The notes beneath the pieces are model-generated. The model ran no database searches and had not been told where the DNA came from. It worked only from the letters and a program-made list of their open reading frames with translations. This document shows positions 1 through 64,000 of a stretch of DNA of 64,000 nucleotides, piece by piece; positions within the stretch are counted from its first letter, which is position 1; each line of letters starts with the position of its first letter. Source of the DNA: an uncultured Candidatus Saccharibacteria bacterium (GTDB lineage: Bacteria; Patescibacteriota; Minisyncoccia; Phycocordibacterales; Phycocordibacteraceae). The position numbers and the translations under genes are program-made. The stretch is taken from the NCBI GenBank assembly GCA_964446735.1, contig CAYUQB010000001.1:380460-444459 (forward strand). The letters are read 5' to 3'.

Positions 1-721
1 TGGCAAGCGATTCGGTCGGCTTCTCGATGACAAGATACTTCTTGCTCATCAAATCGACCGGGTTGAGATTGCGCACTTCCTCCGTGATGAGACTACCAAT
101 GTTGCTGAAGGACTTCTCCGTGTTGGCGTCCTTCGCAGCAAGCGCGATCACTGCTGCGTTCTTACGCTTGGATGCGAGCATTTCCTGCCCCGCAGCCTTT
201 GCGATTGCGTGAAGCGCGCCGATCGCTTCTTTGGTCTTGGGTGCGGTAAAGGAAAACGAGTCGACAAAGATAATCTCACCGTCCTTGAGTTTGCGAGAGA
301 GTACGCTTGCGAGCGCTGCCGCGCGCATTTTGCGGTTGATTTTCACGGCATAGACTTTCTCAGCGCGTGGACCGTGCGTGGTACCACCACCTACCCAGAT
401 AGGAGAACGGTTCGAACCGTGACGAGCGCGGCCAGTACCCTTCTGCTTCCACGGCTTCTTACCGCCGCCGGCTACTTCACCACGGAACTTCGTGTGTGCG
501 ATGGTCGGTCGTGCATTCGCCTGCATGCCCGTAACGACCTGGTGCACGAGATCAGCATTCCAGGGAGCGGTGAAGAGTTCTGCCGGGAGCGAGACGGTAC
601 CCGTGGTACCACCCTTCATATCGAACACGGTTGCTTCAGTTGAAGAGACGGATTCAGTCTTCTTCACCGCTTTTTTGGCGGGTGCCTTCTTTGCTGCTGG
701 TTTGGTTGCTGCGGTTGCCAT
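1..721 (-). CDS. rplD: 50S ribosomal protein L4, 5' part only (gene runs off window start)
   Basis: Minus-strand ORF reading MATAATKPAAKKAPAKK...GSNRSPIWVGGGTTHGPRAEKV; start codon at 719-721 directly downstream of rplC in S10-operon order; not in the ORF track because it is open at the window edge. Confidence 0.75.
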   Translation of the reverse strand, partial: MATAATKPAAKKAPAKKAVKKTESVSSTEATVFDMKGGTTGTVSLPAELFTAPWNADLVHQVVTGMQANARPTIAHTKFRGEVAGGGKKPWKQKGTGRARHGSNRSPIWVGGGTTHGPRAEKVYAVKINRKMRAAALASVLSRKLKDGEIIFVDSFSFTAPKTKEAIGALHAIAKAAGQEMLASKRKNAAVIALAAKDANTEKSFSNIGSLITEEVRNLNPVDLMSKKYLVIEKPTESLA

Positions 722-732
722 ACGTACGTAAA

Positions 733-1338
733 TTATTTGGCGACTATCTCGACCAGGGAACCCGGTGCACCAGGAACCGCTCCCGAAACGATGATCTGGT
801 TATTTGCGGCATCAACACGAAGCACCTTGAGGTTCTTCACGGTGACACGATCGCTGCCCATGCGGCCGGCCATGCGAATGCCCTTTGCAACCTTACCGCC
901 TGCACGACCTGGACCGCCACCGATGGAGCCTGCTTCGCGCTCGGAATGTTTCTGACCGTGAGTGCGGCGCCCGCCATGGAACCCATGACGCTTCACGACG
1001 CCAGCGAAGCCTCGACCCTTGCTGGTTCCGGCGACTTCGATGACGTCACCTTGTGCGAAGGTGTCAGCGGCGATGGCAGTACCAACGGTAAAGTCAGCAG
1101 GGTTCTCAACTTTGAACTCCTTAAGGACCTTGAATGCCTTAGCGTGCTGGGGCTTGGCCAGACGCTCGATCTTCTGAGTGTCGTACCCGACCTGCACGGC
1201 GGTGTATCCGTCGACATCCGTCGTCTTAACCTGGGTAACGACGTTAGGACCCACCAGAAGGATGGTTCCAGCATTCACACGCCCATCTTCTTCGAAGACT
1301 TGGGTCATGCGGCCTTTGCGGGCAAGGATGAATTTCAT
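733..1338 (-). CDS. rplC: 50S ribosomal protein L3
   Basis: 201 aa, MKFILARKGRMTQVF...GTSKGRGFAGVVKRHGFHGG, the typical L3 signature; position in S10 operon. Confidence 0.9.
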   Translation of the reverse strand: MKFILARKGRMTQVFEEDGRVNAGTILLVGPNVVTQVKTTDVDGYTAVQVGYDTQKIERLAKPQHAKAFKVLKEFKVENPADFTVGTAIAADTFAQGDVIEVAGTSKGRGFAGVVKRHGFHGGRRTHGQKHSEREAGSIGGGPGRAGGKVAKGIRMAGRMGSDRVTVKNLKVLRVDAANNQIIVSGAVPGAPGSLVEIVAK

Positions 1339-1507
1339 AAAAATTTGAATCCGCGCTCAATGGCGCGGTTTTGGAAAACCTGCGGCCATTGGTCCGAGCG
1401 AAACCTCGTACGTAGCGTGTAGGCGCACAGTACACGTCCGCGCCAGAAATTGCAAATCAGGGAAACGAAAGAGCCGGGTGTCCCCACCCGGCTCCAACTC
1501 GCCTGCC

Positions 1508-1774
1508 TTACGCGGCCTTCTTCAGGGGCCGCTCTTCGCTTTTCCTCTTCGCCCGCTCGATGCGAGCGACCACGAACCGTCGCTCTGCGTAGAGTCGCTC
1601 CGTGTGCTGTCGGCTCGCCTCGATGTAGACCACCTCCTGCGCCCGAAGTTGCGGGAGCGAGCTCATTTCCGCCCGAAACATCTTTTCCGATTCGAGCAGC
1701 TTGTCGATCTTTTCGAGTTCGGACTCAAGCTCCGCGAGCGTTGCGGGCCGCAAGAATTTGAACAGGTGCAACAT
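1508..1774 (-). CDS. hypothetical 88-aa coiled-coil protein inserted between rpsJ and rplC
   Basis: ORF on the same strand as the flanking r-protein genes; charged and helical; no recognisable family. Confidence 0.3.
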   Translation of the reverse strand: MLHLFKFLRPATLAELESELEKIDKLLESEKMFRAEMSSLPQLRAQEVVYIEASRQHTERLYAERRFVVARIERAKRKSEERPLKKAA

Positions 1775-2128
1775 CTATCCCCCGTTGGCACATGAGAAAA
1801 GAAAATTGCCGCGAATGCGGCAGGTGAGTAAAAGACCTCACCGATTTCGATTTAAGCATGAAAAGCATATTCATTCAAGCTGCGTGCTATCGTATATATG
1901 CCACGCATGAGGTGGCGCAGGAGTTCCTACGATGAGGTACGCCGTCATATTTTCCCCAGGAGGGGATGGGTGCGACCCCGCGGCGCAACAGTCAACCTAA
2001 GGAGGTGATCCTCATCTCGCTCCGCACCTGCGCGGAGTGTCGTCGGTCCGGGGTGGCTTGCTGCCCCGGACTTCTTATTTCAATAGAACGCATATCGGCC
2101 ACGGTCCTGACTTCACATAAAAACAAAA

Positions 2129-2150
2129 CGCCCCGGTTACCCGGGGACGT
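2129..2150 (-). terminator. hairpin terminator downstream of guaA-remnant mini-ORF
   Basis: cgccccgg-ttac-ccggggacg stem-loop, followed on the minus strand by TTTTGTTTTT. Confidence 0.5.
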
Positions 2151-2169
2151 TCGCGTCGAAGTTCAAGAT

Positions 2170-2343
2170 CTATTCGGCGAGGGCTTCGCGAACCAGTCTG
2201 GCAGCGACTGCGGGGTCCACACCACCCGAAAGGCCGCAGATCACCTTCCCGTCGCCGACCTGGTCCCTGATGCGTTTGACCGCTTCGTCACGGAATTCGT
2301 CACGAAGCTGACCCTGCCGGGTCGCCTTTGATTTGCCTGTCAT
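2170..2343 (-). pseudogene. guaA: 57-aa remnant of the GMP synthase ATP-pyrophosphatase (PP-loop) domain
   Basis: [57 protein letters not shown] aligns to the start of the GuaA ATP-PPase domain (consensus FIEEAVxxIReQVGDxKVILGLSGGVDSSVxAxLL); PP-loop SGGVDS is mutated to SGGVDP; stop comes right after; AGGAGG RBS 7 nt upstream; below the ORF-track size cutoff. Confidence 0.6.
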
Positions 2344-2369
2344 TGGGCACCTCCTGGCTATAGCATAGC

Positions 2370-2397
2370 AAAACGCCCCGATCTCTCGGGGCGTTTT
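2370..2397 (-). terminator. intrinsic terminator immediately after rpsJ
   Basis: 12-bp perfect stem aaaacgccccga/tcggggcgtttt with 4-nt loop, followed by a U-run on the minus strand. Confidence 0.65.
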
Positions 2398-2411
2398 GCT
2401 AGTTGGTCCGT

Positions 2412-2774
2412 TTAGACCATCTTCACATCAATCGTCACACCGGACGGAAGATTGAGGTTCGTGAGAGCCTCAATCACTTTCGGATTCGGTGAGAGGATAT
2501 CGATGAGGCGCTTGTGGATGCGCATCTCGAACTGCTCGCGTGCGTCCTTATGAACGAAGGTCGAGCGGTTCACAGTCCATCGCTTGATCTCGGTAGGAAG
2601 CGGAACAGGACCAACGATTTTCGCGTCGAAGCGGTTCGCCGTATCCATGATCTGCTTGACCGAGAGGTCGAGGATCTTGTGCTCGTAGGCACGCACGCGG
2701 ATGCGGAGCTTTGGCTCTGTCGCGGCATCCGCGCCAGCTGCCTTCTTCGAGCTCTTCTTTGCGGTAGCGGCCAT
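2412..2774 (-). CDS. rpsJ: 30S ribosomal protein S10 with ~20-aa Lys/Ala-rich N-terminal extension
   Basis: [21 protein letters not shown]...[25 protein letters not shown]; conserved S10 core. Confidence 0.9.
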
Positions 2775-2795
2775 ACGAGTACTGGTCGTTCGCTA

Positions 2796-3995
2796 TTACG
2801 CGGTGATCTTCGTCACGACGCCGGCACCGACGGTCTTACCACCTTCGCGAATAGCGAAGCGGGTGTTGTCCTCAAGCGCGATCGGCGCAGTGAGCTTGAC
2901 CTTGAAGGTAACGGTATCGCCCGGCATGACCATTTCCTTGCCTTCCGGAAGGGTAACCTCGCCGGTGACATCGGTCGTGCGAACGTAGAACTGCGGCTTG
3001 TAGCCAGTGAAGAACGGCGTGTGACGGCCACCCTCATCCTTAGAAAGGATGTACACCTCTGCCTCAAAGTCGGTGTGCGGGGTAACGGTGCCGCTCTTTG
3101 CGAGCACCTGACCACGATGCACATCCTCCTTCTTCGTGCCGCGCAGGAGGATACCAGCGTTGTCGCCAGCCTGACCTTCCTGAAGCTGCTTGTTGAACAT
3201 TTCGATGCCAGTGACGGTCGTCTTGGCCGTCGGCTTAAGACCAACGATTTCGACTTCCTCACCAACCTTCACAATGCCGCGGTCGATGCGGCCCGTAACG
3301 ACGGTGCCACGACCTTCAATCGAGAAGATGTCCTCGATTGCCATGAGGAACGGCTTGTCGGTCTCACGGACTGGGTCCGGGAAGTAGGAGTCCATGGTGT
3401 CCACGAGCTCCTTAACCTTGAGCGCCCACTCGTCTTCAGCGCTGGTCGCCTCAAGCGCCTTAAGACCGGAGCCCTTGATGACGGGAGTGTCCTTATCAAA
3501 GCCCTGCTTGGTGAGAAGGTCACGAATTTCCTCTTCAACGAGGTCTACCATGTCCTTGTCATCCACCATGTCTACCTTGTTGAGGAAGACAATGAGCTTC
3601 GGCACACCCACCTGCTTTGCAAGAAGAATGTGCTCGCGGGTCTGCGGCATTGCGCCGTCAGTTGCGGCGACCACGAGAACTGCGCCGTCCATCTGGGCGG
3701 CACCCGTGATCATGTTCTTGATGTAGTCTGCGTGGCCCGGAGCGTCGATGTGCGCGTAGTGGCGGTTCGGCGTCTCATATTCCGAGTGGTGAAGCGCGAT
3801 GGTAATACCGCGCGCCTTCTCCTCGGGCGCGTTGTCGATGTTTTCGACCTTCTCTGCGCGAGCCTTGTAGCCAGCGCCAGAGTTGAGGTTGAGAACATTC
3901 AGAATGGAAGCCGTGAGCGTGGTCTTACCATGGTCGACGTGACCGATAGTACCTACGTTCATGTGCGGCTTGCTGCGATCGAATGCATCTGCCAT
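2796..3995 (-). CDS. tuf: elongation factor Tu
   Basis: 399 aa, [31 protein letters not shown] motifs. Confidence 0.95.
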
Positions 3996-4204
3996 AGGTT
4001 CGTAAATTACTGGTAGCTAAGTAAGCTGCCGTCCCGCCTGCCTGCGGTTGAAGGCAGGCGACCAAGGCGCTCCGGCGATTCCCCCGCGCAGCGCCTTTCA
4101 GCCGTCCTCCTCCCCTGTGGTCGGATAACATCGAAAAGAGCGCCGTACTCGCGTTAGGTGTAAAGGTACACGGCACGTTATGAAGCGTCAAGGAAATAAA
4201 AGGT

Positions 4205-4232
4205 CAGCCTCGCCGTTCTACCGGCGAGGCTG
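4205..4232 (-). terminator. hairpin terminator after GC-rich ORF 4259-4852
   Basis: 11-bp stem cagcctcgccg/cggcgaggctg. Confidence 0.5.
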
Positions 4233-4258
4233 GTGCAAAGCACGTAGGACAGGGTGAC

Positions 4259-4852
4259 TTACCCGGCGGCGAAGGCCGGCGTCTTGCCGCGGAAGCCACT
4301 TTTGGGCTTCTCCTCCCCGCGGGCGGCGGCCTTGCGGGCCTTCTTGCCGCACGGGTTCTGCTTGCGAGGCGCGTGACCTGGCTCGAACATCGTTTCGGCG
4401 AGCGGCGGCTCCTCATTGCGCAGGGCCGCCACCAGTTCCGCCTCGATGGTGACCGGGTCGACGACCGGCAGCGGATCGACGCATGGCTTGGGCTCGGCTG
4501 ACCACTGGAGTTGCCGCGGCCCGAAGAGCGCGGTCAGCTCGGCGTTCGGGAAGACCAGGCCGCTGGTGGCGACGAAGTGGCGGATCATGCCCATCGTGGC
4601 GCGGTCGCCCAGGTCGTAGAGGACCTGGTAGGCGCGGTCGAGCGGCTCGGGCTCGCTGAAGGTCCAGCCGTTGCCGACGCGGACCATGATGACGACGAAG
4701 GCGTGCTCTTTCTCAAAGAGCCGGCCGGCCTCGAGCATCTGCCACAGCGTGGCTTCGTCGTAGACGGGCTGCTTGAAGCGCGAGATCAGGTAGCCGACGC
4801 CGAATTCGGACTTCGGCTTGGTGTAGCTGCTGGCATCCGGAATCTTGGACAT
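4259..4852 (-). CDS. hypothetical protein (GC-rich cassette between tuf and fusA) with basic C-terminal tail
   Basis: 197-aa ORF, locally elevated GC, C-terminus APRKQNPCGKKARKAAARGEEKPKSGFRGK; no family recognised. Confidence 0.45.
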   Translation of the reverse strand: MSKIPDASSYTKPKSEFGVGYLISRFKQPVYDEATLWQMLEAGRLFEKEHAFVVIMVRVGNGWTFSEPEPLDRAYQVLYDLGDRATMGMIRHFVATSGLVFPNAELTALFGPRQLQWSAEPKPCVDPLPVVDPVTIEAELVAALRNEEPPLAETMFEPGHAPRKQNPCGKKARKAAARGEEKPKSGFRGKTPAFAAG

Positions 4853-4962
4853 GCTTTCCCTTTCGCTGTCCGTACTGGTTGATGAAAAGACGCCAGAGGC
4901 GCCGACTAACTGAACATTAGAGTAATAGAATTATTGAAAAAGTCAATGGGTTGGGGTCTTTC

Positions 4963-5409
4963 CTAGTGATGCCCACCGCCATGCCCACCGTGTGCCTCAG
5001 CCTTTTTTTGACCGCCGCCGCCGCCTCCTTCTCCTCGTATGGATTCAACCGCCCCCTTAAGAAGACCGCCCCCAATCGTCTTAACTCCTATGTGCCACCC
5101 CCAAAACCAGAGGAATCCAAAGAATCCTCCCACTCCTCCATGACCATGGCCGCCCTCATGATGTGCGGAGGCATGGTTGCCACTCGAGATTGGTGCACCT
5201 ACCGATATTCTGCCCGGAGCTGTAGCACTAGTCCGAGCAAGGTTCGCTTTGGTCTGTTCAATGGCTTGAGCGTTCTCTCCGGTTGCGGGGGGCGTCTGTG
5301 CATGTGCTTCGGCAGCTTGTGCCTCGGCTTCTACTGCGGCCTCATGATCTTCTTGAGTCTCTGGCACCTTGGGAGTTCGTTCAGGTCCAGCGGGAGGGTT
5401 TTCTGACAT
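4963..5409 (-). CDS. hypothetical His/Gly-rich low-complexity protein
   Basis: 148 aa with HHEGGHGHGGVGGFFGFLWFWGWHIGV and GGGGGGQKKAEAHGGHGGGHH; an alternative ORF on the opposite strand (4951-5406) is also open, so the strand is uncertain. Confidence 0.3.
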   Translation of the reverse strand: MSENPPAGPERTPKVPETQEDHEAAVEAEAQAAEAHAQTPPATGENAQAIEQTKANLARTSATAPGRISVGAPISSGNHASAHHEGGHGHGGVGGFFGFLWFWGWHIGVKTIGGGLLKGAVESIRGEGGGGGGQKKAEAHGGHGGGHH

Positions 5410-5444
5410 GTCTCAAGCTTAGCATCTCTCCCTAAAACGCAAGA

Positions 5445-5462
5445 AACCGCCTGTGGGCGGTT
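5445..5462 (-). terminator. terminator after fusA
   Basis: aaccgcc-tgtg-ggcggtt hairpin, then a U-rich run on the minus strand. Confidence 0.5.
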
Positions 5463-5484
5463 CCGTGCTGCACGCTCTGATCCT

Positions 5485-7632
5485 TTATTTCCTCGATGCA
5501 ATGATGTCTTGCGCAACGTTTTGAGGGACTACTTCGTAGTGATCGAACTCCATGGTCATTGAACCGCGACCTTCAGTCATGGAACGGAGGCTTGTGGTGT
5601 AGCCGAACATTTCTGAGAGCGGAACCTTCGCATGCACCGCCTTGTTCATACCGCGATCTTCCATTCCTTCGATGGCGCCGCGCTTTCCGGAAAGGTTGCC
5701 TGTGATATCACCCATGAACTGCTCGGGGATAACCACTTCGACATTCATGATTGGTTCGAGTATGACCGGCTTAGCTTTGTGTGCCGCTTCCTGGAAGGCC
5801 TGACTTGCTGCAATCTTGAACGCAATTTCAGATGAGTCGACTTCGTGGAAAGAACCATCGTAGAGGTCGACCGATACATCCACCATTGGGTAGCCGGCAA
5901 GCACGCCGCGTCCCATAGCTTCGCGAATACCCTTTTCGATCGGGTTGATGTATTCCGTCGGGATGACACCACCCTTGATGTTGTTGATGAACTCAAAGTG
6001 GTCCTCACGGGTAACGTTCTTGGGAATCTTGGCATCTTCTGCAAGCGGCTCGAGGTGCTTCACCTTGATCTTCACGTGGCCGTACTGACCCTTACCACCC
6101 GTCTGCTTGATGTACTTGTTCTCGACATCGGCGGCGCCAAGAATTGTCTCGCGGTATGCCACCTGTGGCTTACCCACATTCGCTTCCACGTTGAACTCTC
6201 GCTTCATGCGATCCACGAGGATCTCCAGATGGAGCTCACCCATACCTGCCATGATGGTCTCGCCGGTCTCCTCATCCGAAGAAATCTTGAAGGTTGGGTC
6301 CTCGTCCGAAAGCTTACGAAGTGCCATACCCATCTTTTCCTGGTCGGCCTTAGTCTTCGGCTCGATGCGAAGAGAAACCACTGGCTCAGGGAACTTAATC
6401 TCCTCAAGGAGGATCGGATTCGCTTCGTCGCAGAGCGTGTGCGACGTCTTAGTGTCCTTAAGACCTACCATTGCCGCAATCTCACCCGTGAAGACGGTCT
6501 CGACTTCCTCACGCTTATCCGCCTGGAGTCGCACGATGCGACCGACACGCTCTTTGTTACCGGTGTTGGCATTGTAGACATACGAGCCGGCAGAGACGGT
6601 ACCGGAATACACACGGAAGAAGGTAAGCGCACCAACGAAGGGATCGGTCTGAAGTTTGAATGCAAGTGCCGTGAACGGCTCCTTGTCGTCTGCCGTACGC
6701 TCTACTTCTTCACCAGTCTTGGGGTTCGTTCCCTTTACCGGAGGGAGATCAAGCGGACTGGGGAGATAGTCGACAACCGCATCAAGTACGAGCTGTACGC
6801 CCTTGTTCTTCAAGGCTGAACCGGTGTAGACCGGGAAGATTTCATTTGCGATCACCGCCTTGCGGAGGGTCTTCTTCAGATCCTCGACGGAAGGTTCGTT
6901 ACCCTCGAAGTATGCATTCATCTGCGCCTCGTCATGTTCGACAATGCGCTCAATGAGCTCGGCGCGGTACTTCTGTGCCTCAGCTTTGTACTGTTCCGGT
7001 ACTTCGCCCTCGGTGACTTCTTCGCCCATATTGCCGCTGAAGGTGTAGGCCTTCATGGACAGGAGATCGATGACACCCTCAAAATCGTTCTCAGCACCCA
7101 TAGGGAGCTGCGCACGCACGGCCTTCTTCGACAGGCGGTCGAGGATCGACTTATAGGAGTCTTCGAACGATGCGCCCGTGCGATCCAATTTATTGATGAA
7201 ACAGACGCGTGGCACATTGGCTTCGTCTGCATAGCGCCAGTTGGTTTCCGACTGTGGCTCTACTCCTGCCACACCGTCAAACACCACAATCGCACCATCC
7301 AAAACGCGCATCGAGCGCTTCACTTCTGCGGTGAAGTCGATGTGTCCTGGGGTATCGATGATGTTGAAACGAAACTTCTTCGACGTATCCTTCTTATCCG
7401 GTTCGCTGGTTTTGCTCCAGAAGCAGGTGATGGCAGCAGCGGTGATGGTGATACCGCGCTCACGCTCCTGCTCCATCCAGTCGGTGGTCGTCTGGCCCTC
7501 ATGCACCTCGCCGATTTTATGCTGGGAGCCCGTGTAGAAGAGCACACGCTCGGACGTGGTCGTTTTACCTGCGTCGACGTGGGCGACGATGCCGAAGTTG
7601 CGCACTTTTTCCAGGGGATAATCGCGATTCAT
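5485..7632 (-). CDS. fusA: elongation factor G
   Basis: 715 aa, [28 protein letters not shown]. Confidence 0.95.
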
Positions 7633-7713
7633 AGAGTAAATGACTAAATAAAAAAGCCCGCAGATGCGTTAGCTACAAGATACGTTTTGGAGACTGAAAA
7701 CGCAAGAAAAGAA

Positions 7714-7741
7714 ACGGGCGCCCCAGCGATGGGACGCCCGT
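7714..7741 (-). terminator. hairpin after KGG-protein gene
   Basis: acgggcg...cgcccgt stem followed by a U-rich tract on the minus strand. Confidence 0.4.
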
Positions 7742-7770
7742 CGGTCGTGGGCCGGGAGGCTGGGGTCGGT

Positions 7771-7977
7771 CTAGAGGCCGTGCGCCCTGCCGCCGCCGCG
7801 CGAGGCCTCGCCGCCCTTCTTGCCGGCGCTGGCCGCGAGGTCGCGGTCCTTCGCGAAGGACCGCTTTTCGCCGGGGACGGCCGCGCCGCCCTTCCTCGCG
7901 ATCTCGCGCCTGCGCTCAGGGTTCATTGCGGCGAAACCGCGCCTGGCGCGGGGCTTTCCGGTGGTGTCGGTCGGCAT
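7771..7977 (-). CDS. KGG-repeat stress-induced protein (YciG-like)
   Basis: RGFAAMNPERRREIARKGGAAVPGEK...SAGKKGGEASRGGG matches the KGG motif GFASMDPEKQREIASKGG; GC-rich. Confidence 0.55.
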   Translation of the reverse strand: MPTDTTGKPRARRGFAAMNPERRREIARKGGAAVPGEKRSFAKDRDLAASAGKKGGEASRGGGRAHGL

Positions 7978-8124
7978 GCTGGGGTTCCTTCCCTCGATGC
8001 GGTTGAACGTTGTACGCTACTGGCCGGGATAATACGTCTATTGTAGAAAAAAGCAAGTGATGGGAAGACAAGCCACACAAGAAGTGCTACGCTCCACGCT
8101 AGTTGTAGTGCAGGGGGAATACCA

Positions 8125-8628
8125 ATGTTGATCGCTCGATTACAACATCATGAGCCCGAACAGCTAACCTCCCCGCTTGCTGTTTCGAAAGTGCGCGAAG
8201 GAGATTTCCCACGCTTCGCTCCTGGGTTTGAGGCCGACCTTATCTGCCTTTTGGGGCAGATCGAGGCCACCTTCCAGATCAGGGACCTGGAGTACGTGCC
8301 GTGGCAGATCGTTGCGGGCGTGGTGATCTTCGAACCTCCGAGCGGGTTTGCGCAGGCACCGTACGGCGCCCCGATCCAGTACCCGCAGAACGCACTCGCA
8401 TTCGAGGGAACCGCTCTCTCGTTCTGGTGCTGTCGGGGAAAGTTCGAATCAGACGCGTGGCTCCCGAGCTCCTGCCTGCGGCTGTGCGTCGTGGAGCTCG
8501 CCCGACTGCATCACGCGTATGCCTACGGGAAATGCGTGAACCCATGCATGATGCTCCACCTGGTGGCGCACTCGATGGGTCGTAGCGTCAAACGAAATGT
8601 CGAGGGCATCCGGAGTGTACTGACCTGA
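8125..8628 (+). CDS. hypothetical Cys/His-rich protein (GC-rich cassette)
   Basis: 167-aa ORF divergent from the KGG gene; followed by a bidirectional terminator; several overlapping ORFs in other frames because of the high GC. Confidence 0.35.
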   Translation: MLIARLQHHEPEQLTSPLAVSKVREGDFPRFAPGFEADLICLLGQIEATFQIRDLEYVPWQIVAGVVIFEPPSGFAQAPYGAPIQYPQNALAFEGTALSFWCCRGKFESDAWLPSSCLRLCVVELARLHHAYAYGKCVNPCMMLHLVAHSMGRSVKRNVEGIRSVLT

Positions 8629-8652
8629 TGCCCATTGTTCCTGACAAAGAAA

Positions 8653-8690
8653 GCGCGCCCTTCTCGGGCGCGCAATCTTTTTTTTATCGG
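8653..8690. terminator. bidirectional terminator (serves ORF 8125-8628 on + and rpsG on -)
   Basis: 8-bp GC stem gcgcgccc/gggcgcgc followed by TTTTTTTTT on + and TTTCTTTG on -. Confidence 0.6.
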
Positions 8691-8699
8691 TATCTGAAC

Positions 8700-9164
8700 T
8701 TACCAAGCAAAGTGGGCGAACGCTTTGTTCGCATCGGCCATGCGGTGCATGTCCTCCTTTTTCTTGATTGCTTCGCCCTCGTTCTTGGCGGCCATGAGGA
8801 TCTCGTTGGCAAGCTTCTCGGCCATAGGCTTTCCCTTCTTGGCACGGGCGGCGTTGATGAGCCAACGGTACGCGAGAGAAACGCGGCGCTGCTGGGGAAC
8901 CTCGCGCGGGACCTGGTAGTTAGCACCACCAACACGGCGTGAGCGGACTTCCATCAATGGCGAGACGTTACGAATGGCGGTCTCGAAGGTTTCGAGCGGA
9001 TCCTGTTCATTCTTCTTGATGATCTCAAGTGCGTCGTAGACGACTTTGCGTGCCGTGTCCTTCTTTCCATCCCACATAACGGTATTGATGAAGCGAGAAA
9101 TCGCATCGGACTGGTAGACGAGGTCGGGACGGCGAACCGGCTTGTTTTTGATAGGACGGCGCAT
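8700..9164 (-). CDS. rpsG: 30S ribosomal protein S7
   Basis: [35 protein letters not shown]. Confidence 0.9.
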
Positions 9165-9169
9165 AGGGA

Positions 9170-9577
9170 TTACTTAGGCTTCTTAGCTCCGTAGCGCGAG
9201 CGGCCACGACGACGCTTATCAATACCGGCGGTATCAAGCTTGCCGCGGACGATGGTGTACTGGACACCAATGTCCTTCACGCGACCGCCGCGAAGCAGCA
9301 CCACTGAGTGCTCCTGGAGGTTGTGGCCCTCACCCGGAATGTAGGCGGTCACTTCCATACCGTTAGAAAGGCGTACACGAGCAATCTTGCGGATTGCGGA
9401 GTTTGGCTTACGAGGGGTCTTCGTGGTGACCTTCACGCACACACCGCGCTTAAAGGGTGCCGGGTAGTATTCCGGACGATTCTTGAGCGCGTTGAAGCCA
9501 CGCGAAAGAGCCGCAGTCCGGTCTTTGCGTGTCCGGTCCTTGCGGGACTTCTTCGTGAGCTGATTGATGGTGGCCAT
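9170..9577 (-). CDS. rpsL: 30S ribosomal protein S12
   Basis: [16 protein letters not shown]...[37 protein letters not shown]. Confidence 0.95.
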
Positions 9578-9695
9578 TGGTCAAATGAAAACCCGCCGTG
9601 CGGGATGGGCTCACTATATAGAAAGGCCTATATAAATGCAAACAGGGGTACCTTGCCGACTTCTCCATACCGGTCGATAATCCGGCCAGTGGGCG

Positions 9696-10940
9696 TTGTA
9701 CTCGACAATTCAACCTGCACATCGGGAGCACACGATGGATATCGCATCCGTTCAAACCGTTACCCTGCCCGATGGCAGGAAAGTGAACGTATCCGCCACC
9801 GAAGAGCCGTGGTGGAGTATGGACGACACGTCCGGCTACGTCGACCCGCACACCATAGCCGCAGATCCGGACCAGCCACGACGCTTCATGAAAGCGACCG
9901 ATCTGGAGGAGCTGGAGGAAAGCGTACGGGAATGTGGCGTCAGACAACACATCGTCGTCACTCCCCGACATCTGGCCCCGTGGGCTCGGGTCCTCCCCGA
10001 GGAAGAGCACTGCTTCTTCCTCAACGTGAGCGGACACCGCCGAAAGAAGTGCGCGGTCAAGTCCGGTCAACGCGCGGTTCCGATCCACATCCGGGTTTAC
10101 GCTGACCAAGATGCGCACGAACGCGATCGTTCGGTCCTGAATGCCGCGCACTCGGAGCTCACTGCCCTTGAAGAAGGGTGGGAGATGCTCAATCACCGCG
10201 AGCGTGGCTGGAAGATCGAGAAGATTGCGCGCACCTTCGGCAAGTCCGTGCCGGAAGTCTACCGGCGCATCAACCTGACGAGGCTTCATCCAGAGATCCA
10301 GGCGCTCTTGTCGCCCGAGCTTGAGGAGAAGAAGCGATTGTCGGTGGTGGTGGGCTCGGCGCTCGGCGGGCTCAAGGAACCGACGCGGGAGGAACTTCTC
10401 GACCTGTACCGGAAATTCGGCGAGGGCCTGCCCGGCTTCGAGCACCTGGCTGACCTCGATGAAGAAGAGGAGGACTTCGAGGAAGAATCGGACTCGAACG
10501 ACCGGGCCGCAGCCGACGTGCGCCGGTTTACCGCCCAGAAGCTTCTGTTGGCGTACACGGCCAGCAAGTACATGAGCGGAGTGCGCGCTGCAGCCTTCAT
10601 CAAGGACGAGTCGCACCACCTCGAAGCTTCTCGCGGACATTCCGGAGCGGGCCGACCGGTCACTCGGTTCGAGCCCCGCAAGCGCAAAGAGGTCATCAAG
10701 GGACTCGTGAAGCTTGTCACCGGTTCGCCGGTGATGGACTGGAACCCACGGGAGCTTGAGCGCATTTTCGATCTTTCCTCCCGCGAGGAGATCGAAGAAG
10801 TGATCGGGCAGCTCAAGAGCGTCACCGGATTCCTCGAGGGTCTCATCACGGTCCTCGAGCGACTCCGTGATCGTAAGCAGCCCATGCGTCCAGAAACACG
10901 CCGCATTATGGAGCAGCGAGCGCGGGCGGCGGGCGGCTGA
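9696..10940 (+). CDS. ParB/Srx-like nuclease-domain protein with HTH (atypical GHRR box)
   Basis: DPDQPRRFMKATDLEELEESVRECGVRQHIVV...FFLNVSGHRRKKCAVKSGQRAVPIHI resembles the ParB N-terminal box (GERRxRA becomes GHRRKKCA); GWKIEKIARTFGKSVPEVYRRINLTRL is a ParB-type HTH; acidic stretch LDEEEEDFEEESD; GC-rich; the antisense ORF 9450-10640 is judged spurious. Confidence 0.6.
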   Translation: MYSTIQPAHREHTMDIASVQTVTLPDGRKVNVSATEEPWWSMDDTSGYVDPHTIAADPDQPRRFMKATDLEELEESVRECGVRQHIVVTPRHLAPWARVLPEEEHCFFLNVSGHRRKKCAVKSGQRAVPIHIRVYADQDAHERDRSVLNAAHSELTALEEGWEMLNHRERGWKIEKIARTFGKSVPEVYRRINLTRLHPEIQALLSPELEEKKRLSVVVGSALGGLKEPTREELLDLYRKFGEGLPGFEHLADLDEEEEDFEEESDSNDRAAADVRRFTAQKLLLAYTASKYMSGVRAAAFIKDESHHLEASRGHSGAGRPVTRFEPRKRKEVIKGLVKLVTGSPVMDWNPRELERIFDLSSREEIEEVIGQLKSVTGFLEGLITVLERLRDRKQPMRPETRRIMEQRARAAGG

Positions 10941-10959
10941 TAGTTTGTACAGTAAATTG

Positions 10960-10983
10960 TGGGCGCGCCTCGCGGCGCGCCCA
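10960..10983. terminator. bidirectional GC hairpin between ParB-like gene and CYTH gene
   Basis: tgggcgcgcc-tcgc-ggcgcgccca. Confidence 0.5.
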
Positions 10984-10995
10984 CGTTAATTATGC

Positions 10996-11565
10996 TCACT
11001 CGTTTGTCCCGAACCGCTTCTCCAAAAGTTGAATGTCGTACCGACGCACTCCGATATCCGCAGGCGAAATCCCAAGAGATACTAAGAATTCCCGAAGCTG
11101 TTGACTTATCGTATCGACATCTGCGTCATGGTCGGCACACTGCTCCACTTCGATAAAAGACCCCAGACCCTCCACCTCATCCAAACAAATCTCCCAATTC
11201 TTGAGATGCGCGCTTGTTCGCGTCTTAGTAATTTCAAGCATAGGTTCAAACCCCAAGAGAGTGAGCATCGCTTCCAGTTCGGAACGAGAGCTCACATCCA
11301 CCTCATGCTCTATCGGCATCGACGCGTCACGTACATCACGCGTTCGGTCCGGATGATATTTCAGGGTGAACGTGACGGTTGTTGGTGTCTGGCGAATACG
11401 AAGGAATACCTCATTCCCAAGAAATGCATCCATGGATTGGGTACGCCTGGCGTACACGACGTCTTCCTGCCGCACTGCTTCGACAAATGACGCTCCTAAT
11501 TCCTCGAGCTTTCGCTTTACCTCCTCCCGATCGCGCAGATGCGCCTTCACTTCAATCTCGCGCAT
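10996..11565 (-). CDS. CYTH-domain protein (class IV adenylate cyclase/CyaB-like, triphosphate tunnel)
   Basis: MREIEVKAHL... start and EIEVK/EICLDEVEGLGSFIEVE pattern typical of the CYTH/CyaB family. Confidence 0.55.
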   Translation of the reverse strand: MREIEVKAHLRDREEVKRKLEELGASFVEAVRQEDVVYARRTQSMDAFLGNEVFLRIRQTPTTVTFTLKYHPDRTRDVRDASMPIEHEVDVSSRSELEAMLTLLGFEPMLEITKTRTSAHLKNWEICLDEVEGLGSFIEVEQCADHDADVDTISQQLREFLVSLGISPADIGVRRYDIQLLEKRFGTNE

Positions 11566-11566
11566 A

Positions 11567-11959
11567 TCAGTTCTTCCCCTCTCTGCGATACCGTTCTTTC
11601 ACCTCCTTGTACGCTGCTTCGGTACCGGGATTTGCGCCATGCGCTTCCCGGTTGAATATCTCAACCGGGTATTTCTCCTCCACTTTCTCCAGTTTCTCCC
11701 GAAGAATCTCCTCAACATCAAGGTTGAGCGTCACCGCCATTTCGAAACAATAGATCATCACGTCGGCAAGTTCCTTGCGGATCGCTTCCATTTTCTCTGC
11801 GTCCGCCTGTACCTCATGCGGTGGTTGGTTATCCCACTGAAAAACCTCAAGAAGCTCCGCGCCTTCGATCATGACCGACTTGGCAAGATCTGCGGGACGA
11901 AGTTCATCCCACCCACGCTCCGCAAGGTGCTTGCGTATGATCTCTGAAAATTCCTGCAT
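11567..11959 (-). CDS. MazG-like nucleotide pyrophosphohydrolase
   Basis: DLAKSVMIEGAELLEVFQW and ELADVMIYCFEMA, the EExxE/D metal-binding helices of all-alpha NTP-PPases. Confidence 0.6.
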   Translation of the reverse strand: MQEFSEIIRKHLAERGWDELRPADLAKSVMIEGAELLEVFQWDNQPPHEVQADAEKMEAIRKELADVMIYCFEMAVTLNLDVEEILREKLEKVEEKYPVEIFNREAHGANPGTEAAYKEVKERYRREGKN

Positions 11960-11976
11960 GAAGGCAGTATATCTCG

Positions 11977-12627
11977 CTAGATTCCTACCAAAAGTCTAAA
12001 GAGATACGACACAAACGCCGAGAACGGTGCAGCCAAAAGGAAATAAAAGACGAGAAGAAATGCAACCAGTGTCATGATGCCCCCTTGTGCAAAGCGTGCC
12101 TCGAACTGACGGAATCCCATCGCGTACTTATAAGGGAGTAGCCCTCGAATGAAAGTAAACCCATCGAGGGGTGGGATAGGAATGAGATTAAAAAGACCGA
12201 GGAAGAGGTTTACGAGTGCAATGATGCCGCAGGCCTGCGCGAATACGTCCATACCAGATGCAAGCGTGTACCGGGCGAGAAGTCCAAACACAACCGCAAG
12301 GAGGAGGTTCGTTGCAACACCCGCGAGTGCAACGACCGCCTCTCCCCATCGCTGATTCCGCAGGTTGTAGGGATTGTAGGGAACCGGTTTCGCCCAACCA
12401 AAGAGAAACCCTCCCGGTGAGATAACGCAGAGAAACGGCACCAAAATGGAGCCGATCGGATCAATATGAGGGGCCGGATTGAGGGTAAGCCGTCCTGCGA
12501 ACTTGGCGGTGGTGTCCCCCAGCATGAGTGCCGCGTATCCATGCGCCACTTCGTGGATGATGATGGAGATGATGAGGATGACGAAATAGAAGATCTGCAG
12601 CTCTAATTGCATACGATGTTGCCACAT
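11977..12627 (-). CDS. site-2 protease family (M50) zinc metalloprotease
   Basis: HEVAHG motif inside a TM helix; polytopic membrane protein. Confidence 0.7.
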   Translation of the reverse strand: MWQHRMQLELQIFYFVILIISIIIHEVAHGYAALMLGDTTAKFAGRLTLNPAPHIDPIGSILVPFLCVISPGGFLFGWAKPVPYNPYNLRNQRWGEAVVALAGVATNLLLAVVFGLLARYTLASGMDVFAQACGIIALVNLFLGLFNLIPIPPLDGFTFIRGLLPYKYAMGFRQFEARFAQGGIMTLVAFLLVFYFLLAAPFSAFVSYLFRLLVGI

Positions 12628-12644
12628 GCTAGCATGGCGAAACT

Positions 12645-12887
12645 ATGGCACGAAGCTGCGATATAACCGGAAAGAGCACCCAGATCGGCGGACGGTATAG
12701 CAACCGGACGCGTGCGACGCAGTTCAATCCAACCGGAAAAGTTCGCCGCAAAGCCAATCTCCAGAAGCGACGTATTTACGTTGCGGAGCTCGGTAAGTCA
12801 GTACTGATAGACGTTTCCGCAAAAGGTATGCGACACGTGAAGCGGAACGGTGCGTACGCCACCCTCAAGAAAGCAGGAATTGTGTAA
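12645..12887 (+). CDS. rpmB: 50S ribosomal protein L28
   Basis: MARSCDITGKSTQIGGRYSN...SAKGMRHVKRNG. Confidence 0.8.
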   Translation: MARSCDITGKSTQIGGRYSNRTRATQFNPTGKVRRKANLQKRRIYVAELGKSVLIDVSAKGMRHVKRNGAYATLKKAGIV

Positions 12888-12919
12888 AGAACAGGCCGGT
12901 CCCAAGACCGGCCTTTTCT

Positions 12920-13789
12920 TTATTCACGCACGACCGTTTTCCCATCACTGACAAAGGTAACCGTACCCTCTATAGTCGAGACCATTGCTGCTCCCTCTTG
13001 TCTTATACGCTCAACCGTCTCTGCGTGCGGATGTCCGTATGAGTTATCTTCCCCTGCCGAGATCACCACAATCTTGGGATCGACTGCCGCGAGCCACAAA
13101 CTGTCGGTCGAGTGACGAGAACCATGGTGACCGGCCTTGAGAACATCACTTCGCAACCGCCCACTTCCTTCGTCGAGTGCAACGAGATAGTCCTCGGAAG
13201 GACTTCCAAGATCACCAGTGAACATAAATGAGGTTTCGCCATACCTCACCTGGAGTACGATCGACCCCTCGTTGGTCTCTTTCTGCTGCGATTGGTCGCG
13301 GTCAGGATAGAGGACATCCGCATATACACCTCCACCAAGATGAAGCCGCATACCCCGCCGCACGATGGTGTGTGCCACACCAGATTCCTTTTCAACCATC
13401 TCGGCAACGTGTCGCGCATGGGGTGTGGCGTCAGGAATGCCCGACTCAAGGTACGCCCTTACCTGGTAGCGTTCGAGTACATCACCGAGGCCAGCGATGT
13501 GATCTTTGTCCGGATGGGTCTCTATGACTACATCAAGTGTTCGGTCCCAAGGAGGAACCTCTCGTGAGAGCTGCCTCAGCACGGACCGGTCAGGACCGCC
13601 GTCAATGAGCATCTGCACTCCTGTAGGACTCTCAATCAAGAGCGCGTCGCCCTGACCGACATCGAGAAAAGAAACCGTGAGCACCCGATGATTCGGACGA
13701 AACGCATACAGTATGATCACGCTGTTAATGAGTACCAAGACAAGCAGTACGAATGTGTACCACGCAATTCGTCGGCTGCTCGGCTGCAT
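12920..13789 (-). CDS. ComEC/Rec2-type MBL-fold metallo-hydrolase (membrane anchored)
   Basis: N-terminal TM; DVGQGDALLIE, HPDKDHIAG and GHHGS motifs characteristic of the ComEC beta-lactamase domain. Confidence 0.65.
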   Translation of the reverse strand: MQPSSRRIAWYTFVLLVLVLINSVIILYAFRPNHRVLTVSFLDVGQGDALLIESPTGVQMLIDGGPDRSVLRQLSREVPPWDRTLDVVIETHPDKDHIAGLGDVLERYQVRAYLESGIPDATPHARHVAEMVEKESGVAHTIVRRGMRLHLGGGVYADVLYPDRDQSQQKETNEGSIVLQVRYGETSFMFTGDLGSPSEDYLVALDEGSGRLRSDVLKAGHHGSRHSTDSLWLAAVDPKIVVISAGEDNSYGHPHAETVERIRQEGAAMVSTIEGTVTFVSDGKTVVRE

Positions 13790-13806
13790 AGCCGTAAGTA
13801 TAGATT

Positions 13807-14133
13807 GTGTACACTAGGCGTATGAAGGACTACCAAAAAGAAGTGGATGCCTGGTTCACCCAAAAGGGCTGGGAGTACTGGGAACCACTTGCCATCACCG
13901 CTCGGCTGTATGAAGAAGGCGGAGAGTTCGCGCGCCTCGTGAATCACGTGTATGGACCTAAAAAGAAACGCCTGGACGAGAAGGTCCAGGATATGGAAGA
14001 GGAGATAGGCGATATCATTTACACGCTTATCTGTTTTGCGAATTCACACGGTATCAACCTCGATGACGCGATACGCAAGTCGCTCGATAAAGTAATGGAG
14101 CGAGACAAAGATCGCTACTCGAAAGAGAGCTAG
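13807..14133 (+). CDS. MazG-like nucleotide pyrophosphohydrolase (second copy)
   Basis: EEGGEFARLV and EEIGDIIYTLICFANSHGINLDDAI. Confidence 0.6.
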   Translation: MYTRRMKDYQKEVDAWFTQKGWEYWEPLAITARLYEEGGEFARLVNHVYGPKKKRLDEKVQDMEEEIGDIIYTLICFANSHGINLDDAIRKSLDKVMERDKDRYSKES

Positions 14134-14396
14134 TGCAGCGTCGGCTTTATACCTAGTTCGCGTAGCACGGTATCAAGTGCCGCTTCACTTGTTTCGTCGA
14201 CGCGTTTTGGATGAGCTTCAAGCCATCGGTCAAAGCGAGCCGACGGCGAAGACTCGCTTCCGTCAGCTATCCAAGCAAGAATCGGAGACTCTTTCGTAGG
14301 AAACGCGCGTTGAGCAAGTGCTGCTTGGAGGTGATTCTTATACCGCAACGCCTCTTCACGAGGGTCAGGTCGAGACTCCATCGGGAGTGCTTCCAT
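14130..14396 (-). CDS. hypothetical protein
   Basis: 88-aa ORF, no family recognised. Confidence 0.25.
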   Translation of the reverse strand: MEALPMESRPDPREEALRYKNHLQAALAQRAFPTKESPILAWIADGSESSPSARFDRWLEAHPKRVDETSEAALDTVLRELGIKPTLH

Positions 14397-14446
14397 ATGA
14401 AAAGCATACCACCACCCTTCATTCGCACTTGGTATACTGCCGGCAT

Positions 14447-15040
14447 ATGACCTATACCGCCCGCACGTTTTCCCTTCCAGAACTCACCGGCCTCTCGCCT
14501 AAGCAAATCGAGGTCCATCTTGCTCTCTATCAGGGCTACGTAAAGCATGTGAATCTCATCATGGAGAAGATCGCTGCATACAAAGCTGCTGACGCCGAAG
14601 GTAACGCCTATGCCATTAATGAGCTGCGGCGGCGCCTCGGATTCGAGTTCGATGGTATGCGAATGCACGAGTACTACTTCGAGCAATTGGAAGGAGGATT
14701 ACATCCTCCAGAGGCTTCTGGTCCGCTCATGAACGCCGCGACCGAAAAATACGGGAGCTGGGACGCGTTCATTGGACATATCAAAGAAGTGTCTGGAACA
14801 CGCGGTATTGGATGGACCGTCGTGTACCACGACCCCATCGGCACGACACTCCACACTGCCTTCGTTGAGGATCATCAACTTGGTCAGCTCGCCGGCCTCC
14901 CCATTATTCTTGCAGTCGATCTGTGGGAGCACGCATACATGGTCGACTACGTCCCAGCACAAAAAGCCACCTACGTCGAAGCGTTTCTGGATAACGTCAA
15001 CTGGGCGGCGGTTGAGGCGCGATTTTCAAACGCAAGTTAG
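14447..15040 (+). CDS. sodA: Fe/Mn superoxide dismutase
   Basis: FSLPELTGLSPKQIEVHLALYQGYVKHVN N-terminus and C-terminal DLWEHAYMVDY (DxWEHAYY ligand motif); start chosen at internal ATG 14447, in frame with ORF 14318. Confidence 0.7.
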   Translation: MTYTARTFSLPELTGLSPKQIEVHLALYQGYVKHVNLIMEKIAAYKAADAEGNAYAINELRRRLGFEFDGMRMHEYYFEQLEGGLHPPEASGPLMNAATEKYGSWDAFIGHIKEVSGTRGIGWTVVYHDPIGTTLHTAFVEDHQLGQLAGLPIILAVDLWEHAYMVDYVPAQKATYVEAFLDNVNWAAVEARFSNAS

Positions 15041-15073
15041 TAAGACGCAGAAAGCTCCGGTTTTGCTGAGGGA

Positions 15074-15505
15074 TTAGGAATCGAACCTTGCTTTATCCAT
15101 TGCACGGTTCGCAAGCGCATCAGCGTCTGTATTGTTCTCGCGATACACATGCTCGAAAGAAACGGTACCGAACGAACGGGTAAGCAAATTCTTCACCTCA
15201 AGATACCGGGGAACGAGATTTGGATGCTTCACCTTATACGCTCCTTTTAGTTGTTCGATAACAAGTTTGCTGTCCATCCGAATAACGAGCGGAATGGTTT
15301 TCAGATGGTCGGGTGGGTATGCACCTATGAGCTCCTTCAGACCTCGAATAACCGCCTCGTATTCAGCAATGTTATTCGTCGCAACGCCTAAGTAATCAGA
15401 CACTTCGACAACGCGTTTGCCGAGCTCGTCAAAGACCACCGCACCAGCACCTGCGGGTCCCGGATTTCCCCGAGCGCCGCCATCGGCATACAGTGTAAAT
15501 TGCAT
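15074..15505 (-). CDS. rnhA: ribonuclease HI
   Basis: MQFTLYADGGARGNPGPAGAG...AEYEAVIRGL...TDADALANRA. Confidence 0.85.
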   Translation of the reverse strand: MQFTLYADGGARGNPGPAGAGAVVFDELGKRVVEVSDYLGVATNNIAEYEAVIRGLKELIGAYPPDHLKTIPLVIRMDSKLVIEQLKGAYKVKHPNLVPRYLEVKNLLTRSFGTVSFEHVYRENNTDADALANRAMDKARFDS

Positions 15506-15522
15506 GACGTTCAGTATACGCT

Positions 15523-17244
15523 CTAGCGCACTGCGAGAATGCGCAGTCGTACCGGCGAACGCCGTGAAAACTGATTGCGTTCAAGATGTCCCAAGAGGTT
15601 GATGCGACTACCCGATGCAAGCTCTGCGCACGAACGGCCGAGTCCGCGTTTTGCATAGAACGAGATCGCCTCGACCACACCTGTATTGAACTCGTCTCGA
15701 GCGAGTGTGAGCCGTAGATGCTCCCCGGATTTTCCGAACCATGCTACGTCAGTCAGTAACACGTCATGGAACGCGAAGATCGGCTTGTCATTTTTCATGC
15801 CAAACGGCGCGAAACGCTCGAGTGATGCAAGCAGTCTTGGGGAGATGTCGGTTGGTGTAAGCGGGGCATCGGCCTTCCATTCCTCGACGTCATGGGAAGG
15901 AAGTTTCTGGAATGCAGCACAGAGCCGCGATTCGAGTTCAAAAATGTTCTCCGGAGCGACTGAAAATCCACCCGAAGCGGCATGTCCGCCAAATTCAAGA
16001 AATGCATCTGTCGCCATATGCATCAGTTCATTCACGTTCGTCTTTCCCCCTGCGCGACACGACCCCTTGAGTGTGTTGTTTCCCTCCCGACCCCATAGGA
16101 AGACCGGCCGTTCGTACTCTTCTGCGATGCCGTTTGCAACTAATCCAAGAAGTCCTGGTCGCCACTCAGGATCACCGAGTACGATGACCTCCGGAAGCGG
16201 GCTTGTGAGTGCCCGCGTAGCGAGCCGTTCGTGTGCCGCCTTCGTGATAGCGCCCGCACTTGCCCTGCGAGAACGGTTCGCTGACTCCAACACCTTTGCA
16301 AGCGTCTCTGCTTCAGCTTCGTCCGGAGTCGTGAAGAGTCGAAATGCGTCCCGCGGATCGCCCATCCTCGATGCAGCGTTCACCCGAGGCGCAAGTGAAA
16401 ACCCCACATCATCCTCAGTGATTCGTCGTTGATCAACGCGCGCGATTTTGCACAACTTCTGCAATCCCAATCGAGGAGACTTTCGCATGACCAGAAGACC
16501 GTACGCAGCGATCACACGATTCTCTCCAATGAGCGGAACCATATCAGCTATGGTGGAAAGTCCTGCCATATCAAGAAGCCATTTCTCCCACCCCGCCGGT
16601 ATCTCTTCTCGTCCGGGAAATCCGTGTGAGAGCGTTGCGCACACGAGCTTCCATGCGAGCCCGCCGCCACACAACTCTTTAAAAGGATACGGTTCATTCG
16701 GTCGAGCCTTTGGATCGATGACTGCATAGGCAGGGGGCAGCTCGCCGGATGGTAAGTGGTGGTCGGTCACAATGACTTCCATACCAAGCTCATGTGCACG
16801 TGCCACTGCTTCGTTGTCGACAATGCCGACGTCGACCGTCACGATGAGTTTCGTTCCCTCCCGTGCAAGTTTTTCAATACCGGAGATATTAATGCCATAC
16901 CCTTCGAGATGGCGATGCGGGATGTAATTATCGAAATTCGCACCCGCTTTCTTCAGAAAGTCATGGAGGACAACTGCACCCGGTATACCGTCACAGTCGT
17001 AATCGCTCCAGACAGTAATGCGCTCTCCACTCCCAATTGCACGTGCGACACGCTCTGCCGCCTTGGGCATATCCGTAAGAAGCATCGGGTCGTGAATATG
17101 TTCGTCATATGAGGGCGAGAAGAAGGCTTCTGCCGCTTCGGGCGTAGTAATACCGCGTCGTACCAGGAGCGCTGCGGTAAAGTCGTCGTATGCAGTCAGT
17201 GCATCACGGAGATCAGGAGTAAGAGGATCATGGAGCGAGAACAT
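15523..17244 (-). CDS. recJ: single-stranded-DNA-specific exonuclease RecJ
   Basis: DHH family: VWSDYDCDGIPGAVVLHDFL, VTDHHLP; 573 aa. Confidence 0.85.
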   Translation of the reverse strand: MFSLHDPLTPDLRDALTAYDDFTAALLVRRGITTPEAAEAFFSPSYDEHIHDPMLLTDMPKAAERVARAIGSGERITVWSDYDCDGIPGAVVLHDFLKKAGANFDNYIPHRHLEGYGINISGIEKLAREGTKLIVTVDVGIVDNEAVARAHELGMEVIVTDHHLPSGELPPAYAVIDPKARPNEPYPFKELCGGGLAWKLVCATLSHGFPGREEIPAGWEKWLLDMAGLSTIADMVPLIGENRVIAAYGLLVMRKSPRLGLQKLCKIARVDQRRITEDDVGFSLAPRVNAASRMGDPRDAFRLFTTPDEAEAETLAKVLESANRSRRASAGAITKAAHERLATRALTSPLPEVIVLGDPEWRPGLLGLVANGIAEEYERPVFLWGREGNNTLKGSCRAGGKTNVNELMHMATDAFLEFGGHAASGGFSVAPENIFELESRLCAAFQKLPSHDVEEWKADAPLTPTDISPRLLASLERFAPFGMKNDKPIFAFHDVLLTDVAWFGKSGEHLRLTLARDEFNTGVVEAISFYAKRGLGRSCAELASGSRINLLGHLERNQFSRRSPVRLRILAVR

Positions 17245-17289
17245 CGTTCCGAGATTGTATCAAAATTTGGGTGCGGTATCCTACCTGCT

Positions 17290-17712
17290 ATGGAAGACAC
17301 CGTATTCGGAAAGATTCTGCGGGGAGAAATCCCTCCTGGGGCAGGGCTCGTATACGAAAATGCCGATACGCTTGCATTCCTCGACATCCATCCCAACCAC
17401 CCCGGTCACACGCTCGTCATCCCGAAGCAACCCTCACGCAACGTTCTCGATATTAGTGAGGAATCATGGCTGGCATTGATGCGAACTGCCCGGATGCTTG
17501 CCCCAATCATCATGAAGGCAATGAACGCTGACGGAGTGAACATATATATGAACAACGAACCCGCGGGAAGCCAGGCAGTGTTTTACACGCACGTCCATAT
17601 TATTCCTCGTTTTACTGGAGACGGGTTCCCCACCTTTCCGCCCGGTGCCTACAAAGAAGGTGAGGCTGACGCTACCCTACGCACTATCCGAGAAGCGCTC
17701 AACGCTTCGTAA
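17290..17712 (+). CDS. HIT-family hydrolase
   Basis: MEDTVFGKILRGEIP start and histidine-triad HVHIIPR; start set at the internal ATG (17290) rather than the ORF-track 17230. Confidence 0.75.
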   Translation: MEDTVFGKILRGEIPPGAGLVYENADTLAFLDIHPNHPGHTLVIPKQPSRNVLDISEESWLALMRTARMLAPIIMKAMNADGVNIYMNNEPAGSQAVFYTHVHIIPRFTGDGFPTFPPGAYKEGEADATLRTIREALNAS

Positions 17713-18838
17713 GCGCTTCAATACCAGGGAGGGTACCGTACGCAAGAAAGTCGAGCATCGCACCGCCGCCAGTTGATACGAACGAGAACTTCGAGGTAAG
17801 TCCGAGTACCTCAAGTGCCGCTACCGTATCTCCCCCACCAAGTACGCTGAAGGCCGAGCTCGCCGTAATCATACGGGCGAGTTGTTCGGTCGCTTTCGTA
17901 TACCCCGTCTCGTATCGTCCGAGCGTGCCGTTCCAGAGAATGGTTTTTGCTTTCTTAATGTATGGGCCGAGTGCTTCAATAGAGGCCGGACCAATATCAA
18001 GTATGGCCACATCCTTAGGCACACTATCGACACCAACCACTCGGGAAGAGCCCACAGCGGCATCAGGTGCGTTCACGATAACGTCGCGTGGTACTAGAAG
18101 ATCAAGATTGGTGAGGAGGCGACGCATCTCGCGCATGTCACCACCTGAAGTGAGTGAACGACCTACTTCGTGCCCTTCTGCTTGAATGAAATCATTGGCA
18201 AGCGCACCGCCGATGAACACCTTGTCGTATCCTCCGAGCAACGAAACAATGACTGGCTCCTTGGTCGCAAACTTCGCACCAGCAATGATCGCCAGAGAGG
18301 GAGCCTTCGGCGTGAGCGCTTTCCGTAACTGCCGTACTTCTTCTTCAAGAAGAAACCCTGCGTAACTCGGGAGGTGACGGGGAACCCCCACCACGGATGC
18401 ATGTTCGCGGTGGCATACATCAAATGAATCCTCGACAAACATATCAGCAAGCGAGGCGAGTTCGTGCGCAAATTCCGGATCGTTCATTTTCTCCCCACGA
18501 TGACGACGTAGGTTCTCGAGCATCAGCACATCGCCAGGACGCATACGCGCGACGGCATCTTGCGCTTCACTACCAATCGACACCGGACAGAATGAGAGCG
18601 ACGGAACGAATGACTGGAGCGCTCGGTATACCGGCTCGAGAGTTTCAGTGCCGTGGTCGCCAATATGACCACACAAAATAACCCGAGCTCCCTTTTTCTG
18701 GAGATAGTGGATCGTGGGTAGTGCCTGACGAAGTCGGTACGTATTAACGACGGTGCCGTTTTCAACCGGTACATTAAGTGCCGCGCGCACCAGCACGGCC
18801 GCTCCCATTGGCCGAGAAATCTTCTTGACGCTCCGCAT
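17699..18838 (-). CDS. pgk: phosphoglycerate kinase
   Basis: LVRAALNVP, GGGDT, STGGGAMLDFL motifs. Confidence 0.85.
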   Translation of the reverse strand: MRSVKKISRPMGAAVLVRAALNVPVENGTVVNTYRLRQALPTIHYLQKKGARVILCGHIGDHGTETLEPVYRALQSFVPSLSFCPVSIGSEAQDAVARMRPGDVLMLENLRRHRGEKMNDPEFAHELASLADMFVEDSFDVCHREHASVVGVPRHLPSYAGFLLEEEVRQLRKALTPKAPSLAIIAGAKFATKEPVIVSLLGGYDKVFIGGALANDFIQAEGHEVGRSLTSGGDMREMRRLLTNLDLLVPRDVIVNAPDAAVGSSRVVGVDSVPKDVAILDIGPASIEALGPYIKKAKTILWNGTLGRYETGYTKATEQLARMITASSAFSVLGGGDTVAALEVLGLTSKFSFVSTGGGAMLDFLAYGTLPGIEALTKR

Positions 18839-18839
18839 A

Positions 18840-19580
18840 CTACGATACCGCTTTTACCAGTGCGCCGAACATCGTTGTGTCGGTACTCGCACGTCCTATG
18901 AGAAAGCCATCAATACCAGTTGCCGCTGCAAGTGTGCGTGCATTCACGGGCTCCACGGAGCCACCATACAAAATACGCACTTTCTGGTTTCCCTTTCCCG
19001 GAAGATACTCTCCCAGAAGTTTTCGTAGATAGAGCACCATTTCAGTTAGATCTGAAGGGGTGATCGCGCTACTCGCGGCTTTGCCAATCGCCCAGATAGG
19101 CTCATACGCAATCACCAACCCTCGACGGTCTTTTTCTGAAAGGGACGAGAACACCGAATCAATCTGGGTACGCAGACGGGATAGGTAGCGAGCTTCTGGA
19201 TCGCGTTCCGTCTCCCCAATGCACACGATGGGCGTGAGCCCCTGGGCAAGCGCCAGACGAACTTTCTCGCTGACCGTCAGGTCGGTCTCGCCCATAGCAC
19301 GGCGTTCGGAATGTCCGATGATGACATACGAGACTCGCATGTTCGCAAGAAGACTAGCCGTGACTTCTCCGGTTGCTGCACCTCCTGCATGTACCGATAC
19401 GTCCTGCGCAGCAAATAAGACTTTCGAACGGTTACTGGCGACGAGGTACCCCAGGTGCGGGAGCGAGGGTGCGAGCACAATCTCGTGTGTGCCGCTGGTG
19501 AGGCGTTTTGCGGTCGCATACAACCGCTTGGCCTTTTCAAGGGTTTCGACGTACGCTTTCCAGTTTCCGACGATGAGCAT
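18840..19580 (-). CDS. tpiA: triosephosphate isomerase
   Basis: MLIVGNWKAY, IGHSERR, AYEPIWAIG; start at internal Met of ORF 18840-19625. Confidence 0.85.
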   Translation of the reverse strand: MLIVGNWKAYVETLEKAKRLYATAKRLTSGTHEIVLAPSLPHLGYLVASNRSKVLFAAQDVSVHAGGAATGEVTASLLANMRVSYVIIGHSERRAMGETDLTVSEKVRLALAQGLTPIVCIGETERDPEARYLSRLRTQIDSVFSSLSEKDRRGLVIAYEPIWAIGKAASSAITPSDLTEMVLYLRKLLGEYLPGKGNQKVRILYGGSVEPVNARTLAAATGIDGFLIGRASTDTTMFGALVKAVS

Positions 19581-19609
19581 GCCTCTATCATAGCAGGCGG
19601 CTCCAGCCG

Positions 19610-21031
19610 CTATTCCTGGCGCCAATCTACGAATTGGAAGTCAGAAGAGGTGAATGGAGTAAAGGGCGGAGGACTCGTCGAGAGCTTGCGATCATAGGCA
19701 TCAATACGAGTTTGGTAACCACCGTTGCTCCCACTCCCGCACCCATTGGTCCATTTTGTTCCGGTACGCTTATTGGAAACCGTCGTTCCAAGAATCGTGA
19801 GCGTGGTACGTGGTTCCCACGAACTCGGGCAACTATAGAGATTCCTTCCAAATGCGCCGCTTTGCGCAATGAAAATACCATTGAGGGTCATCGTGCTCGG
19901 CGAGTTGGGTGTAATGAGAATATTCTTTTCGGCGATAACCGTGATCCCGTTCGTGCCATCAGTCGTGACGTAGGTGAGATTGCCCGGAAGCATGATGTTA
20001 GGGTCGACGCCTGAATGTACGGTGTCGGCAGCAATAACGGTCACCTTGGTGTTAACCGTACCCTCCACCCATACATGATCCTCAACGTAGATAACCGGAC
20101 AGGTCACCGGTATCGTACGGGTTTCATACAGAGTCTCGTTTCGAATACGGGTGTAGTCAGACGTATCTGAAGAACCGTCTACTGCCGCTTGAATGCTGGT
20201 GTTGTATTCATTTGTGACTCGGTACACGGACACCGTGTTATCAGCATTAAAAACAAGATGGTAGCCCTTGTAATACGAAACACCTCCACCGCCCGAGCTG
20301 TAGCGAGGATAGTAGATACCACCGTTATTCTGCACGACGGTCTTCACGGTACCAAAGTCAGCAGCAATAGCACTGAAATCCACCTGCGGCGTTGGGTAGC
20401 TCCAAAGATCCTGGTTTGGGCCTGCGCCGAACACCCCTGGCTGAACGGTCGTTGGGCTGCATCCGTAGGACGACGTGCACGACCAGGTAGCAAGTGAGCT
20501 CGTCACGGGAGCGTTCGCGGTACCATCCATGCGAACTCCTCCGTTTGAGTGATACGGTCCTGAAATAACGCGGTCGGAACCGGCCCAAACTGACGCATTC
20601 ACTATATAGGAATAGCGGGCCACCGAGGGTCGTGCGTAGCGTGCGTTCACGGTAGCAGAACTAGCACTCCCCTCTGCTCGCCCGGTCGATTCGAGATCGA
20701 TAGATGTAATCGATCCGCATGCAGTATTGCCCGTCACCGCAAGTGTAATTGTGCCTGCCGTACCCCCTTCCGGATCGCTAAAGGGAATCACGTACGGACC
20801 CGGTGCCCCCGTGCCGTTTTGTAGATCATCCGGGAAATGGGCGAGGTGCCATTTGTAGTATTCAATGCCGGCCTCAGCAATGGCGAGTCCCTTGCTTTGG
20901 TCTGTTTGTGACGATTGAAGTTTATTTTCGGTCAGCACGAAACTCGAGAGTGCGAAGATGACCATCAGAAACACCGACCCAAACACGAGGGCTAGAAGCA
21001 TCAAATATCCACGCGGGGAGGGAGTAACCAT
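19610..21031 (-). CDS. pilus-associated protein with prepilin-like N-terminus (no Glu5), Ser/Thr/Gly-rich
   Basis: MVTPSPRG|YLMLLALVFGSVFLMV N-terminus; in operon with pilins, pilC and pilB. Confidence 0.45.
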   Translation of the reverse strand: MVTPSPRGYLMLLALVFGSVFLMVIFALSSFVLTENKLQSSQTDQSKGLAIAEAGIEYYKWHLAHFPDDLQNGTGAPGPYVIPFSDPEGGTAGTITLAVTGNTACGSITSIDLESTGRAEGSASSATVNARYARPSVARYSYIVNASVWAGSDRVISGPYHSNGGVRMDGTANAPVTSSLATWSCTSSYGCSPTTVQPGVFGAGPNQDLWSYPTPQVDFSAIAADFGTVKTVVQNNGGIYYPRYSSGGGGVSYYKGYHLVFNADNTVSVYRVTNEYNTSIQAAVDGSSDTSDYTRIRNETLYETRTIPVTCPVIYVEDHVWVEGTVNTKVTVIAADTVHSGVDPNIMLPGNLTYVTTDGTNGITVIAEKNILITPNSPSTMTLNGIFIAQSGAFGRNLYSCPSSWEPRTTLTILGTTVSNKRTGTKWTNGCGSGSNGGYQTRIDAYDRKLSTSPPPFTPFTSSDFQFVDWRQE

Positions 21032-21033
21032 TA

Positions 21034-21609
21034 CTATCGTAAATTGCGGAGCGTTGCGGTCTCCTGCAAGGTAATGATATCAGGAGCGCGCATTGGATTG
21101 AGATCGACCATGATGGACGTGGTGATGGCTTCGATCAGTGATACGTCTATCGTCGATGAGGAAATCTCAGTACCCGTTGAATCGTAGTAGCGGAATAGGG
21201 GCGACGAGGTGCCATTGCGTACATAGGTGGCGATAGTCGATGTTGAAGTCGTTCCGGTATACTCCGGCGGATTGCCCGTTGCCTCGGTAATGGTTCGGTA
21301 GAATGTCTCACCGTCGAGAGAAAGTCGGATACGCTCCACCGAATTGTCGCCATCGACATCGCTATAAAACGTAATGGACGACGTGGCTGCGCTTTGGATA
21401 GGAAATGAGCCATCTTCGCCATATGCAGCTTGGCGCAGGTTCTCGAAAGAAATGCGCATACCGCGACGCGCACTATCAATAGCGGAAGTCTGCTGGAGAA
21501 TATAAGAATTCGTACGGTAAAAGTTCACGATGAGACTGTTGATCGTGATGCCCAGAAGCACCGTCACAGAGAGAAGAACCATAACTTCGATTAATGTGAG
21601 GCCGCGCAT
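21034..21609 (-). CDS. type IV pilin / pseudopilin (prepilin N-terminal methylation motif)
   Basis: MRGLTLIEVMVLLSV, a class-III signal G|LTLIE with Glu5; start moved to this internal Met. Confidence 0.65.
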   Translation of the reverse strand: MRGLTLIEVMVLLSVTVLLGITINSLIVNFYRTNSYILQQTSAIDSARRGMRISFENLRQAAYGEDGSFPIQSAATSSITFYSDVDGDNSVERIRLSLDGETFYRTITEATGNPPEYTGTTSTSTIATYVRNGTSSPLFRYYDSTGTEISSSTIDVSLIEAITTSIMVDLNPMRAPDIITLQETATLRNLR

Positions 21610-21619
21610 ATGGGATGTG

Positions 21620-23335
21620 TTATGGGAAGGATGCTGCATAGAAAAGATGGCCGGAAATGGTTACGTCGGTGTAGTTCGTAGTGGTGTATCCGGTCTTGGC
21701 GATCGTAATGGTATAGGTACCACTTGCGAGTCCTCCAAAATACGCGGTTCCGCAGGTGGACGTCGTAACGATTTCCGAACCGCTTGAGCTGTCAGTAAGC
21801 GTAACGGTAGCACCTGAAACACTCGCACCCGTAGTATCTCGTACCCACACGAGCGCACGATGCGTTGTCGCATCTCCTAAGTAGAGCGCAGCTGAATTGG
21901 TTGATCCAGGAGAAAGTGCGTACGGTGGGGCGGCACAAGCCTCAACGACATCATATCCGGTTATAGAAAACGTATAGGAGTCCCACTCAAGTGACAGTGG
22001 GGCTATGCCTGACGCATTCGTTGAGGTACTGAGTGTCGTCTTCAAAATAGGGGCACCACCACCCGTGGACCCGATAACCTTGGTGCCCGAGAGTGTGAAC
22101 GGAACATTCGGTTCGGGAACCGGGCCGACTCGCGAATTAAGGCTCCACGTATCAACTGATGGGGTACTCGACGCGTCAGTCGTGCTCATGGTCGCAACGA
22201 GCGAGAGTGATGGGTAGGTAGAAGTTGAAACAGTGGAGAGATCAATGGAGGTCGATGTAAACCCTGCACTGTTACCAGGCACATCGGCATCAGGAAGTAT
22301 CGTGCCAGCTGCGTCAGCGACCTGCACGCGCACAGTGGTATTACTCGGAGTCAGGAGTGTCGTACTTGCCGTAGTCCAGTACGCAAGCAACGCTGGAGCA
22401 ACTGCGGTTGAACGTGCCGATCCATTGGCGAGATAGCCACCCGCATCGCTTCCTAACTGAAGGCGGCCGCCCGACACCGTTGCGTTGGTGAGAGAGGCAA
22501 GTTGCGAGGAATCGGCAAACGTATCAGTAGTCGAGGTCGCACGTATGGGGTAGTAGGTTGCGAGCGTGAGTGTTGCGAGGGTGTCGATAGCAAACGTTGC
22601 GGTCGTTGTCGTATTTTCAACGACGGTGAAGTATCCCGGAGTGGGGTTCTGATTCACCGCATCGCGCGCATACGTCTGCGCGCTTGAGTAGCCATCCTTG
22701 GATACATATATCTGATATTGCGTTGATGTTGCCGCTCCACCCAGGTACACTGTTCCCGTCACATCCGAGAATGTTGTCACATCGATTGTCGGACTCGTGC
22801 TCGCATTTACTACCTGCACACTTGCACCAGCAACTGGGTCGCCAGTCGCATTCACGACCACGATCTTGAGCGTTCCTCCACCCGTAGTCGTCTCTATCGA
22901 AGCGGGCGCATACGTTGATACGAACGGAAGCTCATAGTACTTACCGCGTAGTTCGTAGGTAACTTCGACTTTTATTCTCTTATAGTCAGTAGTAATGCCG
23001 TTTGTGTCTGCGGCATCGCTCCCATCCGCAGGGTCATCTACGTATCCAATAAAGGTACGGACGCTATACGTAATACCGTTCATGGTCGTAGTCGCGTACT
23101 GCGGAACCACGCCCGCAGGAATGCCTCCAACCGTTCCTACTGAATCATAGGAAAGTGAGCGAACATACTCCATGTGCGTGTTCCCTACCGCAGTTGCACC
23201 GGCGCGAGCCTTCGCGACCGATGCGATGAGAAGCGAACTGCGCAGTAATCCGATCAGCGCAAGAAAAATAATGAGCACTAGCGTAGAACCAACGAGGACA
23301 TCAACCATCGAAAGGCCTCGAGGAGCAGCAGTCAT
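21620..23335 (-). CDS. large (571 aa) pilin-like protein, prepilin-type N-terminus with Asp at +5
   Basis: MTAAPRG|LSMVDVLVGSTLVLIIFLALIG then a Thr/Ser/Gly-rich beta-rich body; candidate tip adhesin or minor pilin. Confidence 0.5.
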   Translation of the reverse strand: MTAAPRGLSMVDVLVGSTLVLIIFLALIGLLRSSLLIASVAKARAGATAVGNTHMEYVRSLSYDSVGTVGGIPAGVVPQYATTTMNGITYSVRTFIGYVDDPADGSDAADTNGITTDYKRIKVEVTYELRGKYYELPFVSTYAPASIETTTGGGTLKIVVVNATGDPVAGASVQVVNASTSPTIDVTTFSDVTGTVYLGGAATSTQYQIYVSKDGYSSAQTYARDAVNQNPTPGYFTVVENTTTTATFAIDTLATLTLATYYPIRATSTTDTFADSSQLASLTNATVSGGRLQLGSDAGGYLANGSARSTAVAPALLAYWTTASTTLLTPSNTTVRVQVADAAGTILPDADVPGNSAGFTSTSIDLSTVSTSTYPSLSLVATMSTTDASSTPSVDTWSLNSRVGPVPEPNVPFTLSGTKVIGSTGGGAPILKTTLSTSTNASGIAPLSLEWDSYTFSITGYDVVEACAAPPYALSPGSTNSAALYLGDATTHRALVWVRDTTGASVSGATVTLTDSSSGSEIVTTSTCGTAYFGGLASGTYTITIAKTGYTTTNYTDVTISGHLFYAASFP

Positions 23336-23360
23336 GCGGATATGATACCGCGAGTATCGC

Positions 23361-24575
23361 CTAGATTTTCGACGACAGAGAGTAAATCGGACTGATCATC
23401 GCGAGTGCAAAGATACCTACCGCCACACCGATTACGAGCATGAGTATCGGCTCAATGATGGTGGAGAGATCTTTGGTACGGTCTTCAACATCCGTCTCGT
23501 AGTACTCCGCTACCTGCCCAAGCATGTCAGCAACTTTTCCGGTTTCCTCACCCACCGCGATCATATCGGCCATAAAGAAGGGATAGAGTTTCCCGTGTTC
23601 AGAGAAGGGAGCCGAGAGCGGGTCGCCCTTCTTCACGCGCTCACTCGCATCACTGACCACCCGACCGAATATGTTATCTCCCACAACCTCGGCAGCGATA
23701 TCGATGGCAGTGACCATTTCAACGCCAGAAGAGAGCAGTGAGGAAAGGGAACGTGCGGCACGAGCGGCAAATGTTTCGCGAACGAGTTCCCCAATGACTG
23801 GTATGCGGAGCGATACCGCAAGAATGATGCGATGCCCGAACCGTGAGTGCGAGAATATGAAGATCCCGCCAAATACCAGAATGAGCGCGAGAAATACGAG
23901 CCCGACGTTTTGTGCCATGAAGTCGGAACTGGCAATGATGATCCGAGTTGCAGTCGGAAGCGCAACCCCGAGCGATTTGAAGGTTGCTGAAAGAGTCGGC
24001 ACGACGTAGATCATCATCAGTACGGCGATGACCACAATGGCCGAAAGAATGATCCCTGGATAAATCATCGCGCCCCGAATCTTCTTCTCGAGTGTGAAGG
24101 AACGGTCCATCTGGCGTGCGACCACCCGAAGCGATTCAGCGAGCTTCCCCGATTCTTCGCCGGCCTTGGTCATCGAAATGAAGAGTCGCGAGAAGATATT
24201 TCGATGCTCAGCAAGGGCCTCATGAAATGCCATACCTTCTTTGATACGCTCTTCAAGCGATCCGACGATTTCTTTTAATCGTCTGTTACGCGTCTGCCGC
24301 GCAATGACCGAGAGTGCTCGAGAAAGCGTGAGGCCCGCCGAGAGCATGGCGGCAAGGTTTTTGGTAAAGGTGATGCGTTCCTCGGTCTTAACACCACTGC
24401 CAATCGTAATGTTCGCAATCTTCGAGATCGAAATGCCACCACCTCCCTCTTCAATGGCAAGGACTCGTCCTCCTTCTTTCTCTATATCTCCGTAAATAGT
24501 GAAGCGCGATGGCGCTTCCATAACGCGCGTCTCTTCTCCACCGTCTTCGCGTTTCATCTTCACGCGGTATTTCAT
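23361..24575 (-). CDS. pilC: type IV pilus assembly platform protein PilC (GspF family)
   Basis: 404 aa; two GspF repeats each with 3 TM segments; MAFHEALAEHRNIFSRLFISM...GEESGKL. Confidence 0.85.
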   Translation of the reverse strand: MKYRVKMKREDGGEETRVMEAPSRFTIYGDIEKEGGRVLAIEEGGGGISISKIANITIGSGVKTEERITFTKNLAAMLSAGLTLSRALSVIARQTRNRRLKEIVGSLEERIKEGMAFHEALAEHRNIFSRLFISMTKAGEESGKLAESLRVVARQMDRSFTLEKKIRGAMIYPGIILSAIVVIAVLMMIYVVPTLSATFKSLGVALPTATRIIIASSDFMAQNVGLVFLALILVFGGIFIFSHSRFGHRIILAVSLRIPVIGELVRETFAARAARSLSSLLSSGVEMVTAIDIAAEVVGDNIFGRVVSDASERVKKGDPLSAPFSEHGKLYPFFMADMIAVGEETGKVADMLGQVAEYYETDVEDRTKDLSTIIEPILMLVIGVAVGIFALAMISPIYSLSSKI

Positions 24576-24602
24576 AAAAAAATTCTAGCACGCAAAAAGC
24601 TC

Positions 24603-24634
24603 GGAGCCGGGTTTCTCGTTCGAGAAACCCGGCT
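24603..24634 (-). terminator. hairpin terminator after small GC-rich membrane ORF
   Basis: 14-bp stem gagccgggtttctc/gagaaacccggctc, then GCTTTTTGCG on the minus strand. Confidence 0.55.
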
Positions 24635-24658
24635 CACGTGCGGCCGATGGAGTGACCG

Positions 24659-24997
24659 CTAGCGCGCGCGAGCGCGCGAGCCGCCGAACAAGGGGGCGAA
24701 GAGGCCTCCGAGGTAGCTCGCGACGACGCCTAGAGCGAACGCAGCGCTGATGTCGTACCCGTCCTCATAGGCGAGGACATTGCGGCACAGCACCGCGCCG
24801 ATGACGCCCAGAAGGACGAAGACGCCTGATGCGAGCAGGCCCTCCGCCCTGATCTTCTGCGCGAGCCAGGTCCAGACGAGGCCCGCTCCCATGATGCCGA
24901 TGGCCCAGGGGATGAAGCCGCCGTCCACCACTGGTAGGCCAAGGGCGGTGCCGGCGAGCACCACTCCGAGTATGGCGGTTAAAACGAACTTGGACAT
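24659..24997 (-). CDS. small GC-rich membrane protein inserted between pilC and pilB
   Basis: 112 aa, 3-4 predicted TM helices, Gly/Ala/Leu-rich; own terminator. Confidence 0.45.
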   Translation of the reverse strand: MSKFVLTAILGVVLAGTALGLPVVDGGFIPWAIGIMGAGLVWTWLAQKIRAEGLLASGVFVLLGVIGAVLCRNVLAYEDGYDISAAFALGVVASYLGGLFAPLFGGSRARAR

Positions 24998-25086
24998 TCT
25001 CTCTATCCTCGCTGAGTCGCGCGTCCATAGCGAACGTTTTCATGCAACTCCTGTCCGCGTTATACCACTCTCACGCTCGGACGCAA

Positions 25087-26841
25087 TTAGCCGTCGTTCA
25101 CTGCGCGAAGCACTTCCTCAACCGAAGTGATGCCCCGTGCTGCTTTGTAAATTCCGTCTTCAAGCATAGTGAGCATGCCTTCTTTGCGTGCCTGCGCTTC
25201 AATGGCGTCGGGGGATGCACTATGCAGCACGAGATCACGAATGGTAGGTGATACGGTCAGAATCTCATGAATGCCAATGCGGCTCTTGTAGCCATCCTCG
25301 CATTCAGCTGAAGGTTTCGGATGGTAAAACGGGAGCGTATCGAGCTTGGTGCCTTCCTTCACCAACTTCTCCTCTTTAAGGGAGGTAAACGCCGCTTCGA
25401 ACTTATCCGCGGTCGCCACTTTATCACGCGCTTGTTGGTCGAGCGTGTACTCTTCTTTGTCATCGCACAGACGACGCACGAGCCGCTGTCCCACGACGAG
25501 TCTGAGCGTGGAGACGAGGAGGAAGGGTTCCACTCCCATGTCCATGAGACGAGGGATGGCACCAGCAGCCGAGTTGGTGTGAATCGTCGAAAGCACGATG
25601 TGACCAGTGAGCGCCGCATTGATCGCAAGCGATGCCGTTTCGCTATCGCGGATCTCACCCACCATGATGATGTTTGGGTCCTGACGCAGCAGTGCGCGCA
25701 GGCCTGCCGCAAAGGTCATACCAATTTGTGGGTTCACCTGCGTTTGGTTGACCCGTTTCATTTGGTATTCAATTGGATCCTCGATGGTGGAAATGTTTAC
25801 GTCCGGCGTATTGAGAATATCGAGAATGGTATAGAGCGTTGTCGTCTTGCCGGAACCGGTCGGACCCGATACCAAAATGATGCCGGTCGTCTGTTTCGTC
25901 GCCATATGAATCCGCTCCAGGGTTTCTCCGTGGAACCCGAGCGCTTCAAGAGTGAAGCCTTCGCCCGTCTCGCGCAGAAGGCGCATCACGATCTTCTCGC
26001 CGTAGTAGGTCGGAAGAAGAGAAACACGGAAGGAAACCTTCTCACCATCGGTCTCCATTTTGAAGCGACCGTCCTGCGGGAGACGCTTCTCATCGAGCTT
26101 TAGGTTCGAGAGCACTTTGATACGTGCGGTGATACCAGGTCCTGCATTCTTCGGAAGCGTCATCGCGTCGTGGAGCATACCGTCAATTCGGTATCGCACG
26201 AGCGTCGCCTCTTCCATGGGCTCAATGTGAATGTCAGACGCGTCCTGAATGATTGCATGACGCAGCAATGTGTCCACGATACGAACGATTGGGAGATCTT
26301 CCGCCATCTTCTTGAGGTCTTCACCCGACGCATCCTCACCGATGGCTTCTTTCACTAAATTAATGCGCCCAGCTTCGGTGGTGATAAGATCGCCGAATTC
26401 TTCTTTGAGAGACTTCTGATATTGCAGGAGGGCGTGCTTGAGCGACTCATCATCCGTAAGTCGGGGCTGAATATTAAAGCCAGTCTTTTTACGTACCGAG
26501 TCGATTGCGGGCAGATCCTGTGTATCGAGCATTGCTACTTCCAGATCGGAACCATCCTTACGAAAGGCGACGATGCTGTGAGTGCGCGCAATAGGCTCTG
26601 GAATAAGTGAAAGCACTTCAAGCGGGATCTTCTTGTCCTTCAGATTCACGAACGGAATGCCAAGAACGTACGCCTTAATGCGACGGAGCGCATCTTGGGT
26701 AAGCGCGCCTTGCGACACGAGAATGTCGCCGATTGATTGCTGACGTTCTTTCGCTTCTGTGTCAGCCGCTTCAACATCTTTGCGCGGCACGAGACCAGAA
26801 TCGAGAATGAACGACTTCAACTCGCTTTCAGAAACTTGCAT
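25087..26841 (-). CDS. pilB: type IV pilus assembly ATPase PilB (GspE family)
   Basis: Walker A LVSGPTGSGKTTTL, Asp box, His box IRDSETASLAINAALTGH; start taken at MQVSESELKSFILD. Confidence 0.9.
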   Translation of the reverse strand: MQVSESELKSFILDSGLVPRKDVEAADTEAKERQQSIGDILVSQGALTQDALRRIKAYVLGIPFVNLKDKKIPLEVLSLIPEPIARTHSIVAFRKDGSDLEVAMLDTQDLPAIDSVRKKTGFNIQPRLTDDESLKHALLQYQKSLKEEFGDLITTEAGRINLVKEAIGEDASGEDLKKMAEDLPIVRIVDTLLRHAIIQDASDIHIEPMEEATLVRYRIDGMLHDAMTLPKNAGPGITARIKVLSNLKLDEKRLPQDGRFKMETDGEKVSFRVSLLPTYYGEKIVMRLLRETGEGFTLEALGFHGETLERIHMATKQTTGIILVSGPTGSGKTTTLYTILDILNTPDVNISTIEDPIEYQMKRVNQTQVNPQIGMTFAAGLRALLRQDPNIIMVGEIRDSETASLAINAALTGHIVLSTIHTNSAAGAIPRLMDMGVEPFLLVSTLRLVVGQRLVRRLCDDKEEYTLDQQARDKVATADKFEAAFTSLKEEKLVKEGTKLDTLPFYHPKPSAECEDGYKSRIGIHEILTVSPTIRDLVLHSASPDAIEAQARKEGMLTMLEDGIYKAARGITSVEEVLRAVNDG

Positions 26842-27353
26842 ATCTATACCAAAAGTATAGCGCGTAACGTGTAACACGCTTGCGATAAAAAGAATAATTG
26901 TGAATCGGAACCCTAGGTTCGCTCTGGTTTCGTTCCAGCAATTTCCAATCGAAAAGTTTTATTGATCCGTGAAACTCGAGCAAGTGCAGAATGTCTCTTC
27001 TGGGTGTCGGCTACTGTATGAAATTGAATAACTTTTTAGCGATGCGCCCAACTACTTGGGGGGAGAACTTACTATCGACTCCTACATTCCGCTACGCGTG
27101 AAATTATTCTTGCTTCAATAATTAATATGAGCGTGAAAGATCTCTTTATACCAGCAGGGATATCGGACTCGTATTAATTTCAAATGGAAGCAGCATGAAA
27201 CGTTTATACACTCAGGACGCGAAGATAAGTTCCGCTCCATCTTGTCTGGATTGACGCCATACCTATATATGGTATCCTTCCGCTATCTGAGATGTCCGCA
27301 CCCGCGGGCATTTCTCTTTAAAAAGGTGCGACAACTGAATAACGCATGGGCTT

Positions 27354-28757
27354 ATGTTGGATCTAAAAACAATCAATTCGGTTCTCGGTGAGTTCGAAGA
27401 GCGTGGTATCAGCAAGGAAGTGATGGTCGACGCGATTGAAAGCGCGATGGCCACTGCCTACAAGAAGGAGTACGGAAAGCGCGGGCAAGTCATCCGCGGT
27501 AAGCTCGACATGAACACGGGCACCGTTGTCTTTGAGCAGGTGAAAACGGTAGTGGACGATACTATGGTGCGCTTCCCCGAAGAGGGTGAAGTCGTGGAAG
27601 AACTCCCGCATCATCATCCCCACCATGACCGTGAAGAGGAGGTGGCAGAAGGTGAACTTCCCCGCTACGACGCTGAGAAGCACATGCTCATCGATGACGC
27701 ACGTCGTATCAAGCGCGATGCACAGCTCGGCGACGAGATCATCTTTCCGCTTGAGCCCCAGGACGACTTCGGCCGCATCGCAGCACAGACTGCAAAACAA
27801 GTGGTGATCCAGAAAATCCGCGAAGCAGAGAAGCTGTCCATCCTCGACGAGTTCGGTCACAAAAAGGGAGAGATTGTTTCAGGTGTCGTTCAACGCGTTG
27901 AGCGTGGCGCCATCTTCATCGATCTTGGTCGTGCAACCGGCATCATCCCGTATGAGGAGCAGATTCCTGGCGAACGGTATCGTCCCGGTGAGCGTATCCG
28001 TGCCTACCTCTATGCCGTAGATGAAGGGTTCCGTGGGGTATACCTGCGCCTCTCGCGCAGTCATCCGCGATTCCTTATCCGCCTCTTTGAAATGGAGGCT
28101 CCCGAACTCGCTTCAGGTGCGATCGAGGTAAAGGGTATCGCTCGAGAACCAGGCAGCCGCACTAAGATTGCGATTGCTTCGGTTGATCCGCATGTCGACC
28201 CAGTTGGTTCCCTCGTCGGTCAGCGCGGCGTACGCGTTTCAACCGTAATGAGCGAATTGGGTGGTGAGCGCATTGATATTATCGAGTGGAGCGAAGACCA
28301 GACTGCATTCATCAAAGAATCTTTGTCTCCCGCCTCCGTGCTTTCGGTCGACCTGAACGAGGACGACCACCGCGCGACCGTGGCTGTCTCTTCGGATCAA
28401 CAGTCGCTTGCGATCGGTCGAGGTGGGCAGAACGTACGCCTTGCAGCAAAACTCACCGGCTGGAACATTGATATCAACTCAACTGGTGGCGATGAGGTCG
28501 CCGCGGCTCCTGCCGCTGAGGAAGCTGCAGGCGTATCGGACGAGACGATCACTGAAGCAGACAACACCGAAGATCCCGATCCAGCGGTTGCTGCCGGTAT
28601 CGATCCTGTTGAAAGCGAATCGGTTGTCGTAGATGACGATGCTCAGAACAACACACTCCCTGCAGAGGAAGAGAGCACACTCTCAGAGAACGCCTCTATC
28701 GCTGACGCTCAGGAAGCGCGAGACGAGACGTCTGAAACCATCGCAGACAACGCGTAG
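27354..28757 (+). CDS. nusA: transcription termination/antitermination factor NusA
   Basis: N-terminal domain, S1 (GEIVSGVVQRVERGAIFIDLG), two KH domains, acidic tail; His-rich insert HHHPHHDREEE. Confidence 0.85.
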   Translation: MLDLKTINSVLGEFEERGISKEVMVDAIESAMATAYKKEYGKRGQVIRGKLDMNTGTVVFEQVKTVVDDTMVRFPEEGEVVEELPHHHPHHDREEEVAEGELPRYDAEKHMLIDDARRIKRDAQLGDEIIFPLEPQDDFGRIAAQTAKQVVIQKIREAEKLSILDEFGHKKGEIVSGVVQRVERGAIFIDLGRATGIIPYEEQIPGERYRPGERIRAYLYAVDEGFRGVYLRLSRSHPRFLIRLFEMEAPELASGAIEVKGIAREPGSRTKIAIASVDPHVDPVGSLVGQRGVRVSTVMSELGGERIDIIEWSEDQTAFIKESLSPASVLSVDLNEDDHRATVAVSSDQQSLAIGRGGQNVRLAAKLTGWNIDINSTGGDEVAAAPAAEEAAGVSDETITEADNTEDPDPAVAAGIDPVESESVVVDDDAQNNTLPAEEESTLSENASIADAQEARDETSETIADNA

Positions 28758-28789
28758 TATTAGGAGACATACTCTGATCTAACCTACCC

Positions 28790-29314
28790 ATGAATCTTCT
28801 TCACGACATCCCCGCAGGCTCCGCAGATGAAATTAATGTCATCATCGAGGTGCCAAAAGGTTCTCAGAACAAGTACGAGGTTGATAAAGAAACTGGTCTC
28901 ATCAAGCTCGACCGCGCCAACTACTCCGCTGCTGCATTTCCGTGTGAATACGGATTTGTCCCGCAGACCCTATGGGACGATGGCGACGCACTCGATGTAG
29001 TGGTGCTGGCCACATTTCCTATCCCGTCCGGGGTACTCGTAAAAGTACGACCAGTCGCACTCATGGAAATGATTGATACTGGCGAGAATGACTACAAAGT
29101 CATTGCGGTTCCGGTAAAGGATAAGCGGTGGGAAGATGTGCAGGACTTGGCGGACATCAACAAGCACACGCTCAAAGAAGTCCAGCATTTCTTTGAAACC
29201 TATAAGCAGCTAAAGGGTGGTGAAGCAGTCGTCACTATTAATGGATTCAAAGGCAAAGAGGACGCACGCGCAGCATTCGAACGTGCTCGTCAGTTGTATT
29301 CAGAGAAGAAATAA
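28790..29314 (+). CDS. ppa: inorganic pyrophosphatase
   Basis: NVIIEVPKGSQNKYEVDKETG...DGDALDVVVL. Confidence 0.9.
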   Translation: MNLLHDIPAGSADEINVIIEVPKGSQNKYEVDKETGLIKLDRANYSAAAFPCEYGFVPQTLWDDGDALDVVVLATFPIPSGVLVKVRPVALMEMIDTGENDYKVIAVPVKDKRWEDVQDLADINKHTLKEVQHFFETYKQLKGGEAVVTINGFKGKEDARAAFERARQLYSEKK

Positions 29315-29401
29315 CTCGATCAAGAAATCGCCCCGGTTTATGACCGGGGCGATTTCTTATACACCATTCACCTTTCTCAATTCCATCCTATACTTATATA
29401 T

Positions 29402-29644
29402 ATGGACACAGCATCATCTACTCCATCTGTTGATTCGGGCGCACCGGTAACAAACACTTCCGACGTTGCAGTACCCTTTGTGGCACCAGCTTCCGACGAA
29501 CCGACCCATCGTATGGGTTCAGCAGGCAGTGTGCTTGCGGTTCTGCTCATAGTTTTTCTTTTGGTGGTCGGTGCATTTTATGTGTGGGGCCAGCGAATAT
29601 CGGAACGCAATGCTGAGGAAGTAGTCCCTGCAATCGCGCAGTAG
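29402..29644 (+). CDS. small hypothetical membrane protein
   Basis: 80 aa, single C-terminal TM helix [19 protein letters not shown]. Confidence 0.35.
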
Positions 29645-29694
29645 TGCGCTTACACCTTCTTTTTGCTACCATGCGCGCATCTAACGGCTTTCCT

Positions 29695-30303
29695 ATGAAT
29701 ATCAACTCTTCACCACGCGCATCCATGCTTGTCCCGATGGTCATCGAAAAATCGCAGTTCGGTGAGCGCGCATATGACATCTATTCGCGTCTCCTGCGCG
29801 AGCGCATCATTTTCCTTGGTGGACCAGTTGATGACGACACCGCAAATCTCATAATTGCGCAGCTTCTCTTACCCGAAGCAGAGTATCACAAAAAGGACAT
29901 ATTGCTCTACATCAACTCACCCGGTGGCTCGGTGACCGCGGGACTCGCCATCCTCGACACCATGAATCACGTGAAGCCTCCCGTCGCGACAGTGTGCGTC
30001 GGTATGGCGGCCTCTGCGGCAGCAGTAATTCTCTCTGCTGGCGAGAAGGGTAAGCGTTTCGCGCTTCCCAATGCGGAAGTGATGATACATCAGCCATGGG
30101 GTGGTGCGCAGGGCCAGGCGACTGATATTGAGATCACGGCAAAGCACATCATCGCGACCCGTGAACGATTGAACCGCATCCTTGCGAAAAACACTGGCCA
30201 ACCGCTTGAAAAGATCGAGAAGGATGTCGAACGTGACTACTTCATGACTGCTGACGAAGGTAAGAAATACGGTGTCGTCGATCAGGTCTACAAGAGCAAA
30301 TAG
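29695..30303 (+). CDS. clpP: ATP-dependent Clp protease proteolytic subunit
   Basis: [27 protein letters not shown], catalytic triad context [13 protein letters not shown]; exact start uncertain (ORF opens at 29644). Confidence 0.85.
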
Positions 30304-30312
30304 ATCTGCGAA

Positions 30313-30350
30313 AACCACCCCGGCTGCGTAAAAGGCGGCCGGGGTGGTTT
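30313..30350 (+). terminator. intrinsic terminator after clpP
   Basis: accaccccggc...gccggggtggt stem followed by TTTTG. Confidence 0.6.
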
Positions 30351-30464
30351 TGTGCTACCCTGCCCTCGTAGCTGATCTTCTGCACGATCGATACGACTGA
30401 ATTCCAGAATTCCTTTGAAAATGAGCCTAATCCGTACGTTCCCTAAGGGACTACGGCATGTGAT

Positions 30465-31994
30465 ATGTCTATAAAACTTATATTGAGCTTGCTCGCCCTT
30501 TCCGGGCTTGCCGGCATCGCGCTGGGGTATGTGCTTCGCCTGCTCATCGCACTGGGGCAGCGTGGCTCTTTGGAGCTTGAGATCAAGCAGCAAATGCTTG
30601 AAGCAAAAGAGCGCGCCTCAAAAATCATTTCGGAGGCAGAAACTCGTGCCCAAATAGTAATCGAGGAGGAGGAAAAACCGCTTCGTGAACGCGAAGAGAC
30701 TCTGAATAAGACAGCTGAACGCCTTGCCAAACGCGAGGAGTTTTTGGATGAACGCGAACGCAACCTTGCGGAGGAGGCGGAGGACGTTCGTAACCGTGAG
30801 AATGAAGCCGCTAATATAAAGCGCGAAGCAGAACGGCTCCGTGAGGAACGTCGACTTGAACTCGTACGACTTGGCGGGCTTTCAGAGCAGGCAGCACGCG
30901 ATGCGCTCATGAAGGATCTTGAAGAGAGTCAGTCGGATGCTCTGCTTGCACGACTGCAGAAGCTCGAAACCCATGGACGTGAGCTCTTGGAAGAGAAGGC
31001 AAACGCTATTCTTCTGACTACCATTCATCGCATGGCAACCAACGTGAATAGCGAGGTGATGACGCTATCAGTGGCTATTCCTTCTGAAGAGATCAAAGGA
31101 AAGATTATCGGTAAGGAAGGCCGTAACATCAAAGCATTCGAGCGTGCTACCGGAGTGGATGTGCTGATCGACGACGCACCCGATAAAATCACCCTCTCTT
31201 CATTTGACCCGCTTCGTCGTCATATTGCGAAGATTGCGCTTGAGCGACTCATTGAGGATGGTCGCATTCAACCCACCAAGATCGAGGAGATCGTGGAGAA
31301 AACTCGTGCCGAAATGAGTGACTTGGTGAAACAAAAGGGTGAGGAGGCGGCATACGAAGTGGGAGTTGTTGGCCTTGATCCACGTCTCGTCACGCTTCTT
31401 GGTCGTCTCTACTTCCGTACGAGCTACGGCCAGAACGTTCTCCAGCACTCAATTGAAATGGCGCACATCGCAAGCATACTCGCCTCTCAATTGGGCGCGG
31501 ATGCGGAAATCGCACGTATAGGGGCTCTCCTTCACGACATTGGTAAGGCGGTGGATCATGAAGTACAGGGCACCCATGTCGAAATCGGACGACGTATTCT
31601 TGAGAAATTTGGTATCGCTAAGCCAGTGATCCAAGCAATGCAGTCACATCATGAAGAGTATCCGTACGAGACCGCGGAATCTATCATCGTGCAGGTGGCA
31701 GATGCTATATCCGCAGGTCGTCCGGGTGCCAGACGCGATACAGTCGAGAGATATCTTGAACGATTAGGAGACCTAGAGCGTATTGCACAGGGGTTTGAAG
31801 GAGTTGAAAAGACGTATGCCATCCAAGCCGGACGTGAAATTCGCATCTTTGTGAATCCAGGCAAGGTATCAGACCTCGCGATGCATAAACTGGCGCGCGA
31901 CATTGCCGAACGAGTGCAGCAGGAACTCAAATATCCTGGCGAAATCAAGGTAAACGTTATTCGAGAAAACCGTGTAGTCGAGTTTGCGCGATAA
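30465..31994 (+). CDS. rny: ribonuclease Y
   Basis: N-terminal TM, coiled coil, KH domain (GKIIGKEGRNIKAFE), HD domain (LLHDIGKA). Confidence 0.85.
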   Translation: MSIKLILSLLALSGLAGIALGYVLRLLIALGQRGSLELEIKQQMLEAKERASKIISEAETRAQIVIEEEEKPLREREETLNKTAERLAKREEFLDERERNLAEEAEDVRNRENEAANIKREAERLREERRLELVRLGGLSEQAARDALMKDLEESQSDALLARLQKLETHGRELLEEKANAILLTTIHRMATNVNSEVMTLSVAIPSEEIKGKIIGKEGRNIKAFERATGVDVLIDDAPDKITLSSFDPLRRHIAKIALERLIEDGRIQPTKIEEIVEKTRAEMSDLVKQKGEEAAYEVGVVGLDPRLVTLLGRLYFRTSYGQNVLQHSIEMAHIASILASQLGADAEIARIGALLHDIGKAVDHEVQGTHVEIGRRILEKFGIAKPVIQAMQSHHEEYPYETAESIIVQVADAISAGRPGARRDTVERYLERLGDLERIAQGFEGVEKTYAIQAGREIRIFVNPGKVSDLAMHKLARDIAERVQQELKYPGEIKVNVIRENRVVEFAR

Positions 31995-32196
31995 AAGCAA
32001 GTAGATAGGCCGCGAAATAAGCAGTCGTATACCGACTGCTTATTTCATATACCAGACCACAAAAGCAGCGTTTGAGCCACTATCCCCAGGTTTTCTGGGC
32101 CCTATTGCACAAAATGGCTCATTTCCTATACTTTTTGACGTAGCCCTTCCATCGGGCTCTGTGCGGCCCGAAAGGGATTAAATCTAACGACCTACC

Positions 32197-32469
32197 ATGA
32201 ACAAAGCAGACATCGTAGCAAAGGTGCAGGAAACCCTCGGTGGTACGAAGGCTGATGCCGATCGCGCTGTCGAGACTGTCATCGATTCCATCACGTCTGG
32301 ACTCAAGTCCGGCGACGAAGTATCGATTGCAGGACTCGGCATCTTCCAGGCAAAGGCACGCCCGGCTCGCACCGGCCGCAACCCGCGCACTGGCGAGACC
32401 ATCAAGATCGCTGCTACCCGCACTCCGAAGTTCCGCGCCGCTAAGGCACTTAAGGACGCGGTCAAGTAA
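32197..32469 (+). CDS. hup: DNA-binding protein HU
   Basis: MNKADIVAKVQE...GLGIFQAKARPARTGRNPRTGETIKI. Confidence 0.9.
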   Translation: MNKADIVAKVQETLGGTKADADRAVETVIDSITSGLKSGDEVSIAGLGIFQAKARPARTGRNPRTGETIKIAATRTPKFRAAKALKDAVK

Positions 32470-32483
32470 GACCTCTCTCCTAC

Positions 32484-32515
32484 GAAACAGCCCCGCATAA
32501 AGCGGGGCTGTTTCG
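32484..32515 (+). terminator. intrinsic terminator after hup
   Basis: aaacagccccgc-ataa-gcggggctgttt perfect hairpin + TCGTTT. Confidence 0.65.
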
Positions 32516-32516
32516 T

Positions 32517-33281
32517 TTATACGAGTGGCCAAAGGTTTTTAAATACTTCTCGTTGATCATGGGCCATGAGCTTGTCATGGATCTCCACTAAGTAGAAAGG
32601 GCGGGTACGAGTGTTGATCATAATGAGATAGTCCCCTACCGCCCACATGGTAGATAGAAAATTGTCCGCTTCACCCCAGAATTTTATGTTGCGCCGCTCA
32701 AGATTCTCATAATTCTTCGCGAACTGGACTTCAACAGGTGCGCGGTTCGATAAAAGCTTGAGATCTATACGCTCGTCCGACTGCTTCCAGTACCAAGCGA
32801 TCCAATCTCCGTAGTGCTCGACGAATGTGTGATCCTGGACTCCCCACCACGTAGGCTCTGAAGCGAGTAGGTTAGCATCCCATACTGGTGTCTGCTGACG
32901 CATGAATGAATCTATCTTCCCTTCCTCAATGAATCGCACGGTCGGGACGGGATAGGAAGATTTCGCAGAGATCTTCGAGAGTTCAGCCGCTAGCTTTAAT
33001 AGCGAGGCTTCGCGTATGGCCATCTGCTTCTTATCCCCTTCAACAAGGCTAAGCACCTGTTCGGCATTCGCTAGTGTAAATGAGCGGGGACGTTTTGTAG
33101 CATCTTCAATAATAAGGCCTTTTTCGATGAGGGAGCGCGCAACGCTGTAGGCTGTGGTTCGTTTCAGGCCAGCCGTTTTGGCTAGAGCTGCAGGAGGCAG
33201 ACTGCCAGCTTTGAGAATGGCCTGGTAGAGAGATAGCTCGCTTTCGTTCAAACCCAACGGCTCAAGCAATTTCGGATCCAT
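32517..33281 (-). CDS. TrmB-family HTH transcriptional regulator
   Basis: N-terminus LGLNESELSLYQAILKAGSLPPAALAKTAGLKRTTAYSVARSLIEKGLI is a typical TrmB wHTH. Confidence 0.6.
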   Translation of the reverse strand: MDPKLLEPLGLNESELSLYQAILKAGSLPPAALAKTAGLKRTTAYSVARSLIEKGLIIEDATKRPRSFTLANAEQVLSLVEGDKKQMAIREASLLKLAAELSKISAKSSYPVPTVRFIEEGKIDSFMRQQTPVWDANLLASEPTWWGVQDHTFVEHYGDWIAWYWKQSDERIDLKLLSNRAPVEVQFAKNYENLERRNIKFWGEADNFLSTMWAVGDYLIMINTRTRPFYLVEIHDKLMAHDQREVFKNLWPLV

Positions 33282-33436
33282 ACCTGTAGCCTATCTGTTG
33301 TCGGAAGTTTGTCAACAAACGTTCGACAATCATTGACGTTATGTAAATTTATGACACACTTCTATCAGAACTCAAGAGAACCTTGAATTCAAAGCACACG
33401 GCGCAAGGCGCCACAGCCCTAAGGAGGCTATGAACT

Positions 33437-33748
33437 ATGCCTACGTTCCAAGCTCGCATGACGTACCGCCATGATCGTTGCGGCGGACGGGGCTGCAATG
33501 ACTGCAGGACCCACGACATCTTCTACGTGCATAAAGGGGTCCTAAAAGGAACTCCTCGTGACACGCTGCAGGGCGCCATGGGAGATATTCTTAGATGCGA
33601 CCCTTACGTGCGCATTCGAGACTATTTCCTCGGAGAAGGTGGCCAGTACATCTGGGAAGGAACCTACTCTAGGATCCTTGTCGAAGAGGTATCGATCCAG
33701 GTTCTTGGATTAGAACTCAGATACGATCCCGGCCCGCACCTTCCGTAG
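33437..33748 (+). CDS. hypothetical Cys-rich small protein
   Basis: 103 aa with CGGRGCNDC near the N-terminus; GGAGG RBS upstream. Confidence 0.35.
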   Translation: MPTFQARMTYRHDRCGGRGCNDCRTHDIFYVHKGVLKGTPRDTLQGAMGDILRCDPYVRIRDYFLGEGGQYIWEGTYSRILVEEVSIQVLGLELRYDPGPHLP

Positions 33749-34060
33749 GCATCGGAGCCGGCGTAATCCGGCTTGGCAACAGAAGGTCCGAGTACTCGAA
33801 AGAGGCAGTAGGACCAAAACTAAACTTGAGGTGACATTGGTCGCCTCTCTTATTCAGGCGCTGAATGGTTCGGCGACTGACTGGAGAAGGAGAAATGGAA
33901 ATGTTGCGGCGTATCCAAGAAAAATGGAGCGAACTGCGTTACGTCACGAATTGCTGGCCATGCGCCATCGGCTACGTGTTGATGCATATATTATTCATCG
34001 GCGTGGGCGTGTGGGCAGCCATGAATAGGGAAATGTGTCCCTGACCACAGCAGATGAAAA

Positions 34061-34345
34061 ATGGAGATCCCAATGGACGACAGTTGCATTGATGTTGAAT
34101 TCGGCGACGACGAAATCGGTGAGGTCTGGTGGAGACCGCCGGAACACCTCAGGGGAAAGCTCATGTCGCTTCCGGAGCATGTGCGTGTGACACTCCTGCG
34201 TGTCGTAGGAACTCATATGCAAGCGCAGATGATTCTCTCCATCAATGCCTTGAACCTTGGAGAAGAGGCTGCCGAAGCGCTACAGATGATGACCGACACC
34301 TACCACGAGCTTAATCGCAAACTCCTGGCTCGATACGAAAACTAG
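34061..34345 (+). CDS. hypothetical protein
   Basis: 94-aa ORF, no family recognised. Confidence 0.3.
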   Translation: MEIPMDDSCIDVEFGDDEIGEVWWRPPEHLRGKLMSLPEHVRVTLLRVVGTHMQAQMILSINALNLGEEAAEALQMMTDTYHELNRKLLARYEN

Positions 34346-34368
34346 TCTCGAGGCCAATCACCGCGCCG

Positions 34369-35529
34369 TTAATCGGCGCGGTCCTTATTTCCAAAATACT
34401 TTTTATCCTTCAGTTTTGTCGGTAGATAGCTTTCAGCATCATATTTCTTGTATCCCTTCCCATAACCAAACTCCTTCATAAGCTTGGTGGGAGCGTTTCG
34501 AATATTCATCGGGACTGGTAGATTTCCAAACTTGCGTACATCTTCCTGCGCTGAACGCAGCGCATCATATGCGGAACGATCTTTGGTCGCGTTAGCCAAA
34601 TAAGCGACACCGTGAGCAAGATTTATGGCACATTCTGGATAGCCAATGGTTTCGCAGGCACGAAATACCTCATTAGCGACTACCAGTGCTGTAGGCTGCG
34701 CTAACCCGATATCCTCAGATGCAAAAATAACCATACGTCTGGCGATGAAAAGCGGATCTTCTCCCGCCTCCACCATACGGGCGAGATAGTACATGGCAGC
34801 ATCTGGCTGGCTGGCTCGCATGCTTTTAATAAAGGCACTGATGGTGTCGTAATGCTCCTCACCTTTCTTGTCGTAGCGCAAATGAGGTGATTCCAGCGCC
34901 TTGTTGAGATTTGCTACCGTTATCCGCTTTCCGTAGAGCGCCATGGCGCCCTCCAGCATGCCAAGTGCTTTTCGAGCGTCACCATTGGCATACCCTAGGA
35001 GCCATGCGAACGCATCTTCAGAAAGCTTCACGCCTGCACGTTCGATAATGGCTCGAAGTGATTCTTCAGAAAGTGGTTCGAGTACAAAAACTCGAGTACG
35101 GGAGAGGAGCGCTGGAATAACTTCAAACGAGGGATTTTCGGTTGTGGCACCAATGAGTGTGAGTTCCCCACTTTCGACATACGGGAGCAGGAAATCTTGT
35201 TGCGACTTATTAAAACGGTGAATTTCATCAAGAAAAAGTACTTTGGGACGAAGCTCGAGCGTCTTAGTTTTTGATTCACCAATAATCTTTCGTATATCTT
35301 CCTTCCCTGCCGAGACTGCTGAGAGCTCGAACAACTCCGCTTCGAGTGCCCGAGCATAGATGCGAGCGATGGTGGTCTTCCCGGTGCCAGGAGGTCCCCA
35401 GAGTATGAATGAGAAAAGGTGCTTCTTTTCAATAGCAACTCGCAGCGGCTTTCCGGGTCCAATAAGGTGCTCTTGTCCCACCACGTCATCCAGATCTTGG
35501 GGTCTGAGGCGGTTGGCTAGCGGCTCCAT
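34369..35529 (-). CDS. rarA: replication-associated recombination protein A (AAA+ ATPase RarA/MgsA)
   Basis: Walker A GPPGTGKTT, Walker B LFLDEIHRFNK, sensor motifs, MgsA C-terminal helical domain. Confidence 0.85.
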   Translation of the reverse strand: MEPLANRLRPQDLDDVVGQEHLIGPGKPLRVAIEKKHLFSFILWGPPGTGKTTIARIYARALEAELFELSAVSAGKEDIRKIIGESKTKTLELRPKVLFLDEIHRFNKSQQDFLLPYVESGELTLIGATTENPSFEVIPALLSRTRVFVLEPLSEESLRAIIERAGVKLSEDAFAWLLGYANGDARKALGMLEGAMALYGKRITVANLNKALESPHLRYDKKGEEHYDTISAFIKSMRASQPDAAMYYLARMVEAGEDPLFIARRMVIFASEDIGLAQPTALVVANEVFRACETIGYPECAINLAHGVAYLANATKDRSAYDALRSAQEDVRKFGNLPVPMNIRNAPTKLMKEFGYGKGYKKYDAESYLPTKLKDKKYFGNKDRAD

Positions 35530-35568
35530 ATCAAAAGCCTACGCTTGCGCCTATGAAAATCAATTAAG

Positions 35569-35639
35569 TGCGGGATAGGAGAATCGAACTCCTGCTCTCA
35601 GTTTGGAAAACTGATGTTCTACCATTAAACTAATCCCGC
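35569..35639 (-). tRNA. tRNA-Gly (anticodon TCC)
   Basis: GCGGGATTAGTTTAATGGTAGAACATCAGTTTTCCAAACTGAGAGCAGGAGTTCGATTCTCCTATCCCGCA; 7-bp acceptor, anticodon stem TCAGT/ACTGA, loop TTTCCAA; T-arm identical to the tRNA-Gly(GCC) at 37179; CCA not encoded. Confidence 0.6.
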
Positions 35640-35686
35640 GTATCGCGAGGATAGCATAAGAGTCGTATTTACCGTAGCATTCCCCT

Positions 35687-36856
35687 ATGCGCGAGCACTA
35701 TGAGCATTTAGCGGCGGCGGTAGGATTACTTATTCTCGCAGTTCTTGTCTCCTGGTTTCGTACGGAGCCTCTCTTTTTAGACACATCCCCCGCAGGCTCG
35801 ACCGCAGAGCTTACTCCCCTCCCACCAGAGCGTTCCGAGTGGTTTGCGACGAGCACTGGACCTAGTATCAAATTTGCGACCTCAACCTTTGAGGTGCTCT
35901 TCCCTACTCGTCCAGCAACGACCACAAAGCCAACCCCCACAACACCTCCGGTTTCTCCGTCGAAACCAATGCCTAAGCCGGTTGCGACCTCAACACCCAC
36001 CGCTCCTCAAACGGATACTTTAGAACCTGCAGAACTTTCTCGTCTCAGGAACTCCATAGTCAATATTCTCTGTATTTCGCACGTTAAACCGCTACGTTCC
36101 ACTTCCGGTTCCGGTGTCATAGTAGATTCTCGTGGCATCGTTCTTACCGTTGCGCACGTTGCGCAGTCTTTACTACTTGAGCATGAACTGGGAGCGGAGA
36201 AAATATCCTGTACGATCCGCACAGGCAGCCCTGCTGTAAACGCATACACCGCCCGTCCTATATATGTCTCTGAAGACTGGATAAAGGACAATCCAACCAC
36301 ACTCATAAGCTCTCAGCCAACTGGCACGGGCGAACACGACTATGCCTTCTTGGCGATCACGGGCAGCGCCGGGAAAACTATCCCCAGTTCGTTCCCGGCA
36401 GTTGCTCTCGCAACGACTGACGCACGAGGGGGTGATCGAGTCTATATTGGCTCGTACGGTGCCCAGGACCTCACGAGTACACAAGTACGTACAAGCCTTC
36501 GCCCAACCCTTGTTGAGAGTTCGGTAAAGACACGCTACACGTTCAGGAATAACACTCCGGATGTGCTCGCAATCTCTGGTTCCGCTGCATCTCAAAGTGG
36601 CTCATCAGGAGGAGCTGTCGTTAATGCGGATGGTCAACTTATAGGACTGATCACCACGAGCGAGGTGACCGGTGACACAGCCTCCCGAGAAATGCGTGTA
36701 ATCACGCCCAGTTATATACAGCGAAGTTTTAAGGAGGATGCTGGAAAAACCCTTGAAGAATATTTAGGTCCAAATATCAGCACTCTTGTGAACTCCTACG
36801 CTGCTACGGTTGCGAGACTTGGAGATTTTCTAGCCTCGAAGATAGGCCTCAAATAA
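35687..36856 (+). CDS. membrane-anchored trypsin-like (S1) serine protease with Pro/Thr-rich linker
   Basis: TSGSGVIVDSRGIVLTVAHV (His region), GSSGGAVVNADGQLIGL (GDSGG-like Ser); N-terminal TM. Confidence 0.6.
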   Translation: MREHYEHLAAAVGLLILAVLVSWFRTEPLFLDTSPAGSTAELTPLPPERSEWFATSTGPSIKFATSTFEVLFPTRPATTTKPTPTTPPVSPSKPMPKPVATSTPTAPQTDTLEPAELSRLRNSIVNILCISHVKPLRSTSGSGVIVDSRGIVLTVAHVAQSLLLEHELGAEKISCTIRTGSPAVNAYTARPIYVSEDWIKDNPTTLISSQPTGTGEHDYAFLAITGSAGKTIPSSFPAVALATTDARGGDRVYIGSYGAQDLTSTQVRTSLRPTLVESSVKTRYTFRNNTPDVLAISGSAASQSGSSGGAVVNADGQLIGLITTSEVTGDTASREMRVITPSYIQRSFKEDAGKTLEEYLGPNISTLVNSYAATVARLGDFLASKIGLK

Positions 36857-36867
36857 ATCAGAACTAG

Positions 36868-36938
36868 TCGGGCCGCGGAGAATCGAACTCCGTCATCATC
36901 CTCCCAAAGGATGCGTACTACCGGTATACGACGGCCCG
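36868..36938 (-). tRNA. tRNA-Pro (anticodon TGG)
   Basis: CGGGCCGTCGTATACCGGTAGTACGCATCCTTTGGGAGGATGATGACGGAGTTCGATTCTCCGCGGCCCGA; anticodon loop TTTGGGA. Confidence 0.7.
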
Positions 36939-37178
36939 TTGTGCTCGAATCCTAGCAGGTTTATACAATTTGGGGCAGTTGGGTATTTTCGAACTTAAAG
37001 GACCTCATGCACTTGATTTTAAATTATCCTTTATTTACTCGATTTTTTAACGACAACCCTTTAATCAAGCCGTTAAGGATATGTCCTTTATCCCCACTGT
37101 TAACACCTTTATCCACCTTTATTCAAGATGTCTCTGTAACCAAATCGCCCCAAATATTGGGGCGATTTGGTATCCAGG

Positions 37179-37249
37179 TGCGGCTAAGGAGAATCGAACT
37201 CCTGTCTCGTCCTTGGCAAGGACGCGTTCTACCACTAAACCATAGCCGC
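37179..37249 (-). tRNA. tRNA-Gly (anticodon GCC)
   Basis: GCGGCTATGGTTTAGTGGTAGAACGCGTCCTTGCCAAGGACGAGACAGGAGTTCGATTCTCCTTAGCCGCA; anticodon loop TTGCCAA. Confidence 0.75.
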
Positions 37250-37290
37250 TTCGGCAGGCATAATAGCACAGCCCTCCCCCGCCCCACTAG

Positions 37291-37362
37291 TGCTCTCGCC
37301 AGGACTCGAACCTGGAACAGCGGTTCCGAAGACCGATGTGATATCCATTTCACCACGAGAGC
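37291..37362 (-). tRNA. tRNA-Arg (anticodon TCG), anticodon stem has one 27-43 mismatch
   Basis: GCTCTCGTGGTGAAATGGATATCACATCGGTCTTCGGAACCGCTGTTCCAGGTTCGAGTCCTGGCGAGAGCA; anticodon loop CTTCGGA. Confidence 0.55.
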
Positions 37363-37424
37363 TCGTGCATCTCATACTACCTTCCGCCTAGGCGAATGGC
37401 CACTCGCATACTAGTATTTTTCTA

Positions 37425-38888
37425 ATGTCCTATCCTATTCCACCAGAGGTAAGTTCCGTAGCCACGAACCTTCGTAAAGAAGGCTTTGAGGCGTACCTCG
37501 TAGGTGGCTGCGTACGTGACCTATTTCTCAAACGAAGCCCTAAAGACTGGGATATTACTACAAATGCAAAACCTGAGGACATCCAGCGCATTTTCCCCGA
37601 CTCATTTTATGAGAATGACTACGGCACAGTTGGGGTTAAAACCGGATCAGAAGACCCTACCCTTTCGATTATTGAAGTTACCCCCTATCGCACAGAATCG
37701 GGGTATTCCGACAAGCGTAGGCCTGACGCCGTTGTGTTCGGCGAAAGTCTCGAGGGGGACCTGGCGCGCCGTGATTTCACCATAAACGCCATTGCCCTCG
37801 ACGAGTCTAAAGGACAAATCATTGATCCGTATAAAGGACAAAAGGACATCGAGGCCAAAGTGCTCCGCACCGTAGGTGACCCGAGTGAAAGATTTGAAGA
37901 GGACGCTCTCCGACTTATGCGGGCTGTACGCCTACTCGCTGAGCTTGGTTTTGCTCTCGATGCTGAAACTGCGAGCGCGATACAGGAAAAAGCCCAAAAT
38001 CTGAGGCATATTTCACGTGAAAGGATTAGGGACGAATTTGTCCGAATTCTTGAATCTGACCAGCCAATGATGGCTCTCGCACTCGCTCAAAAGCTTGGTT
38101 TGCTGGAATTCATCGCTCCTGACGTTTCACGTGGAATAGGTGTAGATCAGAATCAAGCTCACAGCTATGACGTTTTTGAGCACAATTTGCGGGCTCTGCA
38201 GCATGCTGCCGACAAGGGTTGGGCTCTGGATCTTCGGCTCGCAGCGCTTTTTCATGACATTTCTAAGCCTGAGACTCGTAGATGGTCTGATGAAAAGAGG
38301 GACTGGACATTCCATGGTCACGAAGTAGTTGGAGCACGCGTCGCTAAAAGGGCGCTAGAAGACCTCCGTTTTTCACGTGAAATCATCGAAAAAGTGACTA
38401 AATTGGTTCGTTGGCACATGTTCTTCTCTGATCCGGAACAAATAACTCTTTCTGCTGTTAGGCGAATGATAAGGAACGTCAATCAGGAAAACATATGGGA
38501 TTTGCTTAACTTGCGGATTTGCGACCGTATTGGCACGGGTCGGCCAAAGGAGCAGCCGTTCCGCTTCAGGAAGTACAAGGCGATGGTGGAAGAAGCGCTC
38601 AGAGACCCAATTTCCGTCGGAATGCTCAAAACCGATGGTAGCCGGATTATGAGCCGCTTTCACGTGGAACCGGGTCCCAAAATAGGCCATATTCTTCACG
38701 CCTTGCTTGAGGAAGTCCTTGAGGACCCTCAAAAAAACTCCGAAGAGCTTCTCGATAAGAGAACGGAGGAGCTCCTAAGCCTCTCAGAGGCTGAACTTGC
38801 AAAGCGGGGCGAGGCTGGAAAACGTAAGAAAAGCGAGGAAGAGGAGAGGGAAGTCCAGGAAATACTCAAAAAACACCACGTGGCCTAG
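37425..38888 (+). CDS. cca: CCA-adding tRNA nucleotidyltransferase (PolyA-pol head + HD domain)
   Basis: AYLVGGCVRDLFL, DWDITT, RRDFTINA; HD domain FHDISKPE; 487 aa. Confidence 0.85.
   Translation: MSYPIPPEVSSVATNLRKEGFEAYLVGGCVRDLFLKRSPKDWDITTNAKPEDIQRIFPDSFYENDYGTVGVKTGSEDPTLSIIEVTPYRTESGYSDKRRPDAVVFGESLEGDLARRDFTINAIALDESKGQIIDPYKGQKDIEAKVLRTVGDPSERFEEDALRLMRAVRLLAELGFALDAETASAIQEKAQNLRHISRERIRDEFVRILESDQPMMALALAQKLGLLEFIAPDVSRGIGVDQNQAHSYDVFEHNLRALQHAADKGWALDLRLAALFHDISKPETRRWSDEKRDWTFHGHEVVGARVAKRALEDLRFSREIIEKVTKLVRWHMFFSDPEQITLSAVRRMIRNVNQENIWDLLNLRICDRIGTGRPKEQPFRFRKYKAMVEEALRDPISVGMLKTDGSRIMSRFHVEPGPKIGHILHALLEEVLEDPQKNSEELLDKRTEELLSLSEAELAKRGEAGKRKKSEEEEREVQEILKKHHVA
38011..38022. 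repeat. parS-like palindrome TTTCACGTGAAA (copy 1, inside cca)
   Basis: perfect 12-bp palindrome; core of the canonical ParB-binding parS tGTTtCACGTGAAACa. Confidence 0.5.
38125..38136. repeat. degenerate parS-like site TTTCACGTGGAA (inside cca)
   Basis: 11/12 match to the repeated palindrome. Confidence 0.3.
38371..38382. repeat. parS-like palindrome TTTCACGTGAAA (copy 2, inside cca)
   Basis: perfect 12-bp palindrome, in a different codon frame and context than copy 1. Confidence 0.5.
38658..38669. repeat. degenerate parS-like site TTTCACGTGGAA (inside cca)
   Basis: 11/12 match. Confidence 0.3.
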
Positions 38889-38889
38889 C

Positions 38890-38901
38890 TTTCACGTGAA
38901 A
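38890..38901. repeat. parS-like palindrome TTTCACGTGAAA (copy 3, just after cca stop)
   Basis: perfect 12-bp palindrome. Confidence 0.5.
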
Positions 38902-38914
38902 TACCTCAAATAGA

Positions 38915-38967
38915 AAGAGGCCCTACGAAATGGACATAAGCTTTACGTGCATTTCGTAGGGCCTCTT
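38915..38967. repeat. 18-bp perfect inverted repeat with 17-nt loop (long hairpin) downstream of cca
   Basis: aagaggccctacgaaatg ... catttcgtagggcctctt; could act as a terminator but is unusually long; flanked by parS-like sites. Confidence 0.5.
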
Positions 38968-39077
38968 CACTTTCGATGCATACCGCGTTTGGAGGCGTAA
39001 AATTGGAGCTGGGGCTTGTTTTGGTTTCCTCCAGGAGATATGTGGGTTTGCATCGATCTTCAAAGAACTTGATGCGC

Positions 39078-39089
39078 TTTCACGTGAAA
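39078..39089. repeat. parS-like palindrome TTTCACGTGAAA (copy 4, intergenic)
   Basis: perfect 12-bp palindrome. Confidence 0.5.
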
Positions 39090-39300
39090 TCACGGCTGAA
39101 CCCTCTTTTAATTCAGGAGATACGCTCCGATTACGTAGGACGGCCTTTTTCGCGTGTTTACGCCTGATCGAAAGAACTCTCAAAGAACAACCGTCCCGGG
39201 ATTGCTCTTTGAAGTCTCTCGACCATTGAGCCGTCCCGCTGTTCTTTAGTATATTTCCTTATAGGACAATGTAAAGGACATGGATCTGTGGATATGTCCT

Positions 39301-40092
39301 TTAGATTTCTATAGACACTGGGCAGTGATCTGACCCCTCTACTTCTGGGTGCACATCTCCTTTCTGTATATGTTTTGCGAAAGATTTGGTCGCGAACACG
39401 TAATCAATGCGCCAACCGACATTTCGCTCCCGAGCGTTACCCCAGTGGCTCCACCACGTATAGAATCCATTCCCTTGTTTAAACATTCGGAACGTATCAA
39501 CGAAGCCCGCATTGATGATATTATCGATACCCTCACGCTCCTCTCTCGTAAATCCTTTCATCCCTTCATTTTCCTTTGGTCGAGCAAGGTCGTCTGCGGT
39601 GTGTGCAACGTTTAAATCACCACAGAAAATAACAGGTTTTTCTTCTTCAAGGCGCTTCATGTATTCAAGGAAAGCGGGGTCCCAATGTTTGTGACGAAGG
39701 GTGAGACGCGAAAGATCATCCTTGGCATTCGGCGTGTAGACCGACACTACGTAAAAATCATGCATATCGGCTGCGACGATTCTTCCTTCCTGGTTCGGGT
39801 CGCCATATCCATCTCCTGCAAGTCCCCATTTTTCTGCTAGGTCGTCGGGCATGCCGAAGATGACGTCGTTGGGTGTCATCTTGGTGAATATTGCGGTACC
39901 GCTGTACCCCTTCTTTTTCGCGGAACTCCAGAACTCCTCATAGTCCGGGAGATCCAGCGGAGATTGGTGCTGCTCTGCTTTTGTTTCTTGAAGGCAGAGA
40001 ATATCTGGCTTGTACTTCTTAATGAAGGGGAGGAAGAGTCCTTTCTTATGAACGGCGCGTATGCCGTTCACGTTCCAGCTCATGATGCGCAT
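39301..40092 (-). CDS. xth: exodeoxyribonuclease III (AP endonuclease)
   Basis: MRIMSWNVNGIRA, CLQETK, SDHCPVSIEI. Confidence 0.9.
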   Translation of the reverse strand: MRIMSWNVNGIRAVHKKGLFLPFIKKYKPDILCLQETKAEQHQSPLDLPDYEEFWSSAKKKGYSGTAIFTKMTPNDVIFGMPDDLAEKWGLAGDGYGDPNQEGRIVAADMHDFYVVSVYTPNAKDDLSRLTLRHKHWDPAFLEYMKRLEEEKPVIFCGDLNVAHTADDLARPKENEGMKGFTREEREGIDNIINAGFVDTFRMFKQGNGFYTWWSHWGNARERNVGWRIDYVFATKSFAKHIQKGDVHPEVEGSDHCPVSIEI

Positions 40093-40113
40093 ACCCGTAT
40101 TCTACGCTATCAC

Positions 40114-41031
40114 CTATTGCTGACGGGAGTGGAACCGTTTATGAATTTCGCGTAAATGTGAGTCGGTAACGTGTGTATAGATCTGAGTAGTATTGATAGA
40201 CGCGTGCCCAAGAAGGGCCTGAACGCTACGTAAATCGGCGCCGTTAGATAAAAGATCGGTGGCGAACACATGACGAAGCGTGTGGGGCGTGACCTTGGTG
40301 GTAATGCCTGCTTTGGCAGCGTACGTCTTAATGTGTCGTTGCACATCTCGGGGGGTAATGCGGTGGAGTCGATTTGGTCGCCCTTCGACAAAAAGAGCTT
40401 CTTCCATGTCTTTGCGTTCTTTTAGGTACTCCATGACCGCAGCTTTCGCAGCAGGCGAGAGAAAGACTACTCGAACTTTCTCACCCTTACCTCGCACGGA
40501 CAGGTCATCGCGGGATAGATCGATATCAGCATTCAAGGCACAAAGCTCTGCGACACGTAGGCCAGTTGAGAAAAGAAGCTCCAATATGGCTTTATCGCGC
40601 AACAACCTAATACGTTTGTCTTGATCTTCTTCCTTCTTCAGCGCGTCCTCTGGAGCACGAAGGAGTCGAGTTAGTTCCTGAGCAGTGACGACGTCGATCT
40701 GTCGTTCGGGGAGTTTTGCAAGTTCAATACGTTCCGGATTTAGGCCCTCAATACCACGCCTACGCAGATACTTGAGGAATGCTCGCAGTGCGATGAGGTA
40801 GTAGTTTTGCGTGCGACGCTTCATGGTCGCATTCCCCGTACCCGGCTGACGATTGAGCCAGAGTCGGAATTCGCGAATTCGATCTTCCGTAATGTCTCCG
40901 ACCTGCTCGATCTTCATTTGATCGAAGAACACTGCAAGGTAGTGGTCGTAGTTTTCGACTGTTTTCACGGCTCGCCCCTTCTCAATCTCGGTGTATTCGA
41001 GAAATTCGCGCTTCATTTGAGCCGCATTCAT
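40114..41031 (-). CDS. xerC: tyrosine site-specific recombinase XerC/XerD family
   Basis: RDKAILELLFSTGLRVAEL, HTLRHVFATDLLSNGADLRSVQALLGHASINTTQIYTHV with catalytic R..HxxR..Y; start set at internal MNAAQMKREF (ORF track opens at 41145). Confidence 0.8.
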   Translation of the reverse strand: MNAAQMKREFLEYTEIEKGRAVKTVENYDHYLAVFFDQMKIEQVGDITEDRIREFRLWLNRQPGTGNATMKRRTQNYYLIALRAFLKYLRRRGIEGLNPERIELAKLPERQIDVVTAQELTRLLRAPEDALKKEEDQDKRIRLLRDKAILELLFSTGLRVAELCALNADIDLSRDDLSVRGKGEKVRVVFLSPAAKAAVMEYLKERKDMEEALFVEGRPNRLHRITPRDVQRHIKTYAAKAGITTKVTPHTLRHVFATDLLSNGADLRSVQALLGHASINTTQIYTHVTDSHLREIHKRFHSRQQ

Positions 41032-41068
41032 AGCAAAAGTATACCAAGCAGAGTGCGCACAATATGGA

Positions 41069-41093
41069 GCTGCCCGGGGAGGACCCGGGCAGC
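41069..41093 (-). terminator. hairpin after GC-rich ORF 41102-41437
   Basis: gctgcccggg-gagga-cccgggcagc. Confidence 0.45.
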
Positions 41094-41101
41094 CACAAGG
41101 T

Positions 41102-41437
41102 TCATTGTGCAGCAACGCGAAGCGCTTGCGGTGCGATGCACTCAACGACCCAACATCCGGCGCCGCATCTCATGAGCGCAACGTGCTCGAACATCAGGTG
41201 CGCTTCCTGCTGAGCAGGGAAGTGCCAGTAGCAGAACTGTTCGTCCTGACACTGCGGTGGTGCAAGGAAGCGGTCGAACCCCGCGGTCTCGGCAACCGGC
41301 ACGAGCACCACAAAGCGGTCGATGTCGCTTTGCAAGCCAGCAAAGTGTCGAGCGGAGAAGTCTGCGACATCCTCTTCGTCGAGGGAGGGGCAGACTTCGC
41401 TCGGACACCAAGAAATTATTCGTACAAAAGTGTCCAT
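41102..41437 (-). CDS. hypothetical Cys-rich protein (GC-rich cassette)
   Basis: ORF 41102-41488, probably starting at MDTFVRIISW; elevated GC; no family recognised. Confidence 0.35.
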   Translation of the reverse strand: MDTFVRIISWCPSEVCPSLDEEDVADFSARHFAGLQSDIDRFVVLVPVAETAGFDRFLAPPQCQDEQFCYWHFPAQQEAHLMFEHVALMRCGAGCWVVECIAPQALRVAAQ

Positions 41438-41534
41438 TTCAGCCCCCATCTCACAGGAAAGAGGAACGCCACTACGGCCTTTCTTCACCCTACAACACTT
41501 GCGCTTTTAATCAAGGTGTGGTAAGGTATGGCCA

Positions 41535-41801
41535 ATGCTTACGAAACGAGTAAAGACGGCCGCAATTAAAGATGCGGCTCGCCACGAAGGTGACACTGGC
41601 TCGCCAGAGGTTCAGGTGGCAGTTTTGTCGCGCAAGATCGACGAGCTAACGAAGCACCTGAAGAAAAATCAGAAGGACTTCCATAGCCGCCGTGGCCTCC
41701 TACAGATGGTGGCTGACCGCCGCGCACATCTGCGCTACCTCGAGAAGAATGACAAGCGTCGCTACAGCGCGCTCATCAAGAAGCTCGGCCTCAAGAAGTA
41801 G
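41535..41801 (+). CDS. rpsO: 30S ribosomal protein S15
   Basis: GDTGSPEVQVAVLSRKIDELTKHLKKNQKDFHSRRGLLQMVADRRAHLRYL. Confidence 0.9.
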   Translation: MLTKRVKTAAIKDAARHEGDTGSPEVQVAVLSRKIDELTKHLKKNQKDFHSRRGLLQMVADRRAHLRYLEKNDKRRYSALIKKLGLKK

Positions 41802-41916
41802 CCTCGCGTAAGCCCCGACAGGGGTTTTCGCTTTTACCTAGAGTCAGTAAGCAGGTGCTAGGATAGGGAACAGAGTTCCTCCAAGCACGATTTTATGAAA
41901 CGTTAGTTTATTTTTT

Positions 41917-42432
41917 ATGCCTGTAATCAAGCACCCAGCGCAGCGTGTAGGAGTGTTCATCGATACCCAGAACCTCTACCACAGTGCCAAGCATCTCTAT
42001 AAAGCGCGAGTTAATTTCGCGAAAGTTCTCGAAGAAGCAGTAGGGGACCGCGTCCTCGTCCGGGCCATTGCCTATGTAATTTCGACCGAAAGCGGAGAGG
42101 AGTCAGCATTCTTCGAAGCACTTACTAAGATTGGCATCGAGACCAAAGTGAAGGATCTTCAAGTCTTTTCCGATGGCGCCAAGAAGGCTGATTGGGACGT
42201 AGGACTTGCCATCGATGCAGTGAAATTGGCTCCGAAATTGGATACGGTCATTATCGCTTCTGGAGATGGTGACTTCGTCCCACTCATCGAATACCTCGAT
42301 ATGAATGAAGGCTGCCAAGTCGAAGTTATTTCATTCGGCAAGTCATCATCCTCGAAACTGAAGGAGGCGGCGCATGCATTCACTGACATGTGCGAAGACC
42401 CCAAACAATTCCTCATCGGGCATCGCGGATAA
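41917..42432 (+). CDS. NYN-domain (LabA/YacP-like PIN-fold) protein
   Basis: VGVFIDTQNLYHS and IIASGDGDFVPLIEYL, typical NYN acidic residues. Confidence 0.6.
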   Translation: MPVIKHPAQRVGVFIDTQNLYHSAKHLYKARVNFAKVLEEAVGDRVLVRAIAYVISTESGEESAFFEALTKIGIETKVKDLQVFSDGAKKADWDVGLAIDAVKLAPKLDTVIIASGDGDFVPLIEYLDMNEGCQVEVISFGKSSSSKLKEAAHAFTDMCEDPKQFLIGHRG

Positions 42433-42500
42433 CATCTACCAGAAGAACCGCTACATGCACATGCAGGTAGCGGTTCTTCTCTACCGACACCGGTTATACT

Positions 42501-43847
42501 TTGCACATGGCTGATGCCGGCTCCGATAATCCGTACATTCGTACGTATGCGAAAGATTTTGCTGCGCTTTCAGGTAAGCCGCAGTCACCGACCGCTACAC
42601 TCACTCCACCTCCTGCCGATACGGCGGCTCCATCTCCTGAATCAGACCGAGACGCGGTGCTCACCCGCCTACGGGAACGTGCGGTAAAAGACCCCGTATC
42701 AGAAAGTCAGCTTCTGCCGAACAAACTCCCGACTCCACAGCCAATTGCTGAAGCGCTTCCTACCCAGAACCCGCCCGAACCCGTGCATTCTGAACTACCT
42801 CCTCCGCCACCGGCCCCAGTCCTTACTCCGCCTCCACTTCCTCCAACTCCGATCCCACCACCTCCACCCCCCATACCGCTCACACCTAAGCTCGCGCCAC
42901 CTCCAGCAAAGCCGGAGGGTCCGAGTCCTATCCATACATATACGAGCGATTTTGCGGACCGCATTGATCAAGACAAAGCATCAACATTCTCCGTGCTCGC
43001 AGCCCAGTCAGATGCCGCGCCCCATCAAGCGATGCGACTCCCATCGGGTCCTGCGTTCCGCAATATTGGTATCGCGGTCGCCGGAATAGTTCTGGTCATT
43101 CTAGGAGGCGGAGGGGCATATGCCGCATATCGCTATGTCGCTTCGCGAGGATTTGTTCCAGTACTGCCCACAGTGCCGTCGCTCATATTTGCAGATGACC
43201 GTCAGATGCTCTCGGGAGAGGGGAGGGACTTACTTGAAGCGCTCGCCACCTCGGCGGCAAACGGACCAGCGACCGGAGAGGTGCGTGTTGTGTACATCGC
43301 GGTAGCAACCAGCACTCCTGACGGAGGAACGACAAACACGCCGCTTACGGGAGGACGCCTCGTCGGTGCACTCCAACTCACGGCGCCTGACATTCTGCTA
43401 CGCAACATTGGCCCAGAAAGTACGGTGGGGGTTGTGCATGCTGGGGAGGAAAGTCGGGCATTCTTTATCCTAAAAGTCCTCTCATACGAGCGAACGTTTG
43501 CAGGCATGCTGCAATGGGAACGAGACATGCAAGACGATCTTGCTGTTCTGTATCCCTTGTATCCGGAAGCTCCTCTCGCAGCACCCACCATCGCGACCAC
43601 TACGAAAGTTGTGAACGGAAAGACAATAGTGGCCACTACCACTGTGGCCGCACCCTTACCTCGCACCGACCCCCCTCGCTTTATCGACGAAATAGTTGCC
43701 AATCACGACGTCCGTGCGCTCAAAGACGGGGCAGGGAGAACCATTCTGTTGTACGGGTACAAAGGGAAGGATCTGCTAGTCATTGCACGGGATGAAGCAG
43801 CATTCACCGAGTTGGTACGACGACTTTCCGCTACCAAGCAGCAATGA
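42501..43847 (+). CDS. hypothetical Pro-rich single-pass membrane protein
   Basis: 448 aa; PPPPAPVLTPPPLPPTPIPPPPPP tract; TM IGIAVAGIVLVILGG; internal duplicated motif IRTYAKDFA / IHTYTSDFA. Confidence 0.4.
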   Translation: MHMADAGSDNPYIRTYAKDFAALSGKPQSPTATLTPPPADTAAPSPESDRDAVLTRLRERAVKDPVSESQLLPNKLPTPQPIAEALPTQNPPEPVHSELPPPPPAPVLTPPPLPPTPIPPPPPPIPLTPKLAPPPAKPEGPSPIHTYTSDFADRIDQDKASTFSVLAAQSDAAPHQAMRLPSGPAFRNIGIAVAGIVLVILGGGGAYAAYRYVASRGFVPVLPTVPSLIFADDRQMLSGEGRDLLEALATSAANGPATGEVRVVYIAVATSTPDGGTTNTPLTGGRLVGALQLTAPDILLRNIGPESTVGVVHAGEESRAFFILKVLSYERTFAGMLQWERDMQDDLAVLYPLYPEAPLAAPTIATTTKVVNGKTIVATTTVAAPLPRTDPPRFIDEIVANHDVRALKDGAGRTILLYGYKGKDLLVIARDEAAFTELVRRLSATKQQ

Positions 43848-43880
43848 TTTTGCTGGTCCACAGCATGCTACAGTACTCGC

Positions 43881-44231
43881 ATGGAAACCGGACCGTATAA
43901 AGAATTACTCGAACAGGAGAAAGCGACGCTTGAGGCGGAGCTTGCAACTGTAGGGCGCCGCAACCCCGCGAACCCCGCAGACTGGGAAGCAGTTCCAACT
44001 GAAACGGGTCTTGAATCTGACCCGAATGACCAGGCTGACCTCATGGAAGGCTACAGCGAAAACAACGCTATCCTGACCGACCTTGAAACACGCTATCAGC
44101 ACATTCTTGATGCGCTCGGTCGCATCGACGCGGGAACCTATGGAATCTGCAGCGTGGGAGGGGAACCGATAGAGGCTGAACGGCTCGCTGCCGATCCTGC
44201 AGCAACAACTTGTAAGGCACATCTAACATAA
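43881..44231 (+). CDS. DksA/TraR-family protein with degenerate C4 zinc finger
   Basis: coiled-coil N-terminus then GTYGICSVGGEPIEAERLAADPAATTCKAH; only 2 of the 4 canonical Cys retained. Confidence 0.5.
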   Translation: METGPYKELLEQEKATLEAELATVGRRNPANPADWEAVPTETGLESDPNDQADLMEGYSENNAILTDLETRYQHILDALGRIDAGTYGICSVGGEPIEAERLAADPAATTCKAHLT

Positions 44232-44237
44232 CTATCC

Positions 44238-44873
44238 ATGAACACTTTTTCTATTAAAGAGAGCCTCGCCTTCGGATGGCGCACGTTCAAGCTTCGGCCG
44301 TGGTTCTTTGTCTCCGTTTCTCTCATGGTGCTTGTGGTGAGCATGCTCTCTGGATTCCTTCAGGGTGTCATTACTGACCTTTCTGGCCAGACGATTGGTA
44401 GCATCGCATCACTTGCGATCTCGCTTGCAGTCAACACATTCATCAGCATGGGTGTCATCGCGCTGTACCTCAAAGCTCATGACGGTGTGGGCGCGGCCCG
44501 TCTTGCTCACCTGTGGCATCCGGCTCCCTTCTGGCGCTATCTTAGTACGATTCTTCTTCTTGCCATTGGTACACTCATCGGTCTCATTCTTCTCATCATT
44601 CCAGGCATCATCTTTGCTCTTGCGTGCGGTTTCGCACGCGTCATCGTGATCGATCGAGAACTTTCGCCTGTCCACGCACTCAAAGAAAGCGCACGCATGA
44701 CAAAGGGGAAGCGTCTACATATCCTTCTCTTTGTACTCAGTATTACGGCCATAAACTTCCTTGGCGCACTTGCGCTCCTGGTTGGCCTCTTCGTTACGAT
44801 GCCGGTCTCAGTTCTGGCAACTATGCACGTATACCGCTCACTTGCGCGGGAAAACGTACCGGTAGCAGCCTAA
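44238..44873 (+). CDS. hypothetical polytopic membrane protein (DUF975-like architecture)
   Basis: 211 aa, 5-6 TM helices. Confidence 0.4.
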   Translation: MNTFSIKESLAFGWRTFKLRPWFFVSVSLMVLVVSMLSGFLQGVITDLSGQTIGSIASLAISLAVNTFISMGVIALYLKAHDGVGAARLAHLWHPAPFWRYLSTILLLAIGTLIGLILLIIPGIIFALACGFARVIVIDRELSPVHALKESARMTKGKRLHILLFVLSITAINFLGALALLVGLFVTMPVSVLATMHVYRSLARENVPVAA

Positions 44874-44953
44874 CGAACACCTCGACAAAGACCTCGCCGA
44901 AATAATCGGCGAGGTCTTTATATATTCCCTATTGAAGTAGACGCCGGAGCGAG

Positions 44954-46054
44954 CTAGCGGCAGAACGGATTCGCCGCCTTGTGAACTTCGAAGTGGAGGT
45001 GGTTACCGGTAGATTTACCAGTAGATCCCACATATCCGATGAGTTCACCCTTACCAACGGTTGCCCCTGCGGCCGTTGCCGTACGTGTCATGTGGGCATA
45101 TAGCGTCTGGGCACCGCTCGCATGGTTGATCACGACGTAATTGCCGTACCCGCCGTTCCACCCACCATTTGCGAGAGAGATGATGACCTTACCAGCTGCA
45201 GATGCATAAATAGGAGTGCCATTCGGAGCAGCGATATCGACACCGTTATTACCGTGACGAGTCTGCGTACAGCGTCCAGCTGGAAGCGGATTGCTGAAGC
45301 CTGAAATCGTCGGGAGCGTTACCGTCTTCTTGGCACCTGGCTTCTTCGTCGGTGTGGGGGCCGCTACCGGTTCGCCGTTCGGGATGATGATCTTTGTCCC
45401 TACAATGAGCGGTTCACCCGAATCAAGGCCGTTATATGAAAGTATGTCCTCGGTACTGCCGCCGTACTTCTTTGCAAGTGATGCGACGGTCTCACCCGAA
45501 CGTACCGTGTGTTCAATACCAGTGACCGGAAGGATGACGAGGGTCTGGCCAGGGGTGAGTTTGCTCTTAGCCGTGAGATTGTTGGCCCAGAGGATGGTAT
45601 TTACTGAAATACCGTTCTTCGCCGCAATGGAAGAGAGCGTATCGCCTGATTCGATGATATAGGTACGGATTTCGCCACCTTCTGCTCGATGCACGATATC
45701 GGCAAGGGTCCCATCTGGACCAGCGTTCGCCATAAGTGCGGAACCTTCGGAAACATATACGCCACTCTCTCCCTTTTCCGGATTCGGATCAGGGTTTAAT
45801 GCAGCGGCAAGGAGCGGGAGGTTACTGCTATGGACGATAGGGGGCTCACCTCCTGACGAAGACGCACGCAGCATAGTAAAAGGCCAAAACGCGTTGGTCG
45901 CGATGGGAAGGGAAAGCAATGAGGCGCCCGCTAGAAGCGCCAAGGTGCCAGTGGCTACCGTGTTCCAATATGCATTCCGACTGCGCGAGCGATTATGAGT
46001 TGAATCGGAAGGTGTAGGTGTGGAAGAAATACGTGGTCGAGGGCGTTCAGGCAA
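44954..46054 (-). CDS. LysM-domain M23 peptidoglycan endopeptidase
   Basis: two LysM repeats (YIIESGDTLSSIAAKNGISV; HTVRSGETVASLAKKYG) and M23 core HMTRTATAAGATVGKGELIGYVGSTGKSTGNHLHFEV. Confidence 0.8.
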   Translation of the reverse strand: MPERPRPRISSTPTPSDSTHNRSRSRNAYWNTVATGTLALLAGASLLSLPIATNAFWPFTMLRASSSGGEPPIVHSSNLPLLAAALNPDPNPEKGESGVYVSEGSALMANAGPDGTLADIVHRAEGGEIRTYIIESGDTLSSIAAKNGISVNTILWANNLTAKSKLTPGQTLVILPVTGIEHTVRSGETVASLAKKYGGSTEDILSYNGLDSGEPLIVGTKIIIPNGEPVAAPTPTKKPGAKKTVTLPTISGFSNPLPAGRCTQTRHGNNGVDIAAPNGTPIYASAAGKVIISLANGGWNGGYGNYVVINHASGAQTLYAHMTRTATAAGATVGKGELIGYVGSTGKSTGNHLHFEVHKAANPFCR

Positions 46055-46235
46055 TCTTCATGGGTACAAAATAAGGCTCTATCGAGCCATATTCTTGCGT
46101 ATCAGCGTATCGAGTGACCTCGCTAGTATACCGTCCGGGGAGGGGTGGTCAACGGGTTGACAGGGTACCTGTTGAAAATGTGAAGAATGCGCCCTATTTT
46201 TGGCGCCATAAAAACGCTCGCGTTATAGTAAGCAG

Positions 46236-48152
46236 ATGCAGTACCTCGACGGCCTCAATGAACGACAGAAAGAGGCCGTTCTTACCACCGAGGGACCAAT
46301 TTCGGTACTTGCGGGTGCAGGCTCAGGAAAAACCCGCGTACTTACAACACGTATCTACCATCTCATCCGTCAGGGTACGCCCGCTGAGAAAATTCTTGCC
46401 GTCACCTTCACCAATAAGGCGGCACGTGAGATGCGAGAACGACTCGGGAAGCTCCTGGGGGATGGATCAGTGCCATTTGTTGCAACCTTCCATGGACTAG
46501 GACGTGAGCTCCTACAGAAATACGGCCAAGCGATTGGGGTCCCACGCTATTTCAGCGTGTACGATCGGGATGATTCCGAACGTGCCATCAAAGAAGCTCT
46601 GAAGAGTTTGGACATCGATCCCAAAGAGATTCCACCGCGCTCAATACTCGCCCGTATCAGCAGAGCGAAAGGGGAGGGGGAAACCCCAGAGACATTTAAG
46701 AGTCGTCACGCCTCGGAAGGATTCCGCTCACGCATCGCATCACAGGTATGGGATAAGTACGAAGAAACACTTACACATGAGAAGGCACTTGATTTCGACG
46801 ATCTGATCGCGAAACCCGTTGCACTTCTTCGAGAACATAAAGAAGCACGTACACTCGCTCAAGAGCGTTTCTCCTATGTGCACGTTGATGAATACCAAGA
46901 CACCAATGAACTTCAAGGAACACTTGCAAATCTCCTAGTCGAAACGCATCGAAACCTTTTTGTCGTCGGTGACATCGACCAAACTATCTATACCTGGCGA
47001 GGCGCAACCATCGAGAACCTGCTGTCGTTTGACGAGACCTACCCGGAAGCAAAAACTATTGTGCTGGAGCACAACTATCGCTCGAGCAAGACTATAGTTG
47101 AGGCGAGTAACCGCATCATTGAGAAGAATCGCAATCGTAAGGAGAAGCGCGCGGTAACTGATAATCCTGATGGTCATCCCATACGGCTTCTGGTAGCTGA
47201 CACTGCAGAAGAAGAAGCACGTCGGATTGCACGAGAGGCGCGCGAATATATACGTTCGGGCGTTGCCCCGGAACAAATAGCAGTGCTATATCGTACAAAC
47301 TTCCAGTCACGAGTACTCGAAGAAGCCTTTCTTAGCGAAGGTATTCCGTATCGTTTACTGGGTACCCGCTTTCTTGATCGCAAGGAAGTGAAAGACGTTA
47401 TCGCCTGGGTACGACTCGCTCTTGATCCGTTACGACAGAGCGATCGCGTGCGCGCGGTGCAAGCCCCGTCTCGTGGAATCGGTAAGGTCACGGTCGCAAA
47501 GATGGCGACAGGAACACTTGATGGCCTCACGCCTTCTGTGCGAGCAAAGATAGAAGCGTTTGAGAGTACCGTCCGTACGCTTCACGAAGAAAGTAAAACT
47601 GCGGCACCCTCTGCATTCGTGCGACGAGTACTAGAGCTCTCGGGTATGCAGGGAGTACTCGAGAAGGGAGGGGAGGATGACCTGGAGCGTCTTGAGAACG
47701 CTAAAGAGCTCGCGACACTGGCGAGTCGATACGACCATATCCCAGGTACCGAAGGACTGGATGCATTTCTTGCAGACACAGCTCTGGCGGGGGACCAAGA
47801 CGAGCTCGATCGCCCGCAAACGAAGCAGAAGGAGGGAGTAACACTCATGACCGTGCATGCGGCCAAGGGCCTCGAGTTTGAAGCAGTGTTCGTCTCTGGT
47901 CTTGAGGAGGGTCTATTTCCGCATGAGGGGATGGGCGAGAACGAGGAACGAGACGAGGAAGAGGAGCGACGCCTGTTCTATGTCGCTATGACACGGGCAA
48001 AATCTCGTTTGATCCTTACTATGGCCCGCGTTCGGCGTATTTACGGTACAGATTATCTCTCCGAGCCTTCTTCATTCCTCCATGACATTGATCCAGGTCT
48101 TATGCGCATTGAATACGGCGAACGGGAAGAGGAAGGGGTGATACATATATAG
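46236..48152 (+). CDS. pcrA: ATP-dependent DNA helicase UvrD/PcrA family
   Basis: LNERQKEAVLTTEGPISVLAGAGSGKTRVLT, DEYQDTN, VLEHNYRS, TVHAAKGLEF; 638 aa. Confidence 0.85.
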   Translation: MQYLDGLNERQKEAVLTTEGPISVLAGAGSGKTRVLTTRIYHLIRQGTPAEKILAVTFTNKAAREMRERLGKLLGDGSVPFVATFHGLGRELLQKYGQAIGVPRYFSVYDRDDSERAIKEALKSLDIDPKEIPPRSILARISRAKGEGETPETFKSRHASEGFRSRIASQVWDKYEETLTHEKALDFDDLIAKPVALLREHKEARTLAQERFSYVHVDEYQDTNELQGTLANLLVETHRNLFVVGDIDQTIYTWRGATIENLLSFDETYPEAKTIVLEHNYRSSKTIVEASNRIIEKNRNRKEKRAVTDNPDGHPIRLLVADTAEEEARRIAREAREYIRSGVAPEQIAVLYRTNFQSRVLEEAFLSEGIPYRLLGTRFLDRKEVKDVIAWVRLALDPLRQSDRVRAVQAPSRGIGKVTVAKMATGTLDGLTPSVRAKIEAFESTVRTLHEESKTAAPSAFVRRVLELSGMQGVLEKGGEDDLERLENAKELATLASRYDHIPGTEGLDAFLADTALAGDQDELDRPQTKQKEGVTLMTVHAAKGLEFEAVFVSGLEEGLFPHEGMGENEERDEEEERRLFYVAMTRAKSRLILTMARVRRIYGTDYLSEPSSFLHDIDPGLMRIEYGEREEEGVIHI

Positions 48153-48154
48153 GT

Positions 48155-48949
48155 ATGCGCGCGAAGCAGGCACTCGGGCAGAACTTCCTCATGCACCAGG
48201 CGACCGCCGATCGTATTGCCGATGCCGCAGGACTATTGCCCGATGCGACAGTGCTCGAGATCGGACCAGGTACCGGAATCCTCACCCGCGCACTTCTTAG
48301 ACGGGCGGCACGAGTTATTGCAATCGAGACGGATCAAGATCTTATTCCAGGGTTGGAGGAAACATTTGCAGACGAAATCAGAGAGGGGAGACTCGAAGTC
48401 ATTAAAGACGACATACGTTCGTTCGATCTCTCCCGAATTACGAATGGGTATGCCGTAGTCGCAAATATTCCGTACTACATCACCGGTGAAATCATTCGCA
48501 CCCTTCTTTCAGCGTCCCATAAGCCCTCATCAGTGACACTCTTGGTGCAAAAGGAGGTTGCGCAGCGGGTGGCGCGCGAAAAGAAAGAGAGTTTACTTTC
48601 ACTTTCAGTAAAAATATATGGAACTCCTCGTTATGTCTTTACGGTGCCGCGTGGCGCGTTTCGACCAGCTCCTAACGTGGACTCAGCAGTGCTGCACATA
48701 GCAAATATCACCTCTCCGTTTAGAAATAAAGCTGAGGAAGTGCGTTTCTTTGAGATTCTTCATGCAGGCTTTGCACATAAACGAAAACGGTTGGCGAAGA
48801 ATCTTGAAGAATTCGCATCACAAGAACGCGTAATGGAAGCGCTTGAGGCAGCCGGTATTCCGCGTGACGCCCGAGCAGAAGATGTGCCGCTCGCGGCATG
48901 GGGGAAACTTTCGGGGATACTATCGGGACAACATGGGGAAAAGATGTGA
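48155..48949 (+). CDS. rsmA: 16S rRNA (adenine1518/1519-N6)-dimethyltransferase
   Basis: ALGQNFLMHQATADRI...VLEIGPGTGILT...ANIPYYIT. Confidence 0.85.
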   Translation: MRAKQALGQNFLMHQATADRIADAAGLLPDATVLEIGPGTGILTRALLRRAARVIAIETDQDLIPGLEETFADEIREGRLEVIKDDIRSFDLSRITNGYAVVANIPYYITGEIIRTLLSASHKPSSVTLLVQKEVAQRVAREKKESLLSLSVKIYGTPRYVFTVPRGAFRPAPNVDSAVLHIANITSPFRNKAEEVRFFEILHAGFAHKRKRLAKNLEEFASQERVMEALEAAGIPRDARAEDVPLAAWGKLSGILSGQHGEKM

Positions 48950-49018
48950 GTAGTGCACAGAAGTGCTCATGGTTTCCTCATGAAATAACGCCCACGTGCT
49001 AGTATTTTTGTATATACC

Positions 49019-50008
49019 GTGGCGTATTCTAACCGAACCATCGGCATCATCATCGCTTCGGCTATCTCGATAGTCCTTATTATCGGTGCCGTTTTGATCT
49101 CAGGTCCACTTCCATTCAAATGGAATCGGGTGAGCGCCACCTCAACGCATGATCTCCTCGTTTCATATGCATCTAAGGACACGGACGCGGATGGGTTGCC
49201 TGATTGGCAGGAGGCACTCTACGCAACAGACCCGAACGACGCCCACTCGGTTCGGGCTGACATCTTAGACGGGCAGGCCGTTGCCCAAGGATTGGTTGCG
49301 CCGAAGTTTGCTACAGCAACAACGACAACTGACACCACTGCAATACCGGGAGTAGAGAGCGGTCCTGATACCCTGACCGATCAGTTCGCACGTGAGCTTT
49401 TCACACAGTATGTGTCGCAGGCAGGGAATTCAACACCAACTCCCGAGACGATCGCTTCGTTTGTTGAACAGGCAGTTGCGAATCTCACCGCACGCAATTC
49501 AAGCGTAAACGAATTTGATCAGAGTGACGTTAAGACGAGTGGTACCGGAGAGGACGCATTGCTTGTGTACGCTGCACAAATTGAAGGAGTGTTTGCCAAA
49601 AATACAGCTCCATCTGAAAAAAGTGAAATCGAGTATCTCGCCGATGCGGTGCAGAAGAATGACAAGGCGGCACTCAAGGAAGTGAAGCGTATTGGTGCAA
49701 CGTACACCTCGCTCGCAAAAGGGTATGTTGCAACCGCGGTGCCGTCCGAGGCAGTGACCCCTCATCTTGAAGTGGCGAATGCACTCGCCCGTATTGGTAC
49801 CGATATTACCGACTTCTCAATGATGGATACGGATCCGCTTCGTGCCTATTTTGGTCTTGCCAAGTATCAAGAAGACGTCCCGAAGCTTGTGGCGGGTCTG
49901 AAGGCGCTGAATGCCGTGTACACGAGCGAAGGGGTAGTGGTCCCTGAAGGAACTTCCGGATTCTACTTCTTCAGACTCCTTACCCGCTCAGCAACACAAG
50001 AACTATGA
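49019..50008 (+). CDS. membrane-anchored hypothetical protein (first gene of T4SS-like locus)
   Basis: N-terminal TM IGIIIASAISIVLIIGAVLI; DTDADGLPDWQE calcium-binding-like repeat. Confidence 0.4.
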   Translation: MAYSNRTIGIIIASAISIVLIIGAVLISGPLPFKWNRVSATSTHDLLVSYASKDTDADGLPDWQEALYATDPNDAHSVRADILDGQAVAQGLVAPKFATATTTTDTTAIPGVESGPDTLTDQFARELFTQYVSQAGNSTPTPETIASFVEQAVANLTARNSSVNEFDQSDVKTSGTGEDALLVYAAQIEGVFAKNTAPSEKSEIEYLADAVQKNDKAALKEVKRIGATYTSLAKGYVATAVPSEAVTPHLEVANALARIGTDITDFSMMDTDPLRAYFGLAKYQEDVPKLVAGLKALNAVYTSEGVVVPEGTSGFYFFRLLTRSATQEL

Positions 50009-51507
50009 GTTCCCTCCGTAAACCCGTTGCGCTATTCCTTTGTGGACTCATAGTCGCAGGCGGTGCGGTTGGACTTGCTCCTCGACCGGCGCATGCGCAG
50101 TTGTTCGGAGCTTCCCTCGTCCTCGACCCGGTAAACCTTGTGCAGAATACAATCTCGGCGGTCGCGAACGCGAAGACCCTTCTCAATCCTATCTTCTATC
50201 GCATTGCACAGGCAGCCATTCAATCGATGGTGCGCAGTACCGTTAACTGGATAAACAATGGATTCGAAGGTTCCCCGGCATTCGCTACGGATCTTAAATA
50301 CACCCTCCTGGATGCAGCCGACCGGGAAGCGGAACGGTTCGTGCGACAGATTGGAAGCGACCTATCAATAAGCTCTCCGTTTCAGAATAGGATCGCCCAG
50401 AACGTACTTGCTGCATACTACCTGTCCACCAGTCGAGATGGGTTCGCACTCGCTAATCCCTATACGCTCAACCGGGTGAGCGAAGACGATGCGGCATTCT
50501 TGCGTGGTGATTTTACGAAGGGCGGGTTCTCGGCATGGTTCGCCGCCACGTTGAATCTTCCGAATACGCCTCGTGGCTTTAATGAACTAGCTCGTTCAGC
50601 GTTCTATGATCGAGTCGCCGATGTTAAAGGTCAGATTCACGAAGAAGTTGGGTGGGGGGATGGCTTTCTGTCCTGGCGTAAGTGTGACAAAGAGGGAACC
50701 AAACTCGTCGACAATTCGAAGACTTCCACTATTACGACACTTGATGGCAAGCAAGAGCAGCTTAAGACACTCAACCTGCAGGAAAAGAAAACCTGTCTTG
50801 AGAGTCACATTGAAACCCCCGGCTCAATTATTTCCTCAGCCGGGGCCAAGGCTCTCGGTCTCGGAGCAGATTCACTGATCCAAGCGGATAGTTTCGACGA
50901 AATCGTAAATGCGCTTCTTGGACAACTCATGAACCAGGTACTTGGTGGGGGAGGAGGGCTTCGTGGGGTATCACGTCCGTCAGCAGCACGGGGCGGCGGA
51001 ACCTACTTCGATCAACAAACAAGTACGACCGCGAGTGCTGGAGTCTCAGTCGTAAGTTCATTCACTCAGATACTCGACGAACAAGCGACACAAATCCAAA
51101 TATATCTGCGTAATTGGCAGACCATTAGTGCTGCTGCAGTGGCTGCGAAAGCTGCACTTGAAGCAAGCACCTGCACCGCTAACAAAGACTCAATTATTAG
51201 TACTCAGATAGAACCAGTTATTACTCGCGCAGCGACAATTGCAGGAAGTATACCCAGCGTACTTTCAGAGATTGAACGTATTCGCTCGTCAGCGTTGAGT
51301 GTCGTTACGGACGATACCACTGAGCAACTCACAGTGCTCCAGCAAGCAAATGCTGACTACCAAAATCTGCTATCTAATACCGCATTCCCAAGCGTGAGTG
51401 ATATGACATATGCGATAGAGCAGTCGCAAGACACCGGCAACGAAACACCCGCATCACTCCTTACGGAACTCAACCGCATTGCAGCACAAGCCCGGTGCAG
51501 TACCTAA
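50005..51507 (+). CDS. secreted hypothetical protein
   Basis: signal peptide ...GLAPRPAHA|QLF; 500 aa; 4-bp overlap with upstream gene. Confidence 0.4.
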   Translation: MSSLRKPVALFLCGLIVAGGAVGLAPRPAHAQLFGASLVLDPVNLVQNTISAVANAKTLLNPIFYRIAQAAIQSMVRSTVNWINNGFEGSPAFATDLKYTLLDAADREAERFVRQIGSDLSISSPFQNRIAQNVLAAYYLSTSRDGFALANPYTLNRVSEDDAAFLRGDFTKGGFSAWFAATLNLPNTPRGFNELARSAFYDRVADVKGQIHEEVGWGDGFLSWRKCDKEGTKLVDNSKTSTITTLDGKQEQLKTLNLQEKKTCLESHIETPGSIISSAGAKALGLGADSLIQADSFDEIVNALLGQLMNQVLGGGGGLRGVSRPSAARGGGTYFDQQTSTTASAGVSVVSSFTQILDEQATQIQIYLRNWQTISAAAVAAKAALEASTCTANKDSIISTQIEPVITRAATIAGSIPSVLSEIERIRSSALSVVTDDTTEQLTVLQQANADYQNLLSNTAFPSVSDMTYAIEQSQDTGNETPASLLTELNRIAAQARCST

Positions 51508-51511
51508 ACGT

Positions 51512-54500
51512 ATGGCAACGTACTTGCACATAATTCGCAGCCTTGGACTCGGGATACTGATAGCTGTATCCCTTCTGCTCTTTGCTGCTCCTAGTGCGAA
51601 TGCCGCCGATCCCGCTATCGCGATACCGAACGGGAAAACACTTAAACCAAACGGTCAGGTGTGTAAGGCTATCAACCCGCTCACCGGCATGCAGGATGGC
51701 TCAGTCGCACTGGTACTTGAGACCGGGGGATTCTGCCAGCTGCAGTTTACTGACGGCACGCAACTCACGGTTGAATTCAGTGCAGGGAAGCAGACCCAGA
51801 CCGGAACACTTCGGGATGCGAACGGTAAAACTATCGGTACCCCAGAAACGAAGTCGTGGATTGAAGGAGCGCAAGAAGCTGTTGATCAAGCGGCAGCGGC
51901 AACAACGGCAGCAGAGAAAAGCGCCGTCACTGCAGCACGTGCGGCGGTCGCTGCACCATCAACCGGAGCCCGAAATACGCCACTCTCAGCCAATGAAGCG
52001 ACCGCATTGTACAAAAAAGTTGAGTACTTGAGTTCCCGTAACCTCATAACGATCGCAGAAAGGGATAAGCTCAATAGCATCATATTTGCAGCAGGTACGG
52101 GGGGTGCGTCACAGGCACAGCTCGATAGTGTCCGAAAAATGGGGACGGCGGTCGATACACTTAATGCAAACGTTGGGCGGTCCGCCGACGTAAATACCGC
52201 TGCTAAAGAGGCAGCGTCTGCACAACAGGAGACCGCCGCTGAAGCAGAGAAGTCCTGCAACATTGTGAGTTTCAATCTTGGGACCTGTCTTCAGAGCATT
52301 ATGTGGGCAATTATTAAGAAAATCGGTCTTTTCTTCCTCTACCTCGCTGCATTCTTTGCTGGGTTTGCAGGCTTCCTCTTCAATTGGATTATTTACATAA
52401 CGGTATTTCAGTTTGGAAACTTGATTGGAAATAACGCGGGCATGCTTGCGGCATGGGGTGTACTGCGCGATATCGGCAATCTGGTACTTCTGTTCGGATT
52501 CATTTTCATGGGCTTGAGTACCATTCTGAGTCTTCCTGGAAATGAGTTCACCGCCCGTAGAGCACTTCCTGCCCTCATCATTTTTGCCATACTCATGAAC
52601 TTCAGCCTCTTCGCTGCAGAGGCGGTTATTGATACGAGTAACGCGCTGGGGACCACACTATACCGACAAGCCGCGAACGGCATGTGCGGGGAAGGTGAGT
52701 CAATGCTTACGTGTGTCACCCAAAAGGGAATCGGCGGACGCATCATGCAAATCACCGGAATCGCCTCAATATTTAGTCTCGACCCCGACAAAGAGGATGT
52801 GATCGCTAACGATGATCTTGGTGGAGCGATAGAAGTCATCGGCCTCACCATATTTGCGGCGGTCACTGCATTTGTGTTCCTGGCTGCGGTCTTCATGCTC
52901 ATTGCGCGTGCAATCATGCTCGCCTTCCTTATGGCGGTGTCGCCCATCGGATTTGCTGGCATGGCGATACCACCCCTTCACCGCTACGCCTCTATGTGGT
53001 GGGAACAACTACTCAAGCAGTCATTCTTTGCACCTATATATATCCTCCTGGTGCTTATTAGCATTAAATTCATGGAGGGAATTATCGTGGCGCTGAATGC
53101 CGCGGCAGGAGCAGGTAGCACCACTGAAGTTTCTACACTCGCAAGCGCCTTCAGCCGTTCTGGCATCACGAACGTGAGCATGGTGGTCAACTTCATGCTC
53201 ATTACTGGCTTCATGCTTGGTGCAGTCATAATCGCCAAAAGCATGGGTGCGGCAGGGGCAAGTGGCGCTACTCGCATGGCTGGTGCAGTGGTCTTTGGTG
53301 GTATGGCTCGGGCTTCAAACTTCGGCATCGGCGGAGCATCACGACTTGCACGACTAGGAGTACAGCGCACACTTGGCAAAAGCGACAGTGCATTCGTTCG
53401 TGGGATTGGTTCTGGTGCCTCAGCCTTTCTCAAGGGTGGTGAGAAACTCAACACTGACTTGCGTGGTGTAGCAGGGAAGCGCGGAGCGGACCTCTTTGGC
53501 GCTCCTGCACAAAAAGCATCGTATGACGACGTGCAGAACAAGATCCAGGAAGTACGAGAAGGTATTCGTGCGAATCAGGCTACATTCGATCGCGATGCCT
53601 CGCTCCAGCGCCTGCGAAGTGAGGTTGGTAGAAAGGGAGGTCTCTCTCCAGAAAGCGAGCGTTTCCTCGCAACCCTTTCTGCGGACGAAATTGCACACGA
53701 TCATGACCTTGAACACAAGATTGGAGATCTTGCACCGCTTCTGTCTGCAAGCCAGTTCGAAAACCTCACGCGCAGCGACAAGGTTCCGCAGAAACTCAAG
53801 GACGAGGCTCGTCGCGAACGCTATGCTGAACTCAAGGATGCAATTCTCAATTCTAGGAAGGGTGGTATACGCAAGATGACTCCAAAGGATCTCGAGCAGT
53901 TCTTCCTTTCGCCGATCTATGCAGAACTTAAGACGGAGAACGAAGAAGCACTCAAGGAATTCGTGACACTCATGAATGGTGGCCAGTACGATACTCTACG
54001 CGCAAGTACTGTGCTCACGAATGCACAACGTTCAGAAATCAAGAGGTGGCGCGATGATGATCGCTTCAACTTCGGTGAATTCAACGATCTCCGCAGTGGC
54101 AAGCAGGTTGAATTCAAGCAGGCTATCAGCATGGACGGTAACCGTAAGCCGCTCTATGTCGACCCATCCACGGGTAGAGTCACCGAAGATGTCACCTCAG
54201 TTAAGGCTACCCGTATCGACCGCACGCTCGACGATCTCAACACCGCCGATCGAGCAAAGCTTGAAGACAAGATCCTCGCTCGTGAGGAAGTATTTACGCG
54301 TCTCGCACCGGAAGACTTCGCCGCGATCCAGCGTGCCGACAAGCTCGAACCTCCGCAACGAAGAGCCGTCAGTGCTCACCTTAATGCTGTATTTAATGAG
54401 AAATCAGCTCGCGGCGATCGCTTCCGCGCGTACCGCGATACCATGAGCGATAATGCGTGGAAGTCGATGAAAGCCTTCTACCAACTTAGTACGGACAAAG

Positions 54501-54559
54501 CGAAGACGAAACGCTCGAAAGCAACAACTGACGATGGTAGCGACGACGGCACAACATGA
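51512..54559 (+). CDS. giant polytopic membrane protein, candidate VirB6/TrbL-like channel component
   Basis: signal/anchor, ~270-aa extracytoplasmic domain, 6-7 TM helices, ~450-aa charged C-terminal domain; ORF opens at 51479, start set at MATYLHII. Confidence 0.4.
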   Translation: MATYLHIIRSLGLGILIAVSLLLFAAPSANAADPAIAIPNGKTLKPNGQVCKAINPLTGMQDGSVALVLETGGFCQLQFTDGTQLTVEFSAGKQTQTGTLRDANGKTIGTPETKSWIEGAQEAVDQAAAATTAAEKSAVTAARAAVAAPSTGARNTPLSANEATALYKKVEYLSSRNLITIAERDKLNSIIFAAGTGGASQAQLDSVRKMGTAVDTLNANVGRSADVNTAAKEAASAQQETAAEAEKSCNIVSFNLGTCLQSIMWAIIKKIGLFFLYLAAFFAGFAGFLFNWIIYITVFQFGNLIGNNAGMLAAWGVLRDIGNLVLLFGFIFMGLSTILSLPGNEFTARRALPALIIFAILMNFSLFAAEAVIDTSNALGTTLYRQAANGMCGEGESMLTCVTQKGIGGRIMQITGIASIFSLDPDKEDVIANDDLGGAIEVIGLTIFAAVTAFVFLAAVFMLIARAIMLAFLMAVSPIGFAGMAIPPLHRYASMWWEQLLKQSFFAPIYILLVLISIKFMEGIIVALNAAAGAGSTTEVSTLASAFSRSGITNVSMVVNFMLITGFMLGAVIIAKSMGAAGASGATRMAGAVVFGGMARASNFGIGGASRLARLGVQRTLGKSDSAFVRGIGSGASAFLKGGEKLNTDLRGVAGKRGADLFGAPAQKASYDDVQNKIQEVREGIRANQATFDRDASLQRLRSEVGRKGGLSPESERFLATLSADEIAHDHDLEHKIGDLAPLLSASQFENLTRSDKVPQKLKDEARRERYAELKDAILNSRKGGIRKMTPKDLEQFFLSPIYAELKTENEEALKEFVTLMNGGQYDTLRASTVLTNAQRSEIKRWRDDDRFNFGEFNDLRSGKQVEFKQAISMDGNRKPLYVDPSTGRVTEDVTSVKATRIDRTLDDLNTADRAKLEDKILAREEVFTRLAPEDFAAIQRADKLEPPQRRAVSAHLNAVFNEKSARGDRFRAYRDTMSDNAWKSMKAFYQLSTDKAKTKRSKATTDDGSDDGTT

Positions 54560-55332
54560 TTCCCGACGAAACTGCCATTGATAAAGCCCTAGAGACCGCA
54601 CCGCAACCCGTGTCTGACTTCATCGTGGGTGGCCATCTCGCCAACGCGGTCGTCGCCATTGCGCATGAACACCAACTTCATGTCGATACAATCGGAACGC
54701 TCGCAGAGCTTTCTCGTAACATGCTCCTCGGACTTTCAAGCCCTGCCGAAACACTGGGCGAGCTCATTGTTGCAGGTGTGGACACTGCAACTGCACAAAC
54801 AGTGCTCGCAGACCTTAACGTGAAGGTGTTTATGCCAGTTCGAGACGCGGTGAAGACTGGTACTAATCCGTTCGCACTCGATCGGGATACAGATGAGACG
54901 CCCGAGGTACGCACGGCAGCTGTCGCACCCACACCTGCACCAGCGTCGTCCGCAAGGCCTTCCTCCCCGCCCCTCGTACCACCGCTAGAGCTTGTCGAAC
55001 GTCCGGTACCTGCACCTATTGTTCCGCCAGTGTCCGTAAGTCGGCCTGTCGAAGTTCCAGTGCCGAACGTCGTTGCACCCAACGTGGCAGCCTCAGGTCT
55101 GCCGGACGAAGCGGTACGCACGATGGCATCGGATATGCAGGCAGTGAAAGAACACCGCACGCCCACCCCAATAGTTCCTTCCGTGGTGATTCCAACGACA
55201 CAAGTACAGACAATAGCAGCACCGCCACTTCCTCCGACGCCACCTCGCACCGCACCTCCTCCGGCAAATCTTCCTGGTGCAGCAGCGGTAAAGCCATACA
55301 GTGTAGATCCGTATCGTGAACCGATAGAGTAG
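54556..55332 (+). CDS. hypothetical Pro-rich protein
   Basis: 258 aa; PTPAPASSARPSSPPLVPPLE and PPLPPTPPRTAPPPANLP tracts; translationally coupled to upstream gene. Confidence 0.35.
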   Translation: MIPDETAIDKALETAPQPVSDFIVGGHLANAVVAIAHEHQLHVDTIGTLAELSRNMLLGLSSPAETLGELIVAGVDTATAQTVLADLNVKVFMPVRDAVKTGTNPFALDRDTDETPEVRTAAVAPTPAPASSARPSSPPLVPPLELVERPVPAPIVPPVSVSRPVEVPVPNVVAPNVAASGLPDEAVRTMASDMQAVKEHRTPTPIVPSVVIPTTQVQTIAAPPLPPTPPRTAPPPANLPGAAAVKPYSVDPYREPIE

Positions 55333-55378
55333 AAAATTTTGTGCATACCGCTGCTAGAGCGCGGTATACTTACGTACG

Positions 55379-55801
55379 ATGGAGTACCAGGTACCGCAGT
55401 TCATCGAGGTAGAGGACAAGATTTTCGGTCCATTCACCCTAAAACAGTTTATCTACCTTGCTGGCGGAGGCGGTCTTTCAGCAGTCATTCTCCTGTATGT
55501 GCGTCCACTCTTTCTCGCATTCGTTCTTGTTGCACCTATCGCAGCGCTCTCTGCCGCACTTGCATTCTATAGAGTAAACAACAAGTCTTTTGTTGAGGTG
55601 CTCGAAGCAGCGTTCAACTATTACACCAAGGGACGTCTCTACCTGTGGCGTAAGGAGAAAAAGGAAGAGTCTGCTTCGGTTCCCCAGGCACCGACACCAG
55701 TAGTTCCCGAACGTCAAAAACTTGGCCTGTCCCAGCGCAAGCTTCAGGATCTGGCATGGTCGCTGGATATTAAGGACGCAAGTTCGAACCAGAATTCATA
55801 A
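55379..55801 (+). CDS. PrgI/VirB3-like small T4SS membrane protein
   Basis: MEYQVPQFIEVEDKIFGPFTLKQFIYLAGGGG + two TM helices; pattern shared by PrgI/TcpE-type proteins that precede VirB4. Confidence 0.55.
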   Translation: MEYQVPQFIEVEDKIFGPFTLKQFIYLAGGGGLSAVILLYVRPLFLAFVLVAPIAALSAALAFYRVNNKSFVEVLEAAFNYYTKGRLYLWRKEKKEESASVPQAPTPVVPERQKLGLSQRKLQDLAWSLDIKDASSNQNS

Positions 55802-55804
55802 GAT

Positions 55805-56443
55805 ATGCCTACTCCCCAAGCAGCGCAGGCATTCGTGCCCGTCAAAGAAGTCCGCAACGGTGTCGTTATCCTCAAGGAGGGAGGGTACCGGGGTATCCTC
55901 ATGTGCTCAGCAATGAACTTCGCGCTTAAATCTGAACCGGAGCAGGCAGCCATTATCGGAGGGTTCCAATCCCTCCTCAATACGCTCGATTTCTCAATCG
56001 AAATGGTCGTGCACTCTCGCCGTATGGACATTCGTCCATATCTCGCACTCCTTGAGGAGCGACTCGCGGCTCAACAGAGTGAACTTATGCGCATTCAACT
56101 ACGTGAGTACATTAGCTTCATTCGAGGATTTACCGAGAGTACCGACATCATGACCAAGCTCTTCTATGTAGTCGTGCCATATACCCCAGCGGTTGCAGTG
56201 AAGGTAAGTCAGGCATTCCCACTTCCAGGACGAAAGAAGGAAGGCGCTCAGGGAGCCACTGAATCATTCGAAGAGGATCGGGTGCAGCTTGAGCAACGCA
56301 TGCTTCTAGTTGCAAGCGGACTTTCGGCCGCAGGTATTCGCGCGGTTGCACTTGATACAGAAGAAATCATCGAGCTTCTATACCGTTCCTTCAACATTGG
56401 GCAAACCGAGACGCCAATACGTCTCGCTGAAGCCGGCATCTAA
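55805..56443 (+). CDS. VirB4-family ATPase, N-terminal portion (separate reading frame)
   Basis: VPVKEVRNGVVILKEGGYRGILMCSAMNFALKSEPEQAAIIGGFQSLLNT matches the N-terminal domain of Gram-positive VirB4 homologs (Tn916 Orf16/PrgJ/TcpF style). Confidence 0.6.
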   Translation: MPTPQAAQAFVPVKEVRNGVVILKEGGYRGILMCSAMNFALKSEPEQAAIIGGFQSLLNTLDFSIEMVVHSRRMDIRPYLALLEERLAAQQSELMRIQLREYISFIRGFTESTDIMTKLFYVVVPYTPAVAVKVSQAFPLPGRKKEGAQGATESFEEDRVQLEQRMLLVASGLSAAGIRAVALDTEEIIELLYRSFNIGQTETPIRLAEAGI

Positions 56444-56444
56444 T

Positions 56445-58265
56445 ATGGCACTCCTCGACTTCCTCTCCCGCTCAAAGAAAAATGAAGTACCGACTATGAC
56501 ACCGGTGCTTCCAAAGGATATTTACTCCCAGGGGGTGCTCGAGCTCGCTGACGCCATTGCACCAGCAGCACTTCAGGTAGGTTCAAAGGACATCGAGCTT
56601 GGTGAGAAGGTATCGCGTTCCTTCTACACGATCTCGTACCCTCGATTCCTCACTGATGGTTGGTTCATGGAGATCATTAATTTGGCACGAGAATTTGATA
56701 TTGGTATCTTTGTGCACCCAATCGAGACCGGACAAGCACTTCGTAACTTCCAAAAAAAGGTTGCCGAGGTCCAAAGCCAGATTAGTGAGCGAGAAGACAA
56801 AGGGTTGGTGCGTGATCCGCTTCTTGATACGGCGTACCAGGACCTCGAGAACCTGCGCGATCAACTTCAACAAGCACAAGAGCGCCTTTTTGATGTTGGG
56901 CTCTATATGACACTGTACGAAAAAAACCGCGAACTCCTGGACCGGGTGGAAGGGGAAGTGCGTGGAATTCTCGATGCCAAGCTGGTGTATACCAAACCGG
57001 CACTGTTCCAACAAGAGCAGGGGTTCCGCTCAACACTTCCGCTTGCGCTCGATGAGCTCGAGGTCCACTCGAAACTGAATTCATCCCCACTTTCGTCCGT
57101 CTTTCCCTTTGTCTCGTTCGATCTCACGAGCGACCGCGGCATTCTATTTGGCATTAACCGCCACAACTCCTCACTCATTCTGTTCGATCGATTCTCCCTT
57201 GAGAACTACAACTCAGTAGTGTTCGCAAAGTCGGGATCCGGAAAATCCTATGCGGTGAAACTGGAGATCCTCCGATCCTTGATGTTCGATACGGATGTCA
57301 TTGTTATCGATCCTGAGCGTGAATATGAGTACTTGGCGGAAGCGACTGGCGGAAGGAACTTCAACATTTCACTCTCAAGCGACCACCACATTAATCCGTT
57401 TGATCTCCCGCCGGTGCGGGAAGGGGAGGAGCCTGGTGATGTGCTCCGTGCAAATATCATTAACCTGGTCGGCCTCTTCCGACTCATGCTCGGAGGACTT
57501 TCTCCTGAAGAGGATGCGATTGTCGACCTTGCCATCACCGAAACATACGCGCTCAAAGACATCACGCCTGATCGTGATTTCACTGGCATGGAACCTCCGC
57601 TTCTTTCTGATTTCGAGGTTGTGCTCGCTGGTATGGAGGGTAGCGATTCTCTCGTACAACGACTCTCCAAGTACACCCAAGGAACGTGGTCAGGGTTTAT
57701 TAATCGCCCCACCAATATCGATATTAATAAGCAGTTCGTGGTGTTCTCCGTGCGTGATATGGAAGACGAGTTGAAGCCGGTGGCAATGTACATCGTGACG
57801 CATCACATTTGGAACTCCGTCCGAAGAGAATTGAAGAAACGACTCTTGGTGATCGATGAGGCATGGTGGATGATGAAATCACCTGACACCGCATCGTTCG
57901 TTGCAATGCTTGCTAAACGCGGACGCAAGTACTACCTCGGCCTCGCAACCATCACGCAGGATGTGGAAGACTTCCTTCATTCAGAGTATGGCGGCACCAT
58001 CATCAAGAACTCGTCGATTCAACTACTTCTCAAACAGTCTCCGACTGCAATCGATATGCTCAAGAGCGCGTTCAATCTTACCGAGCAAGAGAAATTCCTG
58101 TTGCTTGAGTCAGGAGTAGGCGAGGGGCTCTTCTTTGCAGGTCAGAAACACGTCGCCATAAAAATAGTCGCTTCCTACACCGAGGATCAGATCATCACCT
58201 CAGATCCCTCACAGCTGCTTGCTATCCGACGTGAGAAGGAACGCCTGCAGGGTCAGGGAGGTTAG
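56445..58265 (+). CDS. VirB4-family conjugation/T4SS ATPase, C-terminal ATPase portion
   Basis: Walker A VVFAKSGSGKSY, Walker B LLVIDEAWWMM, RKYYLGLATITQDVEDF; start overlaps upstream stop in ATCTAATATGG (frame +2). Confidence 0.8.
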   Translation: MALLDFLSRSKKNEVPTMTPVLPKDIYSQGVLELADAIAPAALQVGSKDIELGEKVSRSFYTISYPRFLTDGWFMEIINLAREFDIGIFVHPIETGQALRNFQKKVAEVQSQISEREDKGLVRDPLLDTAYQDLENLRDQLQQAQERLFDVGLYMTLYEKNRELLDRVEGEVRGILDAKLVYTKPALFQQEQGFRSTLPLALDELEVHSKLNSSPLSSVFPFVSFDLTSDRGILFGINRHNSSLILFDRFSLENYNSVVFAKSGSGKSYAVKLEILRSLMFDTDVIVIDPEREYEYLAEATGGRNFNISLSSDHHINPFDLPPVREGEEPGDVLRANIINLVGLFRLMLGGLSPEEDAIVDLAITETYALKDITPDRDFTGMEPPLLSDFEVVLAGMEGSDSLVQRLSKYTQGTWSGFINRPTNIDINKQFVVFSVRDMEDELKPVAMYIVTHHIWNSVRRELKKRLLVIDEAWWMMKSPDTASFVAMLAKRGRKYYLGLATITQDVEDFLHSEYGGTIIKNSSIQLLLKQSPTAIDMLKSAFNLTEQEKFLLLESGVGEGLFFAGQKHVAIKIVASYTEDQIITSDPSQLLAIRREKERLQGQGG

Positions 58266-58274
58266 TAGCGAGAT

Positions 58275-58757
58275 ATGGCAACGAGGGAAGCCGCGAAGGT
58301 AGCGTACCGAGTGAGCGGCATCCAGGAACTGTTACTTAAACTCACCGCGGTAGTTCTCGACGGTGTTGGGTTCTTGCTCATGCTCACTGTTATCGGCGAA
58401 GTGGGTACTGAGGTCATTGGTCTTACGGGTGATGCGCTCTTCTTTATTTGGTTCTGGATGCTTGGCGCAAAGTTCTTGACCGGTCAGGCGGGAAGGAAAA
58501 TAGTCACGTTAGCTGGAAACGCGCTTGTTGAGGCTGTTCCATTTGCTAATGGCGTCTATCCTGGCTTTTCCATTGCAGTATGGCGACTCGTAAAGATTAT
58601 GAAAGAAGAGGACGAAGAGGAAGCACGGAACGCTGCTCGGAAGGCACGACAGGAGGACGAAGCTCGTATTCGACGCGTGCAAGCGATTCTTGCTGAGCGC
58701 GCACGACGCCAGGCCGCCAATACCAATACCCAGGAACCGGAAAGACAGGCCGCGTGA
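58275..58757 (+). CDS. hypothetical membrane protein with charged coiled-coil tail
   Basis: 2-3 TM helices then EEDEEEARNAARKARQEDEARIRR. Confidence 0.35.
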   Translation: MATREAAKVAYRVSGIQELLLKLTAVVLDGVGFLLMLTVIGEVGTEVIGLTGDALFFIWFWMLGAKFLTGQAGRKIVTLAGNALVEAVPFANGVYPGFSIAVWRLVKIMKEEDEEEARNAARKARQEDEARIRRVQAILAERARRQAANTNTQEPERQAA

Positions 58758-59743
58758 GGCGCTATACTACCTCTATGCGGCGGATGGCCCTTCTCGTCCT
58801 TCTTGCACTTGTCGCACTTCCTGCGCATGCGCAAATCAGCTCCACTGAATCCGTGGTGCTTTCTATTACACCAGAGAATCCGCGACCGTACGACACGGTA
58901 ACCGTGCTTCCGGAGAGTAGCTTGATAGATCTCGCGTCAGCCAAGATTAGCGTACTGGTGAACGGCACAGCCGTAGTGAGCGGGGGAGTACAGCGAGTTC
59001 CAGTAACGGTAGGGGGACCAGGAGACCGCACGACCATTCGTGTTGATGCGGTCGTTGGTGGCAAGACGTATACGGCCCAGCGGGTCATTCGACCAGCTGA
59101 CGTGTCGCTTATCACTGAGCCAGTTTCAAGCACACACCCTTTCTATCGGGGTGCACCGCTCATAGCGCCTAGTGGCCGCATCCGCGTCATTGCACTAGCT
59201 GATTTGCGAACAGCTCCTGCCACCCGTATTGCTCCAGCAAATCTTGTGTATACATGGAGCTGGGGGGACCGCGTACTTGCTGAATATTCAGGCATTGGGC
59301 GCTCGACCTTAAACCTTGCCGCCCCGGTTCGATATCGTGATGCTGAAATTAGCGTTACGGTAACCGATGCAACATCAAACCTCATCGCAAGCGCCTCGAC
59401 CTTCATTTCCCCAGTTGATGCAATTGCCCGCATCTATCCGACTGATCCACTTTCGGGTCCAGACTTCGACCATGCACTTTCAGGACGATTCGGACTTTCA
59501 GGGGAAGAGGCGGCATTTAGGGGAGTGGGGTACTTCTTTGGTGCGAAGCCATCCCTTACTTGGTCGATCAATAGCCAGCCAGCCAGCAACGACAACGAGG
59601 TGACGGTCCGTACAACGGGGAGTGGCCAGGGCTCAGCTGCGTTATCACTCACGGCACTTGAAAGCACGGCACAACAGAGTGCGACCGCGCGACTTCCAGT
59701 CGATTTTGGAACCGGAAGATCATTTAATATCTTTGGATTCTAG
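58754..59743 (+). CDS. secreted hypothetical protein
   Basis: signal peptide MRRMALLVLLALVALPAHA|QI; beta-rich. Confidence 0.4.
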   Translation: MRRYTTSMRRMALLVLLALVALPAHAQISSTESVVLSITPENPRPYDTVTVLPESSLIDLASAKISVLVNGTAVVSGGVQRVPVTVGGPGDRTTIRVDAVVGGKTYTAQRVIRPADVSLITEPVSSTHPFYRGAPLIAPSGRIRVIALADLRTAPATRIAPANLVYTWSWGDRVLAEYSGIGRSTLNLAAPVRYRDAEISVTVTDATSNLIASASTFISPVDAIARIYPTDPLSGPDFDHALSGRFGLSGEEAAFRGVGYFFGAKPSLTWSINSQPASNDNEVTVRTTGSGQGSAALSLTALESTAQQSATARLPVDFGTGRSFNIFGF

Positions 59744-59744
59744 T

Positions 59745-60710
59745 ATGATGCGCACGCTACTTTTCATCTCGCTTCTGCTTGCTCCCGCACTGGTATTTGC
59801 GCAGGGCACAGACTTTGTACCCTTGCTTCCATCGCTTCCCGGTATTGATACGCTTCAAACGCAAGATTCGCTCGCTCCATTCCTCTCTCAAATCTACAAG
59901 ATCTGTATCGGGCTTGCTGCCGTACTTGCGGTGCTCCAGATCATGCGGGCAGGAATCATGTACATGGGAGGCGACAGTATCACGGAGAAAAAGGAGGCGC
60001 GGGGTCTTATCGGCGCAGCGCTTGCGGGACTGTTGTTGGTTCTTTCACCTGTTATTGTGTTCAGCCTCATTAATCCGCAGATCCTTGAGCTCGATATTGG
60101 CGGCGACCGCTTGCGGTCTAACGTCGAGAGTCCGGGTCCTACAAGCTATACGGTTATTCCGGCAACTACCGCCGAGGAATGTAAAAAGAAGGGAGGCACC
60201 CCTACAGGAAACCCTCCCAACATTTTGTGCAAAGCACCCACCACCGAAGCGACCACTGCTGCGTCGTATGGTAATTGCAGCGATTACACAAACTTCCTGG
60301 TTACGACCGTTGATGGGAATTGTAACAACGCTGCAAATAACGACACTACGTACACCCGCATTCAGGTAAACAACCGATGTTGCTATGGGGGCAGCATCCA
60401 AACTGGATTCAAATGCTGTGCGGTGAACAAGAAAGACGTGACGGCACCACTCCCGGATGCAACAAAGCCCATAACTGTTATGGAATACGTTGACGGTACT
60501 ACCAAAAACTACGGACCACTCTCTGCCGCTGATAAAGAATCGTTCAGTAAATTCTCTGCCGCCTGTACCGCAGCACGAGGCAAGGTCATAAGAACGCAAA
60601 AAACCATTCGCGACTGTACTGCTGAGGAAGAAAAACTTATGACCGATGTCCCCGCTGAACGCCGACAATACATTGGATGCAAGACGGTGGATGTAGGATG
60701 TGCCTTATAG
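59745..60710 (+). CDS. VirB2/TrbC-like pilin with Cys-rich C-terminal extension
   Basis: signal peptide MMRTLLFISLLLAPALVFA|QG, then TM hairpin (IYKICIGLAAVLAVLQIMRAGIMYM - loop - LIGAALAGLLLVLSPVIVFSLI) typical of T4SS pilins, then ~200 aa with 12 Cys. Confidence 0.45.
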   Translation: MMRTLLFISLLLAPALVFAQGTDFVPLLPSLPGIDTLQTQDSLAPFLSQIYKICIGLAAVLAVLQIMRAGIMYMGGDSITEKKEARGLIGAALAGLLLVLSPVIVFSLINPQILELDIGGDRLRSNVESPGPTSYTVIPATTAEECKKKGGTPTGNPPNILCKAPTTEATTAASYGNCSDYTNFLVTTVDGNCNNAANNDTTYTRIQVNNRCCYGGSIQTGFKCCAVNKKDVTAPLPDATKPITVMEYVDGTTKNYGPLSAADKESFSKFSAACTAARGKVIRTQKTIRDCTAEEEKLMTDVPAERRQYIGCKTVDVGCAL

Positions 60711-60712
60711 CT

Positions 60713-61951
60713 ATGCGACGAATACTTCTCATCATCGGGGCGGTCATCATCCTCATCGGGATTGGAATTGGTATTTACTTCCTCTTCTTCCGAGGTGGCC
60801 CAGGACTGGTCATAGGTCCAGGCGATTTCCCAGGGTCAGGAAATACCGACGGCGAGCCAGAAGATGGGGTAGTCGGGGTGCAGGACATTGGGGTCGCACT
60901 CCCTGGTGCTGGTACGGAGATCGCACCACGGTTCCTGCGAATTTCGGATCGACCAGTTGCGTTCGGTGCGGCAGCGGTCTTTGTGCCGGGAACGACTCCG
61001 GTAGCAACCACGTCAGCAAGCAGCACCGTCGTAGCTCGGGATCCTGATGTGCGCGTGATGTATCTCGAACGCGAGAGTGGAAACGTCTACGCCTTTGAAG
61101 TCCACGCCCGCACACAGACTCGACGCTCAAACAAAACACTTCCTGGTATACAGGAAGCGAACTGGCTTTCTGATGGCTCCCTTGCGTTTGTGCGATTTCT
61201 TCAAGGAACAGGAGATGATGAACGTGTTGATACCTATGCACTCCCGGCTGATGGAGAAAATGGCTATTTCCTTGAACAGAACCTCGCCCAAGTCCTGGTG
61301 AAGGGAACAAGTACTTTGGTGACCGTACGCTCAACAACCGAAGGGTCTCAAGCGTCTGTTTCTACACCCACTGGCGGCGGTCTGCGCACACTTTTCTCGA
61401 CCCCACTTTCCTCAATTCTGATCGGCTACTCGGGTGCAAATTTCGTTGTGTGGACTAAGGGGTCTGCGCAAGCCAATAGCTACGCCTTCTTGGTTGATGC
61501 ACGAACCGGTGCGTTCACGCGTGCACTTGGTCCTTTGAAAGGATTTTCCGTGCTTCCAAGCCCAAGCGGCCGCTACCTTCTGTATAGCTACCTAGACCGA
61601 GGGAAGCTCGCGCTCGCAGCACTCGATCTCTCCACTCGAATTGCCACTCGGCTACCGCTTGCCACACTCCCAGAGAAATGTGCGTGGACCAGCGACGACC
61701 GAGCATTGTACTGTGGTGTCCCAACAGCGCTTCCTGGAACACTTCCTGATGACTGGTATCAAGGCGCCGTGCATTTTACCGACCGCATATGGAAAATCGA
61801 CTTGGGAAGTCGAGTGGCGACACTCGTCATAGATCCGAAGGAAGCAGGGGAGTTGGATGTTGACGCGGTTGGTCTTACGCTTGACCGCACGAATGACGTT
61901 CTGGTCTTCAAGAATCGACGTGACCACCTGCTCTACACCTACGACCTCTAG
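60713..61951 (+). CDS. membrane-anchored hypothetical protein (possible beta-propeller)
   Basis: MRRILLIIGAVIILIGIGIGIYFLFF anchor; ORF opens 60677. Confidence 0.4.
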   Translation: MRRILLIIGAVIILIGIGIGIYFLFFRGGPGLVIGPGDFPGSGNTDGEPEDGVVGVQDIGVALPGAGTEIAPRFLRISDRPVAFGAAAVFVPGTTPVATTSASSTVVARDPDVRVMYLERESGNVYAFEVHARTQTRRSNKTLPGIQEANWLSDGSLAFVRFLQGTGDDERVDTYALPADGENGYFLEQNLAQVLVKGTSTLVTVRSTTEGSQASVSTPTGGGLRTLFSTPLSSILIGYSGANFVVWTKGSAQANSYAFLVDARTGAFTRALGPLKGFSVLPSPSGRYLLYSYLDRGKLALAALDLSTRIATRLPLATLPEKCAWTSDDRALYCGVPTALPGTLPDDWYQGAVHFTDRIWKIDLGSRVATLVIDPKEAGELDVDAVGLTLDRTNDVLVFKNRRDHLLYTYDL

Positions 61952-62673
61952 ACCGTAGCGGGCGTTGGAGTGTTTGTGCGTCGCACAATGAATTCCTGGA
62001 AGATAGAAACGAGACTGCCGGTAATAAAGTAGAGGGCAATGGCGCCCGATGTGTACGCAGCAACGCCCACAATCAATGGGAGAATGTAGCGCATTTGGAG
62101 CGCCATTGCGCGTGCAATGTCAGCTCCTGGTCCTTCAACTTCTGCTGAAGGTGGCGGTACCGGAATGGCATACCAAGAATGAGCGAGCTGTGCGAATGCG
62201 GCAATGATCGCGAGGACAATGCTGTGACCGGTGATTGAAGCAAGTCCGAGAAATGCCACCGAGACAGCGTCCGGTACCGTAACAAACGGATACAGAATGC
62301 TTGGATCAATACCGGGCAATGACTTACTGCTAAATACCCAATACAGGCCAATAATCACCGGAATTTGAATAAGGAGGGGAAGGAGGCTGGCAAACGGATG
62401 CACCCCGTATTTCTTATACAGCGCCATCATTTCCTTCATCTGACGCTCTTGGTCGTTCTTGAATTTCTTGCGTACTTCCTTCAATTCAGGGTCCATTGCC
62501 TTCATGGCCTTTTGCGTGCGTGCGGCACTCATGGAGAGGGGCCAGAGCACAAACCGCACTATCAGCGTTGCCAGAATGACGGCAATCCCGAGGTCGCCCC
62601 CGGGGACTACATCAATCAATAAAACCAACAGGTTGTAGATCGGGGTATAGAGAACCGTGTGGAAGAATCCCAT
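61948..62673 (-). CDS. yidC: membrane protein insertase YidC/Oxa1 (short form)
   Basis: MGFFHTVLYTPIYNLL..., 241 aa, 5 TM; gene order with rnpA/rpmH. Confidence 0.85.
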   Translation of the reverse strand: MGFFHTVLYTPIYNLLVLLIDVVPGGDLGIAVILATLIVRFVLWPLSMSAARTQKAMKAMDPELKEVRKKFKNDQERQMKEMMALYKKYGVHPFASLLPLLIQIPVIIGLYWVFSSKSLPGIDPSILYPFVTVPDAVSVAFLGLASITGHSIVLAIIAAFAQLAHSWYAIPVPPPSAEVEGPGADIARAMALQMRYILPLIVGVAAYTSGAIALYFITGSLVSIFQEFIVRRTNTPTPATV

Positions 62674-62684
62674 ATCGCTCTACC

Positions 62685-63002
62685 TTATACTGTCGGCAAC
62701 GAAAGGAGAAGTCGATTGAGCTCGTCGGCAATCTTTTGGTAGGGAAGGGAAGGACCTCCGGCACGCGCATAGATAACGAATGAACGACCGGAACGTATAT
62801 GGGGTCGAATGGCAGTAAGTATGCGCCGCTTTAGTTGGTGCCGCGCAACAGACGTACGGGCAACCTTCTTTGAAACAACGGCGGCGGCCCTCCCTTCGAT
62901 TGAAGGCATAACAGTTACAGAAAAATGCTCAGACGCGGCACGATGGCCGCGTCCGGCGGTAGCGAAAGCGGCTCTAGAAAGACGCTTTGCTTTAGGAAGC
63001 AT
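62685..63002 (-). CDS. rnpA: ribonuclease P protein component
   Basis: MLPKAKRLSRAAFATAG...; basic 105 aa; position between rpmH and yidC. Confidence 0.8.
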   Translation of the reverse strand: MLPKAKRLSRAAFATAGRGHRAASEHFSVTVMPSIEGRAAAVVSKKVARTSVARHQLKRRILTAIRPHIRSGRSFVIYARAGGPSLPYQKIADELNRLLLSLPTV

Positions 63003-63004
63003 GG

Positions 63005-63148
63005 TTAGCCCGAAACGGAGAGGCTGGTGCGGCCTTTTCGGCGGCGGCGCGTGAGGACATTCTTGCCACCCGGAGTTGCAGAACGAGCTCGGAAACCGTG
63101 GGTAGTGGCGCGCTTACGCTTCTTGGGTTGATAGGTTCGCTTAGGCAT
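63005..63148 (-). CDS. rpmH: 50S ribosomal protein L34
   Basis: [47 protein letters not shown] (47 aa); found by manual translation, below ORF-track cutoff. Confidence 0.85.
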
Positions 63149-63155
63149 ATGATTG

Positions 63156-63164
63156 TTGTCCACA
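63156..63164. promoter_or_regulatory. candidate DnaA box (TTGTCCACA) in rpmH-dnaA intergenic region
   Basis: 8/9 match to TTATCCACA; partial TCCACAGA also at ~63275-63283 (reverse); putative oriC/dnaA promoter region. Confidence 0.35.
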
Positions 63165-63321
63165 GGATAGTACCAAGTTCTCCACTGGTGGGCAAGAACG
63201 CCTCATCCATAGGCTCATTTCTCAAGCTTTTTGAGCCACTAGCACACAGAGGGAACACCACGCAAGAGCAATTTTCTGTGGAGGTGTACGGACGGCATGC
63301 ACTCCCGTATACTTCACCCCA

Positions 63322-64000
63322 ATGCAGAAACTCGATGCGCGTGAACTTTGGGAATATGTGCTCACCCAAGTCGAGCTGTCTATCTCTCCTGCAAACTTCA
63401 ATACCTGGTTTCGGGATAGTTCTATCGTAAAAATCGAGGACGGTATTGTATATGTCGGTGTACCGAGCCAATTCTTTCGCGATTGGTACCTCAAGAAGTT
63501 CCATACGCTTCTTTTGAAAATCATCCGCTCTGTCTCATACGAGTACCGGAATATTGAATACGTGATTGTGAAGGACGATCGCCGGAAACCTAAGGAAATA
63601 CGTCGTTCTTCTGGGCCAATCCAAGTAGCAGAACTCCCACTCGACGAGTTCTATGTAAATAAAAGCGACAATCTCAACCCTCGCTATACGTTCGATACCT
63701 TCGTCGTCGGAGCGTTTAATGAGCTCGCGCATACTGCCGCGCAGGCGATTTTGAAGCGTCCAGGCATTATGTACAATCCACTCTTCATTTATGGAGAGAC
63801 TGGTCGTGGTAAGACACATCTTATCCAGTCCATTGGAAATCAGTACAAGAAGCTCTATCCGAACCGGAAAGTCTTCTACCTCACTGCGGACAAATTCGGA
63901 AACGAATACACCGATTCAATTCAACACGGAACGGCAAATCGCTTTAAAGAGAAGTACCGTCAGTACGACTTGCTCATCATGGATGATATTCAGTTCTTCG
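63322..64000 (+). CDS. dnaA: chromosomal replication initiator DnaA, N-terminal part (runs off window end)
   Basis: MQKLDARELWEYVLTQVELSISPANFNTWF...NPLFIYGETGRGKTHLIQSIGN (Walker A)...LLIMDDIQFF; upstream in-frame stop at 63232; not in ORF track because it is open-ended. Confidence 0.9.
   Translation, partial: MQKLDARELWEYVLTQVELSISPANFNTWFRDSSIVKIEDGIVYVGVPSQFFRDWYLKKFHTLLLKIIRSVSYEYRNIEYVIVKDDRRKPKEIRRSSGPIQVAELPLDEFYVNKSDNLNPRYTFDTFVVGAFNELAHTAAQAILKRPGIMYNPLFIYGETGRGKTHLIQSIGNQYKKLYPNRKVFYLTADKFGNEYTDSIQHGTANRFKEKYRQYDLLIMDDIQFF

Follow-up and report, generated by a model that had tools for sequence, protein, structure and literature searches.

The closest described relatives of the locus reported here are the type IV secretion systems (T4SSs) of the Patescibacteria, ultrasmall episymbionts nearly all of which carry such a locus on the chromosome beside the replication origin; it is real and biologically important. 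In Southlakia, epibiotic growth requires the T4SS and its pilin array, which are encoded without a relaxase or coupling protein (Wang et al. 2023, PMC10633639), and a phylum-wide survey describes a Patescibacteria T4SS clade in which the relaxase is absent and the genes lie in a dnaA/rnpA/ksgA context (Quinonero-Coronel et al. 2025, PMC12102498). In a review model of T4SS assembly, a VirB5 pentamer sits atop a VirB6 platform and VirB2 is recruited beneath it (PMC12857230), and in a cultivated Microgenomatia strain tubular parasite-to-host structures and uptake of host RNA have been reported (bioRxiv 10.64898/2026.06.21.733656). The system having been described in 2023–2025, the present copy is therefore an ordinary example of it.

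The locus occupies positions 49019-61951 of the window (the whole 64-kb stretch of DNA analysed) and we consider it probable that it is a vertically inherited, origin-proximal T4SS of Paceibacteria (Parcubacteria), a putative member of the phylum-specific clade, derived from MPF_FATA-type conjugation machinery that has lost its DNA-processing functions and acts in host contact. The ORF listing and spacing bear out the initial annotation of eleven co-directional, tightly packed genes between rsmA and yidC. All eleven (G1–G11) are on the plus strand; G1 and G2 overlap by 4 nt, as do G3 and G4, the 4-nt overlap of G8 and G9 exists only with the GTG start of G9, and the remaining intergenic gaps are 1–17 nt, with the exception of 46 nt ahead of G5. 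Upstream is the core gene rsmA/ksgA (48155-48949, plus strand; PF00398, 174 bits), and downstream the 3' end of G11 overlaps by 4 nt the convergent yidC, which together with rnpA spans 61948-63002 on the minus strand (PF02096, PF00825), with dnaA beyond them at 63322 on the plus strand (Bac_DnaA, DnaA_N). This yidC-rnpA-dnaA arrangement therefore places the locus in the replication origin region. UvrD is likewise among the flanking core genes found by family search, and the GC content of the locus is about that of the adjacent DNA. The locus is built of two separable modules, and module A (G1–G4) is found apart from module B in about 30% of related loci.

The VirB4 ATPase (G7, 56445-58265; 606 aa) is of the CD1110/MPF_FATA-like type, matching NCBIfam NF045971 (CD1110 family) at 361 bits (cut-off 325) over model positions 185-734, with further matches to Pfam P-loop_TraG (84 bits), AAA_10 and DUF87 and to the PDB VirB4 structure 4AG5 (9e-43); its translation has intact Walker A (AKSGSGKS) and Walker B (LLVIDEAWW) motifs. 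It is identical to an NCBI protein, and its best 120 homologues are 81–100% identical to it, those with names coming nearly all from Paceibacterota, Parcubacteria or Patescibacteria; the nearest plasmid VirB4s, from Firmicutes and Actinobacteria, share 27–35% identity. The preceding gene (G6, 55805-56443) is TrsD-like and codes for the split-off N-terminal domain of VirB4, with matches to positions 104-233 of NCBIfam VirB4_plasma (E=2.6e-6), to TrsD NF041427 (E=0.0078) and to positions 5-74 of CD1110, and a precomputed PF26593 TraC-like match for an identical product. The TrsD/VirB4 split is native, since all close homologues of G7 are about 605 aa long and G6 is a separate ORF in 79/80 loci (median identity 59%). 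The VirB4 family assignment in the initial annotation is thus borne out above cut-off, but the placement in a single gene is not, there being a TrsD-like G6 plus G7 instead.

Profile searches of the locus proteins and their orthologues also agree with the PrgI/VirB3-like and VirB2/TrbC-like components proposed earlier and point to the VirB6-like one. The small PrgI/VirB3-like membrane protein (G5, 55379-55801) has two transmembrane (TM) helices at aa 23-62 and scores 41.8 bits with PF12666 (PrgI), for which the gathering score is 27; it is found in 76 of the 80 loci with a median identity of 51%, and is separated from VirB4 by the trsD gene alone. The extended VirB6/TrbL-like polytopic membrane protein (G3, 51512 or 51479 to 54559) has an N-terminal ectodomain of about 230 aa, 6–8 TM helices and a hydrophilic domain of about 430 aa at the C-terminus by hydropathy, and its conservation is confined to the TM core (tblastn coverage 0.39). 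The window copy scores 23.3–23.4 bits with Pfam TrbL over aa 339-546, just under the gathering score of 25.9; among 22 family sequences scanned (this copy and 21 orthologues), TrbL is matched at E<=0.01 in six (best 1.9e-7) and TrbL_4 in one.

The VirB2/TrbC-type pilin (G10, 59745-60710) begins with a signal peptide plus a pair of hydrophobic helices within aa 1-115, the part that is kept in its conservation profile; the C-terminal domain of about 200 aa that follows is rich in Cys, hypervariable and not conserved. The window copy reaches 23.6 bits with TrbC (threshold 27.9) and E=0.01 with T4SS_pilin, and the orthologues match T4SS_pilin in 27/30 cases and TrbC in 13/30. With its 200-aa C-terminal domain G10 is an atypical pilin, which might fail to polymerise as VirB2 does. 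This pilin tail is one of the further small additions of the present work, together with the two modules and the three-Ig-domain secreted protein described below.

Directly upstream of the VirB6/TrbL gene is G2 (50005-51507), which codes for a secreted protein of 500 aa that, from its sequence, is a candidate VirB5-like stalk or pilus-tip subunit. It carries a signal peptide, a mature N-terminus of the TrbJ/VirB5 type (AQ..VLDPVNLVQNTISAV) with a motif conserved in alignment and, beyond a central domain, a predicted helical bundle at the C-terminus, and its position on the upstream side of G3 corresponds to the trbJ-trbL order (trbJ-trbK-trbL in pTiC58). The likeness to TrbJ spans only some 20–25 mature residues. 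TrbJ NCBIfam models match 12/72, 6/72 and 5/72 members of the G2 family and DUF4141 matches 9/72, with the best TrbJ score at 24 bits (range 17–24) against cut-offs of 100–286 and the match falling within aa 13-58; the window copy itself lies below the E=0.05 level against TrbJ/VirB5 profiles and is not matched over its full length. A tblastn search of plasmids with the mature N-terminus of one family member gave 13 matches, comprising eight trbJ genes, two DUF4141, two annotated as 'type VI secretion protein' and one unannotated, and the one 'type VI' gene inspected takes the place of TrbJ, with VirB4 on one side and a VirB6-like gene on the other. An AF2 model of G2 is poor (pLDDT 68.7), being confident at aa 150-190 and 344-500 only, and Foldseek matches the C-terminal bundle (aa 344-500) to generic or designed bundles only, at E>=0.037. 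The family comprises 5,679 clusters at 50% identity, and the TrbJ-type N-terminal signature of G2 is a small addition of the present work; it is not discussed in PMC10633639 or PMC12102498, with no more than sporadic T_virB5 matches in Table S3.

The other five genes code for accessory proteins. G1 (49019-50008), the first gene of module A, encodes a membrane-anchored extracytoplasmic protein with one N-terminal TM helix (aa 8-26) and a bacterial thrombospondin type-3, Ca-binding repeat (TSP3_bac). The window copy matches this repeat at E=0.022, and of 18 family sequences scanned 14 match it, this copy among them (best 2.8e-10); G1 is present in 36/80 loci, upstream of G2 in every case. G4 (54556-55332), the last gene of the module, encodes a 258-aa protein that combines a small domain at the N-terminus with a Pro-rich tail and in which searches for a TM helix, a signal peptide and a family match found none, and it lies between VirB6 and PrgI in 29/80 loci. 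The small membrane protein G8 (58275-58757) has two TM helices (aa 23-65) and a charged C-terminal helix, with no match in family searches; it is detected by tblastn in 14/80 loci, a further locus (L020) has a comparable small membrane ORF there, and the gene is fast-evolving but conserved in position. G9 (58775 or 58754 to 59743) is secreted, has three tandem Ig/FN3/PKD-like beta-sandwich domains and is the most conserved 'unknown' protein of the locus. G11 (60713-61951) is a membrane-anchored extracytoplasmic protein with a TM helix at aa 4-22 and is probably a beta-propeller, weakly TolB/PD40-like, as suggested by a profile match to TolB in the PDB (E=0.022) and a PD40 match in one orthologue; it is present in 58 of the 59 loci with sufficient downstream sequence.

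Gene order is collinear in the loci of 77/80 other species; a synteny comparison across Patescibacteria genomes, suggested in the initial annotation, hence accords with its proposal of a chromosomally fixed T4SS. The locus is under strong purifying selection, and the conservation of VirB4 matches that of DnaA (median identities over 80 species of 76% and 75%, respectively, compared to 57% for UvrD and 44% for YidC), with a range between species of 71–86%.

In the reading that we favor, a fixed T4SS for host contact, the VirB4 hexamer, with its N-domain as the separate TrsD, would be docked to the membrane via PrgI/VirB3 and lie under a platform formed by the extended VirB6. The Sec-exported VirB2-type pilin would be extracted from the membrane by VirB4 and polymerised on VirB6 below the TrbJ/VirB5-like G2 as a cap, in the manner put forward for R388. 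The resulting pilus or tube would cross the cell wall, perhaps helped by G1 (TSP3), G9 (Ig-like) and G11 (propeller-like), and would touch the host cell, serving an episymbiotic life style and not conjugation; it may take in host material or deliver effectors. A fixed, non-conjugative system for host contact had been proposed for this DNA at the outset; it is supported by the components, by the collinearity and by the missing relaxase and coupling protein in the window, and such a system has already been published (PMC10633639; PMC12102498; PMC12857230).

Two other non-conjugative functions deserve consideration. The machine could make variable pili for attachment and translocate nothing, for which Bartonella Trw is a precedent (PMC12857230), and the lack of a coupling protein in the locus, the hypervariable pilin C-terminal domain and the Ig-like and TSP3 accessory proteins typical of adhesion are all in keeping with this. 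We nonetheless find it unlikely: the window already contains a type IV pilus system (PilB, PilC) for adhesion and motility, the DnaA-like conservation of VirB4 points to a more central function, and for a related class host RNA uptake and tubular connections have been described (bioRxiv 10.64898/2026.06.21.733656).

A dedicated nucleic-acid importer like H. pylori ComB or archaeal Ced would be one particular form of the import that the favored reading allows for. The Patescibacteria are unable to make nucleotides, the T4SS has been proposed as a candidate uptake route (PMC11665869), host RNA uptake is reported (bioRxiv 10.64898/2026.06.21.733656), and ComB likewise is without VirD4, VirB11 and VirB5 (PMC12857230). 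G7 also has weak, partial matches to CedB and CedD. Their scores are tiny, however (36 and 17 bits, where the cut-offs are 700 and 600), the locus has no recognised component for binding DNA or RNA, a VirB5-like protein is found here, unlike in ComB, and the connection of the T4SS to uptake is a proposal only, such that we hold this narrower version to be doubtful.

A functional conjugation system for DNA export, with its relaxase, oriT and coupling protein elsewhere on the chromosome, would be consistent with the conjugation-type family of VirB4 and with the VirD4-like genes of 2,918/3,035 Patescibacteria genomes, which are mostly distant from virB4 (PMC12102498), and we note that the absences reported here cover 64 kb, the contig being 517 kb long or more. 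Within that window, family searches support the earlier statement that relaxase, VirD4 and VirB11 are missing: no relaxase of any MOB class and no coupling protein (VirD4/TcpA) is found among the eleven locus proteins, the flanks or the unassigned large ORFs, the remaining genes are recognisable as housekeeping by translation, and the only T2SSE/VirB11-superfamily ATPase is PilB, beside PilC. No locus protein has a family match to VirB7, VirB8, VirB9, VirB10 or VirB11, and no VirB1-like gene is recognised in the locus. Nor does the window resemble an ordinary integrative conjugative element with relaxase, coupling protein and direct repeats nearby, all of which were looked for and not found. 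No border integrase, att direct repeats or tRNA insertion site was found, the borders being rsmA and yidC; the sole tyrosine recombinase of the window (Xer-like, 40114-41145) is 8 kb off amid core genes, its tRNAs are confined to 35.5–37.4 kb, flanking repeats are short and at chance level, and intergenic DNA has no notable inverted repeat. The flanks are core genes, as first described, with UvrD, RsmA, YidC, RnpA and DnaA identified by profile. Among 3,035 genomes of Patescibacteria, relaxases were found in just 103 (PMC12102498), the locus is inherited vertically beside dnaA in 80 species without mobile-element borders, and in Southlakia the t4cp homologue is dispensable but the T4SS genes are essential (PMC12102498, citing PMC10633639); conjugation is accordingly a very improbable function. 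A decaying, non-functional remnant of an integrated conjugative element, as might be read from the missing conjugation-specific genes and a VirB4 in two ORFs, is effectively refuted by the conservation data, with all eleven ORFs intact and tightly coupled, the TrsD/VirB4 split kept in 79/80 species, VirB4 conserved to at least the DnaA level, a native GC content and an essential homologous system in Southlakia (PMC10633639).

The locus has counterparts in several known groups. The Bordetella Ptl, Brucella VirB, H. pylori ComB and Bartonella Trw systems also have no coupling protein and non-conjugative functions (PMC12857230), but they are of diderm type, with complexes in the outer membrane, and not one of them is growth-essential or fixed at the replication origin across a whole phylum; the outer-membrane core complex, VirB8 and VirB11 expected of a diderm minimized T4SS (VirB/VirD4, MPF_T) are unmatched among the locus proteins. 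With the P-type (Trb/VirB) pilus-assembly module of Proteobacteria (TrbC/VirB2, TrbJ/VirB5, TrbL/VirB6) the locus shares a pilin in which a signal peptide is combined with two hydrophobic helices, the signature VIDPTNLVQNT at the mature N-terminus of G2 and TrbJ, and the order of TrbJ-like then TrbL-like genes; it differs in that G2 is twice the length of TrbJ with no detectable similarity beyond the N-terminus, VirB6 is 'extended' to about 1000 aa, and VirB7 to VirB11 are lacking.

The monoderm conjugative MPF_FATA systems (pCF10 Prg/Pcf, pGO1/pSK41 Trs and the C. difficile CTn CD1110-type) are similar in the NF045971 VirB4 family, PrgI, a small TrsD encoded on its own (so in pGO1) and the absence of an outer-membrane core complex. 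The relaxase, coupling protein, VirB1-like hydrolase, VirB8-like protein and surface adhesin of these systems are not recognised here, the VirB2-type pilin and TrbJ-like proteins present here are absent from Gram-positive systems, and this locus is not on a mobile element, with a VirB4 well diverged from plasmid homologues (27–35% identity). The closest correspondence is with the Patescibacteria-clade T4SS (Southlakia epibionticum SEML1_0006-0019, PMC10633639; PMC12102498), of monoderm-type origin, with which it shares VirB4 and a separate TrsD, PrgI/VirB3 near virB4, a VirB6-like protein and a VirB2-like pilin, in a cluster without relaxase or coupling protein beside dnaA, rnpA and ksgA. It departs from that system in having no peptidase or lysozyme genes directly downstream of virB4, one pilin gene with a variable C-terminal domain instead of an array of 2–11 pilins, and the class-specific accessory proteins G1, G9 and G11.

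The eleven genes between positions 49019 and 61951, G1–G11 in order, all lie on the + strand and are separated by almost no intergenic DNA, as seen from ORF listing and spacing. G1 and G2 overlap by 4 nt, as do G3 and G4, and also G8 and G9 if the GTG start of G9 is used; most of the remaining gaps are 1–17 nt, with 46 nt ahead of G5, and the last gene, G11, shares 4 nt with the convergent yidC. The initial annotation had described a tightly packed, co-directional array with overlapping stop and start codons, bordered by core genes rather than by an integrase or repeats, and both points hold: uvrD and rsmA/ksgA lie upstream and yidC, rnpA and dnaA downstream, which places the locus in the replication-origin region, and direct or inverted repeats at the flanks amount to short chance-level matches. 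The GC content of the locus is about that of the surrounding DNA, and the nearest tRNAs in the window are 12 kb distant. Promoter scanning returned 6 sites, fewer than in shuffled controls (mean 10.6), and terminator-like sites are somewhat more numerous than in controls (26 vs 15.0, sd 4.5), but are mostly weak and on the non-coding strand.

Upstream of the locus, a tyrosine recombinase gene (40114–41145, − strand) with Phage_integrase and SAM-like N-terminal domains is located between exonuclease III and rpsO; situated among core genes, it is most likely XerC/D rather than a mobile-element integrase. [quoted passage not shown] The left part of the window (1–12000), with the translation-factor and ribosomal-protein operon, has a GC content of 56–58%, against 50–54% elsewhere, and contains long spurious ORFs opposite real genes (e.g. 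2514–4016, + strand, opposite tuf). A 414-aa protein with a ParB N-terminal domain (9696–10940, + strand) is encoded between the rpsL-rpsG-fusA-tuf operon and a CYTH/MazG pair, and adjoins neither parA nor the origin.

Profile searches of the window proteins and their orthologues agree with the initial annotation in placing PrgI/VirB3, VirB4, VirB6-like and VirB2/TrbC pilin genes in the locus. The ATPase, G7 (56445–58265, + strand), falls within the VirB4 family as proposed, scoring 361 bits against the NCBIfam model 'VirB4-like conjugal transfer ATPase, CD1110 family' (NF045971; cut-off 325); it also matches Pfam P-loop_TraG, AAA_10 and DUF87, has intact Walker A and Walker B motifs, and is closest among solved structures to the C-terminal domain of Thermoanaerobacter VirB4 (4AG5, 9e-43). 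G5 (55379–55801, + strand) is a PrgI/VirB3 protein (41.8 bits, cut-off 27). G6 (55805–56443, + strand) matches TrsD and the N-terminal part of VirB4 models, and an identical protein has a precomputed TraC-like Pfam match. G7 covers positions 185–734 of the VirB4 model, the missing N-terminal part is G6, and the two genes are 1 nt apart. A frameshift was considered for this TrsD/VirB4 split and rejected, because every VirB4 homologue has a length of about 605 aa and the small ORF is separate in 79 of the 80 related loci; judged from these comparisons, the split is native.

The extended VirB6-like protein, G3 (51512–54559, + strand), has an ectodomain, 6–8 transmembrane helices and a C-terminal tail of about 430 aa; the window copy is just below the Pfam threshold, and TrbL is matched by 6 of the 22 family sequences scanned. 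The VirB2-type pilin, G10 (59745–60710, + strand), similarly scores just below threshold, with 27 of 30 orthologues matching T4SS_pilin and 13 of 30 matching TrbC, and has a signal peptide and two hydrophobic helices. Its conserved pilin domain (aa 1–115) is followed by a Cys-rich domain (about 200 aa) with little conservation between orthologues; this variable C-terminal part (60090–60710) could determine host specificity when displayed at the pilus surface, or could be a propeptide that is cleaved off. No hidden paralogy was detected by hhalign among the locus families (G8 vs pilin, G8 vs PrgI, TrsD vs VirB4, PrgI vs pilin, G1 vs G11, G4 vs TrsD).

No relaxase, VirD4/TcpA coupling protein, VirB11, VirB8, VirB9, VirB10 or VirB1 is matched among the eleven locus proteins, the flanking genes and the unassigned large ORFs of the 64-kb window, the absence of a coupling protein applying to these 64 kb only; the relaxase, VirD4 and VirB11 had been reported missing from the sequence alone. 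The other window genes are recognizable by translation as housekeeping genes (e.g. EF-Tu, EF-G, RecJ, NusA, ClpP and RNase Y). The sole VirB11-superfamily ATPase in the window is PilB (25087–26877, − strand; T2SSE and MshEN domains), which adjoins PilC (23361–24575, − strand; T2SSF) in a type IV pilus cluster at 19610–26877 (− strand). Three more ORFs upstream in this cluster resemble large pseudopilins, and one pseudopilin-like ORF (21620–23335, − strand) has carboxypeptidase-regulatory-like and SpaA-like domains. With this PilB/PilC cluster in the same window, the genome thus has an adhesion/motility pilus separate from the T4SS.

G1 is anchored in the membrane and carries a bacterial thrombospondin type-3 repeat, which was matched in 14 of the 18 family sequences scanned; G8 is a small protein with two transmembrane helices, conserved in position but not in sequence; G9 (58775, or 58754, to 59743) is a secreted protein of three Ig-like domains; and G11 is membrane-anchored and weakly TolB/PD40-like. 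Orthologue profiles for G9, G11 and G2 had no significant match among all PDB sequences; the top-scoring entries were TolB (E=0.022), the Ig-like protein Hoc (E=0.065) and coiled-coil noise. G4 has a Pro-rich tail and neither a signal peptide nor a transmembrane helix. Its long PPPxP tracts are also present in a 448-aa Pro-rich protein encoded at 42501–43847 (+ strand), which has one central transmembrane helix and no family match.

The most informative of the previously unassigned proteins is G2 (50005–51507), encoded immediately upstream of VirB6. Exhaustive profile searching places it in a family of 5,679 clusters at 50% identity, whose members are all annotated as hypothetical, and none of the 150 closest clusters provides a bridge to known families. 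Among 72 members scanned, Pfam DUF4141 matches nine (best E=2.4e-8) and three NCBIfam TrbJ models match 12, 6 and 5; the matches are short, spanning the signal peptide and about 25 mature residues, with scores far under family cut-offs, and the DUF4141 gathering score of 30 bits is reached by only two of four members examined individually (33.7 and 30.8 bits). Gene lists for conjugative transposons of Bacteroides place DUF4141-annotated proteins beside traJ and near traG (PMC10434189). When the effect of the signal peptide is removed by taking only the first 77 mature residues of one G2 family member as query, 13 places match in 7.3 Gb of plasmid sequence (E<=10), eight in annotated trbJ genes, two in DUF4141 genes, two in 'type VI secretion protein' genes and one unannotated; the one 'type VI' match inspected lies between VirB4 and a VirB6-like gene. 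The aligned mature N-termini of Ralstonia solanacearum TrbJ (AQAQW-VVIDPTNLVQNTMTAV), a G2 family member (AHAQF-AVIDPTNLVQNTINAL) and G2 of the window (AHAQLFGASLVLDPVNLVQNTISAV) have a motif in common, and in plasmids and locus alike the trbJ-like gene is followed by the TrbL/VirB6 gene. The remaining 440 residues of G2 have no detectable similarity; its AF2 model is confident only in part, and Foldseek against PDB returns generic helical bundles, the model being too weak to decide. Alignment of the family with the single pTiC58 TrbJ sequence (hhalign) gave no match, and is uninformative since that protein lacks the VIDPTNLVQNT motif. Together, these similarities are real but partial evidence that G2 is the VirB5/TrbJ counterpart.

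The locus is widely conserved. G7 is identical to one NCBI protein, its best 120 homologues are 81–100% identical, and nearly all of the named ones are labelled Paceibacterota, Parcubacteria or Patescibacteria. Comparison of every window protein by tblastn with 80 loci, obtained by a scan with one genome per species (Kaiser-, Taylor-, Nomura- and Campbellbacteria and relatives), shows 77 of them to be collinear in the order rsmA-G1-G2-VirB6-G4-PrgI-TrsD-VirB4-(G8)-G9-pilin-G11-yidC-rnpA-dnaA. In the 59 loci with enough downstream sequence, G9 is present in 59, G11 in 58, yidC in 59 and dnaA in 57; VirB6 is adjacent in 38 of the 54 with enough upstream sequence. In a Kaiserbacteria-like subgroup (L019–L043, e.g. 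L020 1–9000), the PrgI-to-G11 block is kept beside yidC and dnaA, G1-G2-VirB6-G4 is not found upstream of PrgI, and the genes for M50 protease, L28, ComEC, SOD, RNase H and RecJ, which are at 12–17 kb in the window, adjoin the PrgI-VirB4 block upstream. The locus therefore consists of two separable modules, G1–G4 with VirB6, and G5–G11 with VirB4 and the pilin. Many loci with full Paceibacteria-type synteny and VirB4 72–83% identical (L004, L008, L010, L011 and others) carry the record title 'uncultured Candidatus Saccharibacteria bacterium', and for one protein the label reads 'Bacillota bacterium'; both taxonomic assignments are probably wrong.

Across about 80 Paceibacteria species, VirB4 (median identity 76%, range 71–86) is conserved about as well as DnaA (75%) and far better than UvrD (57%), RsmA (53%) and YidC (44%), with the extracytoplasmic G1, G2, VirB6, G8, G9, G11 and pilin at 27–40%. 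This pattern excludes a decaying element, and points to a very strongly constrained motor joined to fast-evolving surface parts.

By analogy with the R388 model (PMC12857230), we infer an assembly pathway and host contact for the parts established here: VirB4 and TrsD, docked by PrgI/VirB3, would sit beneath the VirB6 platform, the Sec-inserted pilin would be extracted and polymerized under a VirB5-like cap (G2), and the tube would cross the wall, aided by G1, G9 and G11, to reach the host. A broader reading, which we regard as doubtful, is that the Paceibacteria T4SS is a chimeric pilus builder in which a motor of monoderm type (PrgI-TrsD-VirB4) is joined to a pilus module of diderm type (the TrbJ/VirB5-like G2, extended VirB6 and VirB2 pilin), its tip-capped tube drawing macromolecules such as RNA from the host as an essential feeding organelle, with G9 and G11 as new parts that span the wall or bind the host. 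The machine may instead be a pilus for adhesion only, an importer of nucleic acids like ComB or Ced, or an exporter of effectors. Conjugation with a distal relaxase and coupling protein is unlikely, since the locus is vertically inherited and relaxases are rare in the phylum (PMC12102498).

The results support the initial annotation's view of a chromosomally fixed T4SS with a role other than conjugation, for example host contact. Patescibacteria account for a large fraction of bacterial diversity and live at the expense of other microbes, a life style for which few machines besides their T4SS have been shown to be essential (in Saccharibacteria). The window adds no new kind of system, but provides a clean and complete instance from Paceibacteria in which the gene boundaries are defined, a few conserved but unstudied partners (G1, G2, G9 and G11), and a concrete, testable hint of a VirB5/TrbJ-like cap protein beside VirB6, which, if true, would support a true T4SS pilus in these monoderm cells.

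That interpretation is right but not novel, because the same system is already known. In Southlakia epibionticum, an essential T4SS (locus tags 0006–0019) includes pilins but no recognizable relaxase or coupling protein (PMC10633639). A survey covering 3,035 genomes of Patescibacteria, Paceibacteria explicitly included, describes a monophyletic VirB4 clade nested in the monoderm conjugation class MPF_FATA, with TrsD, PrgI, VirB6 and VirB2-like pilins near virB4, dnaA, rnpA, ksgA and rpmH nearby, and no relaxase (PMC12102498); the system is also discussed in a 2025 T4SS review (PMC12857230). That survey has only sporadic 'T_virB5' matches (Table S3), and VirB5 is not discussed for the clade, whereas G2 has a TrbJ-type N-terminus, and the window locus has a single pilin with a variable tail where the described systems have a pilin array. 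What is incremental here is this G2 N-terminus, the two-module structure, the single variable-tail pilin, and the universally linked G9 and G11.

Follow-up and report, generated by a model that had tools for sequence, protein, structure and literature searches.

A VirB4 ATPase apparently supplied by two adjacent genes at a chromosomal T4SS locus of Patescibacteria

Two neighbouring open reading frames, ORF1 and ORF2, together have the length of one VirB4 protein (818 aa), and yet they lie in different reading frames. Is this a single virB4 gene that has been broken, misread or recoded, or does the locus hold two genes? We analysed the pair in its window, i.e., a stretch of 64,000 nucleotides, the features of which are collected in Table 1. 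The coordinates, the ORF lengths, the TAA stop and the start at 56445 reported in an earlier note on this DNA agree with both the ORF list and the sequence. That note placed ORF2 in the "+2 frame"; the change of frame is real, but the offset between the starts (56445 − 55805 = 640 = 3 × 213 + 1) puts ORF2 one frame ahead of ORF1, i.e., at +1, so that the disagreement is one of labelling only. The junction reads ATC TAA T ATG G and lies within ATCTAATATGG, where there is no homopolymer. No Shine-Dalgarno-like motif was seen upstream of the junction.

Table 1. Features of the gene pair and its surroundings (window coordinates).
Feature	Coordinates	Strand	Basis or remark
VirB6/TrbL-like polytopic membrane protein, 1026-aa ORF	51479..54559	+	Pfam TrbL E 6.1e-5, 23.3 bits, sub-cutoff (25.9)
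Pro-rich 258-aa protein	54556..55332	+	ORF list; 4-nt overlap of its start with the preceding stop
PrgI family protein, VirB3-like small membrane protein	55379..55801	+	Pfam PrgI E 1.6e-10, 41.8 bits, cutoff 27
ORF1, TrsD-like / "TraC-like" protein	55805..56443	+	ATG 55805, TAA 56441-56443, 212 aa
Junction TAA-T-ATG	56441..56447	+	ORF1 stop, one spacer base, ORF2 start
ORF2, VirB4-family ATPase	56445..58265	+	ATG 56445, stop ending 58265, 606 aa
Walker A AKSGSGKSY, ORF2 residues 261-269	57225..57251	+	read from sequence
Walker B region LLVIDEAWW, ORF2 residues 467-475	57843..57869	+	read from sequence
160-aa protein	58275..58757	+	ORF list
VirB2/TrbC-like pilin candidate, long C-terminal extension	59622..60710	+	Pfam TrbC E 6e-5, 23.6 bits, sub-cutoff (27.9)
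YidC, origin-proximal housekeeping context	61948..62673	-	Pfam 60KD_IMP E 9e-40
dnaA 5' part, runs off window; replication origin region	63322..64000	+	Bac_DnaA E 4.5e-41, DnaA_N E 8.9e-12

ORF2 scores 361.1 bits against the NCBIfam equivalog model NF045971 (conju_CD1110; cutoff 325), aligning to model positions 185-734 of 752, and has Pfam matches to P-loop_TraG, AAA_10 and DUF87. In a PDB search, TrwK was matched with an E of 2e-6, and the crystallised C-terminal ATPase domain of VirB4 (4AG5) aligned to residues 230-586 only (E 9e-43). The Walker motifs and this 4AG5-homologous C-terminal domain are common to ORF2 and single-chain VirB4/TraC/CagE proteins, and we assign ORF2 on these matches to the VirB4-type ATPases of the VirB4/TraC/CagE family. 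A complete N-terminal domain was not found in the ORF2 polypeptide, and the first approximately 180 positions of the CD1110 model come from ORF1. Because 4AG5 covers residues 230-586 only, residues 1 to approximately 229 of ORF2 belong to the N-terminal domain as well, and ORF1 is not the whole of it. As judged from these alignments, ORF2 comprises the second half of the VirB4 N-terminal domain and the C-terminal RecA-like ATPase domain. Single-chain VirB4/TraC/CagE proteins are one polypeptide, whereas the window encodes two, with the break at approximately residue 180 of approximately 750-800; it falls inside the N-terminal domain, near position 180 of the CD1110 model, and not between that domain and the ATPase domain. 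The earlier note had equated ORF1 with the N-terminal domain and ORF2 with the ATPase domain, which is only roughly right, since the N-terminal domain is itself divided midway.

The counterpart of ORF1 in single-chain VirB4 is roughly the initial 180-200 residues. A family search gave 3388 matches, the best 120 of which are without exception standalone (202-239 aa) and have PF26593 (Pfam TraC-like); with an ORF1 profile, a library clustered at 50% yielded 3031 matches, and almost every one of the best 150 likewise stands alone. PF26593 is precomputed for a protein (P0001) that is 100% identical to ORF1, and is also present on the identical 212-aa gene of a related locus (L033). Our local Pfam scan found no match for ORF1, even at E 10, or for the N-terminus of P0215, a naturally fused protein considered below; the PF26593 model is apparently missing from the local Pfam, so this null scan says nothing against homology. 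ORF1 does match the VirB4_plasma model, at positions 104-233 of 894 (E 2.6e-6). Against the NCBIfam TrsD/TraD model NF041427 it reaches 16 bits (E 0.0078), below the cutoff of 200 bits, with TrsD of pSK41 as positive control scoring 227.6 bits; hhalign of the ORF1 profile with the single pSK41 TrsD sequence gave an E of 0.035 and a probability of 1.5%. The context is of the TrsD type, with ORF1 standing alone between a VirB3-like PrgI protein and a VirB4 ATPase without its N-terminus. ORF1 is best described as a remote relative of TrsD that falls outside the NF041427 subfamily.

The AF2 model of ORF1 is of moderate quality (pLDDT 72.7). When it was compared with the PDB by Foldseek, the top 14 matches were all TrwK/VirB4 chains (7O41/42/43 and 8RTB/8RTD; prob 0.90-1.00, TMq 0.35-0.57, E 1.4e-3 to 8e-2), after which the matches fall to prob <0.3. 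Within TrwK/VirB4, the predicted fold of ORF1 is matched by the N-terminal region only. When the ORF1 profile was searched against PDB sequences, there was no match at E 10, so that it is the fold comparison by itself that links ORF1 to TrwK.

The alignment to single-chain VirB4 proteins that the earlier note had proposed as a check shows ORF1 and ORF2 to be collinear with them through the junction. Residues 157-796 of the concatenated pair align with positions 236-893 of VirB4_plasma, crossing the junction, and the score is 254.5 bits, compared with 226.5 for ORF2 alone. TrwK of R388 (7O41/8RTD), the CD1110 family and VirB4 of mycoplasma ICEs are likewise collinear with ORF1 plus ORF2, both in sequence and in predicted fold. 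The same holds for P0215, a naturally fused Patescibacteria protein of 797 aa from a clade with the NCBI titles Candidatus Colwellbacteria, which is approximately 49% identical to the pair over its full length (401 identical columns). P0215 matches TIGR00929 (VirB4_CagE) over 18-725 in a single stretch, and full-length TrwK is matched (E 3e-27, TM 0.57) by its AF2 model, our proxy for a complex of the two gene products. Its neighbourhood is like that of the window, with PrgI upstream and, downstream, a small ORF followed by yidC, rnpA, rpmH and dnaA. Two 600-aa proteins of the fused clade, P0288 and P0384, were considered as recent splits and rejected, as runs of N in the scaffolds interrupt their genes.

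Could ORF1 instead be an independent accessory protein, such as an adaptor or regulator, with a distant resemblance to the VirB4 N-terminus and without structurally complementing ORF2? Such a role would fit the TrsD homologues of Gracilibacteria, which do not adjoin virB4 (PMC12102498), and the C-terminal extensions (300-440 aa) of many members of the ORF1 family. We nevertheless regard it as unlikely: ORF2 starts at position 185 of the CD1110 model and a standalone ORF1 homologue from Brevibacillus covers positions 2-175, so the missing segment is exactly that of ORF1, and a large clade fuses both parts in the same order into a protein of full-length VirB4 architecture.

We compared the pair with orthologous loci, as the earlier note had also suggested. 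Separate homologues of ORF1 and ORF2 are present in 27/27 related Patescibacteria loci that have downstream DNA, with conserved independent starts. In close relatives ORF2 begins with a conserved ATG GCN CTN CTN GAY (MALLD), and a stop followed by an ATG is retained in relatives down to 35-55% identity; in distant ones, the position of the first ATG relative to the ORF1 stop ranges from -1 to +34 nt. The intervening gap is much less constant (1, 2, 3, 5, 97 or 102 nt), the gaps of approximately 100 nt being those of L005 and L016. Close relatives show relative frames of 0, +1 and +2, and where the 2 ORFs share a frame, the intervening stop codon is kept. The last sense codon before the ORF1 stop also varies (ATC, AAT, ACC, GCA, CTA, CAA, AAC, AAA and others). 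Both ORFs are under strong purifying selection, with a pN of 0.13-0.24 for ORF1 and 0.10-0.15 for ORF2, the synonymous sites being saturated (pS 0.70-0.79).

These observations bear directly on the remaining explanations. That the pair is the decaying remnant of a single-chain virB4, disrupted not long ago by a 1-nt indel, is suggested by the VirB4-like total of 818 aa and by the single-chain version in another Patescibacteria clade, where 118 of the best 120 matches to P0215 measure 775-807 aa. We consider such a pseudogene very improbable, given that the stop and ATG are kept in every one of the 27 relatives at differing gap lengths and frames, and that pN lies far below pS in both ORFs. Moreover, the fused clade is without approximately 27 residues that match the C-terminal tail of ORF1 and the N-terminal head of ORF2, so that one form cannot be turned into the other by a single indel, and the only apparent breaks within that clade (L034 and L035) are runs of N in scaffolds, which look quite different from the window junction. 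The pseudogene proposed as one option in the earlier note is thus contradicted by the comparative data.

The same applies to 2 further options of that note. A base added or lost at the junction during sequencing or assembly is conceivable in metagenome-type assemblies, where homopolymer indels occur, yet scarcely credible here: the junction contains no homopolymer, the identical TAAtATG recurs in six independent genomes (L007, L008, L012, L017, L018 and L019) and others have gaps of 2-5 nt, so that every one of the genomes would have to carry such an error. In addition, a Logan assembly of SRR12113420, which may share reads with the source assembly, is 100% identical over 5573 bp (5.6 kb) including the junction and gives the same two gene calls. 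Programmed +1 frameshifting or stop-codon bypass yielding one 818-aa VirB4 draws on the 1-nt distance between stop and start and the +1 frame of ORF2 in the window genome, and is exceedingly improbable in view of the unconserved frame relation, the long gaps of L005 and L016, the variable last sense codon, which means that there is no conserved slippery site, and the independent, conserved ATG of ORF2, the product of which matches the N-terminus of the standalone TrsE from residue 2-3 onward.

A break at this point is also found in Bacillota plasmids. Staphylococcal pSK41/pGO1 (MPF-FATA, pGO1 subclass) have the same order of genes, with VirB3-like trsC, trsD (227 aa) and trsE (672 aa). ORF2 residues 3-574 align with residues 2-617 of TrsE from pSK41 (E 8e-30), i.e., from its very N-terminus, which implies the same break point. 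The similarity between ORF1 and TrsD is marginal (E 0.008 and 0.035), and the stronger link runs through the fused P0215, which matches the TrsD model with an E of 8.5e-8 (32 bits). pSK41, a conjugative plasmid, has both a relaxase and a coupling protein, whereas the window locus is chromosomal and origin-proximal. The megaplasmids of Brevibacillus halotolerans (CP139434) and Clostridium perfringens (pJFP838A) share the split with the window, as a PrgI gene, a hypothetical protein of 312-332 aa and a DUF87 ATPase; their ORF1 homologues match over 91-92% of ORF1 with E values of 4e-11 to 1e-9. These modules differ from the window in the longer ORF1 homologue, which has a C-terminal extension, in gaps of 18 and 130 nt, and in host and replicon.

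The surroundings of the pair have the make-up of the MPF-FATA-derived chromosomal T4SS of Patescibacteria near dnaA, with the VirB6 and VirB2 calls below threshold (23.3 and 23.6 bits). PrgI is also the upstream neighbour in L029, L031, L032 and L034. A small ORF occupies, by position, the equivalent spot downstream of the ATPase in L029 (163 aa), L033 (160 aa) and L034 (135 aa), that of L033 having the same sequence as in the window, where the 160-aa protein has no Pfam or NCBIfam match; the Pro-rich protein has no Pfam match either. Tight packing is seen among other genes of the operon as well, and the VirB6-like ORF lies in the same plus-strand block; its true start may be a later ATG, and that of the pilin candidate is probably later than the listed GTG. 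The rpmH and rnpA genes lie just upstream of dnaA on the minus strand. Neither a relaxase nor a coupling protein came up in the 26 ORFs of the window that were scanned.

Of the options raised by the earlier note, it is the natural two-gene split that fits, with the same arrangement and conserved independent starts in related genomes, and on the sequence evidence we take ORF1 and ORF2 to be a genuine two-gene split of VirB4. We are highly confident that they are two real, separately translated genes supplying one VirB4 ATPase of a chromosomal, conjugation-derived T4SS in a Patescibacteria genome of Paceibacteria-like type. The two polypeptides would associate non-covalently to rebuild a VirB4 protomer, which may assemble into a hexameric motor; the PrgI/VirB3-like and VirB6-like membrane proteins, encoded just upstream, would be its docking site. 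The 1-nt TAA-T-ATG spacing without a Shine-Dalgarno motif would allow translational coupling by termination-reinitiation, so that both parts would be made in roughly matched amounts.

The arrangement itself is ordinary and already known. TrsD homologues were reported to adjoin virB4 across Patescibacteria (Quiñonero-Coronel et al. 2025, Microb Genom; PMC12102498), in 1664 of 2272 cases as detected with the MPF-FATA TrsD profile of CONJscan/MacSyFinder; they are described there as the most abundant T4SS component in this group and as remotely homologous to the VirB4 N-terminus. For this homology PMC12102498 cites Guglielmini et al. 2014 (PMC4027160), the main text of which does not contain the word TrsD. 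PMC12102498 also lists as essential, from the data of Wang et al. (2023, Cell), the TrsD homologue of Ca. Southlakia epibionticum ML1. The window shares with the systems of PMC12102498 the PrgI/VirB3-like, TrsD-like, VirB4 and VirB6-like proteins and the VirB2-like pilin candidate, as well as the location by dnaA, rnpA, rpmH, yidC and ksgA. The source is the same at the level of the phylum, the relatives of the window being Patescibacteria, Parcubacteria or Paceibacterota MAGs. There is no substantive difference, and the window is one more instance. In a text search of PMC12102498 we did not find stated that TrsD plus VirB4 is collinear with single-chain VirB4, that a Patescibacteria clade has a fused TrsD-VirB4, or that the split might be ancestral and followed by re-fusion.

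This last reading is a tentative one, although quite possible. For the Patescibacteria T4SS, the ancestral condition may be two genes, inherited in common with the TrsD/TrsE-type and megaplasmid systems of Bacillota, and the Colwellbacteria-like fusion may be secondary. In a rough neighbour-joining tree (31 sequences, no bootstrap), the fused clade is placed within lineages that have the split, which is also the state of every outgroup. If the two-gene state is ancestral, the N-terminal domain of VirB4 would be a truly separable module, divided and reunited in the course of evolution.

For annotation, this means that pipelines should not flag a pair of this type as a disrupted virB4, and that the "hypothetical protein" of approximately 210 aa upstream of the ATPase is to be taken as the missing N-terminal piece of VirB4 (TrsD-like/TraC-like). 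That the motor would consist of two chains is useful to know for expression constructs and structural work, and the existence of split and fused forms that are closely related provides a natural experiment on the sites at which VirB4 tolerates a break in its chain.

The upstream gene (ORF1) and the downstream ATPase gene (ORF2) meet at ATC-TAA-T-ATG-G, with the frame of ORF2 one ahead of that of ORF1; the coordinates and sequence reported for both in an earlier note agree with the ORF list and this junction. That note had read the pair as a split VirB4 and offered four origins (natural two-gene split, frameshift pseudogene, sequencing error or programmed frameshifting), proposing orthologous loci as a check. 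We fetched 28 related loci, 27 of which include downstream DNA; each of these 27 encodes homologues of ORF1 and then ORF2 in separate ORFs, in favour of a natural split. Close relatives share a conserved ORF2 start, ATG GCN CTN CTN GAY (MALLD), and the TAAtATG junction is identical in six genomes. Stop-to-start spacers among relatives are 1, 2, 3, 5, 97 or 102 nt, and in distant ones, where ORF1 is 35-41% and ORF2 53-57% identical, the distance from the ORF1 stop to the first ORF2 ATG is -1 to +34 nt. Programmed frameshifting joining ORF1 and ORF2 is excluded, since all three relative frames are represented among relatives (same-frame ones retain a stop codon between the genes), the last sense codon before the ORF1 stop varies, and ORF2 has its own conserved start. 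Excluded too is a one-off sequencing error, given that the two-ORF state recurs throughout the 27 relatives and that a second assembly (Logan, run SRR12113420), which may derive from the same reads, agrees with the window at every position across 5573 bp, junction and both gene calls included. Compared with its relatives, the window has few non-synonymous differences (0.13-0.24 for ORF1, 0.10-0.15 for ORF2) while synonymous sites are saturated (pS 0.70-0.79), indicating strong purifying selection on both genes; with the recurrent two-ORF arrangement, this excludes a pseudogene from a broken single-chain virB4. These data show that ORF1 and ORF2 are two conserved, separately initiated genes.

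Judged by sequence, ORF2 is clearly a VirB4-type ATPase. It scores 361 bits against the NCBIfam CD1110-family equivalog (cutoff 325), matches Pfam P-loop_TraG, AAA_10 and DUF87, and carries Walker A and B at residues 261-269 and 467-475. The crystallised VirB4 C-terminal domain (4AG5) aligns to residues 230-586 (E 9e-43), placing the start of the ATPase domain near residue 230. For ORF1, the similarity is to the N-terminal portion of VirB4_plasma, a single-chain model (positions 104-233 of 894, E 2.6e-6), with a weak match to the TrsD/TraD model as well (E 0.008). ORF1 has 3388 homologues in a collection of 5.8 billion proteins, the best 120 of which come from Patescibacteria/Parcubacteria/Paceibacterota assemblies, each a standalone protein of 202-239 aa with Pfam PF26593; a profile search of a 50%-clustered library gave 3031 matches, the best 150 nearly all standalone. 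When an AlphaFold2 model of ORF1 (39-sequence alignment, pLDDT 72.7) was compared with the PDB by Foldseek, the top 14 matches of this predicted fold were all TrwK/VirB4 chains of the R388 type IV secretion system (probability 0.90-1.00, TM 0.35-0.57), with later matches below 0.3. ORF1 reaches 16 bits against an NCBIfam TrsD subfamily cutoff of 200, and hhalign of its profile with pSK41 TrsD gives E 0.035; by score it does not belong to that subfamily and is best called TrsD-like or, after Pfam, TraC-like.

The concatenated proteins align to VirB4_plasma across the junction (157-796 versus 236-893) and score 254.5 bits, compared to 226.5 for ORF2 alone, showing that the two together are collinear with one VirB4. 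Because ORF2 begins at position 185 of the CD1110 model and a standalone Brevibacillus ORF1 homologue spans positions 2-175, the break lies at about position 180 of 752, which is inside the VirB4 N-terminal domain and not at the ATPase-domain boundary. This amends the domain assignment of the earlier note: the ATPase domain resides in ORF2, as had been proposed, but ORF1 is not the whole N-terminal domain.

One of the best 150 profile matches of ORF1, P0215 (797 aa), is a natural ORF1+ORF2 fusion from another Patescibacteria genome (locus L029, 544-2937). It is collinear with ORF1+ORF2 (401 identical columns), lacking only about 27 residues that correspond to the ORF1 C-terminal tail and ORF2 N-terminal head, and has the same neighbourhood, with PrgI upstream and a small ORF, yidC, rnpA, rpmH, dnaA and dnaN downstream. 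The canonical VirB4_CagE model covers P0215 in a single stretch (17-750 versus 18-725), and the TrsD model matches it with E 8.5e-8. The AlphaFold2 model of P0215 has pLDDT 69.2 and overlays full-length TrwK (E 3e-27, TM 0.57, 820-870 aligned columns); its confidence is 56-61 at the junction-equivalent residues 211-230 versus 82 in the flanking blocks. Of its best 120 matches, 118 are 775-807 aa long (59-90% identity), many titled Candidatus Colwellbacteria; the single-chain form is real and populous in a large Patescibacteria clade (P0215 and P0270-P0388), where it keeps this neighbourhood. The two 600-aa exceptions were rejected as splits: their virB4 genes are interrupted by N runs (scaffold gaps or masking; about 1545-1646 in locus L034, about 1803-2007 in L035), and truncated VirB4 calls in MAG scaffolds should be checked before being counted as splits. 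Neighbour joining of the ATPase part gave a rough tree in which the fused clade is nested within split lineages and the outgroups are all split, suggesting, but not proving, that fusion in the Colwellbacteria-titled clade is secondary.

Features of the window
Feature	Position	Strand	Remarks
PilB-like type IV pilus or type II secretion ATPase	25087-26877	-	T2SSE E 4e-124; MshEN domain
Four clustered tRNA genes	35568-37362	-	Gly-TCC, Pro-TGG, Gly-GCC, Arg-TCG
Listed ORF	37007-37414	+	overlaps two of the tRNA genes; probably spurious
XerC/XerD-like tyrosine recombinase	40114-41145	-	Phage_integrase; SAM-like N-terminal domain
LysM + M23 peptidase protein	44954-46054	-	few kb upstream of secretion block
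VirB6/TrbL-like membrane protein	first in block	+	1026 aa; sub-threshold Pfam match
Pro-rich protein	54556-55332, between VirB6-like and PrgI-like genes	+	258 aa; C-terminal half very proline-rich; no family match
PrgI (VirB3-like) protein	directly before ORF1	+	
ORF1	ATG 55805 to TAA 56441-56443	+	212 aa
ORF2	ATG 56445 to 58265	+	606 aa
160-aa ORF	after ORF2	+	small ORF at equivalent position in three related loci
VirB2/TrbC-like pilin candidate	59622-60710	+	Pfam TrbC E 6e-5, below cutoff; long C-terminal extension containing Cys
yidC	61948-62673	-	
rnpA + rpmH (L34)	between ~62.67 and 63.2 kb	-	
Listed 170-aa ORF	62992-63504	-	overlaps these origin-region genes; probably spurious
dnaA	start 63322, past window end	+	

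ORF1 and ORF2 lie in a tightly packed + strand block of type IV secretion genes, in which start-stop overlaps or few-base gaps are the norm, so their 1-nt gap is unremarkable. From its listed GTG start, the pilin candidate would extend about 120 nt into the upstream gene, and the true start is therefore probably the ATG pair near 59745. The block adjoins yidC, rnpA and rpmH, with ksgA and uvrD just upstream, and 61948-64000 is a replication-origin neighbourhood. No relaxase or coupling protein was found among the window ORFs scanned. M23 and LysM are noted as additional domains in some of the VirB1 homologues detected in PMC12102498. Elsewhere, the - strand block around the PilB-like gene, with several unannotated neighbours, probably represents a type IV pilus locus.

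The locus is exactly the already known system of Quiñonero-Coronel et al. 2025 (PMC12102498), and the split is ordinary and published. In that study, VirB4 forms a clade specific to Patescibacteria and related to the MPF-FATA class of monoderms; PrgI/VirB3, VirB6 and VirB2-like genes are its neighbours, and the system often lies near dnaA, rnpA, rpmH and ksgA. TrsD, described there as a remote homologue of the VirB4 N-terminal portion, is the most abundant component (2272 homologues, 1664 adjoining virB4), and the Ca. Southlakia epibionticum ML1 homologue is listed as essential. The prototype of the split is TrsD/TrsE of staphylococcal pGO1/pSK41: pSK41 has the order trsC, trsD (227 aa), trsE (672 aa), and since ORF2 aligns from residue 3 to TrsE residue 2 (E 8e-30), both start at the same place. 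The same split also occurs outside Patescibacteria, in two 400-kb Bacillota plasmids typed non-mobilizable (Brevibacillus halotolerans CP139434, C. perfringens pJFP838A), which share a module of sigma-70 factor, clpX and, further on, PrgI, an ORF1 homologue (312-332 aa) and a DUF87 ATPase.

By analogy with the VirB4 family (R388 structures 7O41 and 8RTD; VirB3-VirB4 contacts summarised in PMC12102498), the two chains would associate to rebuild the VirB4 N-terminal domain, which may dock the hexameric ATPase onto the VirB3-like/VirB6-like membrane platform. The tight spacing could couple translation of both chains, and putative termination-reinitiation can reasonably be inferred; no Shine-Dalgarno-like motif was seen upstream of ORF2. 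The points that are mildly new are only that the break falls within the N-terminal domain, that a fused form occurs in a large Patescibacteria clade, and that this fusion may be secondary.

Follow-up and report, generated by a model that had tools for sequence, protein, structure and literature searches.

Host recognition and exploitation by ultrasmall CPR/Patescibacteria are little understood, and the T4SS is the only secretion machine known to be required for their epibiotic growth. These systems are already seen as exceptional, combining a Gram-positive-type machine with VirB2-like pilins. The gene at 59745-60710 of the window (the whole 64-kb stretch analysed here) encodes a pilin-like protein with a long cysteine-rich tail, which a first-pass annotation had proposed to be a disulfide-bonded tip or adhesin module displayed on a conjugative-type pilus. 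We find that the protein is most likely the sole pilin of its system, so that a variable binding domain, locked by disulfides, would be displayed by each subunit and not just at a tip.

The ORF list and its translation give a single unbroken frame of 321 aa, closed by a stop codon at 60708-60710. The gene starts with ATG-ATG, the TAG of the upstream gene ending 1 nt earlier. An identical 321-aa protein (P0001) in public assemblies backs the start at 59745, and homolog alignments open at the same Met. A longer GTG start at 59622 is unsupported and runs into the upstream gene, while ORFs in other frames, at 59779-60369 (+) and 60045-60668 (-), are mechanical. The first-pass annotation would have fallen if the Cys-rich region belonged to a separate overlapping gene; this is ruled out by the continuous frame and by more than 140 homologs that are equally fused, and the tail belongs to the same protein as the pilin-like N-terminus. 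Calculated masses are ~32 kDa for the mature protein, ~11 kDa for the core and ~21 kDa for the ectodomain. Composition lends no support to a recent acquisition of the tail (its GC is 0.50, that of the core 0.53 and that of the neighbouring genes 0.51-0.55). Features of the protein and of its operon are collected in Table 1.

Table 1. Features of the pilin gene and of the surrounding T4SS cluster, in window coordinates.
Feature	Coordinates	Strand	Basis
Whole gene, VirB2-like T4SS pilin with C-terminal Cys-rich ectodomain	59745..60710	+	ORF, translation, P0001
Predicted Sec-type signal peptide, aa 1-19, MMRTLLFISLLLAPALVFA then QG; -3/-1 = V/A	59745..59801	+	hydropathy, homolog consensus
Mature N-terminal extracytoplasmic segment, aa 20-47	59802..59885	+	conserved columns, charge
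TM1, hydrophobic helix 1, aa 48-72	59886..59960	+	hydropathy; AF2 helix 43-75, pLDDT ~80
Short charged inter-helix loop, aa 73-86, YMGGDSITEKKEAR	59961..60002	+	family alignment
TM2, hydrophobic helix 2, aa 87-110	60003..60074	+	hydropathy peak 2.6; AF2 helix 79-109
Conserved post-TM segment PQILELDIGGDRL, then variable linker, aa 111-134	60075..60146	+	alignment, AF2
Cys-rich subdomain A, aa 135-228, 8 Cys	60147..60428	+	alignments, profile, AF2
Lys/Pro-rich inter-subdomain linker, aa 229-242, KKDVTAPLPDATKP	60429..60470	+	sequence; AF2; profile hits
Subdomain B, aa 243-321, alpha/beta, 4 invariant Cys (274, 291, 312, 319)	60471..60707	+	AF2, profile
VirB6/TrbL-like polytopic membrane protein, 1026 aa	51479..54559	+	Pfam TrbL E=6e-5, just under cut-off
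PrgI (VirB3-like) protein	55379..55801	+	Pfam PrgI E=1.6e-10
TraC-like/TrsD-like protein, separate VirB4 N-terminal-domain homolog	55805..56443	+	NCBIfam TrsD, VirB4 N-terminal (weak); PF26593
VirB4-type ATPase, 606 aa	56445..58265	+	Pfam P-loop_TraG 8e-24, AAA_10, DUF87
160-aa membrane protein, charged C-terminal tail, operon member	58275..58757	+	gene call; ortholog in 26/47 loci
322-aa secreted protein just upstream, stop 1 nt before pilin start	58775..59743	+	47/47 loci
412-aa N-terminally anchored protein, 2 nt past pilin stop	60713..61951	+	47/47 loci

Family-level Pfam matches, topology and position in a T4SS operon uphold the reading of the N-terminal ~115 aa as a VirB2/TrbC-type T4SS pilin core. 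A cleavable leader, two hydrophobic helices and a short charged loop are all present in hydropathy, sequence and the AF2 model. A cleavage site of the signal peptide can be read from the sequence at ALVFA|QG, the AxA|Q consensus being kept in 113 homologs. The mature N-terminal segment, of net charge -3, conserves F24-x-P26 and P32 (family consensus FVPLTxxPG), its invariant or near-invariant columns being F24, P26, L27, P32 and L47. TM1 holds Cys54, the 13th Cys of the protein, together with an invariant AVLQ motif and invariant G56, A58, Q65 and G70, and the invariant residues of TM2 are G95, L96, L98, L100, P102, F106 and N110. The loop between the helices is the most conserved stretch of the family, with Y73, M74, D77 and S78 invariant and G75, G76, T80, E81, K82 and K83 present in at least 90% of homologs. 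After TM2, I113, L114, L116 and L123 are invariant and the AF2 pLDDT falls below 50 for aa 116-133. Since there is one signal peptide and two TM helices, the hairpin should be N-out/C-out, which would therefore place the C-terminal ~200 residues outside the membrane. The inter-helix loop YMGGDSITEKKEAR would be cytoplasmic in the membrane form and, by analogy with solved conjugative pili (PMC12037004), would face the lumen of a pilus.

The protein itself matches Pfam TrbC (PF04956) over aa 3-98 with 20.7 bits (E=4.8e-4; gathering cut-off 27.9) and T4SS_pilin (PF18895) over aa 40-105 with 16.7 bits (E=7.9e-3; gathering cut-off 26.6), and both matches span the two helices in register. At E<=1e-3, PF18895 is matched by 85 of the 113 homologs and PF04956 by 58; close homologs are 50-75% identical in the core, and many carry precomputed PF18895/PF04956 assignments or source names such as 'pilin' and 'VirB2 component'. 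Kinship to classical VirB2 is nonetheless remote, since the family profile had 0 matches among PDB sequences at E<=10, and hence none to a solved conjugative pilin, a Foldseek comparison of the complete model with PDB structures returned no pilin and nothing below E=0.8, and hhalign of the core profile with four genuine plasmid VirB2/TrbC sequences gave a probability of 10% (P=0.003, 49 columns).

VirB2 (T pilus), TrbC (RP4), TraA (F) and TrhA (R27) follow the same precursor logic of a cleaved leader, two helices and a short charged loop, and also depend on a VirB4/VirB3/VirB6 machine; to this likeness the weak Pfam TrbC match can be added. The VirB2 leader is cleaved at A|Q, and the A|Q junction found here resembles it. 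Similarity is at the detection limit, however, and these pilins belong to diderm systems and end right after helix 2 at a mature size of ~7 kDa. The VirB2 precursors compared are 107-121 aa long and mature TrhA has 74 aa (PMC12037004), whereas the present protein continues for 211 residues after helix 2, in agreement with the ~200 residues beyond the canonical pilin end first proposed. Some classical pilins are cyclised head-to-tail (PMC12037004), which would be impossible here as long as the 200-aa tail stays attached. The protein differs from every structurally characterised pilin of its kind by this fast-evolving, cysteine-knotted domain of ~200 residues.

The pilin gene lies inside a T4SS cluster with VirB3, VirB4 and VirB6 homologs, with synteny in up to 38 of 47 related loci. 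Genes run in the order VirB6-like, PrgI, TrsD-like, VirB4, then three genes including the pilin. The VirB6/TrbL-like gene is found upstream of the pilin in 35 of the 47 loci, PrgI is syntenic in 36 and VirB4 stands ~3.3 kb upstream of the pilin in 38; the TraC-like family PF26593 was assigned on a gene call identical to that of the TrsD-like gene. No family could be assigned to the 160-aa membrane protein. The 322-aa and 412-aa genes flank the pilin directly in every locus. Orthologs of the former (mean column identity 51%) have a cadherin-like beta-sandwich, with PF12733 matched in 7/30 and a best E of 2.7e-6. The latter (62%) has invariant C323 and C334 and belongs to no known family, neither Pfam nor the PDB offering a match. 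When PDB sequences were searched with profiles built from the pilin family, the tail and both neighbours, no meaningful matches appeared. In the window, ksgA lies at 48155-48949 and yidC, rnpA and rpmH at 61948-63163, and in the syntenic loci L003 and L004 the cluster adjoins yidC, rnpA, dnaA and dnaN. T4SS of Patescibacteria have been described as comprising VirB4, TrsD, PrgI/VirB3, VirB6 and VirB2-like genes near dnaA, dnaN, rnpA and ksgA (PMC12102498). With its VirB4, TrsD, PrgI/VirB3, VirB6 and VirB2-like genes near the origin, the present cluster corresponds to the Patescibacteria MPF-FATA-like T4SS (Quinonero-Coronel et al. 2025).

The T4SS of Southlakia epibionticum is essential (PMC10633639), and a non-conjugative role has been suggested for Patescibacteria T4SS (PMC12102498, PMC10633639). 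Neither a relaxase nor a VirD4/TraG-type T4CP was detected among ~47 window ORFs scanned with Pfam, including all of at least 450 aa; the terms 'conjugative-type pilus' and 'adhesin' of the first-pass annotation are kept here as inference.

The tail is a hydrophilic region of 205 aa with 12 Cys (5.9%), the number first counted, at positions 146, 162, 178, 193, 212, 213, 224, 225, 274, 291, 312 and 319; Cys54 in TM1 comes in addition. This enrichment is far beyond chance, because the 15 other window genes examined hold 0-1.0% Cys. Across 17 homologs, whose identity in this region is only ~29%, eleven of the 12 never vary. As for the motifs first described, there are two CC pairs and no C-x-C pair, and the region is clearly enriched in Thr (28/196) while Asn and Gly are merely frequent (14/196 each).

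Two modules can be distinguished. In subdomain A, which is beta-rich with a pLDDT mostly of 85-90 in the AF2 model, an N-terminal add-on (C146, C162 and a CxxxGGT motif) precedes the family-wide 6-Cys core C178...C193...CC212/213...CC224/225; this core module (profile positions ~55-115) is common to most relatives. The linker that follows is without secondary structure in AF2, and profile matches split there. Subdomain B is modelled in the order strand-strand-helix-strand-helix-strand with a pLDDT of 89-97 and is separable, since in some relatives it stands alone or even ahead of the pilin core: P0132, P0135 and P0146 match profile positions 121-203 independently, and P0137 carries an N-terminal copy. 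The ectodomain is modelled well (pLDDT 85.8). Nothing in PDB or BFVD matches its fold significantly, and aa 125-321 show no significant profile or fold match to described Cys-rich extracellular families in Pfam, NCBIfam, PDB or BFVD. A Pfam Adeno_Penton_B match (E=2.7e-4) was taken as spurious because it lies below its cut-off and occurs in 1/113 members.

The conserved Cys, their even number in relatives and the topology set by a signal peptide and two TMs all agree with the earlier prediction of an extracytoplasmic, disulfide-bonded tail, and the two modules would be locked by about six disulfides. Invariant non-Cys residues of the ectodomain are only Gly, plus one Leu in the linker, with no conserved catalytic-type residue. 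Pfam scans found no DsbA, VKOR or thioredoxin-like oxidase in the window, where no real gene has a CxxC motif. A further question posed by the locus is by what means such minimal genomes would oxidise the 6-10 disulfides of each subunit.

The fusion had been presented as unusual, but a Cys-rich extension proves to be the rule in this Paceibacteria-type subfamily. Nearly all close homologs carry one, 76-345 aa long; its Cys count is even in 141 of 144 relatives (binomial p ~4e-38), and 105 of the 144 have a CC-x7-11-CC motif. When the tail by itself was used in a word-indexed homology search, the present protein was the sole match, and a 15-sequence tail alignment found only six proteins; because such an index limits sensitivity, the tail was searched with an exhaustive HMM search over 1.84 billion (1.84e9) representative proteins. 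The ectodomain is almost exclusive to these pilins in that set, 49 of its 51 profile matches carrying the pilin core. Conservation is unequally distributed along the protein: the core is 66% identical and constant in length (93-100 aa, no loop insertions), against 29% identity in the ectodomain (24% without Cys columns). Where relatives have additional Cys modules, these are confined to the two extracytoplasmic ends, and among them are N-terminal inserts between signal peptide and core that hold 4 or 8 Cys; this and the constant core length speak for a location of the tail outside the membrane. Some relatives exchange the distal module, e.g., for DUF4329. Such a fixed Cys/Gly scaffold with a fast-diverging surface fits a ligand- or host-surface-binding role, and the ectodomain may function in adhesion.

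Among known proteins, the VirB2-like pilins of Patescibacteria (PF18895), including the essential array of Ca. Southlakia epibionticum, are alike in signal peptide, helical hairpin and charged loop. They likewise stand beside VirB4, TrsD, PrgI and VirB6 in a monoderm-type T4SS near the origin. No relaxase or coupling protein has been detected close to them, nor was one among the ~47 window ORFs scanned here. They have been described without mention of extra domains, whereas the core here is joined to a disulfide-rich ectodomain of 76-345 aa across the Paceibacteria-type subfamily, and the pilin gene is single-copy and not part of an array. In PMC12102498 the word 'cysteine' appears once, about VirB1, and the supplement gives VirB2 matches without lengths or domain notes. 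In one major clade, then, the pilin is the carrier of a disulfide-rich ectodomain with a conserved scaffold and a variable surface, and not a minimal 7-kDa subunit.

A core HMM gave one match in the window and one per locus in 45 related 16-kb loci, and the cluster contains no other Pfam-detectable pilin. Being the only detectable pilin gene, it would therefore put the ectodomain on every subunit, which makes a 'tip' module unlikely. On balance we lean towards the reading that the gene encodes the one VirB2-like pilin of a Gram-positive-type (MPF-FATA-like) T4SS, which a Paceibacteria-type CPR bacterium carries on its chromosome close to the origin, and that each subunit has an ectodomain. The precursor would be exported by Sec and its signal peptide cut after VFA; the two helices would enter the membrane as a hairpin, N-out/C-out, leaving the invariant GGDSxTEKKEA loop in the cytoplasm, and the C-terminal ~200 residues would fold outside the membrane into two modules with about six disulfides. 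Going by homology, the VirB4/VirB3/VirB6 machine may then pull the core from the membrane and build a short pilus or stalk from it. Conjugative pili of solved structure have the inter-helix loop along the lumen and both termini on the outer surface (PMC12037004); by analogy, each ectodomain would stand outside the filament on a flexible linker of ~25 residues, giving a 'decorated' pilus. Outside the cell the ectodomain probably contacts the host, and its binding to a ligand or host surface might set or track host specificity in an epibiotic lifestyle. A 21-kDa domain per subunit would by our own estimate crowd an F-like lattice, fitting only ~25-30 Å off the wall.

More tentatively, one may picture the T4SS filament of a large, Paceibacteria-type clade of CPR bacteria as built from one pilin, each subunit bearing a disulfide-knotted ectodomain of ~10-35 kDa and undescribed fold, so that it would be a 'bottle-brush' pilus of conjugative type in a monoderm; the modular, fast-evolving ectodomain (C-C-CC-CC core, with distal modules that can be swapped at each exposed terminus) would act as the host-recognition determinant of these obligate epibionts. 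Should the ectodomain be displayed on a filament, no earlier VirB2-family pilus would be known to have a globular domain per subunit, and current packing models would be challenged. If host-binding, the ectodomain would offer an expressible ~21-kDa probe for the hosts of uncultured Paceibacteria, and its diversity would be a marker that may track host range.

Filament formation is itself what we infer, and a membrane-resident receptor or channel part, whose hairpin stays in the membrane, or makes no more than a short T4SS stalk across the wall, and there anchors and docks to the T4SS a disulfide-rich surface domain for sensing or binding the host where the cells touch, is a somewhat unlikely alternative. 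We found no report of a T4SS filament for any Patescibacterium, and a review calls the pili only 'potential'; the thin filaments of one CPR parasite are a different, Ig-fold Pam pilus (bioRxiv 10.64898/2026.03.03.709456), and so bulky a domain on each subunit would disfavour tight VirB2-type packing. Against this, the conservation of the core in sequence, length, loop and packing faces exceeds what a simple anchor needs, and the gene is the only pilin-like one of the operon. The membrane-resident form and the polymerised pilin differ solely in degree of polymerisation.

Removal of the tail after export appears improbable. The product would then be a pro-pilin, its tail released as a factor or effector or serving as a chaperone that blocks early polymerisation, and the pilus would consist of the core only. 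TrbC undergoes C-terminal trimming. TrhA, too, sheds five C-terminal residues and cyclises (PMC12037004). The disordered linker at aa 111-134, after the conserved post-TM motif, could hold a processing site, and the steric problem would vanish. Known trimming, however, removes 4-31 residues and not a folded 200-aa domain; the linker past L123 varies in length and sequence in the homolog alignment, with no conserved cleavage motif, and scans of 17 neighbouring proteins turned up no TraF or signal-peptidase-like family, nor did those of the operon proteins reveal any other protease. The N-terminal Cys-rich inserts of relatives would moreover require a second, different cleavage.

It is still less probable that the shaft is made of a short major pilin whose gene lies elsewhere, and that the present protein, as a minor or tip pilin, caps it as an adhesin. 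Our search covered 64 kb of a contig of ~517 kb, and divergent VirB2 paralogs, about 25% identical to one another in arrays from other CPR classes (PMC12102498), could evade the HMM. The one further candidate considered in the window, a 112-aa ORF with three hydrophobic segments at 24659-24997, has no pilin Pfam match and lies inside a type IV pilus cluster. The 45 loci come from species-level genomes, and in each the single core match carries a Cys-rich extension with no second, tail-less copy adjoining; the arrays described so far come mainly from Microgenomatia and Saccharimonadia and not from Paceibacteria (PMC12102498). Finally, a generic membrane anchor of an unrelated exoprotein, resembling TrbC/VirB2 by composition only, is very improbable: the protein's own scores are under the Pfam thresholds, PDB and hhalign comparisons are poor and hydrophobic hairpins commonly attract spurious profile matches, but two independent pilin models match full length in register, most relatives (85/113) match PF18895, the T4SS-operon position is fixed in 47 loci, the loop is charged and invariant in a core of fixed length, and published surveys count the family as VirB2-like (PMC12102498).

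The presumed job of the ectodomain, specific contact with a target cell, is the same as that of T4SS adhesins (VirB5/TraC/CagL at the tip in diderm systems, or PrgB-type and wall-anchored in Gram-positive conjugation). Those are separate proteins, tip-located or sortase-anchored, while the candidate binding domain here is a covalent part of the pilin, whose sequence contains no LPXTG and no Pfam match to VirB5/TraC/CagL or PrgB-type adhesins; a survey did not find PrgB-like adhesins in Patescibacteria (PMC12102498). Pam pili are likewise CPR-specific surface appendages whose proteins are implicated in host contact (bioRxiv 10.64898/2026.03.03.709456), but their pilins have an Ig-fold, donor-strand exchange and chaperone-usher-like factors without a membrane hairpin or a T4SS link, and kinship was rejected on this difference in architecture. 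An exposed, variable C-terminal part that is stabilised by disulfides, mediates binding and varies between strains is also known from type IV pilins (T4P/T2SS), in their disulfide-bonded D-region, and from minor pilins to which domains are appended. Their fold and machinery are unrelated to those of the present pilin; they have a class III (G|FxxxE) leader, short, basic and ending in Gly, ahead of a hydrophobic N-terminal helix with Glu5, and one TM, and an identity as type IV pilin is excluded here by the classical AxA Sec leader followed by two TMs. The type IV pilus genes of the window form a separate cluster at 19610-26877, where the protein encoded at 21034-21639 carries a T4P-type leader.

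The gene is one continuous open reading frame of 321 codons, opening with ATG-ATG 1 nt past the TAG of the upstream gene and followed 2 nt after its stop by the next gene, which makes it part of a tightly packed operon. Its product is identical to a 321-aa protein of public assemblies (P0001), and homolog alignments begin at the same Met as the 59745 start; a longer reading from a GTG at 59622 and the other-frame ORFs over the gene were set aside as mechanical. Hydropathy, the sequence itself and an AlphaFold model indicate a leader and a two-helix hairpin (core) ahead of a Cys-rich tail (ectodomain), the architecture proposed by the first-pass annotation. Its 12 tail Cys were also found (146, 162, 178, 193, 212/213, 224/225, 274, 291, 312 and 319), i.e., 5.9% of residues against 0-1.0% in 15 other window genes; most of the real window genes have 0-0.6%. 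From ORF, layout and Cys counts, that description is thus correct once amended in three respects: CC pairs number two and C-x-C pairs are absent, helix 1 holds a 13th Cys, and, of the residues said to make some segments Thr/Asn/Gly-rich, Thr shows a clear enrichment whereas Asn and Gly are just moderately common. The 64-kb window showed no DsbA, VKOR or thioredoxin-like CxxC protein.

Segments of the pilin protein and features of the window
Feature	Position	Strand	Remarks
Sec-type leader	MMRTLLFISLLLAPALVFA↓QG		pilin protein
Acidic segment	after leader		28 residues
Helix 1	aa ~48-72
Inter-helix loop	YMGGDSITEKKEAR
Helix 2	aa ~87-110
Short conserved segment	PQILELDIGGDRL, after helix 2
Disordered linker	between PQILELDIGGDRL segment and hydrophilic tail
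Hydrophilic C-terminal part			~190 residues
Type IV pilus / T2SS-like cluster	19610-26877	-
201-aa protein	21034-21639	-	prepilin-like N-terminus GLTLIEVMVLL
571-aa protein	21620-23335	-	CarboxypepD_reg/SpaA-like Ig domains
PilC-like platform protein	23361-24575	-
112-aa unannotated ORF	24659-24997	-	three hydrophobic segments
PilB-like ATPase	25087-26877	-	T2SSE E=4e-124
473-aa protein	in 19610-26877	-	no family
Tyrosine recombinase	40114-41145	-	Phage_integrase + SAM-like N domain, XerC/D-like
NYN-domain protein	41917-42432
LysM + Peptidase_M23 protein	44954-46054	-
329-aa and 500-aa proteins	49019-51507	+	operon genes; no Pfam/NCBIfam family
VirB6/TrbL-like protein, 1026 aa	upstream of pilin	same as pilin
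Pro-rich protein, 258 aa	54556-55332	+	no Pfam/NCBIfam family; in 32/47 related loci
PrgI (VirB3-like)	upstream of pilin	same as pilin
TraC-like/TrsD-like protein, 212 aa	within 55805-58265	+	separate; directly 5' of VirB4
VirB4 ATPase, 606 aa	within 55805-58265	+
Membrane protein, 160 aa	upstream of pilin	same as pilin
Secreted protein, 322 aa	58775-59743	+	cadherin-like beta-sandwich in 7/30 orthologs
Pilin gene	59745-60710	+
N-anchored protein, 412 aa	60713-61951	+	no family
yidC, rnpA, rpmH	past 412-aa gene	opposite

A T4SS pilin core, albeit a remote one, makes up the N-terminal part of the protein. It matches the Pfam families TrbC/VirB2 (aa 3-98, E=4.8e-4) and T4SS_pilin PF18895 (aa 40-105, E=7.9e-3), both full-length, in register and below the curated cut-off. 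A homology search returned at least 271 relatives at E<=1e-3, nearly all, among the matches listed, from MAGs of Parcubacteria, Paceibacterota, Kaiserbacteria and other Patescibacteria. Scanned one by one, 85 of 113 relatives match PF18895 and 58 match PF04956, and the source databases name several 'pilin' or 'VirB2 component'. A family profile search of PDB sequences gave no match, Foldseek found no pilin, and an hhalign comparison with four authentic VirB2/TrbC proteins of Ti-type plasmids reached no more than 10% probability (P=0.003; 49 aligned columns in register). Consequently, we file the protein under the Patescibacteria VirB2-like family, with VirB2/TrbC as a remote relative only.

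Far from being singular, the fusion is the rule in the clade: helix 2 could be placed in 144 relatives, essentially all of which carry an extension (median 188 aa, ~5.9% Cys), with an even Cys count in 141 (binomial p ~4e-38). The whole tail is common to 16 homologs, whose Cys number either 12 or 14; at ~29% identity, the 17-sequence alignment still keeps 11 of its 12 Cys columns invariant. An exhaustive search of 1.84 billion representative proteins with the tail profile gave 51 matches, 49 of which bear the pilin core; the remaining two are a fragment of 85 aa and a match that is weak and repetitive. The tail is thus a family feature all but confined to these pilins. It is modular: a core module C...C...CC...CC (C178-C225), whose CC-x7-11-CC recurs in 105 of 144 relatives, is joined by an N-terminal add-on (C146, C162, CxxxGGT motif) and by a distal alpha/beta module (aa 243-321, 4 Cys) found independently in other relatives. 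Different modules appear to be exchangeable at the pilin C-terminus: in two relatives, P0015 and P0033, the Cys core is followed by a DUF4329 domain and not by the distal module. The pilin core keeps a constant length (93-100 aa) with no loop insertions, and extra Cys-rich modules occur only C-terminally or between leader and helix 1 (4 or 8 Cys; relatives P0011, P0085, P0122, P0127, P0137, P0138 and P0146), the insert of P0137 being a homolog of the window protein's distal module. Modules are therefore gained at no site other than the two ends predicted by topology to lie outside the membrane.

VirB2-like pilins were already known in Patescibacteria (PMC12102498, PMC10633639). In the literature searched, neither these nor any other VirB2-family pilins are described with appended or Cys-rich domains, and what is new is a VirB2-type pilin also carrying a clade-specific, modular ectodomain, predicted to be disulfide-rich. 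The full-length AlphaFold model (17 sequences) is mediocre (pLDDT 68), with two long helices visible; the ectodomain-only model (29 sequences) is confident (pLDDT 85.8; 117 residues >=90) and comprises a beta-rich subdomain 1, a Pro-rich linker and a subdomain 2 ordered strand-strand-helix-strand-helix-strand. Only Cys and Gly are conserved in the tail, with no catalytic-type constellation. Identity is 66% in the core versus 29% in the ectodomain (24% leaving out Cys columns), while mean column identity of the 322-aa and 412-aa neighbours, 51% and 62%, is far above the latter. Together, these alignments point to an ectodomain surface under diversifying pressure, for which host binding or evasion would be the natural reading in an obligate epibiont.

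The leader and two transmembrane helices imply an N-out/C-out topology which, with the invariant Cys columns and even Cys counts, bears out the prediction of a likely extracellular, disulfide-bonded tail. We propose, as the likeliest reading, that the protein would be exported by Sec and its leader cut after VFA, that about six disulfides would form outside the cell, and that the VirB4/VirB3/VirB6 machine would extract the core and polymerise it. In conjugative pili of known structure, the inter-helix loop is turned towards the ~22 Å lumen and the termini lie on the ~90 Å exterior, near enough for joining in cyclic pilins (PMC12037004); by analogy, each subunit would carry its ectodomain on the outside. 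By our own estimate with F-like parameters, a subunit has ~7 nm² of surface available at the wall and ~12 nm² at 7.3-nm radius, against a cross-section of ~10 nm² for a 21-kDa domain. Such a domain consequently fits only if placed radially or at ~25-30 Å from the wall; the ~25-residue linker and two-module shape would allow either.

Alternatively, the protein may remain membrane-bound or build no more than a short stalk, as a T4SS-associated surface receptor, which we consider unlikely though worth keeping in mind. Cleavage of the tail, as in the trimming of TrbC and TrhA, seems improbable, as the scanned operon proteins include no protease family and no conserved cleavage motif was found. Somewhat less probable still is that the major pilin is encoded elsewhere and this one serves as a minor or tip pilin, since each of the 45 species-level loci holds just one pilin, always tailed; decoration of every subunit is accordingly likelier than the tip module first suggested. 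A spurious pilin resemblance, to be set against the Pfam matches, is very improbable.

The operon is the MPF-FATA-like, origin-proximal T4SS known from Patescibacteria, with ksgA, rnpA and a LysM/M23 peptidase nearby and with VirB4 split, its TraC-like/TrsD-like part being encoded separately (PMC12102498); the counterpart in Southlakia epibionticum is required for epibiotic growth (PMC10633639). Past yidC, rnpA and rpmH, dnaA and dnaN come directly next in two syntenic loci (L003, L004). No coupling protein or relaxase was detected among the ~47 window ORFs scanned. VirB4 lies ~3.3 kb 5' of the pilin in 38 of 47 related loci, and the flanking 322-aa and 412-aa proteins, kept in all 47, are candidate pilus-assembly or wall-spanning partners; in the latter, C323 and C334 are invariant, as is a series of Trp, Asp, Pro and Gly residues in its C-terminal third. 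The 329-, 500- and 258-aa proteins, syntenic in L003 and L004, are uncharacterised T4SS-associated components. The LysM + Peptidase_M23 protein encoded a few kb from the operon may stand in for the cell-wall hydrolase VirB1, whose homologs carry M23/LysM domains (PMC12102498).

Elsewhere in the window, the type IV pilus / T2SS-like cluster indicates that the genome has a T4P system separate from the T4SS pilin. The 112-aa ORF between its pilC-like and pilB-like genes has no Pfam match, TrbC and T4SS_pilin included. The tyrosine recombinase, near which the NYN-domain protein is encoded, is presumably a housekeeping Xer rather than part of a mobile element.
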